From positions 16,288-80,287 of the forward strand of contig NZ_FUWR01000013.1 in NCBI RefSeq assembly GCF_900167465.1: a DNA stretch of 64,000 bases. Reading direction: 5' to 3'. This stretch comes from Trichlorobacter thiogenes. Its GTDB lineage: Bacteria; Desulfobacterota; Desulfuromonadia; Geobacterales; Pseudopelobacteraceae. Below the pieces are notes generated by a model. That model made no database searches and was not told the DNA's origin. It worked only from the letters and a program-made list of their open reading frames with translations. The translations under genes were made by a program, and so were the position numbers. Each line of letters starts with the position of its first letter. The first letter of the stretch is position 1. Below are positions 1 through 64,000 of the stretch, piece by piece.

Positions 1-577
1 TGCCGTAAAGGGGATTCAACCCCAGTTTACCGATTGTTTTCAAGGCATCAAAATCAACCTTCTGTTCCAGGGCAGCCAGATAGGCCCCATGGGGGTCAAT
101 CATCTCAAGCAGGTTACGCCGTTTAGCCTCTTCAAGGGACAGCTCACTGTAGCAGAAATCCCCCATCATCTCATTGGCACGTTTTTCAATCTGCTTGGTG
201 GTCTCTGGCAGGGCTGGTCCACCCCAGGAAGGAGAAAATTTGATGCCATTATATTCAGGCGGATTATGGCTGGCGGTAAAGTTAATCCCACCGGCAGCGC
301 CACGCCGCAGAATTTCAAATGCAATCACCGGTGTGGGGACATCACGGCTACAGAGCAGCGCCTTGATCCCGGCCCCTGCCAGCACTGAAGCGGCTTCTTC
401 CGTAAATCGTTTGCCCATAAAACGGGTATCACGGCCAATAATCACCCCTTTATCCGCCTCACCGGTAGATTTCAGGTAGTCTGCAATGGCCTGGGTTACA
501 ATCTTGACATTCTCAAAGGTGAAATCTTCACATAGAATTCCACGCCACCCGGAAGTGCCGAATGCAATATGAGCCAT
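1..577 (-). CDS. phosphoglucomutase/phosphomannomutase family protein (alpha-D-phosphohexomutase), 5-prime part; gene continues beyond the left edge
   Basis: Not in the ORF track because it runs off the edge. Minus-strand translation from ATG 575-577 gives MAHIAFGTSGWRG...GINFTASHNPPEYNGIKF. TASHNP is the phosphoserine active-site motif of the family. A GGAGG SD lies 5 nt upstream. Confidence 0.8.
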   Translation of the reverse strand, partial: MAHIAFGTSGWRGILCEDFTFENVKIVTQAIADYLKSTGEADKGVIIGRDTRFMGKRFTEEAASVLAGAGIKALLCSRDVPTPVIAFEILRRGAAGGINFTASHNPPEYNGIKFSPSWGGPALPETTKQIEKRANEMMGDFCYSELSLEEAKRRNLLEMIDPHGAYLAALEQKVDFDALKTIGKLGLNPLYG

Positions 578-749
578 GATCCCTCCCCCAAAAGAAAATA
601 AGACAGCTTTGATCTTGTTACGCTACTATAGAAGCAGAGCCAGCGTCAAGTCAAACGGCATGCAAAAACTACTGTCTGATATATTTTTTATAGACAGTTA
701 GATCAGTTTTTGGTATTGACTTTTTCTTTTCAGAATTGCTACAGTTTAA

Positions 750-766
750 ATTCAGTTGAACTGAAT
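750..766. promoter_or_regulatory. perfect 8-1-8 palindrome ATTCAGTT-G-AACTGAAT, candidate operator ~20 nt upstream of the SD of the PxxKW gene
   Basis: Read directly in the divergent intergenic region between the mutase and the small Cys-rich gene. Confidence 0.3.
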
Positions 767-786
767 CACTTTGAGGAGGATGAAGT

Positions 787-1077
787 ATGCAGTGTCAAAC
801 CGTGCTTCCCGGTACCGAGTGTACCTTCATGGCAAAAAGCGGATGTGTATTCCCTGAAGGTTCCTGCCAGACCGTGGTAGAGAACTGTGAAGGTTGTGAA
901 CGAATTGTTGAAGGCAGCATCGGTCAGGTCTGCGGCGCCTATCCGGCACCTGCCAAGAAGTGGGCTAATGGCATCTGTAACTTTGCTACCCACGTCAAGG
1001 TAGAGATCAAGATCGAAGACCTCAAGGTCAACCCGCTCAAGGCTTCCAAGAAGGCATCTGGCGGCAAGAAGAAGTAA
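787..1077 (+). CDS. small cysteine-rich protein (PxxKW-type; motif PAPAKKW, 10 Cys)
   Basis: 96-aa ORF with a strong SD (GAGGAGG 7 nt upstream). Has CxxC / C-x-x-C pairs and a Lys-rich tail. Followed by an intrinsic terminator. Confidence 0.6.
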   Translation: MQCQTVLPGTECTFMAKSGCVFPEGSCQTVVENCEGCERIVEGSIGQVCGAYPAPAKKWANGICNFATHVKVEIKIEDLKVNPLKASKKASGGKKK

Positions 1078-1096
1078 CTTCATCCATACATTGTAC

Positions 1097-1130
1097 AAAA
1101 AAAGGGAAGCTCCGTGCTTCCCTTTTTTGT
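1097..1130. terminator. rho-independent (bidirectional) terminator AAAAAAAGGGAAGC-tccgt-GCTTCCCTTTTTT
   Basis: 10-bp GC-rich stem flanked by an A-tract and a T-tract, 20 nt after the stop of the PxxKW gene. Confidence 0.7.
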
Positions 1131-1149
1131 ACCTGTTCAGGAGACAACC

Positions 1150-1599
1150 ATGTCCTTTACCAGCCTTACCTGTCCTGCCTGCGGTGCAGCGGTCAAACAG
1201 TACCGCAACCCGCTTCCCACGGTGGATATCATCATTGAACTGGACAACAAAATCGTCCTGATCAAACGCAAAAACCCGCCCCATGGCTGGGCTCTGCCGG
1301 GCGGATTCGTGGATTATGGTGAATCTCTTGAGGCTGCTGCTATCAGAGAAGCGCAAGAAGAAACCAACCTGACGATCCACAACCTGAAACTGTTAGGCTG
1401 CTATTCTGATCCGGCCAGAGATGAACGGATGCACACCATTACAACGGTCTATGTTGCCCAGGCTAGCGGCACTCCCCAGGCTGCTGATGACGCGGCAGAA
1501 CTGGCCCTGTTTCTCCCAGAGCAGCTCCCTGCCCCGCTTTGCTTTGATCATGCCCGGATACTGGCCGATTATATCTCCTTCAAGGCAGCATGCCCTTGA
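1150..1599 (+). CDS. NUDIX hydrolase with N-terminal Cys4 zinc-ribbon
   Basis: Nudix box GGFVDYGESLEAAAIREAQEETNL. N-terminal CPAC...(zinc ribbon). Start moved to ATG 1150 (GGAG SD) because the track start 1114 lies inside the upstream terminator. Confidence 0.8.
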   Translation: MSFTSLTCPACGAAVKQYRNPLPTVDIIIELDNKIVLIKRKNPPHGWALPGGFVDYGESLEAAAIREAQEETNLTIHNLKLLGCYSDPARDERMHTITTVYVAQASGTPQAADDAAELALFLPEQLPAPLCFDHARILADYISFKAACP

Positions 1600-3986
1600 A
1601 CCAGTTCACCAATGCACTTCTGCCGTAATACCTTCAAAGCCTGATCTGCCGGTAATGGCCGGCTGATCAGGAACCCCTGTACCTGATCACAGTTGTTTTC
1701 CCGCAAGAAATCCATCTGCTGTTTTGTTTCAACCCCTTCAGCAATCACCTTCAGATTGAGACTACTACCCATGGCAATAATTGCCGAGGCGATCGCTGCA
1801 TCAGTGGAGTTGCTCTCCACATCCCGCACAAATGATTTATCAATTTTCAAGGTATTCACGCTGAAACGTTTCAGGTGGGACAGCGATGAATAGCCGGTAC
1901 CAAAATCATCAATTGAGATATGAATCCCCAGACTGGAGATCTCGTTCAGTACCTCCACCGCATAATCGGGATTCTGCATAATCACGCTCTCGGTAATCTC
2001 AAACTCAAGCAGTTCACCGGGCAGACCTGTTTCTTCAAGGATTGCACGAACCGTTTCAACCAGACGGCTGTGCTGCAACTGGTAACCTGAGAGATTCACC
2101 GCAACCCGCAAGCCCTGCATACCATCCTGATGCCAGGCCATATTTTGACGGCAGGCCTCCCGCAACACCCATTCGCCCAGATCAACAATCAGACCGCTCT
2201 CTTCAGCCAGCTGAATAAATTCGGTTGGCGCCAGCAGGCCCAGCTCGGGATGCTGCCAGCGCACCAAAGCCTCCGTAGCCACGATACAGTCGCTGGTGAC
2301 ATCCAGCTTAGGCTGGTAGTAGAGCCGGAACTCACCGCGATCCAGGCCACGTCGCATGGAGTTGGCAATGGTGAAACGACGGGAGGCGTTCTGATCCATA
2401 CTATCATTATAAAACTGGATATTGTTCCGTCCCAACGCCTTGGCATGATACATGGCGACATCCGCCTTCTGCATCATGGTTTCAACATCATCCTCATCAT
2501 CAGGATAGGTACAGACACCGCCGCTAGTGGTCACAAACAGTTCATGGTTACGAATTACAAACGGCTGACCAAGTTCAATCAGCAGATTATCACATAATGA
2601 GCTAATATCAGCCCGATCTGCGACATTCAACATCAGCACAACAAACTCATCGCCACCGATCCGGGCAACGGTGTCGGTCTCACGGAAACAGCCTTTCAGA
2701 CGTTGGGCAATCATCCTGAGCAGATCATCCCCCACAGCATGTCCCAAGGTGTCATTGATGATCTTGAAACGGTCCATATCAAGGAACAGCAATGCAAAAC
2801 GGGAGTGCATCCGGTGAGCGAGGGCCCGGGCCTGTTGCAGCCGATCATGCAGCAGGATACGATTGGGAAGCCCGGTCAGCACATCATGGTGCGCCAGCTT
2901 GATCAGCTCACGCTGGGCCAGATTCCGCTCTGTGATATCGTGGCAGACCCCCCAGATCATCTGGTCAGGCGTCTCATTACAGCTGGTTGAAAGGCTCACC
3001 TCCAGATCCAATGTCCTGCCAGCAACCGGAGAGTTCAGGCGCATCTCAAAGTGGCCAACATCCACCTGCCTGATTACCTTTCCAAACTGGCGAATCAACA
3101 CCCCCCTGCCTTCCTCATCGGTCAGATTAAAAAGACTGGCACCACCAGATAGCGCCTCCAGTGGGCCGATCATATCCTGACCGATCTGATTCAGGTACAA
3201 CAGGGTTCCATCCTGACGGCAGCAGAAAATCAGGTCATGGGCAGTAGTGATAAAGCCGGTCAGCGCCTCCTCACTCTGTTTAACCTTCTGGTGATCAGAC
3301 CGGATCTTATCCATCAGGAAGGCCCCAAAGAAAGAAACCGCAGCATTAACTCCGGCAACCCAGAGCCACATCAGCAGTTCAAACAGGATACTGGGGCTTT
3401 CTTCCTCCATAAACGGCATCCTGACCGTTGCAATAAAATCAAGTTGTTCAGCCACGAGAAGCACCCCGTAAAGGGCGGCCCCGATCATGCCGATTCCCCA
3501 GACCTCCCGTTTTTTTTCAAACAGAAAGGCCGACTCCAATGAGATCAGCAGATAGGCTGGCCAGAGCCAGCTGACCACACCACCGCTCCAGTGAATTGCA
3601 GCCGTGACAAACAGCAGATCGACCAGCACCTGCAGATAGATCACTAAACGACAATTTTTCCAGACACTGCAGGGGAGCGAGGTTAGTGGAAAGGCAATTA
3701 CAAAAAAGATTGCGGCAGCCTTTAACGAGAAGCTCCATTGTTCAAGATGGAAGATCGGCAGATCAATATCCGGGGCAAACAAAAGTTCAGCCAGCAGCAC
3801 ATAGCAGAATAACGCAGCCAACATGGCCCAACGCAGCTTAACCATCAATGAAACACGGACACACTGTTCAACCAGCCGTTCTCCGATAGAGCGATTCCGG
3901 GCATCCGGCTGGATCAACTGAGACAGCGAATCAAACCAGGCGGCATCAGGCGGTGAACTGTTTGTTTGAAGAGATTCGGGGGTCAT
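1569..3986 (-). CDS. membrane-bound PAS/GGDEF/EAL protein (diguanylate cyclase/phosphodiesterase)
   Basis: About 6 N-terminal TM helices, a PAS region, RIGGDEFVV (GGDEF) and EALVRW...DDFGTGYSSL (EAL). 3-prime end overlaps the NUDIX gene convergently. Confidence 0.85.
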   Translation of the reverse strand: MTPESLQTNSSPPDAAWFDSLSQLIQPDARNRSIGERLVEQCVRVSLMVKLRWAMLAALFCYVLLAELLFAPDIDLPIFHLEQWSFSLKAAAIFFVIAFPLTSLPCSVWKNCRLVIYLQVLVDLLFVTAAIHWSGGVVSWLWPAYLLISLESAFLFEKKREVWGIGMIGAALYGVLLVAEQLDFIATVRMPFMEEESPSILFELLMWLWVAGVNAAVSFFGAFLMDKIRSDHQKVKQSEEALTGFITTAHDLIFCCRQDGTLLYLNQIGQDMIGPLEALSGGASLFNLTDEEGRGVLIRQFGKVIRQVDVGHFEMRLNSPVAGRTLDLEVSLSTSCNETPDQMIWGVCHDITERNLAQRELIKLAHHDVLTGLPNRILLHDRLQQARALAHRMHSRFALLFLDMDRFKIINDTLGHAVGDDLLRMIAQRLKGCFRETDTVARIGGDEFVVLMLNVADRADISSLCDNLLIELGQPFVIRNHELFVTTSGGVCTYPDDEDDVETMMQKADVAMYHAKALGRNNIQFYNDSMDQNASRRFTIANSMRRGLDRGEFRLYYQPKLDVTSDCIVATEALVRWQHPELGLLAPTEFIQLAEESGLIVDLGEWVLREACRQNMAWHQDGMQGLRVAVNLSGYQLQHSRLVETVRAILEETGLPGELLEFEITESVIMQNPDYAVEVLNEISSLGIHISIDDFGTGYSSLSHLKRFSVNTLKIDKSFVRDVESNSTDAAIASAIIAMGSSLNLKVIAEGVETKQQMDFLRENNCDQVQGFLISRPLPADQALKVLRQKCIGELVQGHAALKEI

Positions 3987-4810
3987 GACGGAAAGAACTT
4001 CAGCTGCGGTCTTGAGGTTATCAAGCCCAACTCAGCTGCCAGTTGATAAAAGCATTCAAGTCCAGCCAAGTGGGCCTCATCCAGTTGATAGGTGATTGCA
4101 TTACGCCAGTAATCCGCCAATGGCTGGACACCAACCCAGGCAGCCTCCGGCGCCTGGGCAGCCAGCAGCCCGGCATCAGGTATAATCCTCTCGCGGGCCT
4201 GTTCCAGCAGCCTACTGAACTGAGTTAATGCGCCTTCTTTTCCTGCAGCTGAAGTCCGGTTAATCAGCCAGAGTGCATAGACAAAAGGCAGACCAGTCAG
4301 CTCCATCCACTCCTGTCCAAGGTCGTAACAGTAGACACCGGCACTGCCTGATGCCGCCTGCAAAGCACGATCACCGATCAACAGCAGTCCTGAAGACTGC
4401 TGTAATGCTTCCTGCCATGGCAGGGACGTTGTCTGCAAAGAACAATCGGACAGCCCCCAGCGCTTAGCCAGTAAAATATGAAGCAACACAACCGATGTTG
4501 CCGATTCACTGGTCACCAGCAACCGTTGGCCAGCCAGCTCCTCCGCCGGACGGGTGGTAAAAAAAAGCACACTTTTAACCGGACCTACAGAGCCGATACA
4601 ATGCCCCGGCAGAATGGCATATTCATCTGCATGGCGCGAGAATTCAATTGAAGAAGAAATACAAATATCAATCTCACCGTTAGCCAGCTTGGCATTCAGC
4701 GTTGCCGGCACTCCATGCACAATGGTGGTTGTCTCGCCGGGCAGTGTTTTTTCTAACTGCATAAAGAGCGGGGTGCAATTTGCGTAGTCAATCCGTCCGA
4801 TTCTCAGCAT
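3983..4810 (-). CDS. MqnA/MqnD-like (futalosine-pathway chorismate dehydratase family) periplasmic-binding-fold protein
   Basis: 275 aa. N-terminus MLRIGRIDYANCTPLF resembles the MqnA LR(I/V)GxIxYLNxxP signature. Start/stop-overlapped with both neighbours (operon). Confidence 0.5.
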   Translation of the reverse strand: MLRIGRIDYANCTPLFMQLEKTLPGETTTIVHGVPATLNAKLANGEIDICISSSIEFSRHADEYAILPGHCIGSVGPVKSVLFFTTRPAEELAGQRLLVTSESATSVVLLHILLAKRWGLSDCSLQTTSLPWQEALQQSSGLLLIGDRALQAASGSAGVYCYDLGQEWMELTGLPFVYALWLINRTSAAGKEGALTQFSRLLEQARERIIPDAGLLAAQAPEAAWVGVQPLADYWRNAITYQLDEAHLAGLECFYQLAAELGLITSRPQLKFFPS

Positions 4811-6303
4811 CAGTTCACGCTCTTGTAAAGGGCATCAGGATCAAGGGTAACCAGCCGCACCTGCTCTTTGGCAAGAATTTCGCCGGTTGCCTTCCAGAGC
4901 TGGGTAATGGCGTTGGCATAGGCAACTTGTGCCTTAATCTGGTTATTCTTGGCAGTGGCAAGATCATTTTCCACATCAAGAACATCCTTGGTGGTGGCAA
5001 GTCCCACTTCTGCCTTACGCGCAAAAGCCCGTAGCCGTTCTTCGGCAAAGGCTCTGCCCCTGTCTGCCACCTCAAGCTGCTTATAGTTCGCCTCAATAGC
5101 CCGAACAGCCGAACGAACATCATTGGCTATCAACTCCTCCTGGTTCCTGATCTGCAGGGCCGACTGATCAAGCTTCAAACGATTTTTACGATATTCATTT
5201 TCAGCAGCCCGGTTTCCCAGCGGATAGCTAAAGGTTAATCCCATCCCCCAGGCAGGATAATTGCCTGATGAGAGACGATCCATATCCCGTGGATAGGTAT
5301 CACCAAGACCAACAGTTGCAGCAGACGCAGAAAAAACAAGATCAGGACGGGTTCTGTTACCGGAGACCCTGGTTTGCAGTTCAAGCAGTTCCAGGTTACG
5401 CTTCAGCTCCTTTAACTCTGGACGGTTGGCCAATGCGCGCTTGATCTCGCTCTGTTCCGAGACCTCGTAACGTACCTTTGAGGGCACCTCAACGACAGCA
5501 ATCCTCTCGCCTTGAGGCAGTTGTAGCAGTTGAACCAGCAGATCAACCTGGTCCTGCAGCGCCCGTTCCGCATCAATCAGCTCTTTTTCACGGCTGGACA
5601 CCCCGAATTCAGCATTCAGTGTCTCCATGGCAGGCATAACACCTGCCTTGACCCTGGCCTGCGTCTCACTCAGAACTCGACGGGCAAGATCAAGTGACAC
5701 TTTCCTGACCTCCAGCTCTTCCCGTAGACTGTAGAGTTTATAGTACTCAGTCCGCACCTGGGCCACCACACTGATCAGTTTGGCGCTCAGCTTTTCAAGA
5801 GAAGCATCTTTGGTCAGACGGGCAGTATCAATGGTCAGTTCGGTGGGTTCGCGGCCAAAGTTCTTCAACAGAGGCTGACTAAAGGTCACTCCCAGGTTTG
5901 ACTGCCAGTATGATGACAATCCGCTTGAGGTCGAGGTTACATCAGAGGAGAGATAGCTGTTATTAAACCCCAGAGTTGCAGTGGCACCCGTGGGCAACAA
6001 CTGGCTGACACCGGCATTAAACTGGGTATTTTGATTCCAGTATTTTCCTGCCGCCTGGGTGGTGGAGTAGGAGGTTGTTTCGTTGTAGTTTGCCTGCAGA
6101 TTAAGGGTTGGATTGTAGATGCCACGGCTTTTCTGGTATTCAGCTTCCTGCTGGGCAGGGTTATACAGTTCTACTTTCAGATCAAGATTCTTCTCTACAG
6201 CCATTTTAACGGCATCGGCCATGGTCAGCCGCACCGGTTCAGCCTGCAGACACGCAACAGCCCCAAAGCTGAACACCATACACAAAGCAAGAATCATCTT
6301 CAC
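4810..6303 (-). CDS. TolC-family outer-membrane efflux protein
   Basis: Signal peptide MKMILALCMVFSFGAVACLQA. Two coiled-coil/beta-barrel repeats typical of OEP/TolC. 497 aa. Confidence 0.8.
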   Translation of the reverse strand: MKMILALCMVFSFGAVACLQAEPVRLTMADAVKMAVEKNLDLKVELYNPAQQEAEYQKSRGIYNPTLNLQANYNETTSYSTTQAAGKYWNQNTQFNAGVSQLLPTGATATLGFNNSYLSSDVTSTSSGLSSYWQSNLGVTFSQPLLKNFGREPTELTIDTARLTKDASLEKLSAKLISVVAQVRTEYYKLYSLREELEVRKVSLDLARRVLSETQARVKAGVMPAMETLNAEFGVSSREKELIDAERALQDQVDLLVQLLQLPQGERIAVVEVPSKVRYEVSEQSEIKRALANRPELKELKRNLELLELQTRVSGNRTRPDLVFSASAATVGLGDTYPRDMDRLSSGNYPAWGMGLTFSYPLGNRAAENEYRKNRLKLDQSALQIRNQEELIANDVRSAVRAIEANYKQLEVADRGRAFAEERLRAFARKAEVGLATTKDVLDVENDLATAKNNQIKAQVAYANAITQLWKATGEILAKEQVRLVTLDPDALYKSVN

Positions 6304-6346
6304 TACAGCACCTCACTACGATCTGCGAATCACCCTTCTTAAATGC

Positions 6347-6378
6347 AAGATGGGCGGGATTTCCATCCCGCCCATCTT
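6347..6378. terminator. 14-bp perfect-stem hairpin AAGATGGGCGGGAT-ttcc-ATCCCGCCCATCTT between gcvH and the TolC gene
   Basis: Seen in sequence. Lacks a clean U-tract, so terminator function is inferred. Confidence 0.4.
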
Positions 6379-6399
6379 ATACCACACTTAGAAGCCGTT

Positions 6400-6789
6400 T
6401 TACACTTCCTTGTCTTCTATATAGTCAGCGTAATCATCAGCCGACATCAATGCCTTCAATTCATCCCGGTCTTCCAGTTCCAGCTCAAGCAGCCAGCCAC
6501 CATCATAGGGATCATCATTCAGTAATGAAGGGGTATCAAGCGCCTCCTCATTCACCGCCAGCACCGTACCGGTTACCGGTGCATACAGTTCGGCCACGGT
6601 CTTGCGGGCCTCGATGGAGCCCATAGAATCTTCCTGCTCAACCTGATCACCTTCATCCGGCAGTTCCACCGCAGCAATGGTGCCCAGTTCCTCCTGAGCA
6701 AAGTCAGTAATCCCCACCACTGCCCGGTTTCCTTCAATCCTCAGCCAGACATGCTCCTTGGAATATTTGAGTTCTTCAGGGAATTCCAT
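6400..6789 (-). CDS. gcvH: glycine-cleavage-system H-like lipoyl carrier protein
   Basis: MEFPEELKYSKEHVWLRIEG... and lipoyl-Lys context IEARKTVAELYAPVTG. 129 aa. Confidence 0.8.
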   Translation of the reverse strand: MEFPEELKYSKEHVWLRIEGNRAVVGITDFAQEELGTIAAVELPDEGDQVEQEDSMGSIEARKTVAELYAPVTGTVLAVNEEALDTPSLLNDDPYDGGWLLELELEDRDELKALMSADDYADYIEDKEV

Positions 6790-6792
6790 AGC

Positions 6793-8133
6793 CTACTCCA
6801 AAACAATCCGTTCAAGGAATGACGTATCAACATTGCCTTCAATAAAATCCTTGTTGGTCATGATCCGTTTATGGAAGAAAATCGTGGTCTTGATCCCCTC
6901 AATAATATACTCATCCAAAGCCCGGGCCATGCGGCGAATTGCATCTTCGCGGGTCTCGGCATGAACAATCAGCTTGCCGATCATGGAATCATAGTGGGGA
7001 ACCACGGTGTACTGATCGTAGACAAATGAATCCACCCGCACCCCAAGACCGCCAGGCTGATGGTAGGCAGTGATCTTGCCGGGGCAGGGAGTAAACTTGA
7101 AGGGGTCTTCGGCATTAATCCGGCACTCAATCGCATGACCGGTGATCTTGATATCATCTTGCGTGTAACGCAGCGGCAGGCCGGCAGCAGAACGGATCTG
7201 CTCACGAATCAGGTCTACCCCGGTAATCATCTCAGTCACCGGATGCTCAACCTGAATCCGGGTATTCATCTCCATGAAGAAGAAATCACCGTTCTTGTCC
7301 AGCAAAAACTCAACGGTACCGACGCTGCAATAGTTGACCGCCTTGGCAGCCTTTACCGCAGCAGCCCCCATGGCAGCACGGGTTTCAGGCTTCAACGCAG
7401 GACAGGGAGCCTCTTCCAGCATCTTCTGATGCCGCCGTTGAATAGAGCAATCACGCTCTCCCAGGTGGATGCAGTTGCCGTGTTTATCAGCCAGCACCTG
7501 GATCTCAACGTGACGGGGCTGTTCACAATACTTCTCAATATAGACATCAGGATTGCCGAACCCTGCCTGGGCCTCAGCCTTGGCAGTTGCATAGGCATTG
7601 GCCAGGGTAGCCTGGGAATGGACAATCTTCATACCACGACCGCCACCGCCTGCAGTGGCCTTGATGATCACCGGAAAGCCGATCTGCTTGGCAATTTTAA
7701 CTGCCTCGTCCACCGACTTCACATTTTCCTTGGTGCCGGGCAAAATCGGCACACCATGTTCAATCACCGCCTGACGGGCCGAGATCTTATCGCCCATAAC
7801 CCGCATGCTTTCGGCAGAGGGGCCGATAAAGGTGATGCCGCACTGCTCACAGACTTCAGCAAATTTAGCGTTTTCAGATAAAAAACCATAGCCGGGATGG
7901 ATCGCCTCGGCATCGGTCAGCTCAGCTGCACTGATAATGGCGTTGATGTTCAGATAGCTCTGGCTGCTGGGGGCCGGACCGATACAGACCGATTCATCGG
8001 CCAGCTTAACATGCAGTGAATCAGCATCAGCAGTGGAATAGACCGCCACTGTCTTGATTCCCAGCTCTTTACAGGCCCGGATAACCCGAATGGCTATCTC
8101 GCCACGATTGGCGATGAGAATTTTATGGAACAT
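6793..8133 (-). CDS. accC: acetyl-CoA carboxylase biotin carboxylase subunit
   Basis: [14 protein letters not shown]... ATP-grasp. 446 aa. Highly conserved. Confidence 0.95.
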
Positions 8134-8142
8134 TACCTACTC

Positions 8143-8613
8143 CTAGATCTTTTCGATAACAAAGAGGGGCTGACCAAACTCAACCGGCTGGGCGTTCTCA
8201 ACACAGATCTTAACGATCTTGCACTTGAACTCTGCCTCAATCTCATTGAAAAGTTTCATCGCCTCAACCAGACAGATAACCTGGCCCTTCTCAATCACCT
8301 GGCCAACTTCGGCAAACGGTGCAGACTCAGGGGAAGCTGCACGGTAGAAGGTACCTACGATCGGTGAATTAATGGTCTCGCCAGCCAGTTCAGCTGCCGG
8401 AGCAGAGGCTGCAACAGCTGCTGCAGGAGCAGCAATCGGAGCAGCCATGGCTGCAGGGGCTTGCATATAGGCGGGAGCGGCGGTCATCTGCACAATCTCG
8501 GTCCGTTGACCACGCTTGATCACAATCTTTTCTTCTGCGTTGTCCATCTCAAATTCAGTAATATCGGTCTCGGTGATCATCTTTATCAACTGCTTCAGGT
8601 CTTTCACTTCCAT
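8143..8613 (-). CDS. accB: biotin carboxyl carrier protein
   Basis: Ala/Pro-rich linker and a C-terminal biotinyl domain ...CLVEAMKLFNEIEAE... Confidence 0.9.
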   Translation of the reverse strand: MEVKDLKQLIKMITETDITEFEMDNAEEKIVIKRGQRTEIVQMTAAPAYMQAPAAMAAPIAAPAAAVAASAPAAELAGETINSPIVGTFYRAASPESAPFAEVGQVIEKGQVICLVEAMKLFNEIEAEFKCKIVKICVENAQPVEFGQPLFVIEKI

Positions 8614-8649
8614 GTCTATTCTCCTTCTTTTAGTATCTGCACAATAGGT

Positions 8650-9717
8650 CTACACAATGATAAGCTGCTTTGGAACCTTGGTCAGCAAGCAGCAGCCATC
8701 TGCCGTAACTGCTACGGTGTCTTCAATCCGTACACCGCCAAAACCGGGGATATAGATACCCGGTTCAATGGTAATGACCATCCCTTCTTCTACTATGGCT
8801 TCACTACGCGGCGAGATGGTCGGCCTTTCATGGATATCAAGCCCGACGCCATGTCCCAGCCCATGCCCAAAATACTGGCCAAAGCCTTGATCGTTAATAT
8901 AGTCACGGGCCAGCGCATCAAGTGCTCGGCAGGATATTCCCGGCTTCACGGCCGCAATAGCACGATCATGGGCATCAAGCACCGTCTGGTAGATCCGTTG
9001 TTGCCGTTCATCAATCGAGCTGACTGCCACGGTGACCGTTTCATCCGAGTGATAGCCATCCAGAACAGCCCCAAAATCAATGGTTACCAGCTCACCTGAT
9101 TGTATGGTCTTGTCTGAAGCCCGCCCATGGGGCATTGATCCACGGGCACCGGAAGCCACAATAAAATCAAAGCCGCGACCATCAGCACCACGACGACGCA
9201 TCTCAAACTCAAGCTGCAACGCGAACGCATCTTCCCGTATGCCAGGCTGCAACTGCGGCAGAACCGCCTCAAGTGAAGCTGAAGCCAGGGTAGCAACCTG
9301 CTCCAACTGTTTCAGTTCACTGGCGTCCTTGCAATTTCGTACTGCGTCAAGCTCGGGGCCAAGCCCAACCAGTGTCACTCCCGGTAAACGAGCCGCTAAC
9401 CCCTGATGGCTGGTTACCGTGGTATGGGATGCCTCAAAACCGACCCTGTACCCACCAGACTGGCGCACCAGATCCGCAACAGCCTCCTGGCGCTGGGCCT
9501 GTTCAACCAGTATAAGGTCTGTGACCTCTTTGCCAGCCTGCACCGTATAACGGGAGTCACACAGAAACCAGCCACCCTCCGGTGTTAGCAACAATGTCCC
9601 TTCGGAACCGCTAAAACCGGATAGATAGCGCAGGTTGACCGGGTGCTCAATCAGCAGTAGATCCAACGCATGTTCTTCAAAGAACGGCAACAGCCTTCGG
9701 CGTCTGCTTTTTAGCAT
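8650..9717 (-). CDS. pepP: M24 family Xaa-Pro aminopeptidase
   Basis: HGLGHGVGLDIHE metal-binding motif. 355 aa. Confidence 0.85.
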   Translation of the reverse strand: MLKSRRRRLLPFFEEHALDLLLIEHPVNLRYLSGFSGSEGTLLLTPEGGWFLCDSRYTVQAGKEVTDLILVEQAQRQEAVADLVRQSGGYRVGFEASHTTVTSHQGLAARLPGVTLVGLGPELDAVRNCKDASELKQLEQVATLASASLEAVLPQLQPGIREDAFALQLEFEMRRRGADGRGFDFIVASGARGSMPHGRASDKTIQSGELVTIDFGAVLDGYHSDETVTVAVSSIDERQQRIYQTVLDAHDRAIAAVKPGISCRALDALARDYINDQGFGQYFGHGLGHGVGLDIHERPTISPRSEAIVEEGMVITIEPGIYIPGFGGVRIEDTVAVTADGCCLLTKVPKQLIIV

Positions 9718-9779
9718 AACTGAAAGCGACCCCTCAACCGAATTCTCACAAAGCTGAAAGTTTCCAAGAAGTCCCTAGA

Positions 9780-10214
9780 CTAATTTTTAATATGATTGAA
9801 AAGTGCGCGTAGACCGAGCAGGTAACTATCCAGGCCAAAACCGCATATCTGACCCAAGGCAAGGGGGGCCAGATAACTGTGATGCCGGAACTCTTCCCTG
9901 CGGTGGATATTGGAAAGGTGAACTTCCACAAAGGGAAGTCCGATTGCAGCCATGGCATCACGCAGGGCGACACTGGTATGGGTGTAGGCTGCAGGGTTAA
10001 TCAGAATGCCGTCGTACTTCTCCGGTGCCTGTTGAATTGCATCCACCAAGGCACCTTCACTGTTTGACTGAAAAAAACCAAGCACAGCTTCAAACTCTGC
10101 ACCCAATGCCTCTAAAGCCCCATTGATATCCTCAAGGGAAAGGGTGCCATATATTTCAGGCTCCCGCTTACCCAACAGGTTCAGGTTCGGACCATGCAGC
10201 ACCAGAATCCGCAT
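9780..10214 (-). CDS. aroQ: type II 3-dehydroquinate dehydratase
   Basis: [23 protein letters not shown]... 144 aa. Confidence 0.9.
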
Positions 10215-10216
10215 GG

Positions 10217-10579
10217 CTAGCCCACTGCCTCAACCAGTTCCAGGGCCTTGGCACGCAGCAGATAGCGCGCCTTGCCAAGATTACCCTCCTTGGCAAGCAC
10301 AAAGGCAGCAAAAAACTCATCGTTCAGGACCCGAATAATCATACGTGAGTTGGCAGTAGTAATGGTAATTTCTTCCATCTCACCTGCCCCTACCACTTCG
10401 ATCGTACGCCGGATTTCCTTGATAACCGTGCCGTATTCAACCGCCATGGTCTGGACATCAAAACCGGCATCCCCCCGTTGCACCTCATCAATGGCGATAC
10501 AATCGTACCCCATCAGCATAACGGCAAACGCACCTTCAACCTGTTCCAGCATCGAGGTTAACTGATCTCTTAGCGACAT
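10217..10579 (-). CDS. roadblock/LC7 (MglB-like) domain protein
   Basis: 120 aa. [20 protein letters not shown] fits the roadblock core. Inference from pattern only. Confidence 0.45.
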
Positions 10580-11574
10580 ACCCGTAACCTCCTGATATTC
10601 TCAAGCCACCCTTCCAACACTGTTACTGCAGCCTGCTGGTCAGCAACACCTTCCACTGGCAGATTTAACGGTGCAGAAGACAGTTCCGCTGCGACTGCAG
10701 CTGCATGGCCTGACTCGGCAACCACTTCAGCCTGTTCCAACGTTGCAAGGCGGCTGACCGCCTCCTGATTTTGGGGATCTGCGGAAACAATCCTGCGATA
10801 AATTTCAATCGCCTTCTCAGGAAAGCCCTGAGAAACATATAACTCTGCCAGGGTTGAGGTGGTTAGTGGATCGTGCTCAACCACCGCCTCAGCAGCAGTC
10901 TCAACCGTTGCCGCAAGCTGCTGTTCAGGAACTGACCAGACAGCTTCAAGTGCTGTTGGAGATGGTGCCACCTCAGGTGCAACAGCATTGATACCGGACC
11001 AGGGGTCTTCAACGGTACGGGGCACCGGCTTGATCCGCTCAACCAGCTCGCCAACATCCTCCGGCTCCTCATAAATATCGGCCTCGGTCAGCTCAATCAA
11101 TTCAAGGTCATCATCATCCGAAACGGCAGAGAGCCTTTGCTGCAGTGATTCCAGCTCAATCCGGGCCGACATATCATCCGGGTTAAAATCAAGCAGAGTC
11201 TGAAGTGCCTGAAGCGCAGCCTGATCATTGCCCGACTCTTTATAGAGACGTGCCAACAGACGCTGCGCCTCGGCATGGCCAGGAACAGCCGTTGCCACTG
11301 TCTCAAGGGCACGTCGACACTCATCGACCAGCCCTTTCTGGTGACAGACCCTGGCCAGTGCCATCTGCCCGTCTGCATAGCCAGGATGTTTGCTAACCCC
11401 GGTCCGTGAAACGGCCAAGGCATCATCCAGCAGACCAGCCTGCAGATAGACCTCCGCAAGGGGGGCAAAACAGTATGAGGAGGGATCGCTCTTCAAGCGT
11501 TCCTCATACATCTTGATTTCACTCCAGAAGGACTCCGTTGACGACTGCATAGGCGCCTTTACCTCCCTGAGCAA
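10570..11574 (-). CDS. tetratricopeptide-repeat protein with acidic linker
   Basis: TPR-like helical repeats at both ends with a central D/E-rich segment. Overlaps aroB by 16 nt. Confidence 0.7.
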
Positions 11575-12638
11575 CAGGCTTCGGCCAACTGGGCCGGGGT
11601 AAACTGATGAAATGCGTAGGAGCCGATACCTTGGTTACAAATAAACTGCAGGGTACCGGAGCGGTTTTTCTTATCTTTAGCAAGGGATCTGACCAGATCT
11701 TCTACAGACACGACAGGGGCTTCAGTCGGCAACCCCAACAACTGAATCAACGTAGTAATTCGCTCTACATCACTGGTGGTACAGTAGCCTTCACGCTGCG
11801 ACAGCACTGCTGCCTGAATCATGCCGATAGCAACTGCCTCACCATGTACCAGATCACGGTAACCGGACAGGGTTTCAAAGGCATGCCCCAGGGTATGGCC
11901 ATAGTTGAGCACTGCCCGCAGGCCGCCTTCGCGCTCATCCTGTTCCACCACCCAGGCCTTGATCTCGCAGCAACGTGCAATTACCCGCCCCAGCAGTTGC
12001 GGATCACGCTTAAGCAAGCCATCAATCTTGGTTTCCAGCAGTGTAAACAGTTCGGCATCAAGCACGACCCCGTACTTGATCACTTCAGCCAGTCCAGCCC
12101 GATAGTGGCGATCTGACAGGGTCTTCAAGGTACTGACATCGGCCAGCACCAGATGGGGCTGATAAAAGGCACCGATCAGGTTCTTGCCCAGGGGATGGTC
12201 AATACCGGTCTTGCCGCCGACACTGCTGTCTACCTGCGCCAGCAACGTAGTCGGCACCTGCACAAACGGAATCCCGCGCAGAAAGGTGGCTGCTGCAAAT
12301 CCGGCCAGATCACCAACCACCCCGCCACCAAGGGCGACAATGAATGAACGACGATCCAGGCCAGCCTCAATCAAACGATCGTACACACCATTCAGGGTTG
12401 CGCTGGTTTTATACTCTTCACCATCAGGAATTTCAATCGTCACCGGGGTAAAGCCGGCTTCCTGAAGCGAACTGACAACCTGATCAGCATACAATGGGGC
12501 AACCGTCGGATTACTCACCACCGCAGCAACACCTGCAAGCCCTACGGCCTTGCAGGCAGCTCCAATACCGGACAGCAGCCCTTCGCCGATGCCAATATCG
12601 TACGAGTGAGAATCAAGCTGGATCGTGATGGTTTTCAC
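11559..12638 (-). CDS. aroB: 3-dehydroquinate synthase
   Basis: [13 protein letters not shown]... and NYGHTLGHA motifs. 359 aa. Confidence 0.9.
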
Positions 12639-13165
12639 AGCACCCCTGGATGTTTTTCAGCGTAAAATGCAAGGATTAAAACGGCAACATCTTCCAATGT
12701 TTTCCCGGTGGTGTCAATTCTTATGTCGGCATCGGCATAAAACGGTTCACGTTCAGTCATAATCCGCTCGATTCTGACATCAAGTGCTTCGTCACCTTTC
12801 AGCAAAGGACGGTCGTTCGCCTGAGCCAGGCGACTGACCAGGACATCAACCGTTGCAACAAGGTTTACCACCAGACCGGCAGCATGCAGTAGCCTGCGGT
12901 TTGCCTCACGAATTACCACCCCACCACCGGTTGACAGCACCATCCCCTGCTTCCCAACCAGCGTTGAAAGCAATGCGGTCTCACGATCCCTGAAAGCAGC
13001 TTCTCCATCATCAGCAAAGATCTGGTTGATGCTTTTTCCTGCCTGCTCAACAATCAAGGCGTCAAGATCCTGAAACTGATACCCCAACCGCCGGGCCAGG
13101 AGCCTCCCCACGCTGGTCTTGCCGCTCCCCATTGGACCGGTCAGGATGATCGAATCAGGCATCAA
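12635..13165 (-). CDS. aroK: shikimate kinase
   Basis: P-loop [29 protein letters not shown]. 176 aa. Confidence 0.9.
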
Positions 13166-14340
13166 AAATCCCGCAGACCAGCCAGATAACTGTCACGGTT
13201 GCGACGGATCTCATCCAGAGAATCGCCACCGAACTTCTCCAGCAGAGCCTGGGCCAACTCAATCGCCACCACCGCCTCAGCCACCACCAGGGCAGCCGGC
13301 ACGGCACAGGTATCAGAACGTTCCACTGATGCCTCATAGGGTTGATGGGTAGCGATATCCACCGACTGCAGCGGGGTGTACAGGGTTGGAATCGGTTTCA
13401 TGGCAGCCCGCAGCACCAGCGGTTCGCCATTGGTCATACCGCCCTCCAGACCGCCAGCATGGTTGCTGGGGCGCTGATACGGGATCAGCTCTCCCTGTTG
13501 CAGCCGGGCCGGATTCCAGGTGATCTCGTCATGCACTTTGGAACCGGGACGACGGGCAGCCTCAAAACCGAGCCCGATTTCCACCCCTTTAATGGCCTGA
13601 ATGCTCATCAGCGCCATGGCCAGCCGGGCATCCAGCTTACGATCCCACTGCACATGGCTTCCCAGACCTGGCGGCAGCCCCAGCACCTGGACCTCTACCA
13701 CACCGCCCAGGGTATCGCCAATCGCCTTGGTATGATCAATCAACCGCTTCATCTCCAGCTCTGCAGCCGAATCACAGCAGAACATCTCAGATGCGGCAGC
13801 CTGTTCCCACTGCTGCTGATACGGCTGTGAGGAAGGCTTTGCCACCACACCACCCACCTCAGCCACCACACCGCCAATCCTGATATCCAGCGCATGCAGC
13901 AGGCCACGGGCAACCGCGCCAACCGCCACACGGACGGCGGTCTCACGGGCACTGGAACGCTCAAGAATATTACGCACATCACGGTGGCCATACTTCATGG
14001 CACCGCACAGATCAGCATGACCAGGCCGGGGACGAGTGACGGCCTCAGCCATCCCCTCATGCTCAGCCAGGGGCGACATCTTCTCCAGCCAGTTTTCCCA
14101 GTCACGATTCTTGACCACCAGGGTCACCGGGGACCCCAGGGTCTTACCCCAACGGACACCGGACAGGATATCAGCCCGATCCCGTTCAATCTTCATCCGG
14201 TCACCACGACCATAGCCCTGCTGACGACGGGCAAGTTGCAGATCAAGCAGCTCAGGAGAGATCTCCAGGCCAGCGGGTAAACCTTCAATAATGGCAGTCA
14301 ACTGGGGTCCGTGGGACTCACCAGCGGTAATATAGCGCAT
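13162..14340 (-). CDS. aroC: chorismate synthase
   Basis: [12 protein letters not shown]... Start moved from track 14388 to ATG 14338-14340 (GGAG SD upstream), giving 392 aa. Confidence 0.9.
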
Positions 14341-14421
14341 AGAAACCATCTCCTGCAGATTGATAATAGGCGGGAGATTAGCATCCAAGCGTCACAAGGG
14401 CAAGAAAAACCCCCCTGTAAC

Positions 14422-14450
14422 TTGACAGCAAAGCAACCTCACCGTATAGT
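14422..14450 (+). promoter_or_regulatory. near-consensus sigma70 promoter TTGACA-N17-TATAGT, only 7 nt before the FHA ATG (leaderless-type)
   Basis: TTGACA at 14422-14427, TATAGT at 14445-14450, ATG at 14458. Confidence 0.4.
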
Positions 14451-14457
14451 TCTGCCC

Positions 14458-15462
14458 ATGACAGCCCTGACCCTGCCCATAGGAACCATTCAAGCAGCAG
14501 CAACAACCTACAGCCGTGAAATCATGGTTGAGTTGTTAAAAGGGCTGTCCGGTTCATCTTTCACCGGTTACCTTGGCATAAGCAATGGTGACCGTCTCTT
14601 TCTGCTGTTCATCTTTCAAGGCACTCCCTATTCCGCCGGACTTGCGGTTGGTGAAAAACCTACCCCGCTAACCATCACCAATTTCTGTGCCCAGGTGGCA
14701 ACTATCCGGGACGGTTCAGGTACCATCTCCCTCCATGAAACTGACCCGGTACTGCTTAAATGCATGTTGGTCTTTATTCAGGATGAACCTGCTGCCAAAG
14801 GTCCGGTCAACCTGATCAATCTTGACGGCATGGTAAGCCAGATTAAGGCGAATGAAGCTGACGCCCTGGTGATTCTGGAAAAAGACGGCTGTTGCAACTT
14901 TTTCTTCTTCCTGGACGGAACCAAGACCGCTGCCTACTGGTCAGATGGTCTGTCGGAAGACCCGAATGGTCTGTCCGTAGATGAACAGATGTTGCTGTAC
15001 GCCTATCAGGAAACTGCCACTCCGGTTAGCGCCACCATTTACCAGACCCTTAACACGATGAAATCAAAAGACTCTTCCAATATATCACTGGAGGGGATTG
15101 TACGGCTCTTCGCTGCGGTAGAAGATACAGAGCAGACCATCGCTCCCGGCAAACTGACCATACAGCACCATGATCAACTGCGGCTGAAGGTGCTTGAAGG
15201 GACCCAGGCTGGATCAGAATTGGGCGGTTCATTGCCCTGTGTTCTGGGTAGAAAAGATGCCGACATCGTCATCAACGATCCAATGGTCTCCAAGCGCCAC
15301 GCTGCCATCCAGATCATCAACGGCAAGCTGCTATTGGTTGACCTGCACAGCACCAACGGCACCACCCTCAACAATGAACCGGTCACCCAACGGGAACTGA
15401 AGCAGGGGGACCGGATCGGTATCGGTCAGACCGTGTTACTGATAAAGGCTGTTACCCCTTAA
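14458..15462 (+). CDS. FHA-domain protein (N-terminal uncharacterised domain + C-terminal FHA)
   Basis: C-terminus GRKDADIVINDPMVSKRHAAIQIINGKLLLVDLHSTNGTTLN is a canonical FHA. The track start 14311 overlaps aroC, so the ATG at 14458 is chosen. Confidence 0.75.
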   Translation: MTALTLPIGTIQAAATTYSREIMVELLKGLSGSSFTGYLGISNGDRLFLLFIFQGTPYSAGLAVGEKPTPLTITNFCAQVATIRDGSGTISLHETDPVLLKCMLVFIQDEPAAKGPVNLINLDGMVSQIKANEADALVILEKDGCCNFFFFLDGTKTAAYWSDGLSEDPNGLSVDEQMLLYAYQETATPVSATIYQTLNTMKSKDSSNISLEGIVRLFAAVEDTEQTIAPGKLTIQHHDQLRLKVLEGTQAGSELGGSLPCVLGRKDADIVINDPMVSKRHAAIQIINGKLLLVDLHSTNGTTLNNEPVTQRELKQGDRIGIGQTVLLIKAVTP

Positions 15463-16252
15463 ACAGCCGTTTCATCCCGGCCAGCAGTCCTTTTCCCTCC
15501 ACCGCCGACAGCAGAATCACTGAGATATTATCACGCCCTCCCCGTCCATTAGCGCAGGCCACCAGCTCTCGGCAGGCAGCTTCAGGATTTTTTGCCACGC
15601 CGATCAGGGCAGCAATTTCTTCATCCGCCACCATGCCGAACAGACCATCGGAACAGAGCAGCAGGCAGTCTCCTGATTGTAGTTCCAGTTCATCCAGATC
15701 AACCAGCACATCTTCTTCCTGGCCTATGGCTCTGGTCAGAACGTTACGCCCCTTGGCAGACAATGCCTCATCACGGCTCATCAAGCCGGCCCGCACCTGT
15801 TCCTCAATCCAGGAATGGTCCTCGGTAATCTGCTTAAATCTACCCTGACGTAAGAGATAGGCCCGACTGTCCCCCACATGGGCGATGGCCACCCTGTTGC
15901 CTGCAACGGTTAGGGCCACAATGGTGGTACCCATGCCACGCCATTCCGGCTTGGAAAATGCCGCCTCAAACACCGCTCGATTGGCAAAACGGACCGCAGA
16001 GCCCAGCAGATTAGCTGCCTCAGAATGGGCTGCACCAGCCTCACCCACCAACGGTGCATGCCCTTTGGCTGCCATCTGCAGGTAATCCCGCATGGTATCC
16101 AGACAGATCCGGCTGGCAAATTCGCCCCCCTTATGGCCACCCATTCCATCTGCCACAGCGTACAGATGCAGGGCAGGTTCCAGCAGGATTGCATCCTCAT
16201 TATGGGGGCGCACCTGGCCCACATCGGTCTGTCCAAAGGCGGTTAGTTCCAT
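15452..16252 (-). CDS. PP2C-family Ser/Thr protein phosphatase
   Basis: FGQTDVGQVRPHNEDA...AVADGMGGHKGGEFAS...DGL. 266 aa. Confidence 0.9.
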   Translation of the reverse strand: MELTAFGQTDVGQVRPHNEDAILLEPALHLYAVADGMGGHKGGEFASRICLDTMRDYLQMAAKGHAPLVGEAGAAHSEAANLLGSAVRFANRAVFEAAFSKPEWRGMGTTIVALTVAGNRVAIAHVGDSRAYLLRQGRFKQITEDHSWIEEQVRAGLMSRDEALSAKGRNVLTRAIGQEEDVLVDLDELELQSGDCLLLCSDGLFGMVADEEIAALIGVAKNPEAACRELVACANGRGGRDNISVILLSAVEGKGLLAGMKRLFKG

Positions 16253-16324
16253 AGGATTCCTTGTTCATAGGAGCTTGCAATTTAGGTAACGATAAAAGTG
16301 GTAATAAACACAACAAACGGCACA

Positions 16325-16747
16325 TCACACTGTTTTCTCTTGTGCCTGGTACGGGTTAATAATTAGCACCCCAAGCGGCTGGAAGTGCTTTTCATTACGG
16401 GTTACGACCGTCAAACCATGCTGCAATGCCGTTGCTGCAATTACAAGGTCAGCTCCATCATGGCCCACCGCTGCTGAAAGCTCACCCCAACGCCGCGCAA
16501 CATCTGAGGTTACCGGCAAAATGCGGTCGCCGTAATTTCGTAACAACATCTCCAGCCATTGTTGCAGACGTCTGGCAAAAACAGCATCTTTGCGACGTTG
16601 TCCAGCTATTCCCCGCTGTATTTCACTAATGGTGACCACACTTAAAAAGAGACTTTTTTCCGACGTAGCACCCAGCCACGAAATAACATTTGGATCAGGA
16701 ATCTGCTTACGAAGCTCTGATATCACCATTGTATCCAGCAGCCACAT
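16325..16747 (-). CDS. vapC: type II toxin VapC (PIN domain)
   Basis: MWLLDTMVISEL... PIN acidic residues. 140 aa. Start overlaps the antitoxin stop. Confidence 0.8.
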   Translation of the reverse strand: MWLLDTMVISELRKQIPDPNVISWLGATSEKSLFLSVVTISEIQRGIAGQRRKDAVFARRLQQWLEMLLRNYGDRILPVTSDVARRWGELSAAVGHDGADLVIAATALQHGLTVVTRNEKHFQPLGVLIINPYQAQEKTV

Positions 16748-17007
16748 TAGAACTCAACCTCGCGGGATTGAAAGGGAAGCCGCTCAAATTCACCATCATC
16801 TTTTGGAAGGGCAAGCAAGTGTTCCACAAAACTTGGACGTACCGTGGCTTGCTGTTCCTCAAGCCGCCGATACTCGTCAGCCGCAATAATAACAACCACT
16901 TCCCTACCATGCCGGGTAATATGTTGCGGACTTCCATGTAGTGCTGCGTCAACAACCTTACTAAATTGATTTTTTGCGTCCTGAAGACGCCACGATAACG
17001 TTGGCAT
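16747..17007 (-). CDS. Phd/YefM-type antitoxin
   Basis: 86 aa, MPTLSWRLQDAKNQFSKVVD...VVIIAADEYRRLEE. Confidence 0.7.
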   Translation of the reverse strand: MPTLSWRLQDAKNQFSKVVDAALHGSPQHITRHGREVVVIIAADEYRRLEEQQATVRPSFVEHLLALPKDDGEFERLPFQSREVEF

Positions 17008-17065
17008 AAGCTCTCCATTTCTAGCCAGATTATATAGCCAGAATATCCGCTTCAGAACACAAATG

Positions 17066-19564
17066 TCAACTATTCAACTTTGCCAGACACATCTTGACAT
17101 GCTCCACCACTTCCCGCGCATTCTGGTAGCGCTTGGTCAGATCTTTGGTAATCAGCCGATGGGCGATATAGGCGCAGCACTGTGGAATATTCGGATCTAT
17201 CTGGGTGATCAGCACCGGCGGTTTGTTGGCAATGGCGTACATCAAGGCCGCAATGCTCTCGCCGGAAAACGGTTTCTGACCGCAGAGCAGTTCATACATG
17301 GATGCCCCCAGCGAAAACAGGTCAGACCTGCCATCCACCTTCTGGCCAGCCACCTGTTCCGGCGACATGTAGCTGGGGGTACCCAGCACGGTGCCGGTCT
17401 GGGTGGCGGATGAGGTGGTAATACGGGCGATACCAAAGTCAGCTATTTTGACCGTACCATCCTTCAGCAGCATGATGTTGGCCGGCTTGATGTCGCGGTG
17501 GATGATCCCCTTTTCATGGGCAAATGCCAGACCTTCTGCCACGCTGCCGATGATCTTCAGCAGGTCTTTGACCGGCAGCAGTTTTTCCTTTTTGATGTAG
17601 GGAGTCAGGTCAGAACCATCCAGCAGTTCCATGGCAACATAGGCCAGATCCTCTTCCTCACCAACATCATAAATTGTCACAATATTGGGATGATTGATGG
17701 TACCGGCAGCCTCGGCCTCACGGAAGAAGCGCTTCTTGGTATCATCCAGCAGATCAGGATCAACCTCTTCAAACCGCACGGTCTTGATCGCCACCAGCCG
17801 GTTGATCTTGGGGTCTTTACCCAGGTAGACCACCCCCATAGCGCCCCGACCAAGCTCCTTCTGAATCTCATAACGACCGATGGTGGGGGCAGTAACTGTC
17901 CCGCCAGGGCCAGCTATAATGGTGCCTTCACGACGCCCGCTGTTGCCAAAGATCATGGTCTCGCCAGCCACCTTCATGGTGGCGATCCGCTCCTTGATAT
18001 CTTTGTAGTCTCCGGCGGTCAGGATATGCTCATACACCGCGCCGGACTTGTTGAACATCCGCTTGCGTTCAAAATCCAGGGCAAGATTGTACAGCAGATC
18101 CTTAATGGTATCGTCCTCAATCGGGCATTTGCGGAACTTCTCAAAGGCCAGGTCCAGCAACCCCTGCCCTTGGAAAGAAAGACCAAGCATCTTGTTGGTC
18201 TCGATGCTGTCACTCTCCACCAGCTCATTACGCTGCTCGGTCATCCGGTAGCGCATGGAGACCAGGGCAGTATAGCCGATGGCCATAAGCAGGGTCGGCC
18301 CCACCATACCCAACCAGACCCCCTGCCCAGCGAACAACCAGACTGCAACACCATTCCAGATCAGCAGCAGACCTGCGGCAATAGCGGCACTTAAACCGGC
18401 CTTCAGGCGTGGCATGGCCAGAGCCAAAAACAGACCAAACAACAGCATGACTCCCAACTCGGCCCAGCGAGCCCAGTCTGGGCGGGAGATCAGATTGTTG
18501 TTCAGCAGGTTTTCAATGACGGTGGCCATCACCTCAATACCGGGATAGGTTGATTGAAATGGCGTCACCGCAAACCCGGCAATGCCGGTGGCCACCGGCC
18601 CGATCAGGACAATCTTGCCTTTAAAGACCTCCGGCTTGACACTGCCCGAAGCCACATCAAAGAATGAATAGGTGGGAAAACTGCCAAAACCGCCGTTGTA
18701 ACTGATCAGCATCTGCCCCCGCGGGTCAACCGGAACTGAAAGCCGTCCGGCAGACAACCGGCCGCCGGAGATCTGCAGATCCTTGGGGGCTATCCGCAGG
18801 TAGGTCAGTGCTGACTGCAGGGCAAAGGAGGGAAACAGACGACCGCGGTAATAAACCACCAGCGACTCGCGCCGCACTGTGCCATCGCTATCCGGCAGGA
18901 TATTAATATGCCCCAGCGACAGAGCCTTATCGGCAAAGGCAGGAATCGGCGCAGCCACCTCACGGGCCTGCTGCAGACCAGCCGGGCTGGCCTGCTCCTT
19001 AGCGGCTTTTTTAAGATACTCTGGCAGATTGGGATCAGGGTTGCCAGCCTGTTCCCCCAGGGTAAAGAACAGCGGCAGCAGCACCTTATTGGTACTGGCC
19101 AGCGATGCGGCCAGCAGGGCATCATTATCCAGTTTTTTCTCAGACTGGCTGATCGCCTCCAGCACTGCCGGGCTGCCACCCAGTTTGACAACGGATTCAC
19201 GTAACGCCTTGATCTCTTCCAGACCAGAGTTTTTATCTGCCTCGGTGTAGAGGATATTGGTACCGATCAGGGCCGGATCATAGGAGGCGATCTGGGCGGT
19301 CAGCTCTGCCATGTAGCCCCGTGGCCAGGGCCAGCGTCCCAGCCGTTCAATGCTGGCATCATCAATGGCCACCACCACAATCGGTGCAACCGGTTTCTTG
19401 GCCCGCAACCTGGCCCGCAGATCGTAGCTCTTGTATTCCAGCAATTGCAGCGGATACCACTGCACCAGAACCGACAGCATCAACACCAGCGTGATAGTAC
19501 CGGTCACCAACAGGTGAGCATGTTTTATCTTAGGAATCTTCATAGCCACCCCAAACAGAGACAT
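17066..19564 (-). CDS. CHASE2-domain Ser/Thr protein kinase (membrane)
   Basis: N-terminal CHASE2 (TM + ...DDASIERLGRWPWPR...) with later TM helices. C-terminal Hanks kinase GRGAMGVVYLG...AIK...HRDIKPANIML...DFGIA...SPE. Start could also be ATG 19543. Confidence 0.85.
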   Translation of the reverse strand: MSLFGVAMKIPKIKHAHLLVTGTITLVLMLSVLVQWYPLQLLEYKSYDLRARLRAKKPVAPIVVVAIDDASIERLGRWPWPRGYMAELTAQIASYDPALIGTNILYTEADKNSGLEEIKALRESVVKLGGSPAVLEAISQSEKKLDNDALLAASLASTNKVLLPLFFTLGEQAGNPDPNLPEYLKKAAKEQASPAGLQQAREVAAPIPAFADKALSLGHINILPDSDGTVRRESLVVYYRGRLFPSFALQSALTYLRIAPKDLQISGGRLSAGRLSVPVDPRGQMLISYNGGFGSFPTYSFFDVASGSVKPEVFKGKIVLIGPVATGIAGFAVTPFQSTYPGIEVMATVIENLLNNNLISRPDWARWAELGVMLLFGLFLALAMPRLKAGLSAAIAAGLLLIWNGVAVWLFAGQGVWLGMVGPTLLMAIGYTALVSMRYRMTEQRNELVESDSIETNKMLGLSFQGQGLLDLAFEKFRKCPIEDDTIKDLLYNLALDFERKRMFNKSGAVYEHILTAGDYKDIKERIATMKVAGETMIFGNSGRREGTIIAGPGGTVTAPTIGRYEIQKELGRGAMGVVYLGKDPKINRLVAIKTVRFEEVDPDLLDDTKKRFFREAEAAGTINHPNIVTIYDVGEEEDLAYVAMELLDGSDLTPYIKKEKLLPVKDLLKIIGSVAEGLAFAHEKGIIHRDIKPANIMLLKDGTVKIADFGIARITTSSATQTGTVLGTPSYMSPEQVAGQKVDGRSDLFSLGASMYELLCGQKPFSGESIAALMYAIANKPPVLITQIDPNIPQCCAYIAHRLITKDLTKRYQNAREVVEHVKMCLAKLNS

Positions 19565-19586
19565 TTCATAAAATCAGCCTGAAACA

Positions 19587-20264
19587 CTAATCCCACAGGC
19601 TTGCGGGTAGATCCGCGCCTGAAGCCAGGACTGCTGCCAGTCCCGGATCGGCAAGAAAGGCAACCACACCATTACTCAGCTCAATACTGCGACCCATCAT
19701 CGGCTGCTGCTTCATCGCCCGGGCCAAGGTACAGAAGGCCGTATCCATGATCGTTTTACGGGTAGTATCCATTTGAACGGCTTGGACAGCTTCAGTCTGA
19801 TCCGGATTCAATGTCTCAAGACAAGCCTCTTTATCCAGCGACGTCACTGACCGACAGACCAAAGGACGCACCGGATAGATGCTGCATCCCCCCCGCGCAT
19901 CAATAAAGGGACAAAGGATCTGTTTGTGTATCCGCTCACTGTCTTCCATCCAACGCACACGCAGGGCATGGCTCTGCAGGCGTTTAAGCTGGGCATCACA
20001 CGCTGCAGCGACACAATGCATGGAAAGCCAGCCTGCAATGGCAACCGCTTCAGGCAACAGCACCGATACATTCAGGACACAACAGTGGGAACAACCCAGC
20101 TTACAGGCCACCGGCCTGTGTCCGGCCAGATTTTCAGCCAGATCAGTAAAAGCCGACATGGTGGCGGCAAAGCCAGAGGTATCATGTACCGTTGCCAACA
20201 GATCAACTGCCAGCCGATACAGCCGACTCTCAACCTGGTGCAGCTGTATCGTTGAGTCAGCCAT
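19587..20264 (-). CDS. YkgJ-family Cys-cluster (putative Fe-S/Zn) protein
   Basis: CKLGCSHCC...CPF...GGCSIYPVRPLVC pattern. 225 aa. Confidence 0.55.
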   Translation of the reverse strand: MADSTIQLHQVESRLYRLAVDLLATVHDTSGFAATMSAFTDLAENLAGHRPVACKLGCSHCCVLNVSVLLPEAVAIAGWLSMHCVAAACDAQLKRLQSHALRVRWMEDSERIHKQILCPFIDARGGCSIYPVRPLVCRSVTSLDKEACLETLNPDQTEAVQAVQMDTTRKTIMDTAFCTLARAMKQQPMMGRSIELSNGVVAFLADPGLAAVLASGADLPASLWD

Positions 20265-20334
20265 ACTTCACCCCGCCTTGGCATTCAGCATCTGCTTTAC
20301 TCTAACCTAAAATCAGCAATCTGCAAGGCTGGCC

Positions 20335-21219
20335 CTACTCTTTTACCGGCACCGCCGGTGGCATCATCTGTACTGATCGAATCCACGGTTCATACCGCTT
20401 TCCCACAGCAAGATCAACCTGATAGCGAAGCGGCTGCTTCTTTATGGAATCCGCTGGCGTATACGGCCATCCATACTCATCACGATACGGCGCAATCCTT
20501 CCAGTGCCGCTGGTTAGCCGCCGCAACTCCATCCCAAGGTCATGGGGAAGATGAATCCGGGACACCAGAATACGTTCAACATAACCGGTAAGCCGCTGTT
20601 TTTGCTTTAACCGTTGCTGATCAGAAGTAGCATGTTTAACCTGCAACTTCACCAATGCAGGCAAAATCAGATAGCGATCGGTACCAGGATAGCGTTGTCG
20701 CAACTGACGCGGGTCTTTGCCCAGATCCACCAAAAACAGGCGAGACTCCTCCACAAGTTGCCTTTTTATCTGCTTTAACTCCCATTCACGGTTTTTCTTT
20801 TCACTCTCGCTGCCACCGGTTGCGGTTTCCAGCTCCCGGTACCGGGCAAGCTGCTTTTCTTTCCAACGCTGATGGAGACTGCCATCAAACTCAAGCACCA
20901 GATAGGCACGACGCGGCAGTTGCTTGTGGTAATACCGCTCAGCAGCCGGGCTGTCTGGAACACGTGAGCAATCAAAGCCCACTGCCTCAAGATGCTTCTG
21001 ATCAAACCAGTCCTGAACAGCATCACCCTGATGACGCCAAATTAGGTGCAGCGACAACCCGCTGTTCTCTGTGCCACCGCCAGACAACCGCAATTCCCGC
21101 TCAGACAACAGCATCCGGGCCTCGGGCTGACCTGAGCGGTTCCAGGCAACGCCACCCAGGATCACAAGATTTACCACCACCACCAGACCAGTTGCCAGCC
21201 AGATGCCGTAGCGCCTCAT
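20335..21219 (-). CDS. hypothetical protein with single N-terminal TM anchor
   Basis: Start set at MRRYGIWLATGLVVVVNLVILG (ATG 21217-21219, ATGA overlap with the upstream gene). No recognisable domain. Confidence 0.5.
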   Translation of the reverse strand: MRRYGIWLATGLVVVVNLVILGGVAWNRSGQPEARMLLSERELRLSGGGTENSGLSLHLIWRHQGDAVQDWFDQKHLEAVGFDCSRVPDSPAAERYYHKQLPRRAYLVLEFDGSLHQRWKEKQLARYRELETATGGSESEKKNREWELKQIKRQLVEESRLFLVDLGKDPRQLRQRYPGTDRYLILPALVKLQVKHATSDQQRLKQKQRLTGYVERILVSRIHLPHDLGMELRRLTSGTGRIAPYRDEYGWPYTPADSIKKQPLRYQVDLAVGKRYEPWIRSVQMMPPAVPVKE

Positions 21220-22352
21220 GGTGTCACCTCCCGCACCAGACCGCGCATCCGCTTCAACAGCAGTAACAGACCAATGGCTATCCCCCCCAGCACCAGGAAG
21301 AAGAGATACTTGGGCATCCAACGCCACCACCAGTCAAAAAACTTGGTGTAGAGGTTCAGCACAAAAAAGGTGCTGCCCAGGTTTACCATGTGAGAAAAGC
21401 CACCACGAATGCCAAACCAGATCACCCCTGCAGCCACAAAAAAACTGGCCACCTGATACCCATGTTCAATCTGTTTGGGCAGAAAGGTAAGGTAACTGCC
21501 TGCCCCCCAGTGGGACAGAATCAACAACGACAGCAACACCACCAACAGGCCATACAGGCGGTAGACCCCGGCAAAATAGCGATGCAGACTGCCCGGCAAC
21601 CAAGCTGCAGCAAAGAGTATCAGACCAGCAATCATGATGTTCTCCGGCCGCTCGCCAAAGGAAAGCCAGTAGATACCACTCCAAGTACCCACCGTGGCAG
21701 CCAGATACCCCATCAGGCTGGTAAGCCCGGCCACCAGCACCAGTTTCAGGTGATAGGTGTAGGCCAGGATCAGAGCCAGCGCCCCCCAGACAAGAAAGGC
21801 GTTCTGTGAAGGGGTAATGGTAAAGATCTGCCCAAACATAGACAGGTTCAACACAAAGGCGGCAAAGACCACCAGACTGATCAGCGAGGCAAAGTACAGG
21901 GTCCGTTCACGCCGGGCCGCAAACTCAACCCCAGCCAGGATCAGCAGCGGCGCACCGGAAAGAATCCCTACCTGCAGGCCGGTACCCAGGTTGCCCCAGA
22001 AGCGATAGAAAAAGAAAAACACCGCCGCAGAAAGCGCCAGTGCCCCAAGAAAGGAAACAATCCGCATTCCCAGCGACATCTGCCGGGCAGCACCGCTGGT
22101 ATCCACATCAAACTGCAGCTGAAGGCCCGCCAGCAGCTCAGTATGATAGGCGGCAACACTCCCCTTTTGTTCATCTGACAACGTCAGCGCACCAGCCGCC
22201 TCAAGCGCTGAAAGTTCCTGCCGGAACGAGGCTATCCGATCAGTACGCCGCTGGGCATCATCCCTGCCGATTGCGGCATCCACCGCAGCATATCCGCCAG
22301 TCTGTTGCTGACGATCTGGTAACGCCTCCATCATACCCCCTTTAGCATCCAT
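21216..22352 (-). CDS. polytopic inner-membrane protein (DUF2157-like)
   Basis: Soluble ~95-aa N-terminus then about 9 TM helices. 378 aa. Confidence 0.5.
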   Translation of the reverse strand: MDAKGGMMEALPDRQQQTGGYAAVDAAIGRDDAQRRTDRIASFRQELSALEAAGALTLSDEQKGSVAAYHTELLAGLQLQFDVDTSGAARQMSLGMRIVSFLGALALSAAVFFFFYRFWGNLGTGLQVGILSGAPLLILAGVEFAARRERTLYFASLISLVVFAAFVLNLSMFGQIFTITPSQNAFLVWGALALILAYTYHLKLVLVAGLTSLMGYLAATVGTWSGIYWLSFGERPENIMIAGLILFAAAWLPGSLHRYFAGVYRLYGLLVVLLSLLILSHWGAGSYLTFLPKQIEHGYQVASFFVAAGVIWFGIRGGFSHMVNLGSTFFVLNLYTKFFDWWWRWMPKYLFFLVLGGIAIGLLLLLKRMRGLVREVTP

Positions 22353-22356
22353 CAGA

Positions 22357-22809
22357 TCAGCGCAAACCTATCCGGGCCAGCAGAATTCCCAGATATTTGT
22401 TTAATGGATTATTACGACGCAACCAACGAATAGGAGATGGCTTGCGGGTGCCCAACTCCTGCAGCAGCTTCAAAATGGAAGAACTTTCGCCACAGGCAAA
22501 CCCCTGCCGCAGCGCCTGCACCGCCTCAGCCTTCTGGCCCGCCATCAGCAACAGCCTGCCGTAAAAGTAGTAATACTCCGCATTGTCAGGATACTGTTCC
22601 AGTGCAGCCCGGCACAGCTCCAGGCCACGGGCAACCTGCCCCCGTTCCTTGGCAATGCAATACCCCAGCATGGCATGCCACTGCGGATTATCCTGATGCC
22701 GCAAGGCAGACTCAAGCAGCAACAGCGCTGCCATGACATTACCGGAATCAAGAGCCTTGCGGGCCCTCTGGTATTCCTTCTCAGCCGATTCCATCAGTAC
22801 CTGTTCCAT
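22357..22809 (-). CDS. TPR-like repeat protein
   Basis: 150 aa of helical repeats (AALLLLESALRH..., YYYFYGRLLLMAG...). Confidence 0.6.
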   Translation of the reverse strand: MEQVLMESAEKEYQRARKALDSGNVMAALLLLESALRHQDNPQWHAMLGYCIAKERGQVARGLELCRAALEQYPDNAEYYYFYGRLLLMAGQKAEAVQALRQGFACGESSSILKLLQELGTRKPSPIRWLRRNNPLNKYLGILLARIGLR

Positions 22810-22824
22810 CGCTTCAGCCCTCCC

Positions 22825-23448
22825 CTACCCCAGATACAGCTCATCCAGCGACAGACTATACCCTGGCAAGAAGTGATCCAGGAAATAGATCACCTCAGGC
22901 AAGGGACTCTTACGCAGGCTTTCCAGATGCTCTGCCCCTGCCCGCTTAAACTCCAGATTACCGGACTTTTCCTCTTCCAGGCACTTGATCAGGGCTGCAA
23001 TCCTGTCAGCAGCCTTAATAAGCGGCTGATAGTCAGCATCCTGTTCCTCAAAGAAGAACAGCGGCTCGTAGACCAGTGACAGCTCCGGCGGCAGCATGGC
23101 CAGCAGTTTCCTGCGGGCGCGATCCTCAAGCTGATGGAAGGATTTTTTGAAGTTGGGATTAAAATGCTTCACCGGAGTGGGCATATCGCCGGTAAAGATC
23201 TCGCTGGCATCATGGAAGATACCGTACATGGCGGCCTGGTTCGGGTCCAGGGTACCACCGTAAAAGGTATTGCGGATCACTACCAGGGCATGGGCCAGCA
23301 TGGCCACATCAAGGGAATGCTCTTTGATATTCTCCGGCTGGGTATTGCGCATCAGGCCCCAGCGGTTGATATACTGCATCCGGGCCAGAAAGGCGAAAAA
23401 GTCGTGGCGATCAGCTGGTGCGGTTGGTTTCATGGTGTCTGCTTTCAT
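22825..23448 (-). CDS. yfbR: HD-domain 5-prime-deoxynucleotidase (YfbR-like)
   Basis: ENIKEHSLDVAMLAHAL...GIFHDASEIFTGDMPTPVK. About 200 aa. Confidence 0.75.
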   Translation of the reverse strand: MKADTMKPTAPADRHDFFAFLARMQYINRWGLMRNTQPENIKEHSLDVAMLAHALVVIRNTFYGGTLDPNQAAMYGIFHDASEIFTGDMPTPVKHFNPNFKKSFHQLEDRARRKLLAMLPPELSLVYEPLFFFEEQDADYQPLIKAADRIAALIKCLEEEKSGNLEFKRAGAEHLESLRKSPLPEVIYFLDHFLPGYSLSLDELYLG

Positions 23449-23614
23449 ACATTACATGCGATATTGAGGACGGTGGGCCGGCTTCCCTGCTCCACACGAT
23501 GCTTGCTGCTACTCCTTGCAGGGCAGGATAACGTCAATATGATGAAGAGCCGTGGGATGTCTACTGTAAAATTCCCTTTCGGGGATGAATAGGCTGTCGA
23601 ACTGCACCTAAGGG

Positions 23615-24904
23615 TTACAAAATAATGTGGTGGCTCTTGATTCTTGACGCTTCGTTATGATCAACACCTGTTTCGCGGGCGAATTCCATCCAGTTAGAAA
23701 CCGCCTCACCTACTTTATGGATTACCTTTTTGGCAGTCCCAATACCAAATCTGTTGGCAACGGCAAGCAAGTCCTCTCGGGTGATCCCCTTGAATTTACC
23801 GTTCACGGACATCAGATGCTGATCTGTCCACTCGCTTGCAGGGCTGTAGGCATGTGTAACGTCATAAGCCGGGGCAAGTTGCCATGATCCGAACTCTGCC
23901 ATAATGAAGGAATGGTTTTTGGTGTGATCATCACAGTTGGCAGCCATGACATTGAACGTCATACGACGGAATGCTTCCTCCATAGCCAGGTATCCAAGTC
24001 CCAGCTTGCTGATCACCATAAAATACTGAGCATAATCATGTGTTGCCTTCTGTTTGTAGTCGAGATGGGCCATAGCGCAGAGGGTAGTCATGTGGATCTT
24101 CCTGTTGCCGTCGCGGTCGAAGCGTTTGGTCATGAAGTGCGCCCGACCATTCTCCTCAATAAGCCTGCACGGTGACATGGTGATCCCTGCGTTTGTGGCC
24201 ATACGATAATAGGCCATCTCGATCCGGCCATAGTCCTGTGAACTGCCCAGCGCGAGATCTGTGCCCACACCATCGAATTTAAGCAGCCAGTGTTCAAAGC
24301 CCGGTGCAACGTCAAACTGGCCAGCGCGAATTTCGTTGGTATCCGGATTCCATGCTATTGCGGCCTTGGCGCGAGCACCTCCGGCTGATGTCCCTACCTG
24401 GATGATTTGGTTAAGAGCAGCTTCTGCCATGGCATCAGTTTGAAAATCACCGGATACAGATTGCCGGGCCACTTCAACAAGTTTAGACAGATCAATGGCC
24501 GTGCGACTGGAAGTCACTCTCGTTCTGGACGGTTTGAATTCCAGAGCGCCCATACTCCTTTTGCCCATATAGCCCAGACGGTCAAGGGCCGTGATTGAGT
24601 CCTTACTGACACCTTTTTGCGCCATCCAGGCATCGACCAGACTGTTGCCGAAATCATCCGGCAACGCATCCGACAGTAACGCAGGCAGACGTTTATAGGT
24701 AAGTTCCGGCAGAAACGGGAACACATAGGGCTCAAAACTAAGTGGCATCATAATCGGCGCCAGTTCAATGCCAAGCTTCACGAAATGCGGATAGTACGCA
24801 AAAACATAATAACCACTGCTCGGGTCAAGAACGACCGCCCCTACCCGCTTACCCCATATTTCAACTTCTATTTTATCAATCGGTATGTAAGCGGCCATGG
24901 CCAC
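23615..24904 (-). CDS. hipA: HipA-family toxin kinase
   Basis: HipA N-terminal plus kinase core (..NCDDHTKNHSF..). 429 aa. True start probably ATG 24896-24898. Confidence 0.85.
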   Translation of the reverse strand: MAMAAYIPIDKIEVEIWGKRVGAVVLDPSSGYYVFAYYPHFVKLGIELAPIMMPLSFEPYVFPFLPELTYKRLPALLSDALPDDFGNSLVDAWMAQKGVSKDSITALDRLGYMGKRSMGALEFKPSRTRVTSSRTAIDLSKLVEVARQSVSGDFQTDAMAEAALNQIIQVGTSAGGARAKAAIAWNPDTNEIRAGQFDVAPGFEHWLLKFDGVGTDLALGSSQDYGRIEMAYYRMATNAGITMSPCRLIEENGRAHFMTKRFDRDGNRKIHMTTLCAMAHLDYKQKATHDYAQYFMVISKLGLGYLAMEEAFRRMTFNVMAANCDDHTKNHSFIMAEFGSWQLAPAYDVTHAYSPASEWTDQHLMSVNGKFKGITREDLLAVANRFGIGTAKKVIHKVGEAVSNWMEFARETGVDHNEASRIKSHHIIL

Positions 24905-24906
24905 CT

Positions 24907-25254
24907 CTATTCAGAATGATCCGGCAACAGCAGTTCGTTCTTCGGTTTCAGCTTACGGGTTCTCGGCTTAAATACTTTTTGTCGTGGGGATTTCTGCGGA
25001 ATCATTTGCAGGGGGTTTACCGTGACTTTTGGCGCAAGTGTTTCCAGCCATTCTACCCGATTCAAGACCCGCAAAATTTTGATCAGGGATTTGGTCGTAG
25101 ACGTTTTTCCGGATTCGATTCGCTTTACAACATTCAGGGCGACTCCGGCTTGTTCAGAAAGAGCTTGCTGATCCATATTACGAAGGATTCTGAGATTGCG
25201 AATTTGCTGCCCCAAAACCTCTTCCCATTCTTCGGGCGTCCTGTAATTAACCAT
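24907..25254 (-). CDS. hipB: HipB-like XRE-family HTH antitoxin/regulator
   Basis: HTH QQALSEQAGVALNVVKRIESGK. Basic C-terminal tail. 2-nt gap to hipA. Confidence 0.75.
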   Translation of the reverse strand: MVNYRTPEEWEEVLGQQIRNLRILRNMDQQALSEQAGVALNVVKRIESGKTSTTKSLIKILRVLNRVEWLETLAPKVTVNPLQMIPQKSPRQKVFKPRTRKLKPKNELLLPDHSE

Positions 25255-25487
25255 AATAGCCCCTATATGATCTAATATAGAAAAACATACTTAATATAGC
25301 CTATATATAATCTACATTACTTAACTTACCATACAAAGTCCAGAAAGAATGCAACAAAACCAACATAACAGACCATATATAGTCTATTTTAATCTTTTTT
25401 ATGTATTTTATACCATATAAGAGCCATTAAAACCAAATGCAAATTCCATCCAAATCATCAAGGTCTTGATGCGGGTTGAGTAGCGGC

Positions 25488-25557
25488 CAACGGCGTACCC
25501 CCATGACCCGCCCGCCCAGGTTTTTCAGGCGGTCGGCGTCCATGGGGCTTGTTGGGA
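25488..25557. repeat. copy A of a CAACGG...GTTGGGA imperfect-palindromic repeat (attC-like candidate)
   Basis: caacggcgtacccccatgacccgcccgcc-caggtttttca-ggcggtcggcgtccatggggcttgttggga. Lies 3-prime of the SEC-C gene. Confidence 0.6.
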
Positions 25558-25666
25558 TATTTTGCAGTTTGTTCACTATTTCAAATTTGGAGACGCGGCC
25601 CCTCAGCCTCCCCGCTGATAATACGGGGAGTGTCTCCAGTTCCCCCATGGATGTCCCTATTTATTC

Positions 25667-28069
25667 TTAACGGCCATGACACTTTTTGTATTTTGCACCA
25701 CTACCGCAGGGACACGGATCATTCCGCCCCGGCTTTTTCGTATTCCCTAGGGGCATGACGTTTTTCGGCTGGTTTAGATTCACCGCCCGAGTTGGTTGAG
25801 CCATTCGCGCGGCATCTTCGTAAATGTAGGCGTTTTCTTCCGTTCGTACCGCCGGTATGCGGACCACGAAAGATTGCGCCCGATGGTAGGTTCCATTGGG
25901 ACTAACCTCCGCCACGACGCCAATGACGTTAGAGGCTTTGACGGCTAATGCAGCTGCGCTGGCCTTGTCATTCACCTTGGTCCAGTCAATTTGGTAGTCG
26001 TGATGTTGAAGCCAAACGAAAAGCGGCTTACCGTCCCCGGATAGAGTAAAGTAACGGGCGGGATTCTGGTTCAGGGTTTGGCGAAGATCGGACAGGATCT
26101 TGGCCAGATTTTTCCGCCCTTCCTCTCCTAAATCACGGATATGGCTCTCCACTGAAAGCCACCCTCGAGCTCGGGTGGCGTCAAGTACTTCAAGCAGCTT
26201 CAGCACCTCTTCCGGGAAGTCCTGCGTCGGAAATGGCCTATTTTCCCAGTCTTCCCCCTCGAAGCTCCTGTCGACGATGTCGCACATGCCATCCCAGATG
26301 AGCATATTCGCTTTGCCATCCTTCAACTGATCGGCAATTTCCTGATCGAAGCGGTTCTTTTTCAGGTACGCCCCCAGATGGTCGAACTCATCGAAGAGAT
26401 GAGCCTGGCGCATTCCTGCCACGGCTTGCCGAACCTCCATGTAGTGAGCAAACGAGCCGGGTGTGGGCAGGAACCGCTTGAGTACGAACAGGTCATCAAT
26501 GGACAGCGAAACGAAGGCATGCTTGCCAAGGAGCGGCTCAACCTGCGGCAGTACCTTGCAGTATGCCGAAAAGGGCGAGAATGACTCGACTGTCAGTCCA
26601 ATCGGCACCATCACACGGTAGTCAGAGCGGCGGACACGGCCGCATTCTTCATACTTGCCGTCGATGAGGCGGTAGAGCGGCACTTCGTCCGCAGAATTCA
26701 GGTAGCTAAAAAAGCGCTCGCACTGCTTGTACGCCTTGAGTACCAAGTCTTGCACGGACTGGGCGTGGCGGCCGAAATCAAGCGCTGGCGACGCAATGGT
26801 AGCAGCGGCTCCTGCCTTGGCTTCAACCAGGAACAGTATGTCATCGATCAGGATAAGGGTGTCGTTCTCGGACCACTGCTTGCTTGCAGGATCCTTGTAG
26901 TAGACCTCCTGGAAAACTGTGGCGCCAGGAAGTTGGTCGGCTAGAATGTCGGCGAAGGCGGCTTCACTCATCGCCTTCTGCCGATTCTCAAAGGTCTTCT
27001 TGTACTCCTGCTTTCTCTGAAGAAGGTTGTAGAGAAGCGCACGATACCCCGCGTCGCGGGTGAAGCACGGGTCGATAGCGTAGTAGTCCGATCCAACCTG
27101 AATTAAGGGTTTCTTCCGGGCAGGTAGTGTCCGGTAGGGCGTCCCCGCAAAATCACCCGCAGCGAAAAACTCGGTTTCTTCTCCGCGACAGTACGCTAAG
27201 TCAGCCAGCAGCTTCGGCGGTAGCTTCGTGTGACAGCTCACGTTGGCGATACCGCCACGAAACATGTCATTAATCGCTTGCACTGCAGCTTGCGACTGTT
27301 CTGCATTGGCCGCAGCCCACGCCTCTATGACGCCTTCCAGAGGCTTATCCTGTGCTGCAGCAAAGGCCTGTGCTTCCTCAAACTGCTTACTCATTTCCAT
27401 GATCGCGTCGGCATACCCAGAACGTGTGGAGTTAGCCATTGCCTGGAAGCCTTCCGCGATATCGGCGGCTCCGACGCCGTACACCTCTATAAGGACATCA
27501 TTGTGAGGAGCCAGAACGTAGCGGTAGAACTCTTCTTCCAAAACTTGGTAGCGATTTCCGCGCAGCATGACCCAGGTAGATTTGGCGCGGAATTCAATGT
27601 CGGCCGTGTCGGGACCGAATACGCCGTCCTTGGTATCGGCGGACGTGGCCATGGCGAAAAACATGGCCAACTCTCGCAGTTTTCTGCCAAGTTCAAACAG
27701 CTCGGTGCACTGAGCTTCGTCGAATGCCATTTCCGGAGGAGCAGCATCTGACGCAAGAACCGCGTGTACGTACTCCAACAGGAACTGGTTCTCGTTGATC
27801 AGATCATCCGGGCCGTCCTCTTCGCGTTTCTCCTCGGTGGCGCTTTGGTCTGCCATCGCGTTCATCATGTACTGGGCATAGATGTAGCCGAGCAGATCAT
27901 GCGGAGGCATGGTGACAATTAGCTCGCGCATTCGAGCTGCAATCGCTTCCATTTCTTTCAACATGGAAGCCGCAGTTTCTTTTCTTTTTATATCGTCCAT
28001 AACCAACATATCCCCGATATTTCTGGGAGGAATTCGGGACACCCCTCGGTTTTTCACATGCCGATTCAA
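25667..28069 (-). CDS. large hypothetical protein with C-terminal SEC-C metal-binding motif; possible PD-(D/E)xK nuclease core
   Basis: C-terminus GRNDPCPCGSGAKYKKCHGR (SEC-C). Mid-protein LILIDDILFLVEAKAG resembles a D...ExK nuclease motif (inference). Start ambiguous (TTG 28069 or ATG 28009). GC about 52-55%. Confidence 0.55.
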   Translation of the reverse strand: MNRHVKNRGVSRIPPRNIGDMLVMDDIKRKETAASMLKEMEAIAARMRELIVTMPPHDLLGYIYAQYMMNAMADQSATEEKREEDGPDDLINENQFLLEYVHAVLASDAAPPEMAFDEAQCTELFELGRKLRELAMFFAMATSADTKDGVFGPDTADIEFRAKSTWVMLRGNRYQVLEEEFYRYVLAPHNDVLIEVYGVGAADIAEGFQAMANSTRSGYADAIMEMSKQFEEAQAFAAAQDKPLEGVIEAWAAANAEQSQAAVQAINDMFRGGIANVSCHTKLPPKLLADLAYCRGEETEFFAAGDFAGTPYRTLPARKKPLIQVGSDYYAIDPCFTRDAGYRALLYNLLQRKQEYKKTFENRQKAMSEAAFADILADQLPGATVFQEVYYKDPASKQWSENDTLILIDDILFLVEAKAGAAATIASPALDFGRHAQSVQDLVLKAYKQCERFFSYLNSADEVPLYRLIDGKYEECGRVRRSDYRVMVPIGLTVESFSPFSAYCKVLPQVEPLLGKHAFVSLSIDDLFVLKRFLPTPGSFAHYMEVRQAVAGMRQAHLFDEFDHLGAYLKKNRFDQEIADQLKDGKANMLIWDGMCDIVDRSFEGEDWENRPFPTQDFPEEVLKLLEVLDATRARGWLSVESHIRDLGEEGRKNLAKILSDLRQTLNQNPARYFTLSGDGKPLFVWLQHHDYQIDWTKVNDKASAAALAVKASNVIGVVAEVSPNGTYHRAQSFVVRIPAVRTEENAYIYEDAARMAQPTRAVNLNQPKNVMPLGNTKKPGRNDPCPCGSGAKYKKCHGR

Positions 28070-28120
28070 TAAATACGGGGAGTACCCCTAGTTTTTCAAA
28101 AAATATATTCTCTTAGCATT

Positions 28121-28192
28121 CAACGGGATGCCCGGTTGACCCGCGCCGGGGCGATTCTCAGCCCCGGTCGGTGTCTAACCGGCTGGTTGGGA
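28121..28192. repeat. copy C of the repeat family
   Basis: caacgggatgcccggttgacccgcgccggggc-gattctca-gccccggtcggtgtctaaccggctggttggga. Stem differs from copy A by compensatory changes. Overlaps the stop of the Abi-like gene. Confidence 0.6.
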
Positions 28193-29236
28193 CGGATTTG
28201 ATTTCCTGCTCTCGTCGGAGTTTGATGGACGCAAGTCATATGGGACCCCCCCATTCTGACCAAAAGCTCCGCCGTAGCACTTTTCAAAATTAAACCTAAT
28301 GTTTTTTTGTTCTTTATACTGTAAGAACATTTCATCACTAGCTATTGCAGCACTACTGCCAGCCAACGAATAGCCATTTTCTGTAGGCTCAATAGGTAGG
28401 TGCTCAAGCATTGCGTACTCGATGAGAAGGTTTTTGAATTGGCCTCTGTCACAAACTCCATCAAGACAATTAATAAATAGCAATGCTAATTCCTTAGCAG
28501 ATAGTTGTGCCCGCAAAATGCCGGCGAACTTTCGCTTGTCAAGTTCTGTTGCCTTGTCTTTGTCGTAGTTGTCTATTAATTTTAAGGCTTGATACAAATT
28601 TCTGAAATAGTGACCAAGAATATGATTACTCTTATCTTGAATTTTCTTGTATCTCGCTAGAACTTCGTCTGGTGAGGATGTACCTGATGTTATGAAAGTA
28701 AATATTTCGTCAAAAGCCCCACGGCCTTCAACAATCGTTTTCTTTTTAATCATCGAAGCATTAAATATTTCAGCCAATGATGTCGCTGCACCAGTTTTTT
28801 CATTTAATTCTTCTATGTCAACTTTGATGTTATCTACAATCTTGTGGTGGAGATCAAGGATATTGAAAAATGTGGTTTCTACTGCTTGTCGATTTAACGC
28901 TTCTGATGTTTTTTCATATTCTACTCTTGCAAACTTTAACTCCTGTCTTTGAATTACAATCGTAGCTATTAGTCCAAAGAAGGTCAGGAATGTAAGGACA
29001 GGGTTTAGTACGCCACCAAAGAAATCACCAAATACACCGATATAATCTTTTTTTCCTATATAAAGTAAAAACAGGTCGAGGGCCAGAAGACATATAGCCG
29101 CAACCGCTGAGAAAACTAATAATTTGTATAAGAGGTTGGTTAATGCGGACTCACCAGCTTCTTCGTGAAATAGTTCATCAAATTGAGGATACTTACTATC
29201 AATCCATTTGCCAAACTTCTTGAAGAACACAATCAA
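28175..29236 (-). CDS. putative phage abortive-infection-like membrane protein (two N-terminal TM helices, GDFFGG motif)
   Basis: 353 aa, about 35% GC. N-terminal TM pair around ...GVFGDFFGGVLNPVLTFLTFFG... Family assignment (putAbiC-like) is from memory, not a search. Likely start GTG 29230 (AAGGAG 6 nt upstream). Confidence 0.45.
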   Translation of the reverse strand: MIVFFKKFGKWIDSKYPQFDELFHEEAGESALTNLLYKLLVFSAVAAICLLALDLFLLYIGKKDYIGVFGDFFGGVLNPVLTFLTFFGLIATIVIQRQELKFARVEYEKTSEALNRQAVETTFFNILDLHHKIVDNIKVDIEELNEKTGAATSLAEIFNASMIKKKTIVEGRGAFDEIFTFITSGTSSPDEVLARYKKIQDKSNHILGHYFRNLYQALKLIDNYDKDKATELDKRKFAGILRAQLSAKELALLFINCLDGVCDRGQFKNLLIEYAMLEHLPIEPTENGYSLAGSSAAIASDEMFLQYKEQKNIRFNFEKCYGGAFGQNGGVPYDLRPSNSDESRKSNPSQPAG

Positions 29237-29249
29237 CTCCTTTTTGTTG

Positions 29250-29304
29250 CAACGGCTTGGGAGAACAACGGCGTTTTTTGGCCGCTGCTTCTGCCTTGTT
29301 GGAA
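29250..29304. repeat. copy D (shorter, more degenerate) of the repeat family
   Basis: caacggcttgggagaacaacggcg-ttttttg-gccgctgcttctgccttgttggaa. Abuts the SD of the Abi-like gene. Confidence 0.45.
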
Positions 29305-29361
29305 CCTCACATTTTTTCCGCTTTCATATATATTAAATTCGGGATCAGCGAGTTTTTTGTT

Positions 29362-30006
29362 TTATTTACGAGTACTTGATCTAATACTGCTGATATCTGA
29401 GTTGTTTAAAATCGTTGTTTCATTTCCTGCAAAATATGCTACTTGATTCTGGCTTGAGGTGATTATATAGCCATCTGTACTCTTGTTGCCCGCTTTCAAA
29501 AGTATTGTTGACTTAAATAATTTGTCTGATGCGGCATTTTCTTTAAATCTTAAAGCCGCTTCTTTTCCGGATTTATCTGATGCTATTAAAGCAAATAGAA
29601 TACCTATGAATAAAACAAGAAGTGCTGTTGCTAGTATTAGCATCCGATACGAAAAACCAGAAAATTTATTGATGTCATATATGCCTTCATTGATATTTGA
29701 TTCTGATTTGTCTGACGTAAAGTTACTTGGAGTAACTTGTCTAATTTTATTGACTCTATTTATGATAAACTCTCCAATTAATGCAGTAACTAGAACTAAT
29801 TCAGCTGCTACGAAAAACCACACAACTGCTGATGCACCCATTGTTGATAATGACACAAAACCTTGAAATATAGTTTGGTCAATAGACAGCGGGAACAAAG
29901 AATCATTAATGCCAAATTCGCGGAGATAGCCTTGGTGAAAGGTAAGCCCTAGAGTGTACAGTGTTGCAGTAATCATGGAGATTATTACTGAAGCGTGTTT
30001 TAGCAT
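29362..30006 (-). CDS. hypothetical small membrane protein (3-4 TM), AT-rich
   Basis: 214 aa. AAGGAG SD 5 nt upstream of ATG 30004-30006. No recognisable domain. Confidence 0.5.
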   Translation of the reverse strand: MLKHASVIISMITATLYTLGLTFHQGYLREFGINDSLFPLSIDQTIFQGFVSLSTMGASAVVWFFVAAELVLVTALIGEFIINRVNKIRQVTPSNFTSDKSESNINEGIYDINKFSGFSYRMLILATALLVLFIGILFALIASDKSGKEAALRFKENAASDKLFKSTILLKAGNKSTDGYIITSSQNQVAYFAGNETTILNNSDISSIRSSTRK

Positions 30007-30141
30007 TATAACTCCTTAGCAAAAATGCTCATGTATATTTGGCACTTTGTTACTCATTCTTCCCGTTCAGCTAGCGAGGCCACAAAAACTTCACCTCATT
30101 TTTTCCCTGCCACCACTCCAGCCGCGCCAAGTCACGATTTT

Positions 30142-30211
30142 CAACGGGGTGCCCCCATGACCCGACCGCCCAGAATTTTAGGGCGGTCGGCGTCCATGGG
30201 GCTTGTTGGAA
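30142..30211. repeat. copy B of the repeat family
   Basis: caacggggtgcccccatgacccgaccgcc-cagaattttag-ggcggtcggcgtccatggggcttgttggaa. About 89% identical to copy A. Lies 3-prime of the GNAT gene. Confidence 0.6.
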
Positions 30212-30236
30212 CATTATTCTTTACTTCTGTCCCGTA

Positions 30237-30668
30237 TTAACCTTCGTCTACTAGAATTAGTCTCGGGTTCTCCCATATAGAGCGCCGAGGTTCACCCGTT
30301 GGCAGAAAGCCGAGATCTCGCCAGAATGGCTCAGATCTGCGAGGTGCGCATTCGACTGTAATAAACTCGGCCCCAGATGCAAACAAGCGTTTGATAGCGT
30401 CGAGAGCTAACAACTTTCCGATGCCTCGTCTGCGATGCTCCGGCTTGACTTCAAGTATGTCTATTGAAGCGCCAACGGACTTTCTATTGTGAACGACAAA
30501 TCCGACCACCTCAGTACCGGCAACAGCACAAAAAACTTCGCCTTTTTGCAGAGAATCTCTAATAATCTCGTGATTGCAGTTGAAGCCTTCACCGCTCTCG
30601 CGCTCCTCTCGTTCAAGCCATGCTAGTATTTCAATAAGATGGATATCATTCGATTTGATAATGATCAT
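30237..30668 (-). CDS. GNAT-family N-acetyltransferase
   Basis: ...ILEVKPEHRRRGIGKLLALDAIKRL... acetyl-CoA binding motif. 143 aa. Confidence 0.75.
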   Translation of the reverse strand: MIIIKSNDIHLIEILAWLEREERESGEGFNCNHEIIRDSLQKGEVFCAVAGTEVVGFVVHNRKSVGASIDILEVKPEHRRRGIGKLLALDAIKRLFASGAEFITVECAPRRSEPFWRDLGFLPTGEPRRSIWENPRLILVDEG

Positions 30669-30691
30669 TTTAAATGGTCCAACTCCTTATT

Positions 30692-30725
30692 GAGCGGTTC
30701 ACGCGCACGTGCGCGTGAACCGCTC
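30692..30725. repeat. perfect 34-bp palindrome GAGCGGTTCACGCGCAC|GTGCGCGTGAACCGCTC
   Basis: Seen in sequence. Lies between the flotillin 3-prime end and the GNAT start. Confidence 0.6.
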
Positions 30726-30749
30726 ATCCCCCCAAATGGAACAGTTCTT

Positions 30750-33251
30750 CTACCCCTTTATCTCCGGCGCAGCACCCTGCTTCTTCAGCATGGCATTCAG
30801 ATCAATCCCCGGCAGCAGTCGGGCCAGTTGCCCCATCAGGCCATCGCCAGCGGTGCCGCCGCCTGAAACAAGCACATCCGGCACAATCTTAATCTTGCCG
30901 TTTTCAATGGCGGTTGCAATCAGCTCCACAATCTTGATCTGCTTGATCGCCTCTTCGCCAATCGCCTCCTGCTGCTTGCTATAGGCCTGGGCAGTGGCTT
31001 CACCGATGGCGGCAATCTTGGAGGCCTCACCATCACCAATCGCCTTCAGCCGCTTGCCTTCACCGGTTCCTTCCAGTGCCTTGGCCTCTGCCGTACCTTC
31101 GGCCAGGGTAATCATCTCGGTCTTTTTCTGGGTTGCCACCTTTACGGCGATCTCTGAAGCAACCAGGGTGGGCTGCTGGTCGGCAGTGGCGCGCATCTTC
31201 TCCATCTCGGTCCGCTCTGCCTGGGACTTCTGCTCCATCTTGTACATTTCCTGCTGCTGCTCGGCAATGATCCGCTTGGTCTGGGTCTGCATCAGATCTT
31301 CCGGCAGTTTGATCTGGCAGATCAGCACGGATACGCATTCCACATGGTATTTTTCCAGATCAACACGGGCGCGGGTTTCAGCCTTGGTCTGTTCTTCAGA
31401 ACGGCTCTGCAGGAAGTTCATGGCCGAGGCGGTGGAGGCCTGGTTTCTGAAGGATGAATCGATCATCGGGTGGATAACATGCTGGATCAGGTTGTCGATG
31501 GAGCCAACCTTGGCCACCATGTAAGGGGCCTGATCCGGGCGGACCCGGATAACCACCTTGACCGCAACCTGAATCGGGAAGCCATCCTTTGAGATAACTG
31601 TTAACTGGTCAAAGCGGGTATCTTCCTGATCATCCCAATCAATGGTGATGTTGGTGGTATCAATGATGTAGGCCATAAAGGCCCGCCGGTTCAGGTAATA
31701 GCGTCCGGGGCCGGCAACCTCTTCCTGAATGCCGCGGAATCCCTTGGGCACCACATACTTCTCTTTGCCTTCTTCAATAGAGGCACCGGCCTGCGTCGAA
31801 CCAAGGCGTTTTTTCATCTCTTCCGTGGGGTCTTCCCCCACGTTGGAGACAATCACCCCCACCTGACCACGCTCAATCACCGCCACATCATCAATGGCCA
31901 CACTGAACATAAACGGGTTGATATAGTAGGTACCGGGACGCAGCACATCAAGCTGCGGACCACGCTGGCCCTGCTTGGTCAAAAAGGCGGAACCATCCTG
32001 ATAATCGTTATGCCCCACAACGGGGCAGGCAACATATTCCCGCTCCGGCAGCGGAATACCATCCAGGGCGGTTACCAGACCAATCTTATTGGCCTCTACA
32101 ACGGCAGCCGGCGCAATCTGGATATTAAACAGGTTCAGGTTAATCCGGTAGGTACCAGGCAGCAGCACATCAATCTGCGGACCTTTCTGGCCACCGTTTT
32201 TCAGGAACGCCTCGCCGTTTTCATAGTTGGAATGTCCGGTCACGCTCTGCGCCAGCAGACGTCCCATCGGGATCGGGGCGCCGTCCTGAGCGGTCACCAT
32301 CCCCACCTCGCCCTTGGCAATCACCACGGCAGCGGCCTTGGTAACTTTGAAGAGGTTGGGATGAATCCGGTAGACACCCGGCGGCAGGATCTCGGTCTGC
32401 GGCCCTTTCTGACCGCCGCTTGTGATGAAGTCCTGGCCGGATTGGAAGGCGTTGTGACCGGGCACCACGGTGGCAAAAATGTGCCCTGCCGGAATTGCCG
32501 CGCCGTCGGCAGACTCAACCAGACCGATCTCACCTTCACTGATCTTGGTGGCCATACTTTTGGTCACCTTGAACAGGTAGGGGTTGATCCGGTAGTTTCC
32601 GGGGGGGATGATCTCAATCTGCGGCCCTTTCTGGCCGCCGTTCTTGATAAAGGCATCACCGTTCTGGAATGATTCATGCCCTTCCACAGCCTGGGCAAAG
32701 ATCTTGCCTTCCTGAATGGCAGCACCATCAACTGACTCCACAATGCCGATCTCGGAATCCTTGATCTCAGTGACATGCCCCTTGGTCAGTTTGAACAGAT
32801 AGGGGTTAATCCGGTATTTACCCGGCGGCAGAATCTCAATCTGCGGACCCTTCTGACCACCGTTTCTGATAAAGGCCTCGCCATCCTGAAATGAGTTGTG
32901 GCCAGCCACCACCGCCGCAAAGATCCGGCCTGCCGGAATGGAAGAGCCATCCACCGATTCAATCAGGCCGATCTCGTTTTCCAGAATCTCGGTAAACATG
33001 CTCTTGGTGGCCAGATAGATAAACGGAATCAGAAAATGCAGACCTGGTCCCAGGGTCCGCGCCTGGATACCGACCTCATTCCCCAAGGCCACAACCCGCC
33101 CCTGGGGCATCTTGCTGCCAAACCAACGGCGCTCGATCAGAGCGATCTCATTTCCACCAACAATGACAACCGATTGATAAATAAGGATAACCACCGGGAT
33201 CAACAGGATCAGGTAGCCACCATTTTGAAGGGCAACATCAAGCAACGGCAT
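30750..33251 (-). CDS. flotillin-like SPFH/band-7 protein with N-terminal TM and at least five internal ~73-aa tandem repeats
   Basis: C-terminal SPFH plus flotillin coiled-coil (EAKALEGTGEGKRLKAIGDGEASKIAAIGEA...). Repeats carry GHxxFQxGxAFxxNGGQKGPQxxxLPPGxYRINP. Start moved to ATG 33249-33251 (GGAG SD); the track start was TTG 33320. Confidence 0.75.
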   Translation of the reverse strand: MPLLDVALQNGGYLILLIPVVILIYQSVVIVGGNEIALIERRWFGSKMPQGRVVALGNEVGIQARTLGPGLHFLIPFIYLATKSMFTEILENEIGLIESVDGSSIPAGRIFAAVVAGHNSFQDGEAFIRNGGQKGPQIEILPPGKYRINPYLFKLTKGHVTEIKDSEIGIVESVDGAAIQEGKIFAQAVEGHESFQNGDAFIKNGGQKGPQIEIIPPGNYRINPYLFKVTKSMATKISEGEIGLVESADGAAIPAGHIFATVVPGHNAFQSGQDFITSGGQKGPQTEILPPGVYRIHPNLFKVTKAAAVVIAKGEVGMVTAQDGAPIPMGRLLAQSVTGHSNYENGEAFLKNGGQKGPQIDVLLPGTYRINLNLFNIQIAPAAVVEANKIGLVTALDGIPLPEREYVACPVVGHNDYQDGSAFLTKQGQRGPQLDVLRPGTYYINPFMFSVAIDDVAVIERGQVGVIVSNVGEDPTEEMKKRLGSTQAGASIEEGKEKYVVPKGFRGIQEEVAGPGRYYLNRRAFMAYIIDTTNITIDWDDQEDTRFDQLTVISKDGFPIQVAVKVVIRVRPDQAPYMVAKVGSIDNLIQHVIHPMIDSSFRNQASTASAMNFLQSRSEEQTKAETRARVDLEKYHVECVSVLICQIKLPEDLMQTQTKRIIAEQQQEMYKMEQKSQAERTEMEKMRATADQQPTLVASEIAVKVATQKKTEMITLAEGTAEAKALEGTGEGKRLKAIGDGEASKIAAIGEATAQAYSKQQEAIGEEAIKQIKIVELIATAIENGKIKIVPDVLVSGGGTAGDGLMGQLARLLPGIDLNAMLKKQGAAPEIKG

Positions 33252-33505
33252 ACAGACTCCTTTCAGGCACAACAGGGGGGGATGGAGTGTTTTGCACACA
33301 ATCTGGCAGTATACCAGCAAATGGATCTTTTGCTATTTGGGAGGGTGATTTTTTAGGGATAGCAGGCCGATAGCACAGAAGCTGATCAAAAATGGTAACA
33401 GCAGCACGCGGATTAAGGGCTAAGGGACTCGGAATTTGCTGATGTACCAGTTTTTACGCTCAGATTTGGGTCAGATTTGTCATCCCTGATTGAGCAAAAC
33501 CGCAG

Positions 33506-33523
33506 GCGTAGCCAAAGCTACGC
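33506..33523 (-). terminator. hairpin GCGTAGC-caaa-GCTACGC downstream of mntH
   Basis: 7-bp stem. On the minus strand it is followed by CUGCGGUUUUG. Weak intrinsic terminator candidate. Confidence 0.3.
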
Positions 33524-33603
33524 AGAGGATTTTGTGATTGAAGGGATGGCAAAGATGGCCTGAAGATGAGATGTAAAACGGTATATTGGCAAGTTCCGAG
33601 TCC

Positions 33604-34857
33604 CTAACGTGCCATATCAATCAACAGTGCCAGATTAAGACCAATAACAATCAGGCCGGTAATCCAGAGTACGGCGGCGCCATAGGGCTTGTTGGCGTAG
33701 GTTCCCATTACTTTTTTTGACGAAGTCAGCAGAATCAGCGGGATGATGGTAAGCGGAAGTTGCAGGGAAAGGGCGATCTGGCTCCAAAGGATACCCTTGA
33801 ACGGGTCTGACAACAGCATGATGGCGGCCAGTGCCCCCAACAGCGTGATACTTAGGCCGACACGGGAGTGAGGATCATTAATATCGAACGGCTCGCTGAA
33901 GATACCGGCAAAAACAGACCCCCCTGCCATGGCGGCGGTAACAGACGATGAAAGCCCGGCAAAGAGCAGACCCAGCGCAAATACCACCGCTGAAGCCTTG
34001 CCAAAGACCGGCGCCAGAGTCACGGTGACCTGGGGAAGTTCGTTGACCACAATGCCATTTTTATAGAATACGGCGGCAGCCATAATAATCATGGCGCTGT
34101 TGATGGCCCAGCCAGCCCCCATCCCGGTCAGTGTGTCCAGAAACTCATATTTCAGCTGTTTCCTGATCACATCATCGCCATGCTCGTTCCATTGACGGCT
34201 CTGGATCACCTCTGAATGCAGGAAAATATTATGGGGCATCACAACCGCGCCCAACACCCCCATGATGACCGGTAGCGCCCCGACAGGAAAGCTCGGTGTC
34301 ACCCAGCCGGTAAAGGTCTGGACCCAGGATACGTCGGCCAGCCAGATTTCAAAGACAAAGGCCAGACCGATCAAGGAGACAAATCCCATAATCCATTTCT
34401 CAAGCCGTTGATAGTTTTTTGAGAAGAGCATCCAGGCCGAGAACAGCGCCGAGAACAGCGCGCCGACCATCAATGGCAGGCCGGTCAGCATATTGAGGCC
34501 GATGGCGGCTCCCAGCAGTTCTGCCAGCGCTGTGGCAACGCAGGCAACCATGGCACTTCCCAGCATTAAAACCCGTAGCCAGGGTTTAAAGAATTTTGAG
34601 GCTGCCTCAGAAAGACAAAGTCCGGTAACAATCCCCAGGTGGGCGGCATTATGCTGGACAACAATCAGGATAACGGTGGAAAGGGTCACCACCCAGAGCA
34701 GCTTGTAGCCAAATTGCGAACCTGCAGCCACGTTGGTGACCCAGTTGCCGGGATCAATAAAGCCGACCGTGACAAAAAAACCGGGGCCGATGTAGCGGAA
34801 CAGCTCCAGTGAAGCCAGGCGTGAGGCATGCTTGCCGATGTGGGAAAGCCAATTCAT
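33604..34857 (-). CDS. mntH: Nramp-family divalent metal (Mn2+/Fe2+) transporter
   Basis: GPGFFVTVGFIDPGNWVTNVAAGSQFGY. Start moved to MNWLSH (ATG 34855-34857), giving about 418 aa. Confidence 0.85.
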   Translation of the reverse strand: MNWLSHIGKHASRLASLELFRYIGPGFFVTVGFIDPGNWVTNVAAGSQFGYKLLWVVTLSTVILIVVQHNAAHLGIVTGLCLSEAASKFFKPWLRVLMLGSAMVACVATALAELLGAAIGLNMLTGLPLMVGALFSALFSAWMLFSKNYQRLEKWIMGFVSLIGLAFVFEIWLADVSWVQTFTGWVTPSFPVGALPVIMGVLGAVVMPHNIFLHSEVIQSRQWNEHGDDVIRKQLKYEFLDTLTGMGAGWAINSAMIIMAAAVFYKNGIVVNELPQVTVTLAPVFGKASAVVFALGLLFAGLSSSVTAAMAGGSVFAGIFSEPFDINDPHSRVGLSITLLGALAAIMLLSDPFKGILWSQIALSLQLPLTIIPLILLTSSKKVMGTYANKPYGAAVLWITGLIVIGLNLALLIDMAR

Positions 34858-35255
34858 GGCATTGACGCAGGCGGCGCTGCGATAAAAGCACCGGTTTGAG
34901 AATGTATATAGAATGAAAGTGCTACAAATCCGGCTAAAAGCACCCACGGAAGAAGCTTCAGGACACTATTGTCTTTGGTAAATCGTGAGAAGCTGACAGC
35001 AATTGAGGCAAAAGCAGCCCCCAGAACAATAAATGCAACACCTGCCAACCGTGCGGCTGTTCCATTAAGCGCTGTGGGGCCAAAGAAATACTGTCCTGGC
35101 TCTGGACCGCTTACCGGCTCTAAATGGCCTGATACAAGCGCACTCATGCCCCACCATAAAGGAAACAGCGAGAATGGAGAGACAATAAGTAGCAACAGGG
35201 TGGTATGCAGCCATGTTGGAAGCTTGTCATCAGATGGGAAAAGTGAATCACGCAT
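34854..35255 (-). CDS. small membrane protein (3 TM) co-transcribed with mntH
   Basis: Start at MRDSLFP (ATG 35253-35255) with GGGGAGG SD. Stop overlaps the mntH start (ATGA). Confidence 0.5.
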   Translation of the reverse strand: MRDSLFPSDDKLPTWLHTTLLLLIVSPFSLFPLWWGMSALVSGHLEPVSGPEPGQYFFGPTALNGTAARLAGVAFIVLGAAFASIAVSFSRFTKDNSVLKLLPWVLLAGFVALSFYIHSQTGAFIAAPPASMP

Positions 35256-35268
35256 CTTTGAACCTCCC

Positions 35269-36411
35269 CTACACCCGTTCAAAGGTCTCAAACAAGGTCT
35301 TGTAATCATCCAGCGCATAGCGGTCAGTCATGCCTGCCAGATAATCCGCCACGGTGCGCTCCACCCCGTTCTGTTCTATCCTGCGGTGGTACTTGGGGGG
35401 CAGCAGGTTGGGCCGTTTCAGGTAGGTCTCAAACAGTTTGCTCAGGACATGCTCGGCCTTGACCCGCATCTTGTCCACCTTGTGATGGCGATAAAGCTTC
35501 TCTTTCAGGAACTTCTTCAGGGCCATATTCTCCTGCTCCACCTGGGGGCTGAAATGGACCAACACCCGGTTAACCCGACGCAGGTCATCCAGGCTATTGA
35601 CACCATACTGCTGGATATTGGCCCAGGTGGTCTCGCAGATGTCAGTAATCTGCATGCCGATCAGGGCACTGACCGTACGGGCCACCAGCCGCTTGTCATC
35701 TATGGTCGGGTAGCGTTCCCGCACCCGGCTGACCATCCGCTGCCACAGCTCCACCTCTTTCAGCAGGTCCAGGGTCAGGTAGCCTGATTTGATGCCGTCA
35801 TCAATATCATGGTTGTTGTAGGCGATCTCATCGGCATAGTTAATCAACTGCCCTTCTATGGAGGGGACCACGCCGGGCAGAAATTCATCCAGAATTTTAG
35901 TAGGTACATCATGGGGTGAGGAATGTTTCAGGATCCCCTCCCGCACCTCCCAGGAAAGGTTCAGGCCATCAAATGCGGCATAGCGTTCTTCCAGTTCATT
36001 CACCACCCGGAACGACTGATAGTTATGCTCAAACCCGCCAAAACCCTGCATCAACTGATTCAGCACCTCTTCGCCGGTATGGCCGAAAGGGGTATGCCCC
36101 AGATCATGGGCCAGGGCCAACGCCTCGGTCAGGTCATCGTTCAGGCGCAGACGACGGGCAACCGATTTGCCGATCTGGGCCACCTCCAGCGAATGGGTCA
36201 GACGGGTACGGTAGTAATCACCTTCGTGGTTCAGGAAGACCTGGGTCTTGTATTCCAACCGCCGAAAAGCGGCACAGTGGATGATCCGGTCACGGTCGCG
36301 CTCAAACATGGGGCGGGGATCAGAGGATTCTTCCGGGTATTTACGCCCTTTGGAGGCAGCGCTGGTGCAGGCAAAAGGGGCTAGATCAGGACGTTCACTA
36401 TAATCAAACAT
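35269..36411 (-). CDS. dgt: dGTPase-family HD-domain triphosphohydrolase
   Basis: ...RTRLTHSLEVAQIGKSVARRL...ALAHDLGHTPFGH... 380 aa. Confidence 0.85.
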   Translation of the reverse strand: MFDYSERPDLAPFACTSAASKGRKYPEESSDPRPMFERDRDRIIHCAAFRRLEYKTQVFLNHEGDYYRTRLTHSLEVAQIGKSVARRLRLNDDLTEALALAHDLGHTPFGHTGEEVLNQLMQGFGGFEHNYQSFRVVNELEERYAAFDGLNLSWEVREGILKHSSPHDVPTKILDEFLPGVVPSIEGQLINYADEIAYNNHDIDDGIKSGYLTLDLLKEVELWQRMVSRVRERYPTIDDKRLVARTVSALIGMQITDICETTWANIQQYGVNSLDDLRRVNRVLVHFSPQVEQENMALKKFLKEKLYRHHKVDKMRVKAEHVLSKLFETYLKRPNLLPPKYHRRIEQNGVERTVADYLAGMTDRYALDDYKTLFETFERV

Positions 36412-36460
36412 TTAAGACTCCCTTGCAGTTGCAGGATGGGAAAGAGTACTATCCAGACAG

Positions 36461-38323
36461 GTGTTGAGCAAGTTTTTTCATATGATTGGATCTACCATGA
36501 CCAACCACGAACTGCATACCCTGCTGGCCCTTGACCGTTCTACTCTTCCCGAAGATGGCAGGCCGGAGTTCAACCGCCTGATTTTTTCCCGTTCGCCCTA
36601 CCTGCTGCAGCACAGCCGCAATCCGGTGGATTGGCGGGAATGGGGACCAACGGCACAGGAAGAAGCCAGACAGCGCAATCTGCCGCTGTTTGTCTCCATC
36701 GGCTATGCCACCTGCCACTGGTGCCATGTCATGGCCCATGAATCCTTTGAGGATGAAGAGGTGGCCGACATCCTCAACCACGCCTTTGTGCCGGTCAAGG
36801 TGGATCGGGAAGAACGGCCTGATCTGGATGAGTTCTGCATGGCTGCCTGCCAGACCCTGACCAACAGCGGCGGTTGGCCCCTGAACTGCTTCCTGAAGCC
36901 GGATGGCACCCCGTTCTATGCACTGACCTACCTGCCCAAAGAGCCTAGGCGAGGTATGCCCGGTTTTCTGGAGCTGCTGGAGAACATTGCCAGGGTCTGG
37001 CAGCACAAGCAGGATGCGGTTGAACGTAATGCACAATCTCTGATGGAAGCGCTGGGGCAGATGGCCACAGTCCCGCAAGTAACCGCCACGCCAAACCTGC
37101 AGAAGCTGGCGGATACAGCGCTTGCCACCCTGCGTAAGATCCATGATCCGCAGTACCAAGGTTTTGGCAAGGCCCCCAAGTTCCCCATGCCCCCCTATCT
37201 GCTGTTTCTGCTGGGCAGGGACAACCGGGCCGAACAGGAGCTGGCGCTGGGCGCACTGCAGGCGATGCGGCAGGGCGGGATCTGGGACCAACTGGGTGGC
37301 GGCATCCATCGCTACAGCACTGACCAGCGCTGGCTGGTACCACACTTTGAAAAAATGCTCTACGATCAGGCACTGGTGGCCTACACAGCACTGGAGGCCT
37401 ATGCCCTGACCAAAGAGAACCGCTATCTGGAGATGGCAGACAATCTGCTGGAGTTTGTGCTGGCTGAACTGACCGCCCCGGAAGGCGGCTTTTACTGCGG
37501 GCTGGATGCAGATTCTGAAGGCCGTGAAGGGGCCTGCTATGTCTGGGAAAAACAGGAGATTGAGCAGATTCTGGGGGATGAAGCGGCGCTGTTCTGCAGC
37601 CAATACGGGGTAACTGAGCAAGGCAATTTTGAAGAGCCAGGGAAGAATGTGCTGTTTCAGGCCAACTCCAACCAGGCAGCAGAGCTCAAGGAGGCGCAAG
37701 AAAAACTGCTGGCAGTCAGAAATCAGCGTCAGCAGCCGCTGCGGGACATCAAGATCCTGTCCGGCTGGAACGGCCTGATGGTCGCGGCACTGGCACGGGG
37801 AGCAGCACTGACTGGTAATCAGCGCTGGCTGGAAGCGGCCCGCAGGGCAGCAGCCTTTATCAGCAGTTCCCTGACCCGTGCAGATGGCCGCCTGCTACGC
37901 AGCTGGTGCGGCACACCATCAACCATCCCGGGATTTTTGGAGGATTACGGGTTTCTGGGCTGGGGCTATCTGGAACTGTACAAAGCCGGGGAAGACACTG
38001 CGGATCTTCAGACGGCAGAAAAACTCTGCAAGGATGCGCTGCGGCTATTCAGGTCTGACGATGGGCGGCTTGTTACAGCAGGTATCGATCAGGAACAGCT
38101 TCCGCTGGCACTATCAGACAACCATGATGGGGTCATTCCATCCGGGCCAGCAGCCCTGGCCATGAACCTGGTTACGCTGGTAAGACTTACTGACAAGACT
38201 GAATGGAAAAATACGGCAGAAGAGGTGTTGGTGGGACTACTGCCATCCCTGACACGCCAGCCGGTCAGCGGGCTCTGGCTACTTGCGGCCCAAAGACTGT
38301 GGCAAAGCAGCACGCAGGGATAG
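36461..38323 (+). CDS. YyaL/DUF255 thioredoxin-domain protein with N-acylglucosamine-epimerase-like C-terminus
   Basis: IGYATCHWCHVMAHESF...VPVKVDREERPDLD. 620 aa. Start is GTG 36461 or ATG 36482. Confidence 0.8.
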   Translation: MLSKFFHMIGSTMTNHELHTLLALDRSTLPEDGRPEFNRLIFSRSPYLLQHSRNPVDWREWGPTAQEEARQRNLPLFVSIGYATCHWCHVMAHESFEDEEVADILNHAFVPVKVDREERPDLDEFCMAACQTLTNSGGWPLNCFLKPDGTPFYALTYLPKEPRRGMPGFLELLENIARVWQHKQDAVERNAQSLMEALGQMATVPQVTATPNLQKLADTALATLRKIHDPQYQGFGKAPKFPMPPYLLFLLGRDNRAEQELALGALQAMRQGGIWDQLGGGIHRYSTDQRWLVPHFEKMLYDQALVAYTALEAYALTKENRYLEMADNLLEFVLAELTAPEGGFYCGLDADSEGREGACYVWEKQEIEQILGDEAALFCSQYGVTEQGNFEEPGKNVLFQANSNQAAELKEAQEKLLAVRNQRQQPLRDIKILSGWNGLMVAALARGAALTGNQRWLEAARRAAAFISSSLTRADGRLLRSWCGTPSTIPGFLEDYGFLGWGYLELYKAGEDTADLQTAEKLCKDALRLFRSDDGRLVTAGIDQEQLPLALSDNHDGVIPSGPAALAMNLVTLVRLTDKTEWKNTAEEVLVGLLPSLTRQPVSGLWLLAAQRLWQSSTQG

Positions 38324-38329
38324 CACGAC

Positions 38330-38746
38330 TTATTGTGACAGACAGGCCTGGGTAAACTGTTGCCTGATCTCTTCCGTCCGCCGCCGGTTTTTACCCAGAT
38401 CCCAGTAGCCCAGTCGTGCAGCAGAACGGACATGGATCACGGCCATATCCGGGGCCAACAGAAACAGGCCATCATCCACAAATCCCAGCAAGGTTCTGAT
38501 TTCAACCTTGATCATACTTTTATCAAAAGCCACCACGGTGGTATCTGAACGCTTCAGCAACAGCGTATGCAAACAGCTGAACGCCTGAGCTGGATCACCT
38601 TTGACTACAAAAGGGGCAATCCGGTGCTTATCTTCAGCCTGGCTGGAAACGCAGTTGGGTGATGCCGGACAGGGGGGCAGCGCTGCCCCGTATGCAGGAG
38701 TAATGGTCATGGCAAGTACCAGAGCAAGCAGTAGGTTCGTTGGCAC
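38330..38746 (-). CDS. secreted DUF1499-like protein
   Basis: Signal peptide then PCPASPNCVSSQA motif. 138 aa. GTG start. Confidence 0.5.
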   Translation of the reverse strand: MPTNLLLALVLAMTITPAYGAALPPCPASPNCVSSQAEDKHRIAPFVVKGDPAQAFSCLHTLLLKRSDTTVVAFDKSMIKVEIRTLLGFVDDGLFLLAPDMAVIHVRSAARLGYWDLGKNRRRTEEIRQQFTQACLSQ

Positions 38747-38822
38747 GAAGCCCCCAAAAAGCGGCGTATATATAGACAGATAGCCGCAAAAGAGTACAAA
38801 GAAATAAACCTAAAAAACATTT

Positions 38823-38948
38823 GCCACAGAGAACACAGAGGTCTCAGAGGAAAAACAGGAAGATACACCAAATAACCTGATTCTTTTTGGGTGAGACACT
38901 AAAAACAGATTTTTCTTGTAGTTCTCTGTGTTTCTGTGACCTCTGTGG
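38823..38948. repeat. inverted array: 3x CACAGAG (period 9) ... ~70 bp ... 3x CTCTGTG
   Basis: CACAGAG at 38825, 38834 and 38843 (third copy is CTCAGAG). CTCTGTG at 38924, 38933 and 38941. Nested inner inverted repeat GGTCTCA/TGAGAC. Confidence 0.55.
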
Positions 38949-39072
38949 CTAACTGCCGTTTTAAGGATAAAAGAAAACAGATTATTACAAACCGCTTCAG
39001 CGGTATTAGTTATATCAAGCAACGCCTTGAACTGTTTTTGCGATCCTTGCGTTCTTTCGCGGCAAATGTTTT

Positions 39073-39516
39073 TCAGGCCCGGTTCATCTTCATCAGCACC
39101 ATGCCTGATGCCGGGTCCAGTTCCCGCTCAATACTGACATCCAGTATCTCGGTAAGCACCACTTCAAGCACCAGAAATGTTCGCGTGGCTTCCCGCAGAC
39201 ATCCGGCCTTAACGCTGTCATGCTTACCATAGGCACCATGGAAATGCACCTTGGGCTGATCCTTATCCCAGAAGACCGTACCGAACCCGACCGCTTCATG
39301 GCTTTCCTGCAGTTCGCGCCAGACCGGGATTGGCGGCATCTCTTCTGTTTCCGGCCCCACTACAAAACGGCCTGCTTTCATACCACCCACTATGTTAAAG
39401 CTGGCAGCCCGGATATTTTCAGTACGACAGATCTCTGAAATACCTGCCAGCAGATCCTCACTATCGCCAAAGCGTGCCACAATAATCCTGCCAGGTCTCC
39501 CTGTTTGATATTCCAC
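39073..39516 (-). CDS. PPC/DUF296-domain protein (putative DNA-binding)
   Basis: 147 aa. GTG start with GAGGAG SD. Assignment from overall pattern only, moderate. Confidence 0.4.
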   Translation of the reverse strand: MEYQTGRPGRIIVARFGDSEDLLAGISEICRTENIRAASFNIVGGMKAGRFVVGPETEEMPPIPVWRELQESHEAVGFGTVFWDKDQPKVHFHGAYGKHDSVKAGCLREATRTFLVLEVVLTEILDVSIERELDPASGMVLMKMNRA

Positions 39517-39555
39517 CGTATGCTCCTCTTCAGTTCAACTCCATAACCAAAACCA

Positions 39556-40164
39556 CTATCCCAGCCCCACCTTGATGGCGTAGCGCACCAGCTCTGCAGT
39601 GGTATGTATGCGCAGCTTATTCATAATATTGGTGCGATGGTTATCCACTGTTTTGTTACTGATTCCCAGAGACTCTCCGATCAAGCGACTGCTCATGCCA
39701 CAGGCCACCAGCCGGATAACCTCCAGCTCCCTGTCTGTCAGAAAATGTCCTTCATGCAACGGAGCAGACTGTTCTGCAGCATCCAGTAAAACCGAGCCAT
39801 CCGCAACGTTCCTGATGGTCTGCAGCAGCTGTTCAAAGGCAAATTCTTTATTAACATAGCCATTTGCGCCGCTTACTCTCGCCCGTTCCAGCATCAGCGG
39901 GTCGTCGTGGGTTGTCAGGATAACCACCGGCGTCGCATCACCCTCACGCCGCAAGGCAGCAACGGTTGAAAGACCGTCAAGGCCCGGCATAGAAATATCA
40001 AGAATGGCAAGCGTAGGACGCAGTTTGCGGATCAGGACCAGCGCCTCATCCCCCCTGCTGCACTCACCCACAATTTCACAATCATCAGCCATGGCGATTA
40101 ACGAGCGTAGCCCTTGGCGAAATATGGCATGGTCATCTGCAATAACCAATTGAATCAATGGCAT
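39556..40164 (-). CDS. NarL/FixJ-family response regulator (REC + LuxR HTH)
   Basis: VIADDHAIFRQGL...D...LDISMPGLDG. C-terminal LuxR HTH ELEVIRLVACGMSSRLIGESLGISNKTV. Confidence 0.85.
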   Translation of the reverse strand: MPLIQLVIADDHAIFRQGLRSLIAMADDCEIVGECSRGDEALVLIRKLRPTLAILDISMPGLDGLSTVAALRREGDATPVVILTTHDDPLMLERARVSGANGYVNKEFAFEQLLQTIRNVADGSVLLDAAEQSAPLHEGHFLTDRELEVIRLVACGMSSRLIGESLGISNKTVDNHRTNIMNKLRIHTTAELVRYAIKVGLG

Positions 40165-41864
40165 GGTAGCTCCACAAAAATTCTTGTGCCCTGGCCTTCA
40201 GGAGAATCGATCACCAGACGCCCACCGACAAGAGCAACCCGTTCCTGCATAATCATCAGCCCTGACCCGCCTGACATACCCACCTGCGCCCCACCCTTGC
40301 CATCATCACTCACGGTCAGGACGATGGTTTCCCCCTGACGTTGCAGAGAAACCTGGACACGCTTGGCAGCAGCATGTTTCAAGATATTGGTCAGGCTTTC
40401 CTGACAGACCCGAAACAGTACCAGACTGCAGCGGTCACCAACCGTATCAAACTCTCCGGCAGACTGCACCAGTAATGATACGCCACCGTCTTTTTCCAGA
40501 TTACGGCAGAGCCAGCGTACCGCTTCTTCGATATTCATGCCGGATAACGGCAGGGGGCGTAGCGAGACAACCAGGTTCCGCAGCTCTGATGAAGCGTTCT
40601 GTACATCCCGGATCAACTCGTTGATGGCACTGCGTTCACCACTTCTATCCGCTCCAACGGCACCCAGCAACAGTTTCAGCCGGAGCAGAACTGCATGCAA
40701 TGCCTGTCCGATACCATCATGCAGCTCACGGGAAATACGGGTCCGCTCCTCATGTTCAACCCGTTCCTGCTGTGTCAGCAGACTTTCTTCATACTGTGCT
40801 CTGGCTGTCTGTTCCGCCAGCTCAGCCATGCTACTGCGCCAACGGAGCAAGAGCCAGAGAGCAACGGCAAGCATAACGGCAAAACCGGTCAATTCCAGCA
40901 CAAAGCTGCGCTTAACAGCCACTACCAGCGGTTCCACAGCGTAGCAAACCAGATACCCCCCCTTGCCACCGGTAACTTCCGGTACCGGCACAAACGAGAC
41001 AACATAACCGATCCCCCGATGCACAATCCCCACTGAAAACTGTTCACCCCGTACCATGCGCTGTATGGTATCGGCATCTTTACTGAGTTTTTTCGCTATG
41101 GCATCTGCTGTGATTGAAAGTGGTTTGGCAGTATCAGCATGATTTCTGGCAGGATTTTCAATCAACCAGGCGTCGGAAAAAGGGGATGGGGCATAGACGG
41201 AACGGAAGTCAGGAAACAGGCGTTCCTGAACCAGATCAGCATGTACCAGAAACTGATACTCCCGTTCGCTGGCATATTCTGTCATGGCACTCTGGACGGA
41301 TTTAAACGGAATGCTGGTTTCTACACTACCGATATGCTGTCCTTGATACTCAAGCGGCACGACATACCGGAAACCATCGATGATCCTGCCCGCTTCAAAA
41401 CCGATCACCGCCCGCTTTTCAGTATTGGCAATCCGCACAGATGGCCGCACACTAAACAGCTTATCACCAAAACGTTTGGGTTGATGAAAGCGGAGAAAGC
41501 TTTCACCATCTGGCAGATGAAAATGCAGCTGGCGCAAACGGTACTGCCAGAGCTCCTGGTAGGACCCCTGCAACCTGTTGTAGAGCTGGTGTCTCAGGAT
41601 TGTCTTGCCAGCCTCATCAGACTGCCAGGCCCGAGCGAACAGCGAAAGCACCTCTGGCTGACGTATCGTATCGCGCAGATAGATCTCTGTGGCAATTTTA
41701 TAGGTATGAATTGCAGCCCGGTACGATATTTCCAGCATCTCGGTATGCTGTTTATAATGCTGCTGCTGTCTTTCAATCCGGTCGAGGCTCAACAGCCCTC
41801 CACCGACAGCTGCAACAACAATAAATACCAACAGTATAGGAAAGATGCCGCGATTATTGACCAT
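40155..41864 (-). CDS. sensor histidine kinase (Cache-like periplasmic domain, HisKA_3/NarX-type)
   Basis: TM helix, periplasmic domain, second TM, then RISRELHDGIGQAL (HisKA_3) and HATPase_c. Overlaps the RR gene by 10 nt. Confidence 0.85.
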   Translation of the reverse strand: MVNNRGIFPILLVFIVVAAVGGGLLSLDRIERQQQHYKQHTEMLEISYRAAIHTYKIATEIYLRDTIRQPEVLSLFARAWQSDEAGKTILRHQLYNRLQGSYQELWQYRLRQLHFHLPDGESFLRFHQPKRFGDKLFSVRPSVRIANTEKRAVIGFEAGRIIDGFRYVVPLEYQGQHIGSVETSIPFKSVQSAMTEYASEREYQFLVHADLVQERLFPDFRSVYAPSPFSDAWLIENPARNHADTAKPLSITADAIAKKLSKDADTIQRMVRGEQFSVGIVHRGIGYVVSFVPVPEVTGGKGGYLVCYAVEPLVVAVKRSFVLELTGFAVMLAVALWLLLRWRSSMAELAEQTARAQYEESLLTQQERVEHEERTRISRELHDGIGQALHAVLLRLKLLLGAVGADRSGERSAINELIRDVQNASSELRNLVVSLRPLPLSGMNIEEAVRWLCRNLEKDGGVSLLVQSAGEFDTVGDRCSLVLFRVCQESLTNILKHAAAKRVQVSLQRQGETIVLTVSDDGKGGAQVGMSGGSGLMIMQERVALVGGRLVIDSPEGQGTRIFVELPCH

Positions 41865-41948
41865 CAGTCACCAGATTAGTGTAACGAGCAAACCGGTTAA
41901 CCTGCAATGAACATTATTTGCTGTACTTTGATCTGACACCAGACCGCA

Positions 41949-44609
41949 TCAGCTATCTGCCAGCACACGTGTAAGCTCTGTCAGTAATGATTTCAAACTT
42001 AATGGCTTGGACAAATAACCATCAAAGCCAAGCTCAAGCAGCCGTTCCGAGTCCCCCCGCAGGGCATGGGCGGTCAAGGCAATTACCGGGGTGTGCTGCG
42101 CCGTAACCTGTTCTTGCTGACGCAGCAGTTGTAACGCCTCTACCCCGCCCATTTCAGGCATCTGGATATCCATCAGGAGCAGATCGATCCCCCCCTGTTT
42201 CCAGCGTTCCAATGCCTCTCTTCCGTTATCCGCCACCTCGACAACAAGATGCAGCTTATTCAACAGGCCAACAATAAACTTCTGGTTCATGCTGTTATCT
42301 TCAGCCACCAGCACCGTCAGACGCCGTCCTGACCAGACCTGCTGTTCAGGCTGCCCGGACCCGTCGGCAGGTTGGTCTCTATCGGCGCCACTGATCTCAA
42401 ACGGCAGATCCAGATGAAAACTGCTGCCCTGGCCAAGCCTGCTCTCCACCGAAATAGCGCCCCCCATCAGTTCTGCCAGTTGCCGACAGATCGTCAGCCC
42501 CAAACCGGTGCCGCCAAATTTTCTGGTTGTTGAGCAGTCTGCCTGGGAAAACGGGGCAAAAACCTTTTGCTGTTCCTCATCGGTCATGCCGATGCCGGTG
42601 TCACTGACACTGATTCTGATCAGCAGCTTCAACTGCTGCTGATCCAGCAGCTGAACCGCAACCCCGATACTGCCCTGTTCAGTGAACTTGATAGCATTCC
42701 CCAGCAGGTTCAACAGAATCTGTTTGAAACGCAACTGATCCCCGCGAATAATTTCAGGCAGGCTATCCGGCAGCTCAAGATTCATCTGTAACTTTTTCTT
42801 GTGAATCAGCGAGATCTGGGTATTCAGAATATCGTTAATGGCGCGACGCAGGGAAAAATCGACATTTTCCAGCTCCACCTTGCCAGCCTCAATTTTAGAG
42901 AGATCAAGTACGTCATTGATCAGGGCCAGCAAGCTGTCGCCAGAGCTTTTGATATAGGACAGGTATTCTTCCTGCTGATCGGTCAGCTCGGTATAGCCCA
43001 ATAGCTCAGCCATCCCCAGCACACCGTTCATCGGGGTACGGATTTCATGGCTCATATTGGCAAGAAACTCACTCTTGGCCTGATTGGCTGCATCTGCAGC
43101 CTGCCGGGCCTTCTGCAACTCCTCCTCATGGCTTTTCCGATCGGTAATATCACGACACGAGCAGTCAATCAGTTTTTGGCCAGCCCAATAGCAGACACTG
43201 GATGAAATATCCACGTCATAGACCGACCCATCCTTACGGCGATGGCGGGTTTCAAAGAGGCCACCGCTATGGTCAAGCTGCTCTATCATCAGCCGCAGTT
43301 CGTCCTGTTTGAAACAGGCATCCCAGTCCCAGACATGCAGTTCAAGCAGCTCTTCCGGGGTATAGCCCAGCATCTCCGCAAAACGCCGGTTAGCTTCAAA
43401 GACCTTACCATCGGCATCAAGCACCACAATACCATCACGGGACTGCTCAAAGATCTGCCGGCGACGGACTGCCTCTTCTTCCGCAGCCCGGACGTTTTCT
43501 TCCAGCAGGCTGTTGGTCTGGCTTAGCTGCTCCACCAACATGCGCAATTCAAGTTTACCCTCTGTCAGCTCCTGGGTCTTTTCCTCCACCTTACGGCGCA
43601 GTTGAACTCCCCAGGCCAACACCAGCACCGTGCCGATAATCCCTGCAAGTGAGATATGCAGTATATACGGGATCAGCCGCTGTATCCCTTCATGCTTCGG
43701 TTCCATGCCGGTACCAAGCCATTTACGACTGATGCCGTCAATGACCCCCTCTTCACGGGCGTGATTCAAGCTCTTTGCCATGATGGAAGCCAGAAGCGGA
43801 TTCCCCTTGCTGGTGGCCATGCAGTTCTTGCCCACATAGAGCGGATCGCCAACCTTCTTGGCTTTGGCGGTCAAACGATTGCTGTACAGGTGGTACAACA
43901 CAATCTGCTCATCCCCGATCAGCGCATCCGCAGTCCCGGCAATAACCGCATCAGTGGCCTGGGCGAAATTTTCCGTTGGCACCAGCTCAAACCTGATCCC
44001 CTGTGACTCAAGAAACTCCTTGGCATAGTCGCCACGTTGAATAGCGATCCGCTTGCCCTGCAGATCGCGAAGGCGGGTGATATCAGGACGATCAGCCTTG
44101 ACAAAAATAGACGCGGGGACGTCAATAATCGGATCGCTAAAACTGAATGTAGCTGCCCGTTTATCACTATAAAAAAGACTGGTGATAACATCGGCAGAAC
44201 CGGACAGTACCGCCTGCTGGGCCTCTTGAAAGCTCATACTGACAAAGCGGGTCTGCAGCCCCATTTCAGTTGCCATCCAATGGGCAAGCTCAACGCTGAT
44301 ACCATCCAGGGAGCCGTCTTTTTGACGAAATTCAAAGGGGGGATAGCTGGATTGACTGACAAAAACGATCGGACCGTGTGAGGCAAGCCAGGCTTGCTCT
44401 TCAGGGGTAAAGGGAGAACTGCTGCCGGATCGGTTTCCGGCAAGACCAACAGCAGAAGAAAACAGCAGTGATGTCAGCAGTAAAACAATAAAAAAGCGGA
44501 GGTAGCGGATACCGGCACGCATCAGAGCACCTGCCTTCCGGCCGGGCATCTGAGGTCTGCTGCCCCACAGCAACAATGCACGGTATAAAAGAGAATCATC
44601 GTGTTGCAC
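41949..44609 (-). CDS. hybrid sensor kinase: periplasmic SBP_bac_3 domain-TM-PAS-HisKA-HATPase-REC
   Basis: FVSQSSYPPFEF...GISVELAHW... (solute-binding fold), [13 protein letters not shown] (H-box), C-terminal REC. Confidence 0.85.
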   Translation of the reverse strand: MQHDDSLLYRALLLWGSRPQMPGRKAGALMRAGIRYLRFFIVLLLTSLLFSSAVGLAGNRSGSSSPFTPEEQAWLASHGPIVFVSQSSYPPFEFRQKDGSLDGISVELAHWMATEMGLQTRFVSMSFQEAQQAVLSGSADVITSLFYSDKRAATFSFSDPIIDVPASIFVKADRPDITRLRDLQGKRIAIQRGDYAKEFLESQGIRFELVPTENFAQATDAVIAGTADALIGDEQIVLYHLYSNRLTAKAKKVGDPLYVGKNCMATSKGNPLLASIMAKSLNHAREEGVIDGISRKWLGTGMEPKHEGIQRLIPYILHISLAGIIGTVLVLAWGVQLRRKVEEKTQELTEGKLELRMLVEQLSQTNSLLEENVRAAEEEAVRRRQIFEQSRDGIVVLDADGKVFEANRRFAEMLGYTPEELLELHVWDWDACFKQDELRLMIEQLDHSGGLFETRHRRKDGSVYDVDISSSVCYWAGQKLIDCSCRDITDRKSHEEELQKARQAADAANQAKSEFLANMSHEIRTPMNGVLGMAELLGYTELTDQQEEYLSYIKSSGDSLLALINDVLDLSKIEAGKVELENVDFSLRRAINDILNTQISLIHKKKLQMNLELPDSLPEIIRGDQLRFKQILLNLLGNAIKFTEQGSIGVAVQLLDQQQLKLLIRISVSDTGIGMTDEEQQKVFAPFSQADCSTTRKFGGTGLGLTICRQLAELMGGAISVESRLGQGSSFHLDLPFEISGADRDQPADGSGQPEQQVWSGRRLTVLVAEDNSMNQKFIVGLLNKLHLVVEVADNGREALERWKQGGIDLLLMDIQMPEMGGVEALQLLRQQEQVTAQHTPVIALTAHALRGDSERLLELGFDGYLSKPLSLKSLLTELTRVLADS

Positions 44610-44697
44610 TTCCTGTCACCGGGCAGGCCCGGAAGGCATGGAAAATGAGTAAGCAGTTCACGGTAACTCTTAACACGATGGTAACATCTTGTATATG

Positions 44698-44729
44698 GGG
44701 TGATCACCCCAGTTTTGTTTGTTTTTTTA
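44698..44729 (+). terminator. plus-strand-oriented intrinsic terminator GGGGTGA|TCACCCC + TTTTGTTTGTTTTTTT
   Basis: Perfect 7-bp GC stem followed by a 16-nt T-rich tract on the plus strand. Both flanking genes are on the minus strand. Confidence 0.5.
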
Positions 44730-44783
44730 GCAGCGACACAAGATCAGAATAAAAATTAATCACCAGTGGTAATGCCTGCGATG

Positions 44784-46364
44784 TTAGGCCTGGGCAGGCG
44801 CTGTTTCCAACCTGAACTTCTGCACCATGCTGGACAGCTTATCCACCTGGCGCTCAAGCCCATGGGCTGCTTCAGATGAGTGGGCAGCACTGTCGGCATT
44901 TTTCTGGGTGACCTGATTGATCTGGGCAACAGCCTGGTTGATCTGATCAATACCGTCAGCCTGTTCTGCTGTTGCTCGTGAGATCTCATCGGTCAGCAGA
45001 CTGATGGTCCTGGCCCCTTCAACCGCACCACGCAGCTGCCGGTTGATGTCCCGTGACAGCTCTTCACCACTGCGGGAAAGCTGCAGCGAGGTACGGGTCA
45101 TCTGCTCAGTCCGCTTGGCTGCATCGGCAGAACGGCTGGCCAGGCTGTGAATTTCATCGGTCAACAACTTGAAGTCATTACCGGCCCCTTCCACATGGGC
45201 AGCCTCAATGGCGGCATTAACCCCCAGCAGGTTTGAGAACATGGCCACATCTTCCAGATCATCAATCAACAACTGAAAGTCATCCCGCAACTTCTCCGCC
45301 TCTTCGCCCTCGCCCAACGAGACCTGTTTGCTGAACTGCTTCATCCCTTTGGCTGTTTCTGTACAGCGTTGCCCCAGTTTTCTGATCTCATGGGCAACCA
45401 CCCCGAATCCGCCTGCCGAGGTCCTGATCCTGACCGCCTTATCCATGGCGCTGGTGGAAAGGGTACCGGTCTCTTTGGCAATCCCGTCGATCTCATTGAC
45501 AATGGCGGTGGTGTTTTCCGCTGCCTCACGCACCTTGACCATCGCCCCCAGCATCTGCTCCATTGACTCCTGGGCCTGCTCCATGGTCTGGGCCGCCTCA
45601 TGCACCTTTTCCCTGGCCTCGCTGGTCTTACTGGTACTGGTAGCAGCCCCTACTGCAATCCGCTCCAGGTTACTGGAGGTCTCAGCCAGCTGGTTGCTCT
45701 GCTCTGCAGCGCCATCAGACACAACTGCGTTACCTTCACTGATCTGCTGACCTGCCTCTGACACCAGTTCCACAGTTTCTGACACTTGTGAGATGGCACT
45801 GTGCAGCGCCTCTGCGGTGGTGTTCATCGCCTTGCGGATCACGGCATGATCGCCGTGGTAGCGGCCCCGCATCCGGGCACTCAGGTCATAGTCTGCCAGC
45901 CGCCCCAGCACACTGCTGGCTTCGTTAACCGGATCAAGCACCGCATCCAGCGTGCCGTTCATGCCCCGGATCAGCTCTTTCCAGATACCGTCATAATCCC
46001 AGTCATTACCCCGGGTCTTCAGGTTCCCCTCCCGCACCGAATCGGTCAGGTTGGTGGTCTCTTTATGCATGCCGTACAGAATGGCCAGCAGGGTGTTGAT
46101 GTTCTGTTTAATGGTGTTGTATTCGCCCTGATACTCATCAATCACAAAGGGCGGAATCCGTCCGTGGGCAATCTCATCCAGGGCATGGCCAGCCAGACGC
46201 ATCGGTGCAATCAGCGCATCAAGCATGCCGTTTACCAGATTAAGCAGTTCTGCATCCTGAGAAGAATGCCCGGCAGTATCACAGCGCTGGTCAAGTCTGC
46301 CCGCCACCATCGCTTCAGCAACAGCCTGGATGGCATTATAGACGGTCAGTTGTTGGTTACTCAT
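44784..46364 (-). CDS. soluble methyl-accepting chemotaxis protein
   Basis: No TM helices. HAMP-like repeats then the MCP signalling domain (...GFGVVAHEIRKLG...). 526 aa. Confidence 0.8.
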   Translation of the reverse strand: MSNQQLTVYNAIQAVAEAMVAGRLDQRCDTAGHSSQDAELLNLVNGMLDALIAPMRLAGHALDEIAHGRIPPFVIDEYQGEYNTIKQNINTLLAILYGMHKETTNLTDSVREGNLKTRGNDWDYDGIWKELIRGMNGTLDAVLDPVNEASSVLGRLADYDLSARMRGRYHGDHAVIRKAMNTTAEALHSAISQVSETVELVSEAGQQISEGNAVVSDGAAEQSNQLAETSSNLERIAVGAATSTSKTSEAREKVHEAAQTMEQAQESMEQMLGAMVKVREAAENTTAIVNEIDGIAKETGTLSTSAMDKAVRIRTSAGGFGVVAHEIRKLGQRCTETAKGMKQFSKQVSLGEGEEAEKLRDDFQLLIDDLEDVAMFSNLLGVNAAIEAAHVEGAGNDFKLLTDEIHSLASRSADAAKRTEQMTRTSLQLSRSGEELSRDINRQLRGAVEGARTISLLTDEISRATAEQADGIDQINQAVAQINQVTQKNADSAAHSSEAAHGLERQVDKLSSMVQKFRLETAPAQA

Positions 46365-46887
46365 GGCAGGTCTCCCGGTTAGGTATAAACGACAGATTCA
46401 GTTCTTTGCAGATGGCTGCGACCGCAAGCGGTACAGCGGCAGCAACGTCAGGGGTCATGGCAGCACCCAATTGATCAAAACAGCGTCCTTCAACCCCCAC
46501 CAGCAGGATCCGCTCCGGCATCCGCTCCGGGTACAGGGTCTGGCCGATGGCCAGGGTATCTTTCAGTCCAATGCCGTGGGCAGAGATGGCGCTGCCCCCT
46601 TCAAGTACCGGCAGTTCATCCCAGGACCAGAGCCGCACCGTGCCGATGGGATCGCCAAGCTGCACCGCATCAACCACGATCATCAGCTCTTCCTGACCGG
46701 TCAGCAGCTCCAGCAGGGCGATACCGCCGACACCGCAGTATTCCAGCCTGACAGCCTCCGGCAGCCCCTGTTCAGCAAGCTGCGTAAAGACAGCGTACCC
46801 CACGGCGTCATCAGCCACCAGTTCATTGCCGATACAGACCACCAGGGCCTGGGCAGCGGTCACTGGCTGCAGGTGGTTATTCTGCAT
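46357..46887 (-). CDS. [NiFe]-hydrogenase maturation endopeptidase (HyaD/HybD/HycI family)
   Basis: LVVCIGNELVADDAVG...Q...H pattern. 176 aa. Overlaps the MCP start by 8 nt. Confidence 0.8.
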   Translation of the reverse strand: MQNNHLQPVTAAQALVVCIGNELVADDAVGYAVFTQLAEQGLPEAVRLEYCGVGGIALLELLTGQEELMIVVDAVQLGDPIGTVRLWSWDELPVLEGGSAISAHGIGLKDTLAIGQTLYPERMPERILLVGVEGRCFDQLGAAMTPDVAAAVPLAVAAICKELNLSFIPNRETCHE

Positions 46888-47321
46888 ACCGGGCCGGTTT
46901 CAACGATTTCTGACTTAACTGGCCGGTGCAGCAGTTCATTGACCATTCCGTCAAAGTAGGAATGAAACAGTCTGCAGACTGCGCTGCCGGTCTCAATGGA
47001 GCGCAAGGCGCAGACATCACGCAGGGCGCAACGTTCAAAGGTGATCTCTGAGGAGGTCTCAGTGGTGGTGCTGGCGGTCATCTGAAAGCCGGCCTGCATC
47101 CGTTTGGAAAGCACCTCCAGCACCGATGCAAGTGTTGGCTGATGCAGGTTAAGCGGCAACTTGCGGGCAATGGAGCGACCGGCAATCCTGCCCACCGGCG
47201 CCGTGGCGCCACCCATGATGTTATCAATGGTGTTGGCAAAGCTCTCAATCAGAAAGGCCACCTCGGTAAAGGCCTTCTGGTGGTCCTCAGGGGTCATCTG
47301 CAGGGCGTTATCGTTGGTCAT
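46860..47321 (-). CDS. V4R-like Cys-containing small protein in the hydrogenase operon
   Basis: FERCALRDVCALRSIETGSAVCRLFHSYFDGMVNELL...VCRITTC pattern resembles a V4R domain (inference). Confidence 0.35.
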   Translation of the reverse strand: MTNDNALQMTPEDHQKAFTEVAFLIESFANTIDNIMGGATAPVGRIAGRSIARKLPLNLHQPTLASVLEVLSKRMQAGFQMTASTTTETSSEITFERCALRDVCALRSIETGSAVCRLFHSYFDGMVNELLHRPVKSEIVETGPVCRITTCSQ

Positions 47322-47584
47322 AGAAATTTCCCCATCCGCTTACTGAACTCAAGATCGCGGTAGAAGTTCTTTACCTGGTGATAGTTGTCATGGGTAATGG
47401 CGCCGGATGGGCAGATATAGGCGCAGGAGAGGCAGGCGATGCAGTCTTCTGCATGCCCCACCGTACAAAGACGTTTCTCCTCATCAAAATCAAATACCTT
47501 GGTGGGGCAGATATCAACGCACATCTCGCACCCCCGGCAGGCCTGGTCATGTACCTTTATTTCAACCGTAGAGCCTGTTGACAT
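47318..47584 (-). CDS. 2x[4Fe-4S] ferredoxin
   Basis: CRGCEMCVDICP and CIACLSCAYICP. 88 aa. Confidence 0.85.
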   Translation of the reverse strand: MSTGSTVEIKVHDQACRGCEMCVDICPTKVFDFDEEKRLCTVGHAEDCIACLSCAYICPSGAITHDNYHQVKNFYRDLEFSKRMGKFL

Positions 47585-47586
47585 GG

Positions 47587-49026
47587 CTACCTCCTGATGG
47601 TCTTGACGGTCTGGCCGCCACGGTTGATGCTGATCTCCATCGGCATGGCCCCCACCGCATGGGTGGCGCAGGAGAGACAGGGGTCATAACAGCGGATGCT
47701 GAACTCAATGGCATTCAACAGGGCCTGATCATCACTCTTGCCGATAACGTGCGACGTTGCAGCATGCTCAATGGAACGGTTGATGATGGCGTAATTCTGC
47801 TGGGTGGCAACAATCAGGTTGGCTGCCCGCACAATGCCGTCTTCATCAATCTCATAGTCATGGATCAGGGTGCCACGGGGCGCCTCGGAATGGCCGACAG
47901 CACGTCCGCCCTGAAACTTGACCGGCACCCGTGTCTCGCCGTTCACTGCCGGATCACGCAGGATATCGTCTGCCCGTTCAATGGCCCAGATCATCTCAAC
48001 CAGTTTGGCATAGGCCTGGAACAGGGTGATGTGGCAGGGATAGCCGCCCAGCTTGAGCATCTCTTCCATCTCACGGTTAGCCCATTCGGTGCTGAACTGC
48101 TGCATGGCATTGATTCTGGCCAGGGGACCGACCCGGTAGTCATGCAGCAGGCCATCCTTTTTGAAACTGACCCGCTTCATATAGGAGAAGTCAACCACCG
48201 ACTCAACCATATACTTGTCATAGTCCTGCACCGGGAACTCAACCTGGGTGATACCATTTTCGTCAACCGCACGGATGTTGCCTTGAATCAGCGAGACCCG
48301 GTTATCCAGCACCGTCCCCACATTCCAGGAAGGGGCAACCCAGTCGGTCAGCATGGCCGGATGTTTTTCCAGCATGGTCACCACCAGCTGCTTGACCACC
48401 GGTGCCAGATCTTTGGCAAGCTGCTTGCCTTCATCCACCAGGCTCTGCAGCATGGCACGTTTTTCACTATCCAGCACAAAGGTGATGCCGCCAGCCACTG
48501 AGGTAACCGGATGGGTGCCGCGGCCCCCGACAATCTCGTTCAGGCGTTGACCAACGGTCCTGATCCGCAGCGCCTTTTTCGCCACCTCCGGGTTGGCCTG
48601 GACAATCCCCACCACGTTACGGATGGCCGGATCAGCATCCAGCCCCAGCACCAGATCCGGCCCCTGCAGCACAAACAGGGACAGGGCGTGGGAGTGGATA
48701 ATATGCCCCATATACATCAACTCCCGCAGCAGCATGGCAGCCGGTGGGGCAACCACACCACAGGCATGGTCAAGGGCGTTGGAGGCGGCAATATGGTGGG
48801 CTGTGGGGCAGACCCCGCAGATCCGGGCCGTGATGTGGGGCATCCGGTTGGCCTCCATCCCCACCAGGATCTTCTCAAAGCCACGCAGTTCGTTCACTAC
48901 CAGTCCGGCATTATCAAGAGAACCGTCTTCAGCCAGATTGACAAAGACCTTGGCATGACCTTCGATGCGGGTCACCGGGTCAATCCGGATGGTTCTGGAA
49001 TTGGGCGTTTCAGTTTGGGCAGACAT
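47587..49026 (-). CDS. [NiFe]-hydrogenase large subunit (cytoplasmic, group-3-like)
   Basis: N-terminal RIEGHAKV and RICGVCPTAH. C-terminal DPCLSCATHAVG. 479 aa. Confidence 0.9.
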   Translation of the reverse strand: MSAQTETPNSRTIRIDPVTRIEGHAKVFVNLAEDGSLDNAGLVVNELRGFEKILVGMEANRMPHITARICGVCPTAHHIAASNALDHACGVVAPPAAMLLRELMYMGHIIHSHALSLFVLQGPDLVLGLDADPAIRNVVGIVQANPEVAKKALRIRTVGQRLNEIVGGRGTHPVTSVAGGITFVLDSEKRAMLQSLVDEGKQLAKDLAPVVKQLVVTMLEKHPAMLTDWVAPSWNVGTVLDNRVSLIQGNIRAVDENGITQVEFPVQDYDKYMVESVVDFSYMKRVSFKKDGLLHDYRVGPLARINAMQQFSTEWANREMEEMLKLGGYPCHITLFQAYAKLVEMIWAIERADDILRDPAVNGETRVPVKFQGGRAVGHSEAPRGTLIHDYEIDEDGIVRAANLIVATQQNYAIINRSIEHAATSHVIGKSDDQALLNAIEFSIRCYDPCLSCATHAVGAMPMEISINRGGQTVKTIRR

Positions 49027-49038
49027 TACATACGCCTC

Positions 49039-49989
49039 CTAGCCGTGTGCGGCTTCATAATCTTCATTGGCTTCATGAATCCACTTATTGATCAGGAAGG
49101 TTGGCTTCTCGCTGATCATGGAACTGGCCATGGTATAGGAATAGTGGGACTTTGAACTCTTCTCAATCTCCTTGACGATATCCTCTTTAGGGATCTTGGT
49201 CAGCCGCGCCATCCGCTCCGCAATCTCGGTGCGGATATCCCGGTTGGGCTCACTCAGGATCTGCATGGTGGCCCCGGCGCAGCCGGTGCAGGGGATGCCG
49301 TTGGTTGGACAGGGGGAAAGACAGCGGTCAATGGTGGCGGATCCCATACAGATGTAGCCCTGGGAGAGGAAGCAGAGATCAGGATCGGGGATGTCATCGG
49401 TATGCTGCTTGATGACGGCAACATCACTCTTTTTCATCTGGCGCTTGCACTTGGCGCAGACCGATTCCTTGGTGGCCTTGGGTTGCTTCCCTTCCAGCAG
49501 GGAGACCAGGGCGTCAAAGATATAGGTGGGATGGGGAGGACAACCGGCCAGGTACAGATCAACATCAATCACCTTGTCAATCGGGGTTACTGACACCTCA
49601 AGGGGAGAAATCTCACGGCTGGGCAGACTGCTGGTGCTGGTGGTCTTGTTGTTCAGATAGACCGCATCAGCGATCTCTTCGCGGGTATGCACGTTGCCTG
49701 CCCCGGCCGGACCGCCAAATACGGCACATGAGCCCCAGGCGATGATCAGGTCGCAACTCTTGCGCATCTCAATCGCCGCATGGCGGTCATGCTCGTTGCG
49801 GATGGCGCCGGACACCAGGCCGATCTTGGCAGGCGGGTAGTCCTTGACATCCGTCAGCACCGGGCAGCGCTGAATCTTGACCGACTCCAGCACCGACAGA
49901 ATTTTTTCATGCAGGTCAACAATGGCAATATGGCAGCCGGAACAGTCAGACAGCCATTCGGTATTGATGGTTACCAGTTCAGCACTCAT
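49039..49989 (-). CDS. [NiFe]-hydrogenase small subunit (no Tat signal; MvhG/FrhG-like with extra C-terminal Cys clusters)
   Basis: LSDCSGCHIA...GSCAVFGGP...GCPP. C-terminus CAKCKRQ...C...C. 316 aa. Confidence 0.85.
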   Translation of the reverse strand: MSAELVTINTEWLSDCSGCHIAIVDLHEKILSVLESVKIQRCPVLTDVKDYPPAKIGLVSGAIRNEHDRHAAIEMRKSCDLIIAWGSCAVFGGPAGAGNVHTREEIADAVYLNNKTTSTSSLPSREISPLEVSVTPIDKVIDVDLYLAGCPPHPTYIFDALVSLLEGKQPKATKESVCAKCKRQMKKSDVAVIKQHTDDIPDPDLCFLSQGYICMGSATIDRCLSPCPTNGIPCTGCAGATMQILSEPNRDIRTEIAERMARLTKIPKEDIVKEIEKSSKSHYSYTMASSMISEKPTFLINKWIHEANEDYEAAHG

Positions 49990-50510
49990 GCTGCACCCCC
50001 AGCTGTACGGATGGTCAGCTTCTTCATGCAGGCGTTTTCACCGGCATGAATGATCTCCAGTGCCGAATCAGCCCCCATGATGGTCTGCAGGGCACCGGCG
50101 AAAAAGCCGTTCATCATGGTACAGAGCGAGCCTTTCTGGCAGTGGCCGAACCGGAACAGGGACTGGCGGATCATACAGTCACGAAACACCAGACTGATCT
50201 CCTGCCCTTCCGCGGTCTGCTGCACCAGACTGGGTTGATCATGCATCTTGAAGGTCTCAAACAGCCAGAGAAAGCCGTTCTTGACCAGCACGTCACGGGT
50301 GGCCTGCAGCGCCTGTTCGAGGTCATTGGTTTTGGGAATGCTGCTGGAGAGGTTTTTACCCAGGTTTTTACCTGCCAGGTAGGAGATACTGTTGGCGGAT
50401 TCGCCAATCGCCTCTTCCATACCGCTGGCAATCGCACCAAGAAACACCATGGTTTCTTGCAGGGCAAAACGGGGATCAGAAAGAGCTGGTGCGGGCGTGG
50501 CTTCTGACAT
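49986..50510 (-). CDS. V4R-domain protein, first gene of the hydrogenase operon
   Basis: Start moved to MSEATPAP (ATG 50508-50510) with a perfect AAGGAGG SD. C-terminal ...FGHCQKGSLCTMMNGFFAGAL...ENACM. Confidence 0.45.
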   Translation of the reverse strand: MSEATPAPALSDPRFALQETMVFLGAIASGMEEAIGESANSISYLAGKNLGKNLSSSIPKTNDLEQALQATRDVLVKNGFLWLFETFKMHDQPSLVQQTAEGQEISLVFRDCMIRQSLFRFGHCQKGSLCTMMNGFFAGALQTIMGADSALEIIHAGENACMKKLTIRTAGGAA

Positions 50511-50591
50511 ATTCAGGCGGCCTCCTTCTTCGGCGAACGGATTTGTCTGAAAGCTGATCAAATAACTATGTAAACTAAAGCACTGCAGAGC

Positions 50592-50645
50592 TTGTAACAG
50601 AGATTTCACCAATTGCAATAGGGCGATTTACCTATTCTGTTACAA
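50592..50645. promoter_or_regulatory. inverted repeat TTGTAACAGA-N34-TCTGTTACAA upstream of the hydrogenase operon
   Basis: Arms at 50592-50601 and 50636-50645 in the 194-bp intergenic region. Each arm contains a TGT-N-ACA core. Confidence 0.35.
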
Positions 50646-50704
50646 TTTTACCCAGGAGTTTGTACCGAGACCGTCTCCTCCAGCCTCTGATCTAAAAAAG
50701 CCGG

Positions 50705-53674
50705 TCAAATTGTTACGATGACCCGTTTCAGTTCAGCCATCAGTGTTCTTAAATCCAGCGGCTTAGACAGGTAGCCATCAAACCCGGCGGCCAGCAACCG
50801 TTCCTGATCCCCCCGCAAGGCATGGGCAGTCAGGGCTATTACCGGTGTATGCTGCCCAATCATGGCCTCGGTCTGACGCAGATGCTGCAGCGCCTCCTCA
50901 CCTCCCATCACCGGCATCTGAATATCCATCAAAACCAGATCAATACCGCCCAGATTCAATTGGTCCAGTGCTTCCTGCCCATTGCTGGCCAACCGGAAAT
51001 CGATCCTTAGCTTTTTCAGGAGACCAGCAACAAACTGCTGATTCATGACATTATCTTCTACCACCAACACCGTAAGCGGGGCCGTCCAGAGCATGGCAGA
51101 CGCCCCTGTTTCTCTCGCCTGCAACATACCGCTGCTGACACCAAAGGGAAGATCAAGATAGAAACTGCTGCCTTTGCCCGGCTCACTCTCCAGCCCGATA
51201 TCGCCACCCATCAACTCTGCCAGTTGACGACAGATGGCAAGCCCCAACCCGGTACCGCCAAAACGGCGGGTTGTGGAACTATCGGCCTGGGTAAAGGGAG
51301 CAAAGATCTTCTGCCGGGCTTCCGGGCTGATGCCGATACCGGTATCAGTAATGGTTAAGCGGACAAAGACCTGATGAGGTTCAGATTCCAGCTGCTGTGC
51401 CGTGATACTGACACTACCCTGTTCAGTAAATTTGATGGCATTGGAAAGCAGGTTAAGCAGAATCTGCTTAAAACGTAGCTGATCACCCTGAACTATTTCA
51501 GGCAGATCAGGGGCGAGATCACAACTAAACGATAACTGCTTGGCATACAAAGAGGAACGCTGGAGCGTAACGACGTCGTTAACGGCCTTTCTAAATGAAA
51601 AATCTGCATGCTCAAGTTCAATTTTACCGGCCTCAATCTTGGAAAGATCAAGAATATCATTCAGCAGTGACAGCAGGTTATCACCCGAGCTTTTAATACA
51701 GTCCAGATACTGCTCCTGCTCAGGGGTCAGTTCCGTCAAGCCAAGCAATTCCGCCATACCCAGCACGCCGTTCATGGGGGTGCGAATTTCATGACTCATA
51801 TTGGCCAGAAACTCACTCTTGGCCTGATTGGCAGCTTCGGCGGCCGCCTTTGCCTCCAGCAGGTCATGCTCTGCATTAACGCGATCTGTTATATCAACCA
51901 TTACCGTCAGGAGCAGATCCTGCTGCTGCAGTCGAATCAATTCAGCAGAGAACAGGCCATACAGCTGTTTGCCTGATTTTGATCGCACGGCAATCTTGCT
52001 GTTTCTTACAAAATGCTGTTCCTCAAGTTGGCGCTTCAGCTCAAGTCGCTGCCCGTAATCAACAAAGATCCCAAGTTCCAGGGAACTCTTACCGATCGCC
52101 TCCTCCCTGGTAAAGCCCAGCATCTGCTGAAAGGCCTCGTTCACATCAAGGTAGACCCCGTCTTCAAGTGTACTGAGGGCCATCAGTGCCGGGCTGGCGT
52201 TAAAGGCCCGTGAGAACTTTTCCTCCGACTCCTGCAGAACAGAAATATCCTTCGTAATGCCAAACAGCGCCGGGCTGCCGTTCCAGGTTCCTGCCACCAC
52301 TTGTGTTTCCACCGCTATCAAGCGACCATCCTTACAAACCAGCGGCACCGGACAGAGGGAGGCGGTACCAGCCAGCATTTCTGTGATGATCCTGCCAGCT
52401 TCATCACGCCGCTCTGCCGGATGGATAACCAGTACATGCTGCCCCAGCAGTTCTGATTCCTCATAGCCCAAACGTTGGGTAACCGTCTTATTTACCTTGA
52501 GTATCAGACCGTTATGATCAAGCACAAACAAGAAATAGTCGAGGGTATCAAAGAACGTTCGGAAGTTTGTCTCGCTTTCCCGCAGGCGCTTGTCTGTCTG
52601 GGCCACCTCAGTCAGCAGGTTGTTGAAGGTTGCTGCCAGCCGCCCCACTTCATCATCACCCGAAAGCTGTATCGGTGATGCAGCGGCCAGATGCTGCGGA
52701 TCAATCTGTCCCATGCAGTTGGTAAGCTGAGCAAGACCGGCAGTAACGGTTCCCACCAGCAACCTGACTCCCCAGACCGCTGTCAGCATCACCAGAACCA
52801 TCCCCCCCAGAAAAAACAGCCTGAAGCGTTGTACTGGCTGGTAGGCTTCTGCAGCGGGCAGGTTAGCGGCCAGAATCCAATCCGTACTCTTCAGTCTCTT
52901 AAAGGAAGAGAGCGTCCGCAACCCTTTACTATTGACCGTTTCTCCGCTTCCCTCAAACCCTTCCAGCGCCTTGTCAAACAGACGGTTCATACCGGGTAGT
53001 ACATCCTGTTTCATGATCCGGCTTGGGTCGGGATGGGCGATAAGGGTGCGATCCTGGGCATACAGATAGAGATAGCCGGTTTTCCCCACCCTGATCCGGG
53101 TCAGGGTGTTAAGAAAACTATCTTTGTCCAACAGATCTAGCGAACCTCCCACAATCCCTAACAAGCGACCATGGGCATCAAAAACCGGAGCGGTCATCAT
53201 AATACTGGGACGACCCGTTTTTGAAGATGGATAGGGATTAGAGATCAGCGGTTTACCACTGGCAACGGTTTTCAGGTAGTACTCTCGGAACGAGAAATCT
53301 TTGCCACGCCGGGCAGGTAACTGGGGAGATTCCACCAGCAGCATCCCCTGCCGCGTAAACATAAACAGCCCACCACCAAAGATACTTTTAGTGCCGCTAC
53401 GGCTATTCAGCCAGACCTGTGCTTTATCAGGAGCATTAAACAGATCAGGGGGGGTACTGGCGGCAATACTGATCAGTGCGTTATGGGCAGACATAAGCTT
53501 ATCATCCAGCCCTGAAGCAAGGGTGGAAACCATGGCAAACTGCTGTAGCTGGACCTGACTGCTGGTTTGCTTCTTAAAATACTGATAGGTACAAAGGGCA
53601 GTACTTCCTAAAACCAGCAGCAAAAACAGTGAAATACTGATAATCAGACGGCTTTGCATAGTTGGAAATCGCAT
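50705..53674 (-). CDS. hybrid sensor kinase: Cache-HAMP-PAS-PAS-HisKA-HATPase-REC
   Basis: Kinase core and REC are about 75-80% identical to those of the 41949-44609 gene. Different sensor region. Confidence 0.85.
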
Positions 53675-53676
53675 CT

Positions 53677-56600
53677 CTATCTAGTGGTGGCGGTACCCAC
53701 GCCCCCTTTCCAATTCTGTTTCTGTAGTTCCTGCTGGTAGCTCACAACTTCCTGCCTCAGTTCACCAATCAGCTGCTCTGCACCTTCAAGTGAACCGGCC
53801 TTTGCCAGAGCCTCAAGACGCCGGGCAACTGCTGCCGTCCTGCCTGCCCCACAGTTCAACGCTGCCCCTTTCAGACCATGGGCCTGCATTGAGACAGCGG
53901 TACTATCGGCACGCATCACTGCGGCATGCAGTTCTGCCACTGCGTTGTCCACCTCATCCAGGAAGATGCTGATAGCGGTTTGAGCCAGATCTCGATCCCC
54001 CTCCAGTCTCTGAAGCAGGTCGTCAGCAGCAAAAACCAGTTCCTCTGTCTCCACCGGCTGATCAGTTGCAGCAACCGGATCTGAGGCCGTGCCAGTATTC
54101 GATACAGCTTGATGGCCACGTTCCAGCCACGCTGCAATAGCATCAGCCAGGCGGGCAGGTTGCACCGGCTTGGTCAGGTAATCATCCATGCCAACGCTAA
54201 AGCAGCGTTCTCTGTCCTGCACAAAGGCATGGGCAGTCATGGCGATGATCGGCACGTTTCGGTTTTGTTCTCCTGCCTCACCCTGCCTGATCCGGCTGGT
54301 GGCCTCAAAACCATCCATAACCGGCATCTGGCAATCCATCAAAATCAGATCAATCGGTAGCAGCCGCAGCATAGCCAACGCCTCCTGACCATTGGCCGCC
54401 TGTGAGACCTTATGTCCCTGCTTTTCCAGAATCGTACGGGCCACCAGCTGGTTTACCATATTGTCTTCCACCAGCAGGATTCTGGCTGACAGTACCGTTT
54501 TCTGTTTATCAGCAGGTTGCTTCTGCTGTTGCACCTGCATCTGCTCAAGCTCATTGCAAGGATCACACAGCACCGTGACCGTAAAAGAGCTACCCTGTCC
54601 CGGCAGGCTGATCAGGTTGATATCCCCTCCCATCAGACGTGCCAGTTGGCGGCTGATAGCCAACCCCAGTCCAGTCCCGCCGAACTTGCGCGTAGTTGAG
54701 CTGTCAGCCTGGTTAAATGGAGTAAACAGAGAACTGAATCGCTCTTTGGGAATACCGATCCCGGTATCCCGTATCTGGCAGCGCAGCTGGATTTTTCCAT
54801 TTTGTTGCAGTTCTGTTGAGACCTGCAGGGTAATCGTACCGGTCTCGGTAAACTTAAGTGCATTACCCAGCAGGTTCATCAGTATCTGACGCAGACGGGT
54901 TCCATCACCTTTCAGGCAGTGACACTCCTGCAGATCAAAGCGACGTACCAACAGCAATCCTTTGGCATGGCACTGTGCAGCAAACAGATCTGCCAGTTCG
55001 CTACAGAGCGTTTCAGGATCAAAGGGAAACTCCTCAAGCTGCAGATGCCCAGCCTCTATCTTGGAAAAGTCCAGGATATCATTCACAATAGCCAGCAGCA
55101 GCTCTCCGCTGGCACGGATCACCTGCAGAAAATGGCGCTGTTCATCGTCAAGCCCGCTTTCCTGCAGCAGACCGGCCATACCGATCACCCCATTCATCGG
55201 GGTACGAATCTCATGGGACATATTGGCGATAAAACGCATCTTGGCCTCAACCGCCTCCTGCACCGCCTGTTCTGCCTGTTTCTTTTCTGTGATGTCACGG
55301 CTTATTCCCACCACCCCCAGCACCCTGCCAGAGATATCCCGCAGGGGAGATTTGAGGGTATCCATCATGCGCCTGGTCCCGTCAGGGTAGGTTACCCATT
55401 CCTCATTATGACGTGGCTGCCCGGACTCCATCATCAGAAGATCCTGTTGGCGGAAAAAATCAGCCGTTGGCATGTCAAACAGGTCATGGTCACAAGCATT
55501 GATAATCTGGTCACGGGGACGGCCTACTAAACGGGCAAATTCAGGATTGCAGCCCAGATAGACTCCGTTGCTATTTTTGAAGAAGATTAGATCCGCCGTG
55601 GAAATCAGTACCCCTTCCAGCAATGCTGTCCGCTCCTGCACCCGCTTTTCAAGTTCTTCATTCAGTGCCTGCAGCTCCAGTGACTGGTGCTGCAGACTGA
55701 CCGCCATCTGCTGAAAGTTGGCCGTTAGTCCTTCCACTTCACGCACCGATGCAGCAGGCCAGACAATGGCTTCGCCATCGACAACCCGCTGGGACAGACT
55801 ACGGGTCATCTCCTCAAGACGAACAAAGACCCGGGCAAGATAGTTGGCAAAGTAATGGGCCAGTGCAATGGCCAGCAACAGGACCAGGGCAATCACACCC
55901 AGCACCTGAGATACTTTTTGGCTGGTCTGTAGCAATAGTGGCTTAAGCGACCACTGCGTTACCAGTTTCCAACCCGGCAGACTGGGCAGTGCCTCTTCCT
56001 GATAGAGAAATGAATCAAGCCAACGTTTCATTGCGCCAACGCCAGGCCTGGAATCAGGTATCCATTGCAGGGTGGTATCATCCAGAGGCCGCAGGACGCC
56101 ACCTGCTGGCAGGCTGAACGGTGTCATTGGCTTCAGATCCTTGCTGCTGCTGACAACAACCCGCCCTTCGGCATCTAAAAGAGTTACCGTTATGGGGCGT
56201 CTCCCTATCAAACTATCAAACAGTCTCTGTAGCTCTTCAAGCTTGAAGACTGAAAGTACCGCCCCCTGATAGCGACCGGCATCATGGATCGGTGCAACCA
56301 CTGCCAGACGGGGGCCGGGAGTGCCGATTCTGCCCATAAAAAATTCTACGGTGGCAAGATAGGGAGGAGTCGTAACCCGCTTCAGATACGGGCGACCACT
56401 CATATCCAGCCCAATGGTGGAGTTACCCTGTTCATCAACCTTGGGCACAAAGGCACGGGTAACAGATTGCCTATCCAGGACAATTTGGCGGCAGAGGCAG
56501 CTGTAGTTTGCATTCAGTTTTTCAAGACTATGTTGTAGCTGTTTGGGCGGTAGAGTCTCAGGAGACGGCATAACTGCAGCCACCCCTTCAACCTGTAACT

Positions 56601-57282
56601 TGCGCTGGACAAACCACAAGTCTACCGTTGTTTTGGAGATAATCCGGCTGAAGCGAAAATGGTTTTCTTTGGCGATATCCAGATCACGCTTGAAGCCATC
56701 ATGGATCGTAAACCAGCCAAAGCCAAGGGCAGGCACCAGAACCAGAGCGGCCAACCCCACAAACAGCAGTTCCCGCAGGGCCGGTTTTTGTTGCTGCACA
56801 TCCCGGTTAGTCACCCAGGGCAGCAGGCAGATCCCTTTTGCCAGCAGGGTATTAAAAATACCGTTAACCCCCTGTTTAAGGGCAATCACCAGCGTAGCCA
56901 GAGGAGCAAAACCCATCAGGTGGTGGTAGAACAGCCAGACAAGCAACAAACCGCCGGTGAACCAGTAAAGAATATCTGCATTCAGCAGGCTGAATCGCCT
57001 GCGGTTTACCAACAGGTAGACCAGCGCTGCTTCAGCGCTAAAAAGAACGACCGCCCAAGGGTGGTGCCAGTGAAACAGGGTGGCAAGTGAGGCGATCAAG
57101 GCAGCGGTCAGACCGCTGACGAGGCCAAATCGTTGCAGGGCCACCATGGTGACAATCGAACCGAACAAAAAATCAACGCCAAAAAAAAGTTCCAGATTGA
57201 ACCAGTTCAGGCAAAACCCGACCAGGCCAAACAGAAGTCCCAACAGCAGGCTGCGACCGGAACGTTCAGATTGAACGGTCAT
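53677..57282 (-). CDS. giant hybrid sensor kinase: multi-TM N-terminal domain, periplasmic domain, HAMP, PAS, HisKA, HATPase, REC, HPt
   Basis: 1201 aa. H-box [19 protein letters not shown]-terminal HPt (...[15 protein letters not shown]...). Confidence 0.85.
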
Positions 57283-60080
57283 ACCGTCCCCCCCGACGCC
57301 AGCTTAAACAGTTCATACTGTTCCACAAGTATCACCCACAACGCCTGGTACTCTTCTATCCGCCCTTCACGGACCGCCATTTCAAGCTCAGCCGCAGCTA
57401 CAGACAAAGCACAGGCCCCCACGTTACCGGCTGACCCCTTAATGGCGTGGGCCTTGGCCCGCATCTGTTCAGCATCACCTGCTTCAAAGGCCTGTCGTAG
57501 CAGGTTCATATGTTCATCGGCACTATCAAAAAACATGGTTACAAATTTCTGAATGAGCGATTCATTTCCCCCCAGACGCACCAGCAGCGCCTGACGATCA
57601 AAAACCGGCTGATGCGCTTGCTCCTGGACCTGAACTTCAGCCTGCATGACAAGAGCAGCCGGCTGCTGTGGTGGCTGTCCTGAAACCATCCGTTCAATCA
57701 CGGCCAACAGATCATCCTCTTTGATCGGCTTGGATAGATAGGCATCCATACCTGCCGCAAGACAACGTTCTTTGTCACCCTGCAATGCATAGGCGGTCAT
57801 GGCCACAATCGGTACCGGTTGCCGCTTATGGGCAAGTTCAAAGGCACGGATTTCATTTGTGGCCTCAAAACCATCCAACACCGGCATCTGGATATCCATC
57901 AGGATCAGGTCGAACCCGCCATTACGTGCCTTTTCCAGCGCATCCTGACCATCAACGGCAAGAACAACCTGATGTCCTTGTTTCTCCAGAATAATCTTTG
58001 CCAGTTCACGATTAATCTCGACATCATCAACCAAGAGGATCGTACAACTACGCCTGGCCTCACGCACCTGATGGCGGGTAACCGGCCCGGTGCCTGGTTG
58101 TGCTTCGCCATGCATGATCGCCTTCAAGGCATCGTACAGCTCACTATGAATCACCGGCTTGGTCAGGTAGCCGTTCACCTTCAGCTGACGACAACGCTGG
58201 GCGTCTCCACGCTTGCCGGCACTTGGCAGCAGCACCAGTTTCAGATCATCATAGCGAACATCTTTTCTGATCTGCTCCACCAGCATCCAACCATCTACAT
58301 CCGGCATCTGCAGGTCAGACAGGACTATCTGCACCGGCCGGGTAGAAAGCGCAGACTCCAGCTTGGATCTGGCCTCTTCTGCAGTTGATGCCGTAAGCAC
58401 CTCCACCCCCCAGCGCTCAAGATAACCTTCCAACAACTGCCGGTTAATGGCCACATCATCCACCACCAGCGCAACAATCCCCTGCAGGGCGGTGGATTGC
58501 TGGGCTTCATGCTGCAGCTTATCCCGCACCCGACAACGCAGGGTGAACCAGAAGGTACTACCCTGGCCAAGCACACTTTCCACGCCGATCTCCCCCCCCA
58601 TCAACTGCACCAGACGGCGACAGATGGCTAAGCCCAGACCGGTTCCTCCAAACTTTTTAGTGGTGGAAAGATCAGCCTGTTCAAAGGGGGCAAAGATCCG
58701 CTGCAGGTGCTCCGGGTTAATCCCGATCCCTTTGTCCCGCACCTCAAAACGTAACAAGACCTCACCATCCGGCAGCCCCTGCTGTTTTGACACCAGCAAC
58801 TCTATCTCACCCTGCTCGGCAAACTTAACGGCATTACCGGATAGATTTAACAGCACCTGACGCAACCGTCCGGGATCGCCCAGCAGGCTGTCCGGCACAT
58901 CGGGGTCAACCTGAAAGACCAGCTCAAGCCCTTTCTGCCCTGCCCGCACTGCCAGGGTACGCAGAGTCTGCCCCAGCATACTACGCAACATAAACGGCAC
59001 CGTCTCTGTCTCCAGCTTGCCCATCTCTATCTTTGAAAAATCAAGGATATCATTAATGATATCCATCAGATTTTCTGCAGATATCTTGACCGATTTAAGA
59101 TAATCATACTGTTGAGAATTCAGCTCTGTATCCATCAGCAGTTCGGTCATCCCCAGCACACCGTTCATCGGGGTACGGATTTCATGGCTCATATTGGCCA
59201 GGAATTCACTTTTGGCACGACTGCTGGCCTCTGCCTGTTCTTTGGCAACCCGCATCTCTTCGCTGGACTGCATCAGCTGAATGTTAACCGAGGCCAGCTG
59301 ACGGGCCAACAGGATACCGCTGACCATGACCAATAGGACAATGCTGCCCCCTAACCCCATTTGCACGTTCTTGTAGAGTACCCGCCGGGCTGCCAATTCT
59401 TCTTTCAGCAGGGTAATCCGGTTGTTGCTTTCATAATAGAGGCGGTTGGCATTTTCGTTCAGACGTATAAACAGCGAAGGCACATGCTTGTAAAAAACAT
59501 TCAGATCTTCTTCGATTTTCATCAATTTGAGGGCATTACTCGACTCTCTGGCCTGTTCTCGTTTAGCCAGCAACTGGGCCAGCTCATCAGCTTTTTCCCG
59601 TACCTTGTCCAGATGAGGGCCAATCTCGATCAATTCAAGCATGTTGTGGGGATCATCAGCACGGGGTGTATAGGTGACCTGCTCATTCAGGTTATCAACC
59701 CCTTCAATATTCAGATCAATAGTCCGTTCAACCCGACCACCATCTTTTAACACCAACAGATCATGCTCCAACTTAAGGGTTTTTTCTTTAATTCCAGCCC
59801 GCAGGCGCCCCTGCTCTGATGTGCTGACTGATGCGACCATCCGGTTAAAATCAAGCTCCATCCCTTTAATGTCGTCAACCAGTACTTCGCCAACAAACAG
59901 ACGGACCTGTTCATTATTGCCCCGGTGTTCAAGCTCTTCCATCAGGTGCCCGATAACCACGTTAACGGCGATCAATGCCGTGAAGCCGACCAGAAATAGC
60001 CCCATCAGCAGGAACAGCAGACGAGTAGCCCGTGAAGCAGAGCTGATCATGGCCGCAGGTTGTTTAAAATCAAGTGCCAT
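57279..60080 (-). CDS. hybrid sensor kinase with two REC domains and C-terminal HPt
   Basis: 933 aa. H-box [21 protein letters not shown] x2. HPt (...[13 protein letters not shown]...). Confidence 0.85.
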
Positions 60081-60086
60081 GCCTGG

Positions 60087-60878
60087 TTAGCGTCCAGCCT
60101 TTGAAACGGTAATAAAGCCATAGCGACGGAAGATGGACTGGCCCTGAGGACCTGCGGCATACTCCATAAATTTACGGGCCATGGCCTGATTTTTTGAAAA
60201 AGTCAAAAGCGTCAACTGCAATTCCTGTGGCGGCGCAATCGAAGGTGGCAGATCCAGCACATCAATGCTGGGTGCGTTATCAGGAAAATAGCCGGTGGCA
60301 CGCCAGCTCATGGTCAGATCAGCATCACCGCGACGCATGGCAGCCATTATGGAACGGGAGTCAGGTAGCATCTGCACCACTTTTGCAGCCACCTTGGGGT
60401 ACAGACCTGTCTGCGTCAAAATGCGATGGGCCTCTACGCCAACACTACCGCTTTCGCTGCTGCCCAACACCACTGCCAGATCCTTACGCAGCAGCTCCTT
60501 CAGATCAGGTTTCACTTTTTTAGGATTACCTTTTTTAACCATCAACGCCATCTGGTTCATCCCAAGCACCTTGTACTCACCCAGCAACCCTTCTGGTTGA
60601 TGCTTGATCCTGAAGACAGGCTCACCCGGCAGGTAGAGATCACCTTTCTGGCTCTTTTTAGCGCTTTGGTAGAGATCTTCCGAGCCTCCCTGGGCAATGG
60701 CAATGCTGATCTTTTCCTGTTTTTCAAACTGACGGGCAATATCGGTTATGGGACGTACCATGGTGATACCGCAGTAAATCAGCAGGTTGTTACCAGCTGG
60801 CGCTGCAAACGCTGGACATGCCAGACCAAGAAGCAGCAAAAAAAGTACAAACGAAGTTGCGTAAGATTTTCTGGCCAT
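60087..60878 (-). CDS. periplasmic substrate-binding protein (PBP2 fold, ModA/TupA-like)
   Basis: Signal peptide, 263 aa. Fold assignment from general pattern. Lies between the RR and the kinases. Confidence 0.45.
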   Translation of the reverse strand: MARKSYATSFVLFLLLLGLACPAFAAPAGNNLLIYCGITMVRPITDIARQFEKQEKISIAIAQGGSEDLYQSAKKSQKGDLYLPGEPVFRIKHQPEGLLGEYKVLGMNQMALMVKKGNPKKVKPDLKELLRKDLAVVLGSSESGSVGVEAHRILTQTGLYPKVAAKVVQMLPDSRSIMAAMRRGDADLTMSWRATGYFPDNAPSIDVLDLPPSIAPPQELQLTLLTFSKNQAMARKFMEYAAGPQGQSIFRRYGFITVSKAGR

Positions 60879-60893
60879 TATTTTCCTCCTGAT

Positions 60894-62003
60894 TTAGGTG
60901 ATCGACAACAGCTCAAGAAGTGGATCAGATTCCTCCTGCCGGTCCTTCAACTGGTCACGAATAGCAACAAATTGCTGCAGGTTATCCAGAAAAAGCCGCA
61001 GCAGGTGAGGATCAAAGAAGATCCCCCTGCCCTCTTCCATAATGGTAAGGATTTTTTCAATCGGGAAGGCCTTCTTGTAGGGACGATCCGAGGCCAGTGC
61101 ATCAAAGACATCAGTTATCATCACGATCCGGGCAAAGATATGGATCTCCTCACCCTTCAAACCGGCAGGATAGCCGCTGCCATCCCATTTTTCATGGTGC
61201 TGCAACGCCACCGTGCAGCCAGCCTCAAGGGAGTGAAAACGCTCGCCTTCAGACAGTATCCGCCCGCCGATGGTGGTATGCAGCTTCATGATCTGCATCT
61301 CGGTCTCATCCAGTTTCCCCGGTTTAAGCAAGATCCGGTCCGGGATGCCGATCTTGCCCACATCGTGCAAAGGGGAGGCAAAGCGCAGCAGTTCAGCCTG
61401 CTCTTCCGGCAGACCGGCCAGCAATGCCAGGACCTTTGACATCTCGCTGATCCTGCGGGTATGCATACCGGTTTCCATATCCCTGAATTCAGAGGCACGG
61501 CCAAGGCGCAGACAGATCTCATATTCAGCCTCTTGAGACAGGGCCAGGGCATCCCGCAGGTCTGCAGTCTTTTTGGCCACTTCTGTCTCAAGGGTGGCAT
61601 TCATGTTACTGATAATATCGTGGTATTTTTTACTACGGACATGGTTCATGACCCGCAAACGCAGCTCATCGGGATTAAACGGTTTGGCCAGAAAATCGTT
61701 AGCCCCCAATCCCAGAACCCTGGTTACCTCCTGCTGATCGGCGGTCACCACAATTACCGGGATATGCATCAGGGTAAAGTTAAGCTTGATCCGCTGCAGG
61801 GCTTCAAAACCATCCATAACCGGCATCTGCAGATCAAGCAGCACAATATCTATACCAGGAGTGGATTCCAGTAGTGCAAGGGCTTCCTGACCGTTATTGG
61901 CGGTATAAATGGTGGCTGCCATATCTTCCAGCATTGCCTGGATTATCTGCAGGTTAAAATTGTCATCATCAACAGCCAGGATTTTCACATCGGCAAGCAT
62001 CAA
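60894..62003 (-). CDS. response regulator with HD-GYP c-di-GMP phosphodiesterase domain
   Basis: N-terminal REC (ILAVDDD...DLQMPVMDG). C-terminal HD...HHEKWDGSGYP. Confidence 0.85.
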   Translation of the reverse strand: MMLADVKILAVDDDNFNLQIIQAMLEDMAATIYTANNGQEALALLESTPGIDIVLLDLQMPVMDGFEALQRIKLNFTLMHIPVIVVTADQQEVTRVLGLGANDFLAKPFNPDELRLRVMNHVRSKKYHDIISNMNATLETEVAKKTADLRDALALSQEAEYEICLRLGRASEFRDMETGMHTRRISEMSKVLALLAGLPEEQAELLRFASPLHDVGKIGIPDRILLKPGKLDETEMQIMKLHTTIGGRILSEGERFHSLEAGCTVALQHHEKWDGSGYPAGLKGEEIHIFARIVMITDVFDALASDRPYKKAFPIEKILTIMEEGRGIFFDPHLLRLFLDNLQQFVAIRDQLKDRQEESDPLLELLSIT

Positions 62004-62230
62004 AACCTCCTGTACCTGATCAAGCGGCTGAAGTGACGACCGGATCGGAAGTACCGGCAGAATAACGACAGACGGGATGAGTAGTTAGAGGCGTCTATAC
62101 TAGCACCTTGCGCGATAGATGGAAATGAGGTGATTACCCTAGAGATGATAGTTGCGGGAAAAACAACAGGTTTGAAGCTCACGAGGAGGACAAACGGTTA
62201 GCGGCATTCCAAACCCAGGCCGCGCGACCA

Positions 62231-63376
62231 TTAACAAACGGACAAAGGCAACCTGATCAACACCTCAAGTCCACCTTCCGGCAGATTGCGGGCTGTCACG
62301 GTGCCACCATGGTGTTTGATGGTTCCGGCGGTGATGGCCAGCCCGATACCGGTTCCGCCACTTTGACGATCCCGTGCCTCAGCCACACGGAAAAAGGGTT
62401 TAAAGATCGCCGAAAGGGCTTCTTCCGGCACGCCTGGGCCATGATCCCGCACCCGCAGGCAGACCTCATCAGCCGTTTCTTGCTCCAGATGAACTTCCAC
62501 CACGGTGCCGGGAGCGGTATACCGTACGGCATTACGCACCACATTTTCCAGTGCTCGCCGCAGAAGTTCATAATTGCCTGTCAATGGCCGTACCGGCGTA
62601 GCCACCAGCTGCACCGTACGTCCACTGCCTGCTGCCTCAAAGTCAGCATCATCCACCACCTCTGCTGTCAGCGCTGCAAGATCCACCTGTCTCTTTTCCA
62701 GAGCCTTACTGCCACTTTCCAGCAACGTCAGTGTCAGCAGTTCGCTGATCATTTGATTCAAACGATCCGACTCCTGTTCGATCCGGTCAAAGGCAACAGC
62801 AGCAGAAGCAGGAGCCTCGCGACGAGCCAGCCCAAGCGCCACGTTGAGGCGGGCCAGGGGCGATCTCAGTTCATGGGAGATATCCCGCACCAGCTGTTTT
62901 TGGGCCGACATCAAAACCTCAAGCTGCTCAGCCATCCGGTCAAAATCCCGCCCCAGATCAGCTATCTCATCACCTTTGGCAGCTGCCCGAAAGCCAACCC
63001 GTGCCGTCAGATCACCTTGTGCAAGTTGCTGCGTGGCCCTGCGCAGACGCCGAATCGGTGCGGTCAACCGCCAGGCGAGCAGATAACAGGCCAGCCCACC
63101 CACCACAAAATAGATGACCAGTTGGGCTATGAGCGGAAAGCTGGGAAAGCCGTGTGGAGGTGGTTCAGGATGATGACCGGCAGGTGGTGGCAGAGGCGCT
63201 GGTTGCTGCATACCGGGCTGAGTTGGATCACCGGCCTGCGGTCCCTGATGAAACGAAACAGGGGGACGCGGATGGAATCCCGGTCTGGTCTTGATGGCAA
63301 CCAGAAAGAAGATGCCGCCGGACAACACCACGGTCAGCCAAAACCAGAAGAACAGCTTTACAAAAAGTGACCGCAT
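62231..63376 (-). CDS. envelope-stress-type sensor histidine kinase (CpxA/EnvZ-like) with Pro/His-rich periplasmic loop
   Basis: TM-loop-TM-HAMP, then SHELRSPLARL H-box and HATPase_c. The periplasmic loop is low-complexity. Confidence 0.8.
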   Translation of the reverse strand: MRSLFVKLFFWFWLTVVLSGGIFFLVAIKTRPGFHPRPPVSFHQGPQAGDPTQPGMQQPAPLPPPAGHHPEPPPHGFPSFPLIAQLVIYFVVGGLACYLLAWRLTAPIRRLRRATQQLAQGDLTARVGFRAAAKGDEIADLGRDFDRMAEQLEVLMSAQKQLVRDISHELRSPLARLNVALGLARREAPASAAVAFDRIEQESDRLNQMISELLTLTLLESGSKALEKRQVDLAALTAEVVDDADFEAAGSGRTVQLVATPVRPLTGNYELLRRALENVVRNAVRYTAPGTVVEVHLEQETADEVCLRVRDHGPGVPEEALSAIFKPFFRVAEARDRQSGGTGIGLAITAGTIKHHGGTVTARNLPEGGLEVLIRLPLSVC

Positions 63377-64000
63377 CAGAGTGACTCTGCCACTGTAGGA
63401 CGCAGATAGATATAGCCAACTCCCCGCACACTTTTAAGCCGCTCACTGCCGTCTTTGGCCGGCCCAAGTTTACGGCGCAGACTACTGATATGGACATCTA
63501 TGCTACGATCATAGGAATTAAGCTGCCGCCCCAGGGCCTGACTGCAAAGCTCTTCGCGGCTGACCACCCGCCCGGCCTGGGTCATCAAGACCTCCAGCAC
63601 CGAAAACTCTACTGAGGTTAGCGGCAGTTCCTGCCCCCCCTGCAATACTGCCCGACGACCTGGATCAAGGGTCAGATCCCCCACAGCCAGCACAGCTTCC
63701 GGCGCAGTTTCATTCTTCTGTTGCGTGGCTGACCGTCTCTGAATGGCACGGATACGGGCCACAAGCTCACGCGGGTTAAACGGCTTGGGCAGATAGTCAT
63801 CCGCCCCCAGCTCTAGCCCCACAATCCGGTCAACCTCTTCACCCCGTGCGGTCAGCATCACCACCGGCACCGCTGATCCGGCCCTTATTTTACGCAGTAC
63901 CTCAAACCCGTTCAGGCCGGGCAGCATCACATCAAGCACCACCAGATCATAGTTCTCGGTACAGGCACGGGTTGCCCCCAGAGCACCATCATGAACCGCC
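63376..64000 (-). CDS. OmpR/CpxR-family response regulator, 3-prime portion (start beyond right edge)
   Basis: REC remnant ...DVMLPGLNGFEVL... and a winged-helix C-terminus ...RSIDVHISSLRRKLG...GVGYIY. Stop overlaps the kinase start. Confidence 0.8.
   Translation of the reverse strand, partial: AVHDGALGATRACTENYDLVVLDVMLPGLNGFEVLRKIRAGSAVPVVMLTARGEEVDRIVGLELGADDYLPKPFNPRELVARIRAIQRRSATQQKNETAPEAVLAVGDLTLDPGRRAVLQGGQELPLTSVEFSVLEVLMTQAGRVVSREELCSQALGRQLNSYDRSIDVHISSLRRKLGPAKDGSERLKSVRGVGYIYLRPTVAESL

Follow-up and report, generated by a model that had tools for sequence, protein, structure and literature searches.

Canonical attC recombination sites are 57-141 nt long, follow the cassette ORF at its 3' end, with the coding strand as top strand, and have an unpaired central spacer of 5-6 nt per arm; they are imperfect hairpins in which the structure, and not the sequence, is conserved. 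On their bottom strand, an R' box (5'-RYYYAAC-3') and a complementary R'' box (5'-GTTRRRY-3') are found at the two ends (PMC5027507), and on the arm that faces AAC the bases at positions 16, 20 and 23/24 are unpaired (Nivina 2016, PMC5027507). Clusters of attC sites without an integron integrase are called CALINs (Cury et al. 2016, PMC4889954; IntegronFinder), in which the sites share a strand and are separated by under 4 kb (PMC4889954). These clusters are common, as 2961 CALINs were counted in 21,105 RefSeq genomes (bioRxiv 10.1101/2022.09.11.507474). In the Geobacteraceae, sedentary chromosomal integrons are present in Geomonas propionica, Pelobacter propionicus (CP000482), Geotalea uraniireducens (CP000698) and Geobacter metallireducens, with an intI gene product of about 450-470 aa that carries an N-terminal extension.

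The segment 23460-30746 of a 64-kb stretch of DNA from Trichlorobacter thiogenes, the whole of which was analysed and is referred to as the window, is very probably a chromosomal integron cassette array of the Geobacteraceae without an adjacent integrase, and thus a CALIN. Its four repeats are attC recombination sites, scored below with the covariance model R2:

25485-25557, plus strand: attC A (type 1), the final attC that can be recognised; R' GGCCAAC, R'' GTTGGGA; 85.6 bits, E = 1.3e-20.
28118-28192, plus strand: attC C (type 2); R' ATTCAAC, which matches RYYYAAC throughout, R'' GTTGGGA; 69.7 bits, E = 2.6e-16.
29247-29304, plus strand: attC D, short type of 58 nt; R' TTGCAAC, R'' GTTGGAA; one bulged C on the 3' arm; 21.5 bits, E = 0.0026.
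30139-30211, plus strand (the bottom strand): attC B; R' TTTCAAC, R'' GTTGGAA; unpaired bases on the 3' arm; 82.5 bits, E = 9e-20.

The four sites share the plus strand and are spaced by 2633, 1129 and 892 nt, in agreement with at least two attC sites on one strand with gaps below 4 kb. The array also resembles the CALINs of Cury et al. in having no intI nearby, in its small size and in a cargo unrelated to antibiotic resistance. The label CALIN, given in an initial annotation of this DNA, is right by the definition of Cury et al. 2016 (PMC4889954), the window being without an integrase; it does not have the intI, with adjacent attI and Pc promoter, of a complete integron. This call rests on covariance models built for this work (R1 and R2) and validated on a complete integron, not on the attC model of IntegronFinder.

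All four copies were found where the initial annotation had placed them. The pattern CAACGG-N(40-70)-GTTGG has four matches in the 64 kb, all on the plus strand and identical to the four repeats, while shuffled sequences have a mean of 1.0 match and reached four in 1 of 100 cases. Sites A, C, D and B are 73, 75, 58 and 73 nt long and each lies 0-109 nt from the stop of a minus-strand ORF: the stops at 25667, 28175, 29362 and 30237 face site ends at 25557, 28192, 29304 and 30211, the stop codon of the AbiC-like ORF at 28175 falling within attC C. Each repeat therefore does follow a minus-strand ORF at its 3' end, as reported. On the plus strand, RYYYAAC (R') is at the 5' end and GTTRRRY (R'') at the 3' end. 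At most one mismatch per box had been claimed, which holds for A, B and C (one, one and none in R') and for all R'' boxes (one in each of the four), but site D has two in its R' box (TTGCAAC).

As single-stranded DNA, each repeat forms an imperfect hairpin (fold z-scores of -1.4 to -4.65, the latter for site B) with unpaired bases on the 3' arm, which bears out the bulged hairpins described before. Types 1 and 2 have bulges on the 3' arm of the plus strand at positions 17 and 21 and a T mismatch at 25 (counted on the folds from the R'' end), and type D has its bulge at position 17 (counted on the fold); between R'' and the first bulge, the overall distance is constant within 1 nt. The extrahelical bases are C or Y rather than the usual G and T, the central spacer is asymmetric (5' arm 7 nt, 3' arm 3 nt), and the L box is longer than canonical. 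Because the unpaired bases sit on the arm opposite AAC, the plus strand is the recombined bottom strand, which agrees with the minus-strand ORFs. Over 74 nt, sites A and B share 88% identity, site C differs from type 1 by compensatory stem changes, and a type nearly identical to site D occurs in two other arrays (L007, 2328-2385, and L015, 7303-7360).

Model R2 was built from 21 sites of other genomes, with no window sequence in the training set. A scan of the window with R2 gave exactly these four sites (E from 1e-20 to 0.003), all on the plus strand, so that the attC covariance-model check suggested earlier, run here with a model of our own, yielded four significant matches and nothing else in 64 kb. 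Site D has 9.8 bits and E = 3.6 under R1, and is significant only with the broadened model R2. AAC and GTT do not vary (52/52) among the 52 sites compared, which come from 21 sources. Paired cells amount to 91.9% against 72.2% in shuffles, and pair changes on both sides occur in 184 cells against 68, values reached by none of 500 shuffles; changes on both sides are seen in 15 of 21 pairs. The covariation score of 0.429 exceeds that of shuffles (0.121) and of slid partners (0.10 at most). This alignment was fitted to the model; RNAalifold, run on a MAFFT alignment, gives independent support. Rfam contains no attC family, and none of its families covers the four repeats.

The same attC families are used by the Geobacteraceae integrons. 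In G. propionica (L006), the integrase scores 361.7 bits with TIGR02249 (cut-off 265), and an R2 site follows each of seven cassette ORFs on the strand opposite to these ORFs, the cassettes diverging from intI in the canonical orientation; a type-1 site of this integron (4742-4814) is about 90% identical to window sites A and B. The P. propionicus integron also contains an R2 site in the correct orientation. These integrons resemble the window in having one ORF per attC and toxin-antitoxin modules among the cassettes, and differ from it in their intI gene and in an attI region of their own that is without the leader described below.

From the array head to the downstream flank, the locus is organised as follows:

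30750-33251, minus strand: SPFH/flotillin-like gene, upstream neighbour outside the array; Pfam Band_7, 8.5e-23; ends 4 nt before the leader.
30679-30746, minus strand: leader element ('pal') of about 70 nt in the attI position, with a perfect 36-nt palindrome at 30691-30726.
30145-30682, minus strand: cassette 1, 538 nt, GC 0.49; GNAT acetyltransferase ORF 30237-30668 (Pfam Acetyltransf_1, 6e-11) and attC B.
29253-30144, minus strand: cassette 2, 892 nt, GC 0.37; predicted membrane protein of 214 aa, ORF 29362-30006, and attC D.
28124-29252, minus strand: cassette 3, 1129 nt, GC 0.40; AbiC/AbiP-like abortive-infection protein, ORF 28175-29230/29236, and attC C.
25491-28123, minus strand: cassette 4, 2633 nt, GC 0.54; protein of 777 aa that carries a SEC-C zinc motif at its C-terminus (Pfam SEC-C, 9e-10), ORF 25667-28000, and attC A.
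23460-25490, minus strand: hipBA unit, a fifth variable module; hipB 24907-25254, hipA 23615-24904; Pfam HipA_C (3e-50), Couple_hipA and HTH_3.
22825-23448, minus strand: YfbR-like 5'-deoxynucleotidase gene, downstream conserved chromosomal flank (Pfam YfbR-like, 4e-72); syntenic in relatives L093, L136 and L133.

The boundaries of cassette 1 were deduced from the crossover between AA and C in GTCCAAC (30677-30683) and TTTCAAC (30139-30145), and the homology with L093 and L133 stops at 30681/30680. The protein of cassette 3 matches Pfam putAbiC (4.5e-23) and, in PADLOC, AbiC (43 bits) and AbiP (39 bits). For the membrane protein of cassette 2, family searches (Pfam, PADLOC) gave no match at the curated cut-off, and in the PADLOC defence-family search the GNAT, membrane and SEC-C-motif proteins had no match beyond the SEC-C motif. 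The SEC-C protein is 100% identical to a T. thiogenes protein; it had been called a putative nuclease, but the searches recognise only its C-terminal SEC-C zinc motif of 20 residues. A copy of this gene module (25652-28071) with 97% identity is present in L139 without any attC, and therefore not every unit is a classical cassette. No cassette promoter was detected, promoter-like sites being at chance level. The AbiC/AbiP-like protein, the HipBA module and the small single-gene units are shared with described anti-phage-defence cassettes (bioRxiv 10.1101/2024.07.02.601686, 10.1101/2024.07.02.601719).

The array had been delimited as 25488-30725; the four repeats are there, but the array runs further, to about 23460, and takes in hipBA. 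Of the two flanks named, the flotillin-like gene does lie outside the array, while hipBA belongs to the variable region: this unit begins at a cassette-type boundary (between G and TTGGCC), has an AT-rich upstream stretch (25255-25484), is absent from the syntenic locus in L133 and is preceded by another site in L049. At its 3' end (23466-23592) no recognisable attC was found, and the fold z-score is +0.39. A cassette GC content of about 35-55% against a core of about 60% had also been reported; the cassettes have 0.37-0.54 and the core has 0.54-0.55, so that the SEC-C cassette is not deviant.

The absence of an integrase from the window, as noted earlier, was confirmed with tblastn using IntI1 and the Geomonas IntI (best E 2.7), the nearest window edges being 25 kb and 33 kb from the array. 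The named top matches of the IntI search include six other Geobacteraceae species and Desulfuromonadaceae/Geobacteraceae MAGs, with T. thiogenes not among them. It could be that the array is the remnant of a complete integron from which deletion or rearrangement removed the integrase, leaving immobile cassettes as fixed chromosomal genes. Neither intI nor a pseudogene of it is present in the 64 kb, loss of the integrase is one of the listed origins of CALINs (Cury 2016, PMC4889954), and the region upstream of the leader is prone to deletion in relatives, in which the Nramp and flotillin genes are lost to varying extents: only the last ~230 nt of the flotillin gene are left in L093 and ~75 nt in L133, both of which retain the leader. 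Such a relic is nevertheless unlikely in view of the same locus in four metagenomic relatives (L093, L136, L133 and L049), where flanks that are 88-95% identical enclose entirely different cassettes. L093 and L136 have a single different cassette between the leader and GTTGGCC-hipBA, L133 has 4.7 kb of other cassettes, and L049 has 3.6 kb of other content. Whole cassettes are polymorphic and the breakpoints are the GTT boxes, since homology breaks at the GAGTT that ends the leader and at the R' GTTGGCC; at the edge of site A, the sequence from GTTGGCC onward is conserved in L093, L136 and L049 and the preceding site differs. Downstream, synteny picks up again at ~23459 in all relatives. Different cassettes between such similar flanks indicate turnover after the divergence of the relatives, and suggest that the array of the window has been active recently. 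In addition, a relic would require repeated independent losses, because none of 72 leader loci has an adjoining integrase, and three complete Geobacteraceae integrons do not use the leader as attI region. The presence/absence comparison that the initial annotation had proposed thus gave different cassettes at the same locus, with breaks at GTT boxes, and its reading as an integron-cassette-like array is supported by the covariance model, the Geomonas integron and this polymorphism.

The array itself is ordinary, and the new feature is the palindromic leader at its start. The array of the window and at least 33 others differ from the CALINs of Cury et al. in starting at this conserved 70-nt element, and no description of such a leader for CALINs was found in the literature. 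The palindrome, between the first cassette and the flotillin gene, lies inside the coordinates of the initial annotation and is not mentioned in its text. On the minus strand, the leader ends in ...CAATAAGGAGTT, followed by GGAC, directly before the first cassette. Its inverted repeat of 18+18 nt is 100% complementary, with DNA fold z-scores of -8.0 and -6.3. The leader family has 73 members, recurring at about 85-90% identity, in which homology stops at GAGTT and GTTRRRY-like bases follow; in 66 independent copies, conservation ends abruptly at this point and the next bases read GTTGAAC, GTTATAC, GTTGGAC and similar. All 37 attC matches near leaders are downstream and co-oriented, and none is upstream. 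Among 56 leader contexts, 43 different upstream gene clusters were found. L049 has two leaders 6 kb apart, the first followed by a 2.2-kb insert with only a weak attC match and the second by cassette-type variable DNA with a marginal attC match.

The leader was rejected as a canonical attC, being a perfect palindrome without bulges and without a conserved GTTRRRY/RYYYAAC partner on its 5' side. It was also rejected as a canonical attI, as no IntI homologue accompanies it in the 385 kb of sequence from 72 loci, of which 181 kb are upstream of the leader. The initial annotation reported no attI, and indeed no canonical one is present, but the conserved leader fills the attI position. Like attI sites, it occurs once per array head, is chromosomally fixed while the downstream cassettes vary, and meets the first cassette at a GTTRRRY box; unlike them, it has no cognate intI alongside, is conserved across many contexts and contains a long perfect palindrome, which is not known from any described attI. 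In the leader, AAC stands 2 nt ahead of GTT (CAATAAC-GA-GTT), an arrangement similar to the inverted L/R of the attI1 simple site.

The leader could alternatively be a palindromic operator or transcriptional insulator that travels with the 5' ends of arrays, the cassettes having been inserted at an ordinary secondary attG-type (GWT) site. A perfect palindrome without an R'' partner or extrahelical bases would suit such a role, and only one stem position covaries outside the ascertained core, which also fits a dimeric DNA-binding protein. The half-sites GGTTCAC/GTGAACC are similar to the Geobacter LexA half-site, with a spacing that does not fit. Integrases do insert cassettes at loosely defined GWT sites (bioRxiv 10.1101/2022.09.11.507474), and the array is comparable to attG insertions (Loot et al., bioRxiv 10.1101/2022.09.11.507474) in that its cassettes are not part of a complete integron and that insertion targets the GTT/GWT triplet of a site which is presumably double-stranded. 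However, attG sites are very numerous and defined by GWT alone (bioRxiv 10.1101/2022.09.11.507474), whereas the leader is a specific recurring 70-nt sequence, and attG insertion would not carry 70 conserved nt into dozens of contexts. The abrupt end at GAGTT, then GTTRRRY, is what a crossover point, but not an operator, would be expected to show, and the operator or insulator reading is improbable.

That the four repeats are a REP-like or terminator-like structured family, with AAC/GTT ends by coincidence, is largely refuted and hardly credible: they are GC-rich hairpins at gene 3' ends and outside every Rfam family, but there are just four copies in 64 kb, all in one compositionally mosaic block, without T-tracts and unflagged by a terminator scan, the same families lie beside a curated integron integrase, where each ORF has one site, AAC and GTT do not vary while the stem covaries, the asymmetric bulges are on the same arm every time, and the polymorphism breakpoints are at GTT. 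The genome-wide REP/terminator family named beforehand as a possible refutation was not encountered, as the repeats are confined to the array in the window and occur in co-oriented arrays elsewhere.

For the attC array, the established mechanism of integrons can be transferred to this locus. The plus strand of attC, once single-stranded, would fold into an imperfect hairpin, of which the R and L boxes would be bound by an integron integrase encoded elsewhere and acting in trans. The plus strand would be recognised as substrate by its unpaired bases on the arm that faces AAC, and the integrase would cut AAC between its second A and the C. Recombination of attC with attC would release cassettes in circular form, and incoming circles would enter at the array head, where the leader, ending GAG/TT and placed like attI, may be the double-stranded recipient site. 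A tentative possibility is that the leader represents a new class of integron recombination site, a portable landing pad unlinked to an integrase that plays the attI role for Geobacteraceae-type integrases in trans; the N-terminal extension of these integrases, of 130-150 residues, might recognise it. If the leader is such a landing pad, one integrase could feed several arrays scattered over the chromosome, and these CALINs would be working satellites of a distributed integron, not debris.

The four repeats described in the initial annotation were recovered with the pattern CAACGG-N(40-70)-GTTGG, which matches the window only at 25488, 28121, 29250 and 30142, all on the plus strand; shuffled sequences give a mean of 1.0 match, versus 4 in the window. 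Over 74 nt, repeat A matches repeat B at 88% identity, and C has its ends and core in common with them. As single-stranded DNA, each repeat folds into an imperfect hairpin (z-scores of -1.4 to -4.65), in line with the bulged hairpins proposed earlier, and one repeat lies 3' of each minus-strand ORF, as had also been proposed, at a distance of 0-109 nt in all four cases. The elements of the locus are as follows.

Features of the cassette array and its surroundings
23615-25254, hipBA
25485-25557, plus strand, candidate attC site A
25667-28000, minus strand, ORF for a protein in which nothing but a C-terminal SEC-C motif is recognised
28118-28192, plus strand, candidate attC site C
28175-29230, minus strand, ORF for a putAbiC-domain protein
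29247-29304, plus strand, candidate attC site D
29362-30006, minus strand, ORF for a 214-aa membrane protein
30139-30211, plus strand, candidate attC site B
30237-30668, minus strand, ORF for a GNAT acetyltransferase
30679-30746, minus strand, palindromic leader element
30750-33251, SPFH/flotillin-like gene, flank

Some details of the earlier description were corrected. The core GC content, given as about 60%, was measured at 0.54-0.55, and the cassettes range from 0.37 to 0.54. The R' box of D contains two mismatches, where at most one per box had been stated, and no search supported the label 'putative nuclease' for the SEC-C protein. A 73-aa ORF (25427-25648) that spans attC A was annotated as a gene in a public assembly of this sequence (L001, 5073-5294); the call is probably spurious.

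A pattern scan covering one genome per species detected the same repeat, at about 90% identity, in Geobacter, Geomonas, Desulfobulbus and related MAGs (14 stretches), and two subtypes occur, the stems of which differ through compensatory changes. Two covariance models were used: R1, built from the repeats, and R2, an iteration on loci outside the window only. On the 64 kb, R2 returns exactly the four sites and no others, with 85.6, 82.5, 69.7 and 21.5 bits (E-values of 1e-20 to 0.003), which upholds the attC reading. Site D scores weakly with the narrow model; near-identical relatives are present at two other loci (L007, 2328-2385, and L015, 7303-7360), in arrays that also contain types 1 and 2. 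A complete integron is found in Geomonas propionica (L006), where a protein passes the NCBI curated integron-integrase model TIGR02249 (361.7 bits versus a cut-off of 265) and R2 places one site behind each of the seven ORFs following intI. This arrangement is canonical for an integron, the ORFs being oriented divergently from intI and all of these sites occupying the opposite strand to the ORFs.

Across 52 sites from 21 sources, AAC and GTT are invariant, 91.9% of all cells are paired versus 72.2% in shuffles, and 184 cells versus 68 in shuffles are changed on both sides of the pair. The covariation score reaches 0.429, whereas shuffles give 0.121 and slid partners no more than 0.10. The alignment behind these values was fitted to the model, but a MAFFT/RNAalifold analysis gave a concordant result. 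In Rfam, nothing relevant was found for the whole window at gathering thresholds or for 23.3-30.9 kb at E<=1. Deltaproteobacteria-type attC sites have been modelled before (PMC8352920).

The bottom strand of an attC site carries the R' box RYYYAAC at its 5' end and the R'' box GTTRRRY at its 3' end, with extrahelical bases at positions 16, (20) and 23/24 of the arm that faces AAC (Nivina et al. 2016, PMC5027507). The plus strand of the window sites agrees with this definition; the minus strand, on which all four ORFs are encoded, is therefore the top strand. By manual count on the folds, types 1 and 2 have bulges on the 3' arm at 17 and 21 and a T mismatch at 25, and type D has a bulge at 17. 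Canonical sites of 57-141 nt have spacers of 5-6 nt per arm (Nivina et al. 2016, PMC5027507), whereas the spacer of the window sites is asymmetric (7 and 3 nt), and the bulged bases are C/Y instead of the canonical G and T.

No IntI-like sequence was found in the window, as the initial annotation had stated, and among the window, 14 genome loci and 72 leader loci, only L006 was positive for an integrase. Integron integrases are common in Geobacteraceae, the family to which T. thiogenes belongs, and none was found for this species among the matches carrying species names; the SEC-C protein is 100% identical to a protein named as from T. thiogenes. The Geobacteraceae integron integrases (L006, 518-1918; P0241-P0360) are about 450-470 aa long and have an N-terminal extension of 130-150 residues without a Pfam domain, which is missing from IntI1 (337 aa). 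Promoter-like sites at the cassettes do not exceed chance level. With spacings of 2633, 1129 and 892 nt on one strand and no IntI in the window, the proposed label of CALIN, an attC-site cluster that has no integron integrase, as defined by Cury et al. 2016, is appropriate. Built from Geobacteraceae-type attC sites, the array is genuine as a CALIN yet ordinary; CALINs are routine, with thousands in sequenced genomes (bioRxiv 10.1101/2022.09.11.507474).

The check for presence or absence of cassettes in relatives, suggested earlier, revealed different cassettes at the same locus. Metagenome contigs syntenic with the window have flanks that are 88-95% identical. Two of them (L093 and L136) contain a single cassette between the leader and GTTGGCC-hipBA, unrelated to the four of the window and with an attC of a different variant. 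L049 has 3.6 kb of other content with a different site before GTTGGCC-hipBA, and in L133, 4.7 kb of other cassettes runs directly into the YfbR flank, without hipBA. None of the window's four cassettes is present in the fetched loci. Proximally, homology breaks after GAGTT, and distally it returns at the R' box GTTGGCC; at both breakpoints an integrase crossover would be expected. In the window, the variable region therefore extends from 30680 to about 23460 and includes hipBA. Of the two flanks named before, hipBA is not a stable one. No attC is recognisable at the 3' end of the hipBA unit, and the segment downstream of hipA was rejected as one, with no R2 match and no significant fold (z +0.39). 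The differences among these relatives demonstrate cassette turnover at an integrase-less array.

The leader follows the flotillin stop codon and precedes the first cassette; it is about 70 nt long with a perfect 36-nt palindrome (fold z-scores of -8.0 and -6.3). In a Logan assembly of the same sequence (L001), one contig end falls within this palindrome. The leader also heads attC arrays in L004, L014, L016 and L017, and a metagenome scan for its core gave at least 120 stretches. At least 73 copies have the asymmetric flanks, counting the window, the metagenome matches listed and four loci from genomes or look-ups. A profile of the 66 copies with enough flanking sequence shows that conservation starts at GGATAAATGTTCC and ends at ...CAATAACGAGTT, and the bases that follow in these 66 copies (GTTGAAC, GTTATAC, GTTGGAC and others) correspond to GTTRRRY. 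Outside the core fixed by the search, the stem covaries at one position only (CG in 48 copies, GC in 9). Among the matches listed, all 37 R2 matches near leaders are downstream in cassette orientation, with 0 in 181 kb upstream, and no IntI homologue is present in 72 leader loci. The upstream genes, again among the matches listed, fall into 43 clusters among 56 such genes, with several toxin-antitoxin genes included, with no family common to more than three leader loci. Two loci each contain two co-oriented leaders.

The leader is not a canonical attC because it has no R'' partner and no bulges, and not a canonical attI because it does not adjoin intI. As the attI of complete Geobacteraceae integrons it was rejected, since it is missing from three of these, and as a phage or plasmid feature since IMG/VR holds no match. 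A reading of the leader as a LexA box was set aside, as the spacing does not fit, and so was a mini-hairpin within it, AAATG-TTC-CATTT, the variants of which are non-compensating as judged by eye. The leader was not found in Rfam, and its core gave only chance primer matches in the searchable literature. Our reading, about as likely as not, is that the leader serves as a double-stranded recipient site used in trans.

Another repeat family, which has the palindrome arms GGTTCACGCG...CGCGTGAACC in common with the leader but different flanks (...GTTAGGGCC...), is found on several soil metagenome contigs (L021, L022, L028, L036, L042, L050, L053, L066 and L083) and appears to have no relation to the cassette leader. 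Two sequences resemble the leader's right half, GAACCGCTCAATAAGGAGTT: the final site of the L133 array (oriented 5190-5245; GAACGGCTCATAGGGAGTT followed by GCATC) and, in the window, the final bases ahead of the YfbR flank (23466-23480, ACCGTCCTCAATA). This resemblance suggests that the distal array ends may carry degenerate leader-type half-sites.

The idea that flotillin is itself a cassette, with the leader at its end, was provisionally rejected: three homologues have nothing in common in their upstream regions, the homologue in L016 has its leader 9 kb away, and deletions in relatives are not at GTT boxes. Within 30980-34947, L093 and L133 have lost Nramp and/or most of flotillin with differing end points, while the leader and the final 75-230 nt of flotillin are retained, and these junctions are likewise not at GTT boxes. 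A second variable spot (about 34860-35270), flanked by the Nramp gene and a gene ending ...FETFERV, contains a small membrane ORF in the window, an extra VapBC-like pair in L093, and a second leader copy followed by 2 kb of other DNA in L049. The SPFH/flotillin-like protein of about 830 aa occurs at 88-93% identity in records named Geobacter, Geomonas, Syntrophus and Paludibacterium (a betaproteobacterium), with wholly different neighbours at every locus examined (including L016 and L017), which, from these comparisons, looks like recent horizontal spread of one large gene.

Cassettes are known to be enriched in genes for defence and toxin-antitoxin systems, and the AbiC/AbiP-like protein (PADLOC, 43 and 39 bits) and HipBA agree with this. 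Homologues of the 777-aa SEC-C-motif protein, at 82-88% identity, occur in Alpha-, Beta- and Gammaproteobacteria, P. aeruginosa and Burkholderia among them, and those examined (L139; P. aeruginosa) are in contexts without attC. A 12-nt direct repeat, ACTCCCCGTATT (minus strand, family D8), at 25620-25641 and 28072-28093 brackets the SEC-C gene module of the window (25652-28071; comparison loci L139 and L140) and may show how a free gene entered a cassette.

The leader, of which the searchable literature gave no description, is together with the cassette turnover the added value of this locus. With near-identical flanks, different cassettes and breakpoints at crossover boxes, the array is a clean natural example of turnover, which bears on whether CALINs are relics or active. 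Heading dozens of arrays in at least 43 gene contexts, the leader would offer a sequence handle for studying the seeding and feeding of integrase-less arrays, and current tools, which look for attC and intI alone, overlook it. If the leader is a recipient site in trans, the counts of integron 'size' and activity in Thermodesulfobacteriota would change.

What the first reader, a model, noticed from the sequence alone, without database searches (positions are those of the whole stretch)
25488..28192. Compensatory base changes preserve the hairpin between repeat copies A and C
Copy A stem: GACCCGCCCGCC / GGCGGTCGGCGTC. Copy C stem: GACCCGCGCCGGGGC / GCCCCGGTCGGTGTC. The left and right arms changed together so that pairing is kept. 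The loops differ (gtttttca against gattctca) and the termini (CAACGG, GGTCGG.GTC, GTTGGGA) are conserved. Selection is therefore on secondary structure rather than primary sequence. That is expected for recombination sites recognised as folded single strands (attC) or for structured RNA/DNA elements. It is not expected for a recent direct-repeat duplication.
Basis: seen in the sequence. Interest (0 to 1): 0.7.

Follow-up and report, generated by a model that had tools for sequence, protein, structure and literature searches.

The report
Integron attC sites, integrase-less cassette array
The repeated hairpins are attC recombination sites that bound four mobile gene cassettes in an integrase-less integron array in the Trichlorobacter (Geobacter) thiogenes chromosome, which is a well-known kind of element, so the finding is real but ordinary.

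Summary
Copies A (25485-25557) and C (28118-28192) fold into the same bulged hairpin, with both arms changed together. There is also a third strong copy (B, 30139-30211) and a weak fourth (D, 29247-29304).

A metagenome scan found 102 distinct relatives. In 105 aligned sequences the stems co-vary strongly, and no shuffle out of 500 reached the observed score.

Five lines of evidence support it:
- Related contigs carry co-oriented arrays of these sites next to integron integrases (TIGR02249, 342-352 bits, cutoff 265) in the canonical divergent layout.
- Flanking genes are almost always antisense to the modelled strand.
- The + strand has AAC on its 5' arm and three bulged bases (N, Y, T) on its 3' arm, spanning a 6-bp stem. 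This is the published bottom-strand signature.
- G:T pairs outnumber A:C by 62 to 11.
- The 2.6-kb SEC-C cassette recurs at 97% identity in two other contexts, and the homology ends exactly at the G^TT crossover points.

No integrase lies in the 64-kb window, so this is a CALIN (a cluster of attC sites lacking an integron integrase). Its cargo is GNAT, a membrane protein, AbiC-like and SEC-C. It is a new member of a known kind and of low interest.

The parts
25485..25557 (+). attC site A, which belongs to the SEC-C cassette. The + strand is the folding (bottom) strand: GGCCAAC ... GTTGGGA. The crossover lies between A25490 and C25491.
   Evidence: Sequence; hairpin fold; model R1 scores 77.5 bits, E 1.5e-19, on the + strand. 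The homology with L237 and L240 ends here.
28118..28192 (+). attC site C, which belongs to the AbiC-like cassette: ATTCAAC ... GTTGGGA. It has the same architecture as A, but different outer-stem and inner-stem sequences. The crossover lies between A28123 and C28124.
   Evidence: R1 scores 62.2 bits, E 3.6e-15. The upstream end of the SEC-C cassette homology lies here.
29247..29304 (+). Probable attC site D, which belongs to the 214-aa cassette: TTGCAAC ... GTTGGAA. It is a different sequence type. It forms a hairpin with mismatches and bulges on the 3' arm. CAAC is at 29250-29253.
   Evidence: R1 scores 25.4 bits, E 1.3e-4, on the + strand; sequence. The + strand folds at -12.6 kcal/mol (z -2.5) and the - strand at -10.1 kcal/mol (z -1.1). 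The site lies in the 125-nt gap between two ORFs.
30139..30211 (+). attC site B, which belongs to the GNAT cassette: TTTCAAC ... GTTGGAA. It is nearly identical to A. The crossover lies between A30144 and C30145.
   Evidence: R1 scores 80.6 bits, E 2e-20; the fold has z -4.9.
30677..30683 (-). Candidate right-hand boundary of the array. It is a lone core site, GTTGGAC on the gene strand (GTCCAAC on +), 11 nt upstream of the GNAT start codon. No attC hairpin, attI or intI lies beyond it.
   Evidence: Sequence. No R1 match and no integrase match to the right of it. That this is the insertion junction is an inference.
30145..30682 (-). Cassette 1. It holds a GNAT acetyltransferase gene (30237-30668, 143 aa) plus attC B.
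   Evidence: Pfam Acetyltransf_1, 6.3e-11; gene call.
29253..30144 (-). Cassette 2. It holds a 214-aa predicted membrane protein (29362-30006) plus attC D. GC is 36-41%, against about 53% for the window.
   Evidence: ORF list; no Pfam or PADLOC family; composition.
28124..29252 (-). Cassette 3. It holds an AbiC-like abortive-infection protein (28175-29230, 351 aa) whose stop codon lies inside attC C. GC is low.
   Evidence: Pfam putAbiC, 4.5e-23; PADLOC AbiC, 7.6e-12; gene call.
25491..28123 (-). Cassette 4 (2633 bp). It holds a 777-aa protein with a SEC-C motif (25667-28000) plus attC A. It is the one cassette whose mobility is shown directly.
   Evidence: It is 97.1% and 97.5% identical over window 25488/9-28124/6 to metagenome contigs L237 and L240, where its neighbours are different.
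23615..25254 (-). hipB-hipA toxin-antitoxin pair, immediately beyond the last attC. An AT-rich leader lies at 25255-25484. No attC follows the pair, so it is a flank and not a demonstrated cassette.
   Evidence: Pfam HipA_C 2.8e-50 and HTH_3. There is no hairpin or R1 match in 23449-23614.

Best explanation
The hairpin repeats are attC sites, the recombination sites at the 3' end of integron gene cassettes. Four co-oriented sites (B, D, C, A, reading along the gene strand) bound four single-gene cassettes: GNAT, a 214-aa membrane protein, an AbiC-like protein and a SEC-C-motif protein. The array lies between a Band-7 gene and hipBA in the chromosome of Trichlorobacter (Geobacter) thiogenes. 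No integron integrase lies within the 64-kb window, so the array is a CALIN (a cluster of attC sites lacking an integron integrase).

How it works is inferred from established integron biology. The bottom strand, which here is the + strand, is extruded or exposed as single-stranded DNA and folds into the bulged hairpin. An IntI tyrosine recombinase recognises the shape: the paired R and L boxes, the extrahelical bases and the unpaired spacer. It cleaves between A and C of 5'-AAC-3'. Recombination between two attC sites excises a circular cassette. Recombination of attC with attI, or with a secondary site, re-inserts it.

Shown here: the structure, the covariation, which strand is selected, the array organisation, the link to IntI in relatives, and the exact cassette boundaries. 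Inferred: that these particular sites are still recombined, and by which integrase.
For: 1. **Structure and covariation.** The three strong copies fold alike. On 105 sequences there are 12 pairs with changes on both sides, and 0 of 500 shuffles reach the observed score. On 133 model-aligned matches, 20 of 26 pairs show such changes.
2. **Integrase association.**
   - tblastn with IntI1 finds full-length homologues at about 40% identity in L130, L201 and L179, and partial ones in L221 and L192.
   - The L201 and L179 proteins score 351.7 and 341.5 bits on TIGR02249 'integron integrase' (cutoff 265), over positions 2-313 of 315.
   - Their best annotated relatives are integron integrases of Pelobacter, Geotalea, Geobacter and Trichlorobacter.
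3. **Arrays.** About 50 of the 71 related contigs hold 2-7 sites. All are co-oriented except in L127, and spacing is about 0.1-4.6 kb. In L201, L130 and L179 the integrase sits at one end, on the same strand as the modelled strand. That is the canonical divergent layout, with the modelled strand as the bottom strand.
4. **Gene orientation.** The longest open frame next to the site is antisense to the modelled strand in 73 cases against 1 on the right, and 64 against 6 on the left. The window shows the same arrangement.
5. **Bottom-strand signature.** The criteria come from Nivina et al. 2016 (PMC5027507).
   - AAC lies on the 5' arm.
   - Three unpaired bases lie on the opposite arm: N, then 3 bp, then Y, then 3 bp, then T. 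This gives a 6-bp stem between the first and last bulge, with the distal base a T, as in the three-bulge sites VCR2 and attC-oxa2.
   - G:T pairs outnumber A:C by 62 to 11 in the two inner helices.
   - The + strand is more stable by 4.6 kcal/mol in 98 of 105 sites with RNA parameters.
6. **Cassette mobility.** The SEC-C cassette is 97% identical in L237 and L240, among different neighbours. The homology stops at G^TT on both sides. The observed block is window 25488/9-28124/6, against a predicted 25491-28123.
7. **CALIN criteria** (Cury et al. 2016, PMC4889954). There are at least two attC sites on one strand less than 4 kb apart (start-to-start 2633, 1129 and 892 bp), and no integrase in the window.
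8. **Foreign composition.** Cassettes 2 and 3 have 36-41% GC, against about 53%.
Against: - No integrase, attI or integrase pseudogene lies in the window. Whether T. thiogenes encodes IntI elsewhere is unknown (searches did not show one).
- The unpaired spacer is lopsided, 7-8 nt on the 5' arm and 2-3 nt on the 3' arm. The published range is 5-6 nt on each arm.
- The first bulged base is mostly C, not the usual G.
- With DNA energy parameters the two strands fold equally well.
- Site D is weak, at 25 bits.
- I could not run IntegronFinder's own attC model.
- My model, built from this family, found nothing in one class 1 integron fragment, where the only attC is probably cut by IS1.
- Recombination was not tested.
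Confidence: 0.93

Rival explanations
1. A structured RNA element on the gene transcripts, such as a terminator, an mRNA-stabilising hairpin or a regulatory motif. It would be conserved because the RNA fold matters.
For: Each hairpin lies just downstream of an ORF and would be transcribed with it. Covariation alone does not tell RNA from single-stranded DNA.
Against: - The wobble bias points to the strand antisense to the genes. G:T pairs outnumber A:C by 62 to 11 on the + strand, and these would be non-pairing C:A on the mRNA.
- No U-tract follows the hairpin on the gene strand, and the terminator scan calls none at these sites.
- There is no Rfam family.
- The family co-occurs with integron integrases, and cassette homology breaks exactly at G^TT. 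An RNA motif explains neither.
Confidence: 0.03
2. A REP-, BIME- or MITE-like extragenic palindrome, dispersed by a RAYT or IS200/IS605-type HUH transposase and unrelated to integrons.
For: It is a short GC-rich imperfect palindrome in intergenic DNA, present in many copies across environmental contigs. Such elements are also processed as single-stranded hairpins.
Against: - In 64 kb the copies occur only within a 4.7-kb stretch (25485-30211), and all have one orientation.
- In relatives they form co-oriented arrays that start at an integron integrase.
- Flanking genes have a fixed orientation relative to the site.
- The unit that moves is gene plus site, cut at AAC/GTT.
- I saw no RAYT gene, though I did not search the loci systematically for one.
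Confidence: 0.02
3. Same element, different origin. The array is a piece of a complete sedentary integron, separated from its intI and attI by rearrangement or deletion. It was not built by insertion of cassettes at a secondary chromosomal site by an integrase acting in trans.
For: Both routes are recognised origins of CALINs (PMC4889954; Loot et al. bioRxiv 10.1101/2022.09.11.507474). Relatives in the same order carry complete integrons with this attC type.
Against: - The right end is a bare GTTGGAC, 11 nt before the GNAT start.
- Only about 65 nt, mostly a 34-nt perfect palindrome, separate it from the stop codon of an ordinary Band-7 gene.
- There is no intI remnant.
- This looks more like insertion into a chromosomal site, but the evidence is thin.
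Confidence: 0.35
4. A recent tandem or dispersed duplication of one sequence, with the differences between copies being neutral drift.
For: Copies A and B are about 90% identical.
Against: - Copy C differs from A at many stem positions, yet every change is matched on the other arm.
- The same pattern holds over 105-133 sequences.
- The DNA between the copies is unrelated and differs in GC content.
Confidence: 0.01

Closest known systems
attC sites (59-base elements) of integron gene cassettes, especially the three-bulge type such as VCR2 of the Vibrio cholerae superintegron and attC-oxa2
   Same: - An imperfect palindrome of 58-75 bp with AAC...GTT ends.
- Sequence that varies while the structure is kept.
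- Three extrahelical bases on the arm opposite AAC, spanning a 6-bp stem, with the distal one a T.
- G:T enrichment on the bottom strand.
- One site per promoterless ORF, and a crossover at G^TT.
   Different: - The GAC-CCG / CGG-Y-GTC core is unusually well conserved in sequence across the family.
- The first bulge is mostly C rather than G.
- The unpaired spacer is 7-8 nt on one arm and 2-3 nt on the other, rather than 5-6 nt on each.
- The loop is T-rich, not the GAA typical of mobile-integron sites.
CALIN, a cluster of attC sites lacking an integron integrase (Cury et al. 2016, IntegronFinder)
   Same: Four co-oriented attC sites less than 4 kb apart, no intI or pseudogene nearby, cassettes of mostly unknown or non-resistance function, and a chromosomal location.
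   Different: Nothing essential. Whether the genome holds an integrase elsewhere is unknown.
Sedentary chromosomal integrons of Geobacteraceae and Desulfuromonadales (Geobacter metallireducens, Geotalea uraniireducens, Pelobacter propionicus)
   Same: The metagenomic contigs that carry this attC family encode integrases 65-79% identical to those annotated in these taxa. The attC type appears to be specific to this lineage.
   Different: The window array has no integrase.
Integron cassettes that encode anti-phage defence. That this has been reported recently for sedentary and mobile integrons is my own recollection; I did not check it here.
   Same: One cassette encodes an AbiC-like abortive-infection protein. 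A HipBA module flanks the array. In another contig the SEC-C cassette sits next to GmrSD.
   Different: No defence function was tested. The SEC-C protein matches PADLOC models only through its 20-35-residue C-terminal metal-binding motif.

Membership tests
integron attC site | Terminal R boxes holding the conserved triplet: 5'-RYYYAAC-3' at the 5' end of the bottom strand, complementary to 5'-GTTRRRY-3' at its 3' end | tested here: met
   - All four sites have CAAC...GTTG: GGCCAAC/GTTGGGA, ATTCAAC/GTTGGGA, TTGCAAC/GTTGGAA and TTTCAAC/GTTGGAA.
- Some outer positions of the 7-mers depart from R/Y.
- In the wider family, sites not selected by the pattern show YAAC...GTTR, including TAAC...GTTA.
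integron attC site | Structure, not sequence, is conserved: a hairpin kept by compensatory changes | tested here: met
   On the MAFFT alignment 88.9% of cells are paired, 311 cells have changes on both sides against 149.5 in shuffles, and 0 of 500 shuffles reach the score. On the model-fitted alignment 20 of 26 pairs have changes on both sides.
integron attC site | Two or three extrahelical bases on the arm opposite the AAC triplet in the bottom strand, with a 6-bp stem between the first and last, and the distal one a conserved T (PMC5027507) | tested here: met
   - In A, B and C the 3' arm of the + strand carries bulges N, then GTC, then Y, then CGG, then T, which is 3 + 3 bp.
- T and Y were forced by the search pattern. 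In the sampled sites not selected by the pattern the distal base is still mostly T, sometimes G, A or C.
- The first bulge is C in 75 of 105 sequences, not the usual G.
- Site D does not show the regular spacing.
integron attC site | Unpaired central spacer between the R and L boxes, usually 5-6 nt on each arm | tested here: inconclusive
   An unpaired spacer is present but lopsided: 7-8 nt (GGNNNNN) on the 5' arm and 2-3 nt (Y)TK on the 3' arm. I did not check whether this falls within the natural range of attC sites.
integron attC site | Length 57-141 bp | tested here: met
   A is 73 bp, B 73 bp, C 75 bp and D 58 bp, measured from the first base of RYYYAAC to the last base of GTTRRRY.
integron attC site | The bottom strand is favoured in folding: more G:T pairs and a lower free energy than the top strand | tested here: met
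   - With RNA parameters there are 3.03 against 0.82 G:T pairs per site, and the + strand is lower by 4.62 kcal/mol (98 of 105 sites, p 8e-18).
- With DNA parameters there are 1.48 against 0.20 G:T pairs, but the energy difference is -0.16 kcal/mol and not significant.
- The published analysis used RNAfold.
integron attC site | Sits at the 3' end of a usually single ORF and forms co-oriented arrays with the genes on the top strand | tested here: met
   The window has four sites and four single-gene units, all with genes on the - strand. In relatives the orientation bias is 73:1 and 64:6, and all multi-site contigs but one are co-oriented.
integron attC site | Cassettes are discrete units whose ends lie at the G^TT crossover | tested here: met
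   The SEC-C cassette is 97% identical in L237 and L240. The sequences diverge immediately outside G^TT at both ends. Only this one cassette could be tested.
integron attC site | Association with an integron integrase (IntI, with its specific additional domain) and an attI site | tested here: met
   Met for the family: IntI in L130, L201, L179, L221 and L192, and TIGR02249 above its cutoff. Not met for this locus: there is no IntI in the window. I did not identify attI anywhere.
integron attC site | Match to the curated attC covariance model of IntegronFinder | not tested
   The model is not available in these tools, and Rfam has no attC family (one search found nothing).
integron attC site | Recombined by IntI as a folded single strand | not testable with these tools
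   This needs conjugation-delivery or in vitro assays.
CALIN (cluster of attC sites lacking an integron integrase) | At least two attC sites on the same strand, less than 4 kb apart | tested here: met
   Four sites on the + strand, with start-to-start spacing of 2633, 1129 and 892 bp.
CALIN (cluster of attC sites lacking an integron integrase) | No integron integrase nearby | tested here: met
   tblastn with IntI1, XerC and two family IntI proteins finds nothing better than E = 2.4 in the whole window. That covers at least 25 kb to the left and 33 kb to the right of the array.
REP/BIME elements mobilised by RAYT transposases | Many copies dispersed through intergenic regions of the genome, in both orientations, not tied to cassettes | tested here: not met
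   In 64 kb the copies lie only between 25485 and 30211 and all have one orientation. In relatives they lie in arrays next to IntI.

The most novel reading that the evidence does not exclude
The attC family of Desulfuromonadales may be read partly by sequence, in a lineage-specific way. Its GAC-CCG / CGG-Y-GTC core and lopsided spacer are far more conserved than the structure alone requires. The cognate integrases all carry an extra N-terminal region of about 160 residues that contains a second SAM-like DNA-binding domain. If that extra domain contacts the conserved core, it would be a variant recognition mode for integron recombination. It would also explain why this attC type is confined to one lineage.
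Probability: 0.12. Interest if true: 0.5.

Novelty: new member of a known kind. Interest (0 to 1): 0.2.

Why it matters
This is a clean, ordinary example of a known principle: integron attC sites are selected for the shape of one folded DNA strand, so their arms co-vary. The finding has three practical uses.
- It marks a four-cassette array without an integrase in Trichlorobacter thiogenes, with exact cassette boundaries.
- It shows that one cassette, the SEC-C protein, circulates among groundwater and sediment bacteria.
- It supplies a 105-133-sequence alignment and a model for the attC type of Geobacteraceae and Desulfuromonadales.

It does not open a new question. The cassette cargo (an AbiC-like protein, plus a neighbouring HipBA) fits the current view that integron arrays store defence and stress genes.

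Tried and rejected
- **Genome-collection scan.** The pattern TGACCCG N15-35 GGTCGGYGTC was too loose. All 121 matches in the 120 loci were chance hits, mostly in high-GC actinobacteria, and none had a proper CAAC/GTTG frame.
- **Viral-contig scan.** One true copy (L122) and two chance hits. L122 holds a single site in a region that looks like a mobile element, with a DnaC-like ATPase and toxin-antitoxin pairs. I did not pursue it.
- **Rfam and tRNA scans of the window.** Nothing found.
- **blastn of attC B against plasmids.** No match.
- **Model R1 on a class 1 integron fragment from E. coli.** No match. The only cassette there (dfrA17) abuts IS1, so its attC is probably cut, and R1 is also family-specific. 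The test is uninformative.
- **Paper search for the run and WGS accessions.** Nothing found.
- **Search for a T. thiogenes integrase among IntI homologues and their clusters.** None seen in the top 120 hits or in eight clusters. This is not conclusive.
- **A 22-nt direct repeat at 25620-25641 and 28072-28093.** Its exact core is 12 nt, about what chance gives in 6 kb, so I dropped it.
- **An attC to the left of hipA (23449-23614).** No hairpin or model match, so hipBA is treated as flank.
- **Promoter and terminator scan of the array.** Counts are at or below the shuffled expectation.


Full report
**1. The observation**

- Copy A runs from CAAC at 25488 to GTTGGGA ending at 25557.
- Copy C runs from CAAC at 28121 to GTTGGGA ending at 28192.

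Folded as single strands, both give the same architecture. From the outside in it is:
- a short CAAC/GTTG helix;
- an unpaired spacer;
- an outer stem of 6-7 bp;
- a bulged base;
- GAC/GTC;
- a bulged pyrimidine;
- CCG/CGG;
- a T opposite a C;
- a variable inner stem;
- a T-rich loop.

Between A and C, two stems differ on both arms while pairing is kept.

Copy B (30142-30211) is almost the same as A. A covariance model later found a weak fourth site, D, of another sequence type at 29244-29307.

**2. Is it more than chance?**

Three copies cannot establish covariation, so I looked for relatives.
- A first scan of the genome collection used too loose a pattern and returned only chance matches.
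- A tighter pattern found one true copy in a viral-collection contig.
- A pattern that fixed only CAAC, TGACCCG, GGTCGGYGTC and GTTG found 111 metagenome contigs with 102 distinct sequences.

In those sequences the outer stem takes many forms, each matched on the other arm: CCCCCATG/CATGGGG, GCCGTTG/CAACGG, GGAAATG/CATTTTC, GGCCTTG/CAAGG, GCACATG/CATGTG.

On a plain MAFFT alignment of 105 sequences, using the structure read from copy A:

| measure | observed | shuffled |
|---|---|---|
| cells paired | 88.9% | 77.0% |
| cells changed on both sides | 311 | 149.5 |
| covariation score | 0.287 | 0.099 |

- None of 500 shuffles reached the observed values for these three measures.
- Sliding the partners by 1-3 columns drops pairing to 27-50%.
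- Individual pairs are striking. Columns 23-65 read UA 52, AU 48, GC 3. Columns 22-66 read CG 59, GC 26, AU 15.

I built model R1 from this alignment. It then found a further 60-odd sites that do not match the pattern. On the model-fitted alignment of 133 matches, 20 of 26 pairs have changes on both sides. These include the blocks that the pattern had frozen: CCG/CGG becomes CTG/CAG or CGG/CCG, and GAC/GTC becomes CAC/GTG.

Caveats: the fitted alignment leans toward the structure, and related sequences are not independent events. The MAFFT result does not depend on the model.

**3. What it is**

*Source and cargo.* The window comes from Trichlorobacter (formerly Geobacter) thiogenes. Six of its proteins are exact matches to proteins that NCBI names from that species, on a 119,667-bp contig.

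Between the sites lie single genes, all on the - strand:
- a GNAT acetyltransferase (30237-30668);
- a 214-aa membrane protein (29362-30006);
- an AbiC-like abortive-infection protein (28175-29230);
- a 777-aa protein with a SEC-C motif (25667-28000).

The two middle units have 36-41% GC, in a window of about 53%. A hipBA pair follows the last site, but no further site follows it.

*Integrases in related contigs.* IntI1 finds homologues at about 40% identity in five contigs. The full-length ones in L201 and L179 score 351.7 and 341.5 bits on NCBIfam TIGR02249 'integron integrase' (cutoff 265), across the whole profile. Their closest named relatives are the integron integrases of Pelobacter propionicus, Geotalea uraniireducens, Geobacter metallireducens and Trichlorobacter MAGs.

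*Arrays.* Model R1 finds 2-7 sites per contig in about 50 of 71 contigs, always co-oriented except in L127. In L201, L130 and L179 the integrase lies at one end of the array, on the same strand as the modelled strand. The cassette ORFs lie on the other strand. This is the canonical integron layout, in which intI and the cassettes diverge. It identifies the modelled strand, the + strand of the window, as the attC bottom strand.

*Gene orientation.* Across the family, the longest open frame next to a site is antisense to the modelled strand 73 times against 1 on one side, and 64 against 6 on the other.

**4. Strand identity and the published attC criteria**

Nivina et al. 2016 (PMC5027507) define the bottom strand as follows:
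- It carries 5'-RYYYAAC-3' in R', complementary to GTTRRRY in R''.
- It has two or three extrahelical bases on the arm opposite the AAC triplet.
- A 6-bp stem separates the first and last of these, and the distal one is a conserved T.
- It has an unpaired central spacer and a variable terminal loop.
- On average it has more G:T pairs (1.24 against 0.39) and a folding energy lower by about 2.1 kcal/mol than the top strand.

The + strand here meets most of these:
- AAC is on the 5' arm.
- Three unpaired bases lie on the 3' arm in the order N, 3 bp, Y, 3 bp, T. This is the spacing of the three-bulge sites.
- In the two inner helices, G:T or T:G occurs 62 times and A:C or C:A 11 times.
- With RNAfold's RNA parameters the + strand is more stable by 4.62 kcal/mol in 98 of 105 sites.
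- With DNA parameters the energies do not differ (-0.16 kcal/mol, p 0.46), though G:T pairs still favour the + strand at 1.48 against 0.20 per site.

There are three departures:
- The spacer is lopsided, at 7-8 against 2-3 nt.
- The first bulge is usually C.
- The loop is T-rich.

The wobble bias also argues against a functional RNA hairpin, because the favoured strand is antisense to the cassette genes.

**5. Direct evidence that gene plus site is a mobile unit**

The SEC-C protein belongs to a 90%-identity cluster with members on other contigs. I fetched two of these contexts. In both, the gene is followed by a strong match to the model: 71.4 bits in L237 and 78.6 bits in L240.

blastn shows 97.1% and 97.5% identity over window 25489-28126 and 25488-28124. 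The cassette predicted from the two AA^C crossover points is 25491-28123.

The junction alignments show the three sequences diverging immediately outside G^TT:
- Upstream: ...CCCG|TTGAAT..., ...GCCG|TTGGTC..., ...CTAG|TTGAAC..., followed by identical sequence.
- Downstream: identical sequence up to ...CCG|TT, then GGCCGC / ATATCG / GCAACG.

The neighbours differ in each case. The window has the AbiC-like cassette and hipBA. L237 has a 1755-aa protein and a PG_binding protein. L240 has a resolvase and GmrSD. This is the hallmark of an integron cassette.

**6. Classification and mechanism**

The window has no tyrosine recombinase of any kind. Searches with IntI1, XerC and two family integrases give nothing better than E = 2.4. 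It has four co-oriented attC sites 0.9-2.6 kb apart. It therefore meets the definition of a CALIN (Cury et al. 2016, PMC4889954).

At the right end, a lone GTTGGAC lies 11 nt upstream of the GNAT start codon. About 65 nt further on, mostly a perfect 34-nt palindrome, is the stop codon of a Band-7 gene. This is compatible with insertion at a secondary chromosomal site, a recognised route. Loss of the integrase by rearrangement is not excluded.

The mechanism is inferred from established integron biology:
- The + strand folds when it is single-stranded.
- IntI recognises the shape.
- IntI cleaves between A and C of AAC.
- Recombination between two attC sites releases a circular cassette.

Whether these sites are still active, and which integrase would act on them, was not shown.

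**7. Verdict**

The phenomenon is textbook attC behaviour, and this locus is a new member of a known kind. Interest is low.

The only mildly unusual points concern the lineage. The attC core is strongly conserved in sequence, and the cognate integrases carry a conserved N-terminal extension of about 160 residues with a second SAM-like domain.

Noticed in passing
L201:410-1849 (-), L179:6361-7770 (+), L130 about 361-1761 (-): The integron integrases linked to this attC family are 450-500 aa long. The integron-integrase profile covers only residues from about 160 to the end. The extra N-terminal 160 residues or so are conserved at 65-70% identity across contigs, and they give a second match to the SAM-like N-terminal domain PF13495. 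The same length is seen in integrases annotated from Geobacter, Geotalea, Pelobacter and Trichlorobacter.
   Followed up: partly
window 30692-30725: A perfect 34-nt palindrome, GAGCGGTTCACGCGCACGTGCGCGTGAACCGCTC (fold -25.7 kcal/mol, z -8.2), lies between the Band-7 stop codon and the right end of the cassette array. No T-run follows it on the gene strand. A public short-read assembly of the same organism breaks inside it.
   Followed up: partly
L240:5164-12930 and L237:456-5723: In other contigs the 97%-identical SEC-C cassette sits beside a resolvase and a GmrSD-type restriction gene (L240), or downstream of a 1755-aa protein with no family match (L237). In L240 the upstream junction is not an attC hairpin.
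   Followed up: no
window 25255-25484: A very AT-rich leader upstream of hipB holds repeated ATATAG / TATATA motifs. It lies between hipB and attC A and may be the hipBA promoter and operator.
   Followed up: no
window 28124-30144: The two middle cassettes have 36-41% GC, against about 53% for the rest of the window. This points to a foreign origin for them, distinct from that of the SEC-C cassette (54-55% GC).
   Followed up: partly
L122:6414-6492: One copy of the attC family lies on a contig filed as viral (IMG/VR). It sits among DnaC-like, toxin-antitoxin and endonuclease genes, with only a single site in the 8 kb held.
   Followed up: no
L180:1508-1714 (the same DNA is held as L184:3081-3287): Two attC matches lie only about 60 nt apart, with no ORF between them. 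This could be an empty or ORF-less cassette.
   Followed up: no
L127:1334-1513 and L171:5944-6264: Short stretches similar only to the N-terminal 60-110 residues of the extended integrase occur near attC arrays. L127 is also the one contig with two arrays in opposite orientations, so it may hold a rearranged or decayed integron.
   Followed up: no

What the first reader, a model, noticed from the sequence alone, without database searches (positions are those of the whole stretch)
28175..30006. Two AT-rich (about 35% GC) membrane-protein cassettes, one resembling putative abortive-infection proteins
The 353-aa protein has two N-terminal TM helices bracketing a GVFGDFFGGVLNP motif, then a long coiled/helical cytosolic region. 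I recall this architecture from putative phage abortive-infection membrane proteins. The adjacent 214-aa protein is a 3-4 TM protein with no recognisable domain. Both have far lower GC than the host, so they were probably acquired recently. Each is followed by its own repeat copy.
Basis: partly seen in the sequence, partly recalled or inferred. Interest (0 to 1): 0.6.

Follow-up and report, generated by a model that had tools for sequence, protein, structure and literature searches.

The report
AbiC-like phage-defence gene in integron cassettes
The two AT-rich membrane-protein genes are separate integron gene cassettes in the Trichlorobacter thiogenes chromosome; one belongs to the known AbiC/AbiP phage abortive-infection family and the other to an uncharacterised family, so this is a new example of a known kind.

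Summary
Both ORFs lie on the minus strand: 353 aa (more likely 351 aa from GTG 29230) and 214 aa. Their GC is 38.5% and 34.7% (GC3 34% and 25%), against about 53% for the window. The larger protein matches Pfam putAbiC (82 bits, cut-off 22) and the PADLOC AbiC and AbiP models. It aligns with a lactococcal plasmid AbiC over both TM helices and the soluble domain. NCBI already names the identical protein [quoted passage not shown].

The "repeat copies" are integron attC sites. There are four co-oriented sites plus one variant, with invariant AAC...GTT boxes, strong stem covariation and bulged bases. They delimit four single-gene cassettes: GNAT, 214-aa, AbiC and an 800-aa SEC-C protein. No integrase was found in the window, so it is a CALIN-type cluster. 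DNA homology of the 214-aa cassette to a metagenome contig (87%) ends within about 4 nt (upstream) and at (downstream) the attC GTT boxes, with different neighbours there. AbiC homologues in Vibrio parahaemolyticus are cassettes in the chromosomal integron.

The two genes are therefore independent mobile cassettes, not a two-gene system. The 214-aa protein (3 TM helices plus a small Sm/SH3-like β-barrel) belongs to an undescribed family; its function is unknown. Defence cassettes in integrons have been described since 2024.

The parts
30677..30746 (-). Variant attC-like site upstream of the GNAT cassette. It has a perfect 34-nt palindrome, an R' box GTTGGAC (30683-30677), and an R'' box degenerated to CCATTTGG.
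   Evidence: Sequence. 77% identical to L005 2069-2134 (Geobacteraceae MAG), with compensatory stem changes; it is also the first detected site upstream of a cassette there. The attC model does not score it in the window.
30237..30668 (-). GNAT acetyltransferase cassette ORF (143 aa), GC 47.5%.
   Evidence: Pfam Acetyltransf_1, E=6e-11. Composition. Bounded by the variant site and attC1.
30136..30213 (-). attC1 (78 nt), R'' TTCCAAC, R' GTTGAAA (30145-30139).
   Evidence: Covariance model 100.6 bits, E=4e-28. DNA fold with two single-base bulges in the 5' arm. Near-identical sites in four Geobacteraceae/Desulfobacterales MAGs.
29362..30006 (-). 214-aa membrane protein ORF: 3 TM helices plus a C-terminal small beta-barrel. 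Uncharacterised family.
   Evidence: No family hit. A profile search finds 436 cluster representatives; none of the 60 members scanned has a consistent Pfam or PHROG hit. The whole cassette (30141-29251) is 87% identical in DNA to L011 2294-3199.
29244..29306 (-). attC2 (63 nt, short type), R'' TTCCAAC, R' GTTGCAA (29253-29247). It travels with the 214-aa ORF.
   Evidence: Model 27.9 bits, E=1e-5. Homologous attC follows the 214-aa homologue in L011 at 3143-3206.
28175..29230 (-). AbiC/AbiP-family protein ORF (351 aa from GTG 29230; 353 aa if TTG 29236): 2 N-terminal TM helices, a long stalk helix, and a putAbiC domain at residues 203-283.
28115..28194 (-). attC3 (80 nt), R'' TCCCAAC, R' GTTGAAT (28124-28118). 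It overlaps the last 20 nt of the AbiC ORF.
   Evidence: Model 68.8 bits, E=2e-18. DNA fold -22.7 kcal/mol, z=-3.5, with three A bulges in the 5' arm. Similar to L002 sites 1053-1127 and 4496-4570.
25667..28069 (-). 800-aa protein with a C-terminal SEC-C motif (777 aa in the gene call). Fourth cassette, host-like GC of 54%.
25482..25559 (-). attC4 (78 nt), R'' TCCCAAC, R' GTTGGCC (25491-25485). Last site of the array.
   Evidence: Model 93.7 bits, E=5e-26. 88% identical to attC1.

Best explanation
Window 25.5-30.7 kb is a small cluster of integron gene cassettes with no adjacent integrase (a CALIN). It sits between core genes of Trichlorobacter (Geobacter) thiogenes. Read on the minus strand, the order is: variant attC, GNAT, attC, 214-aa membrane protein, attC, AbiC-like protein, attC, 800-aa SEC-C protein, attC.

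The two AT-rich genes in the finding are separate cassettes. Each is a single ORF plus its own attC, with no convincing sigma-70-type promoter in a consensus scan, and each was acquired by attC recombination.

The 351-aa protein is a member of the AbiC/AbiP group of single-gene abortive-infection proteins. By inference from lactococcal AbiC and AbiP, its cytoplasmic alpha-helical domain is held at the inner membrane by a 2-TM hairpin. On phage infection it blocks late phage development. Proposed mechanism, not shown: the cytoplasmic domain senses a phage product or RNA and signals through the long stalk helix to the conserved Gly-rich TM2 motif, which disturbs membrane integrity or energisation. 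Burst size drops at a cost to the infected cell.

The 214-aa protein is an unrelated cassette of unknown function. My best guess is a membrane-embedded envelope or phage-exclusion factor with N-in, C-out topology.

Shown here: cassette structure, family membership, foreign composition, independence of the two genes. Inferred: defence activity, mechanism, expression.
For: attC identity:
- Four co-oriented sites, found only in this 5-kb stretch of the 64-kb window.
- Across 17 aligned matches (16 distinct sites; one row is the reverse strand of attC1), the AAC/GTT core pairs are invariant. 18 of 23 stem pairs have compensatory double changes. 87.5% of cells pair, against at most 42% when the partner is slid.
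- Bulged bases always lie in the 5' arm when read in ORF sense.
- Homologues in other genomes end in canonical GTTAGGC or GTTATGC.
- A Geobacteraceae MAG (L002) has five such sites, most separating single co-oriented ORFs.

Cassette mobility:
- The 214-aa cassette is 87% identical in DNA to L011 from 4 nt inside the upstream R' box (30141) to the GTT of the downstream R' box (29251). Its neighbours there are different: Peptidase_S26 and DUF4379.
- The V. parahaemolyticus AbiC homologue P0058 sits between Vibrio attC repeats, with different neighbours in four strains.

No integrase:
- No tblastn hit at E<=10 to IntI1 anywhere in the window.
- The flanking and integrase-sized ORFs scanned are housekeeping genes.

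AbiC membership: Pfam, PADLOC and PHROG hits; alignment to a lactococcal AbiC; 2-TM topology; NCBI name. Published features of AbiC and AbiP are in PMC13064643.

Defence cassettes in integrons are an established phenomenon (bioRxiv 10.1101/2024.07.02.601686; 10.1101/2024.07.02.601719).
Against: - No experimental phage-resistance data exist for any proteobacterial or Geobacter putAbiC protein that I found. Identity to lactococcal AbiC is only 25%.
- The PADLOC AbiC match covers 180 of 306 model positions at 43 bits.
- No convincing sigma-70-type promoter was found by a consensus scan: 6 promoter-like sites against 6.8 expected. No integron Pc/intI is nearby, so expression is unproven.
- For the AbiC cassette itself, homology to the closest relative (L020/L021) covers only the ORF. 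Its boundaries therefore rest on the attC sites alone.
- The bulged bases are G or A on the ORF-sense strand, i.e. C or T on the recombining strand. From memory, the best-studied attC sites have T and G there.
Confidence: 0.75

Rival explanations
1. The 214-aa protein and the AbiC-like protein form one two-gene defence system, with a membrane partner and an effector that are co-inherited and work together.
For: The genes are adjacent, co-oriented, both membrane proteins and both AT-rich.
Against: An attC site separates them. The 214-aa cassette occurs in L011/L012 with its own attC but without AbiC. AbiC homologues occur without a 214-aa homologue in L007-L010, L020-L022 and L019. Lactococcal AbiC acts as a single gene (PMC13064643).
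Confidence: 0.04
2. The repeats are not recombination sites. They are REP-like intergenic palindromes or transcription terminators, and the AT-rich genes arrived by another route, such as a generic genomic island.
For: No integrase lies in the 64-kb window. The sites are GC-rich hairpins placed after ORFs, as terminators would be. The site upstream of GNAT lacks the AAC box.
Against: Only four copies occur in 64 kb, all in one array and on one strand. The AAC/GTT boxes are invariant while the stems covary. Homology to L011 starts and stops within a few bases of the GTT boxes. The same site family forms multi-cassette arrays in relatives. No T-tracts follow the hairpins.
Confidence: 0.05
3. The putAbiC-family protein is not an abortive-infection effector in this host. 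It could be a silent passenger cassette, or it could serve another membrane function, for example superinfection exclusion of prophage origin or a stress function.
For: The family name is 'putative'. Only the lactococcal proteins were tested. Homologues occur in phage genomes and PHROG families of unknown function. No promoter was detected. No fold-based functional clue emerged.
Against: Family membership is strong. The family spreads across integron arrays, plasmids and singleton chromosomal insertions, which is typical of defence genes. A substantial fraction of tested integron cassettes of unknown function have proved to be defence systems.
Confidence: 0.15

Closest known systems
Lactococcus lactis AbiC (Prf, plasmid pTN20) and the AbiC/P group
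   Same: Pfam putAbiC domain. Two N-terminal TM helices followed by a helical soluble domain. Similar length: the lactococcal plasmid homologue compared here is 358 aa. Single-gene system on mobile DNA. Pairwise alignment over residues 36-256 (PMC13064643).
   Different: Only 25% identity. The host is Gram-negative, from the Desulfuromonadales. It is carried as an integron cassette rather than on a plasmid. It has an extra conserved C-terminal GGAFGxN motif and a non-conserved tail that runs into the attC. No phenotype is known.
Lactococcal AbiP
   Same: PADLOC AbiP model matches residues 110-271 (E=1.8e-10). It is a membrane-anchored soluble domain; the review superimposes the AbiC and AbiP soluble domains.
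   Different: AbiP has one TM helix and a demonstrated RNA/ssDNA-binding domain. Nucleic-acid binding was not tested or predicted here.
putAbiC cassettes of the Vibrio parahaemolyticus sedentary chromosomal integron (P0058)
   Same: 53% identical protein. It is a single ORF between attC sites and sits in different array positions in different strains.
   Different: The attC family differs (Vibrio ~105-nt repeats rather than 63-80-nt Geobacteraceae-type sites). It sits in a large integron-type cassette array rather than a 4-cassette integrase-less cluster.
Integron-borne defence cassettes (BRiCs; SCI 'biobank' systems) and CALINs
   Same: A compact defence-family gene packaged as an attC cassette and stacked with GNAT cassettes, with a toxin-antitoxin pair next to the array. 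About a third of BRiCs carry TM helices. [quoted passage not shown]
   Different: Not experimentally validated. The host is an environmental Geobacteraceae species. I did not find AbiC among the systems highlighted in those two papers' main text.

Membership tests
AbiC / putAbiC (Pfam PF16872; AbiC/P group) | putAbiC domain above Pfam's gathering score | tested here: met
   82 bits against a cut-off of 22, E=4.5e-23, residues 203-283, model positions 2-78 of 80. The precomputed PF16872 assignment is present on all 120 listed homologues.
AbiC / putAbiC (Pfam PF16872; AbiC/P group) | Two N-terminal transmembrane helices followed by an extra-membrane helical domain | tested here: met
   Hydropathy peaks at residues 28-61 and 70-95. 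AlphaFold2 helices at 28-58 and 61-133, then a domain spanning 136-303; mean pLDDT 80. The architecture is described in PMC13064643.
AbiC / putAbiC (Pfam PF16872; AbiC/P group) | Detectable homology to a lactococcal AbiC protein and to defence-database AbiC models | tested here: met
   BLASTP gives 25% identity over 257 columns, E=1e-13, to L019:1288-2364. That protein scores 238 bits over the full length of PADLOC AbiC. The query itself scores PADLOC AbiC 7.6e-12 with partial coverage, positions 54-233 of 306.
AbiC / putAbiC (Pfam PF16872; AbiC/P group) | Confers phage resistance with an abortive phenotype (reduced major capsid protein, DNA replication unaffected) | not testable with these tools
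   This needs phage challenge. Only literature on lactococcal AbiC is available.
Integron gene cassette | attC with inverse core sites (R'' ...AAC and R' GTT...) | tested here: met
   TYCCAAC ... GTTG(A/G/C)(A/C)(A/T/C) in all four sites. The AAC/GTT pairs are invariant in 17 of 17 aligned matches. The fifth, variant site has R' GTTGGAC but lacks the AAC.
Integron gene cassette | Imperfect internal palindrome with conserved structure, variable sequence and length, and extrahelical bases | tested here: met
   Lengths 63-80 nt. 18 of 23 pairs show compensatory changes; covariation score 0.298 against 0.088 in shuffles (0 of 500 reach it). Bulged G/G, A/A/A or G in the 5' arm (and manual pairing). 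The identity of the bulged bases differs from the best-studied attC sites (from memory).
Integron gene cassette | One ORF, without a detectable promoter, co-oriented with and upstream of its attC | tested here: met
   ORF map. The AbiC RBS and start lie within 23 nt of the preceding R'. Promoter-like sites are not above expectation.
Integron gene cassette | Unit of mobility bounded at the G|TT crossover points | tested here: met
   For the 214-aa cassette, homology to L011 runs from window 30141 to 29251, with unrelated flanks. For the AbiC cassette this is inconclusive, because homology to L020/L021 covers the ORF only.
Complete integron | intI integrase with attI and Pc adjacent to the first cassette | tested here: not met
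Neighbouring and integrase-sized ORFs are SPFH, Nramp, dGTPase, YfbR and other housekeeping proteins. This makes it a CALIN. Whether the genome encodes IntI elsewhere was not tested.
Integron gene cassette | IntI-catalysed excision and integration | not testable with these tools
   Requires a recombination assay.

The most novel reading that the evidence does not exclude
The 214-aa cassette protein founds an undescribed family: 436 cluster representatives at 50% identity in a profile search, and no consistent Pfam or PHROG match among 60 members scanned. Members are small inner-membrane proteins with three TM helices and a probably periplasmic Sm/SH3-like beta-barrel. The barrel carries a near-invariant Cys pair in most members. 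In this reading the family is a new single-gene, integron-mobilised phage-exclusion or envelope-defence factor. Two of three other genomic contexts place homologues beside defence candidates: a SLATT 2TM effector with a PDC-M49A ATPase, and PDC-S50/Schlafen-AlbA_2.
Probability: 0.15. Interest if true: 0.55.

Novelty: new member of a known kind. Interest (0 to 1): 0.3.

Why it matters
It adds a Geobacteraceae example to the recent finding that integron cassettes carry compact anti-phage genes, and it shows an AbiC-family gene moving as a cassette. The same AbiC-type ORF is joined to three different attC families in three lineages. That bears on the open question of how cassettes are made. The adjacent 214-aa cassette marks an uncharacterised membrane-protein family that could be screened for function. 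None of this changes current understanding.

Tried and rejected
- Exact-sequence look-up of the 353-aa TTG-start product found nothing, because databases hold the 351-aa GTG-start product.
- Rfam found nothing in 23-34 kb at E<=1.
- The promoter/terminator scan was not above shuffles.
- PDB sequence search with the AbiC profile gave only a chance hit at E=0.13.
- The afdb50 fold library was unavailable.
- Foldseek of the 214-aa model against viral structures gave nothing at E<=0.001.
- PHROG and Pfam scans of 60 members of the 214-aa family gave only scattered noise.
- A paper on 'Abi_C' (AbiJ/HEPN) proved irrelevant, because it concerns a different domain from AbiC.
- I looked for an HEPN-like RxxxxH motif in the conserved GHYFRNLYQ region. 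None is present, so I dropped that idea.
- I considered that SPFH and HipBA belong to the array. No attC follows HipA or precedes SPFH, so they are left outside.
- I considered REP elements or terminators for the repeats and rejected them (see rival explanations).
Full report
**Observation**

Both ORFs exist on the minus strand: 28175-29236 (353 aa from TTG) and 29362-30006 (214 aa). The public protein, which is 100% identical over 100% of its length, and the gene call in an independent assembly both start at GTG 29230 and give 351 aa. An AGGAG lies 6 nt upstream of that GTG.

The composition is clearly foreign:

| Sequence | GC | GC3 |
|---|---|---|
| AbiC-like ORF | 38.5% | 34% |
| 214-aa ORF | 34.7% | 25% |
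| Whole window | 53.1% | – |
| Comparison genes in the window (flanking plus long genes) | – | 55-68% |

The two 1-kb bins 28-30 kb are the only ones of 64 below 45% GC.

**Identity of the larger protein**

- It matches Pfam putAbiC (PF16872) at 82 bits against a cut-off of 22.
- It matches PADLOC AbiC (7.6e-12) and AbiP (1.8e-10), and phrog_8999 (5e-38).
- NCBI already names the identical protein [quoted passage not shown], which also identifies the organism.
- A Lactococcus plasmid protein that matches PADLOC AbiC over its full length (238 bits) aligns with it at 25% identity, E=1e-13. The alignment covers residues 36-256, that is both TM helices and most of the soluble domain.
- Hydropathy and an AlphaFold2 model (pLDDT 80) give two N-terminal TM helices. 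TM2 continues as one helix to residue 133, followed by an alpha-rich domain.
- This is the architecture a 2026 review describes for AbiC: two TM helices plus an extra-membrane domain that superimposes on AbiP (PMC13064643).
GHYFRNLYQ, LRAQLS..EL and a C-terminal GAFGxN are similarly conserved.

**What the repeats are**

The four repeats at 30136-30213, 29244-29306, 28115-28194 and 25482-25559 have a common layout when read in ORF sense:

- TYCCAAC at the 5' end
- an imperfect palindrome with single-base bulges in the 5' arm only
- GTTG(A/G/C)(A/C)(A/T/C) at the 3' end

A 21-mer from the repeat hits four Geobacteraceae/Desulfobacterales MAGs. Copies there end in the canonical attC R' boxes GTTAGGC, GTTATGC or GTTGAAT.

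A covariance model built from eight copies gave these results:

- It finds exactly the four window sites, all on the minus strand.
- In MAG contig L002 it finds four further co-oriented sites that were not in the training set. Together with the fifth site, which was in the training set, most of them separate single co-oriented ORFs.
- In metagenome contig L011 it finds four more sites.
- Across 17 aligned matches (16 distinct sites; one row is the reverse strand of attC1), the AAC/GTT pairs never vary.
- 18 of 23 stem pairs show compensatory double changes.
- 87.5% of cells pair, against at most 42% with slid partners.

Conserved structure with variable sequence and length (63-80 nt) is the signature of integron attC sites.

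A fifth, variant site lies upstream of the GNAT gene (30677-30746). It has a perfect palindrome and R' GTTGGAC, but its R'' is CCATTTGG. It has a homologue with compensatory stem changes in the same relative position in L005.

**Proof of cassette behaviour**

DNA homology between the window and L011 (87%) runs from 30141 to 29251. It starts 4 nt inside the upstream R' box, a few bases past the G|TT crossover, and ends at the GTT of the downstream R' box. The upstream attC and both neighbouring genes are unrelated; in L011 they are Peptidase_S26 and DUF4379. The 214-aa ORF therefore travels together with its own short attC.

The closest relatives of the AbiC ORF (55-63% identity) are mostly in genera well known (from memory) for large chromosomal integrons: Vibrio, Pseudoalteromonas, Shewanella and Photobacterium. 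Aeromonas also appears. In V. parahaemolyticus the homologue P0058 lies between ~105-nt Vibrio attC repeats, with different neighbours in four strains. In Pectobacterium a homologue is a singleton chromosomal insertion. Others are on plasmids and in a few phages.

The nearest relative of the AbiC ORF (81% aa, L020/L021) shares DNA homology over the ORF only. By eye it is flanked by attC-like sites of another type, which the model does not score.

**Array layout and context**

Minus-strand order:

1. variant attC
2. GNAT
3. attC1
4. 214-aa protein
5. attC2
6. AbiC
7. attC3, which overlaps the last 20 nt of the AbiC ORF
8. 800-aa SEC-C protein
9. attC4

An HTH/HipA toxin-antitoxin pair and the core gene yfbR follow. 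SPFH, Nramp and dGTPase genes lie upstream.

No tyrosine recombinase is detectable in the 64-kb window. tblastn with IntI1 gives no hit at E<=10. Every ORF scanned is housekeeping. The element is therefore a CALIN, as that term is defined. Whether the genome encodes IntI elsewhere was not tested. The congener T. lovleyi has at least two intI genes (PMC2426708).

**The 214-aa protein**

It has no hit in Pfam, NCBIfam, PADLOC or PHROGs. A word-indexed search found only 8 relatives. A full profile search found 436 cluster representatives, 181 of them at E<=1e-10, and nearly all listed hits are full-length proteins of about 200-270 aa. The ten representatives looked up are all metagenomic; two of those clusters carry the name 'hypothetical protein' and the rest have no name. 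None of 60 members scanned has a consistent Pfam or PHROG match.

A near-invariant Cys pair in the barrel of most family members, lost in this branch, suggests a periplasmic location (inference).

In two of three other contexts its homologues sit beside defence candidates: a SLATT 2TM effector with a PDC-M49A ATPase, and PDC-S50/SLFN_AlbA_2. That is a weak hint only.

**Mechanism**

Shown: the cassette structure, the family membership and the independence of the two genes.

Inferred: the 351-aa protein acts as a single-gene abortive-infection factor. In Lactococcus, AbiC lowers major capsid protein production without affecting phage DNA replication. AbiP needs both its TM anchor and an RNA-binding soluble domain.

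Expression is also unproven. No promoter stands out and there is no Pc.

**Novelty**

Defence genes as integron cassettes were described in 2024-25. putAbiC is a curated family, and this very protein is already so named. The finding is a new member of a known kind.

Three minor points of interest remain:
- the Geobacteraceae host
- the same AbiC-type ORF joined to three attC families
- the uncharacterised 214-aa family

Noticed in passing
window 25667-28069 (minus), cassette 25491-28123: An 800-aa protein (777 aa in the gene call) forms an unusually large 2.6-kb cassette with host-like GC of 54%. Only its C-terminal SEC-C metal-binding motif is recognised. PADLOC hits (PDC-S12, E2) cover that motif only.
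   Followed up: partly
window 30677-30746: Variant attC-like site upstream of the first cassette: a perfect 34-nt palindrome, R' GTTGGAC, and R'' degenerated to CCATTTGG. A 77%-identical copy with compensatory stem changes occupies the same position in L005 (2069-2134). It could be a decayed attC or an array-boundary site.
   Followed up: partly
window 23615-25254 and 25255-25480: An HTH (HipB/MqsA-like) plus HipA toxin-antitoxin pair lies directly after the last attC. A very AT-rich 225-nt leader with repeated TATATGG-like motifs precedes it. No attC follows HipA.
   Followed up: no
window 30750-33320, repeats 31903-33008: The 856-aa SPFH/Band-7 protein carries five tandem 222-nt (74-aa) repeats N-terminal to the Band_7 domain.
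   Followed up: no
window 28226-29230; L008 5860-7111; L021 ~330-1600: Related AbiC ORFs are joined to three unrelated attC families: Geobacteraceae-type here, Vibrio-type in V. parahaemolyticus, and a third type in a metagenome. Between the window and L020/L021, DNA homology is restricted to the ORF. This is relevant to how cassettes are generated.
   Followed up: partly
window 33423-33453 / 33575-33605: A 31-nt inverted repeat (81% complementary) with 121 nt between the arms lies in the intergenic region between the Nramp gene and the SPFH gene. Rfam found nothing here.
   Followed up: no
L004 447-5687: In a Desulfobacterales MAG, the same attC type lies among Cas1, a PRTase-domain protein and a DprA/SLOG protein. 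This suggests attC sites embedded in another defence-type neighbourhood.
   Followed up: no
window 35269-36411: The dGTPase near the array scores as the housekeeping equivalog (NF002326, 597 bits against a cut-off of 390). It falls below the cut-off for the anti-phage dGTPase model (260 against 400), so it is probably not a defence gene.
   Followed up: partly
window 25427-25648 (minus): A 73-aa ORF, called as a gene in the Logan assembly (L001 5073-5294), overlaps attC4 and has no family hit. It is probably spurious.
   Followed up: partly
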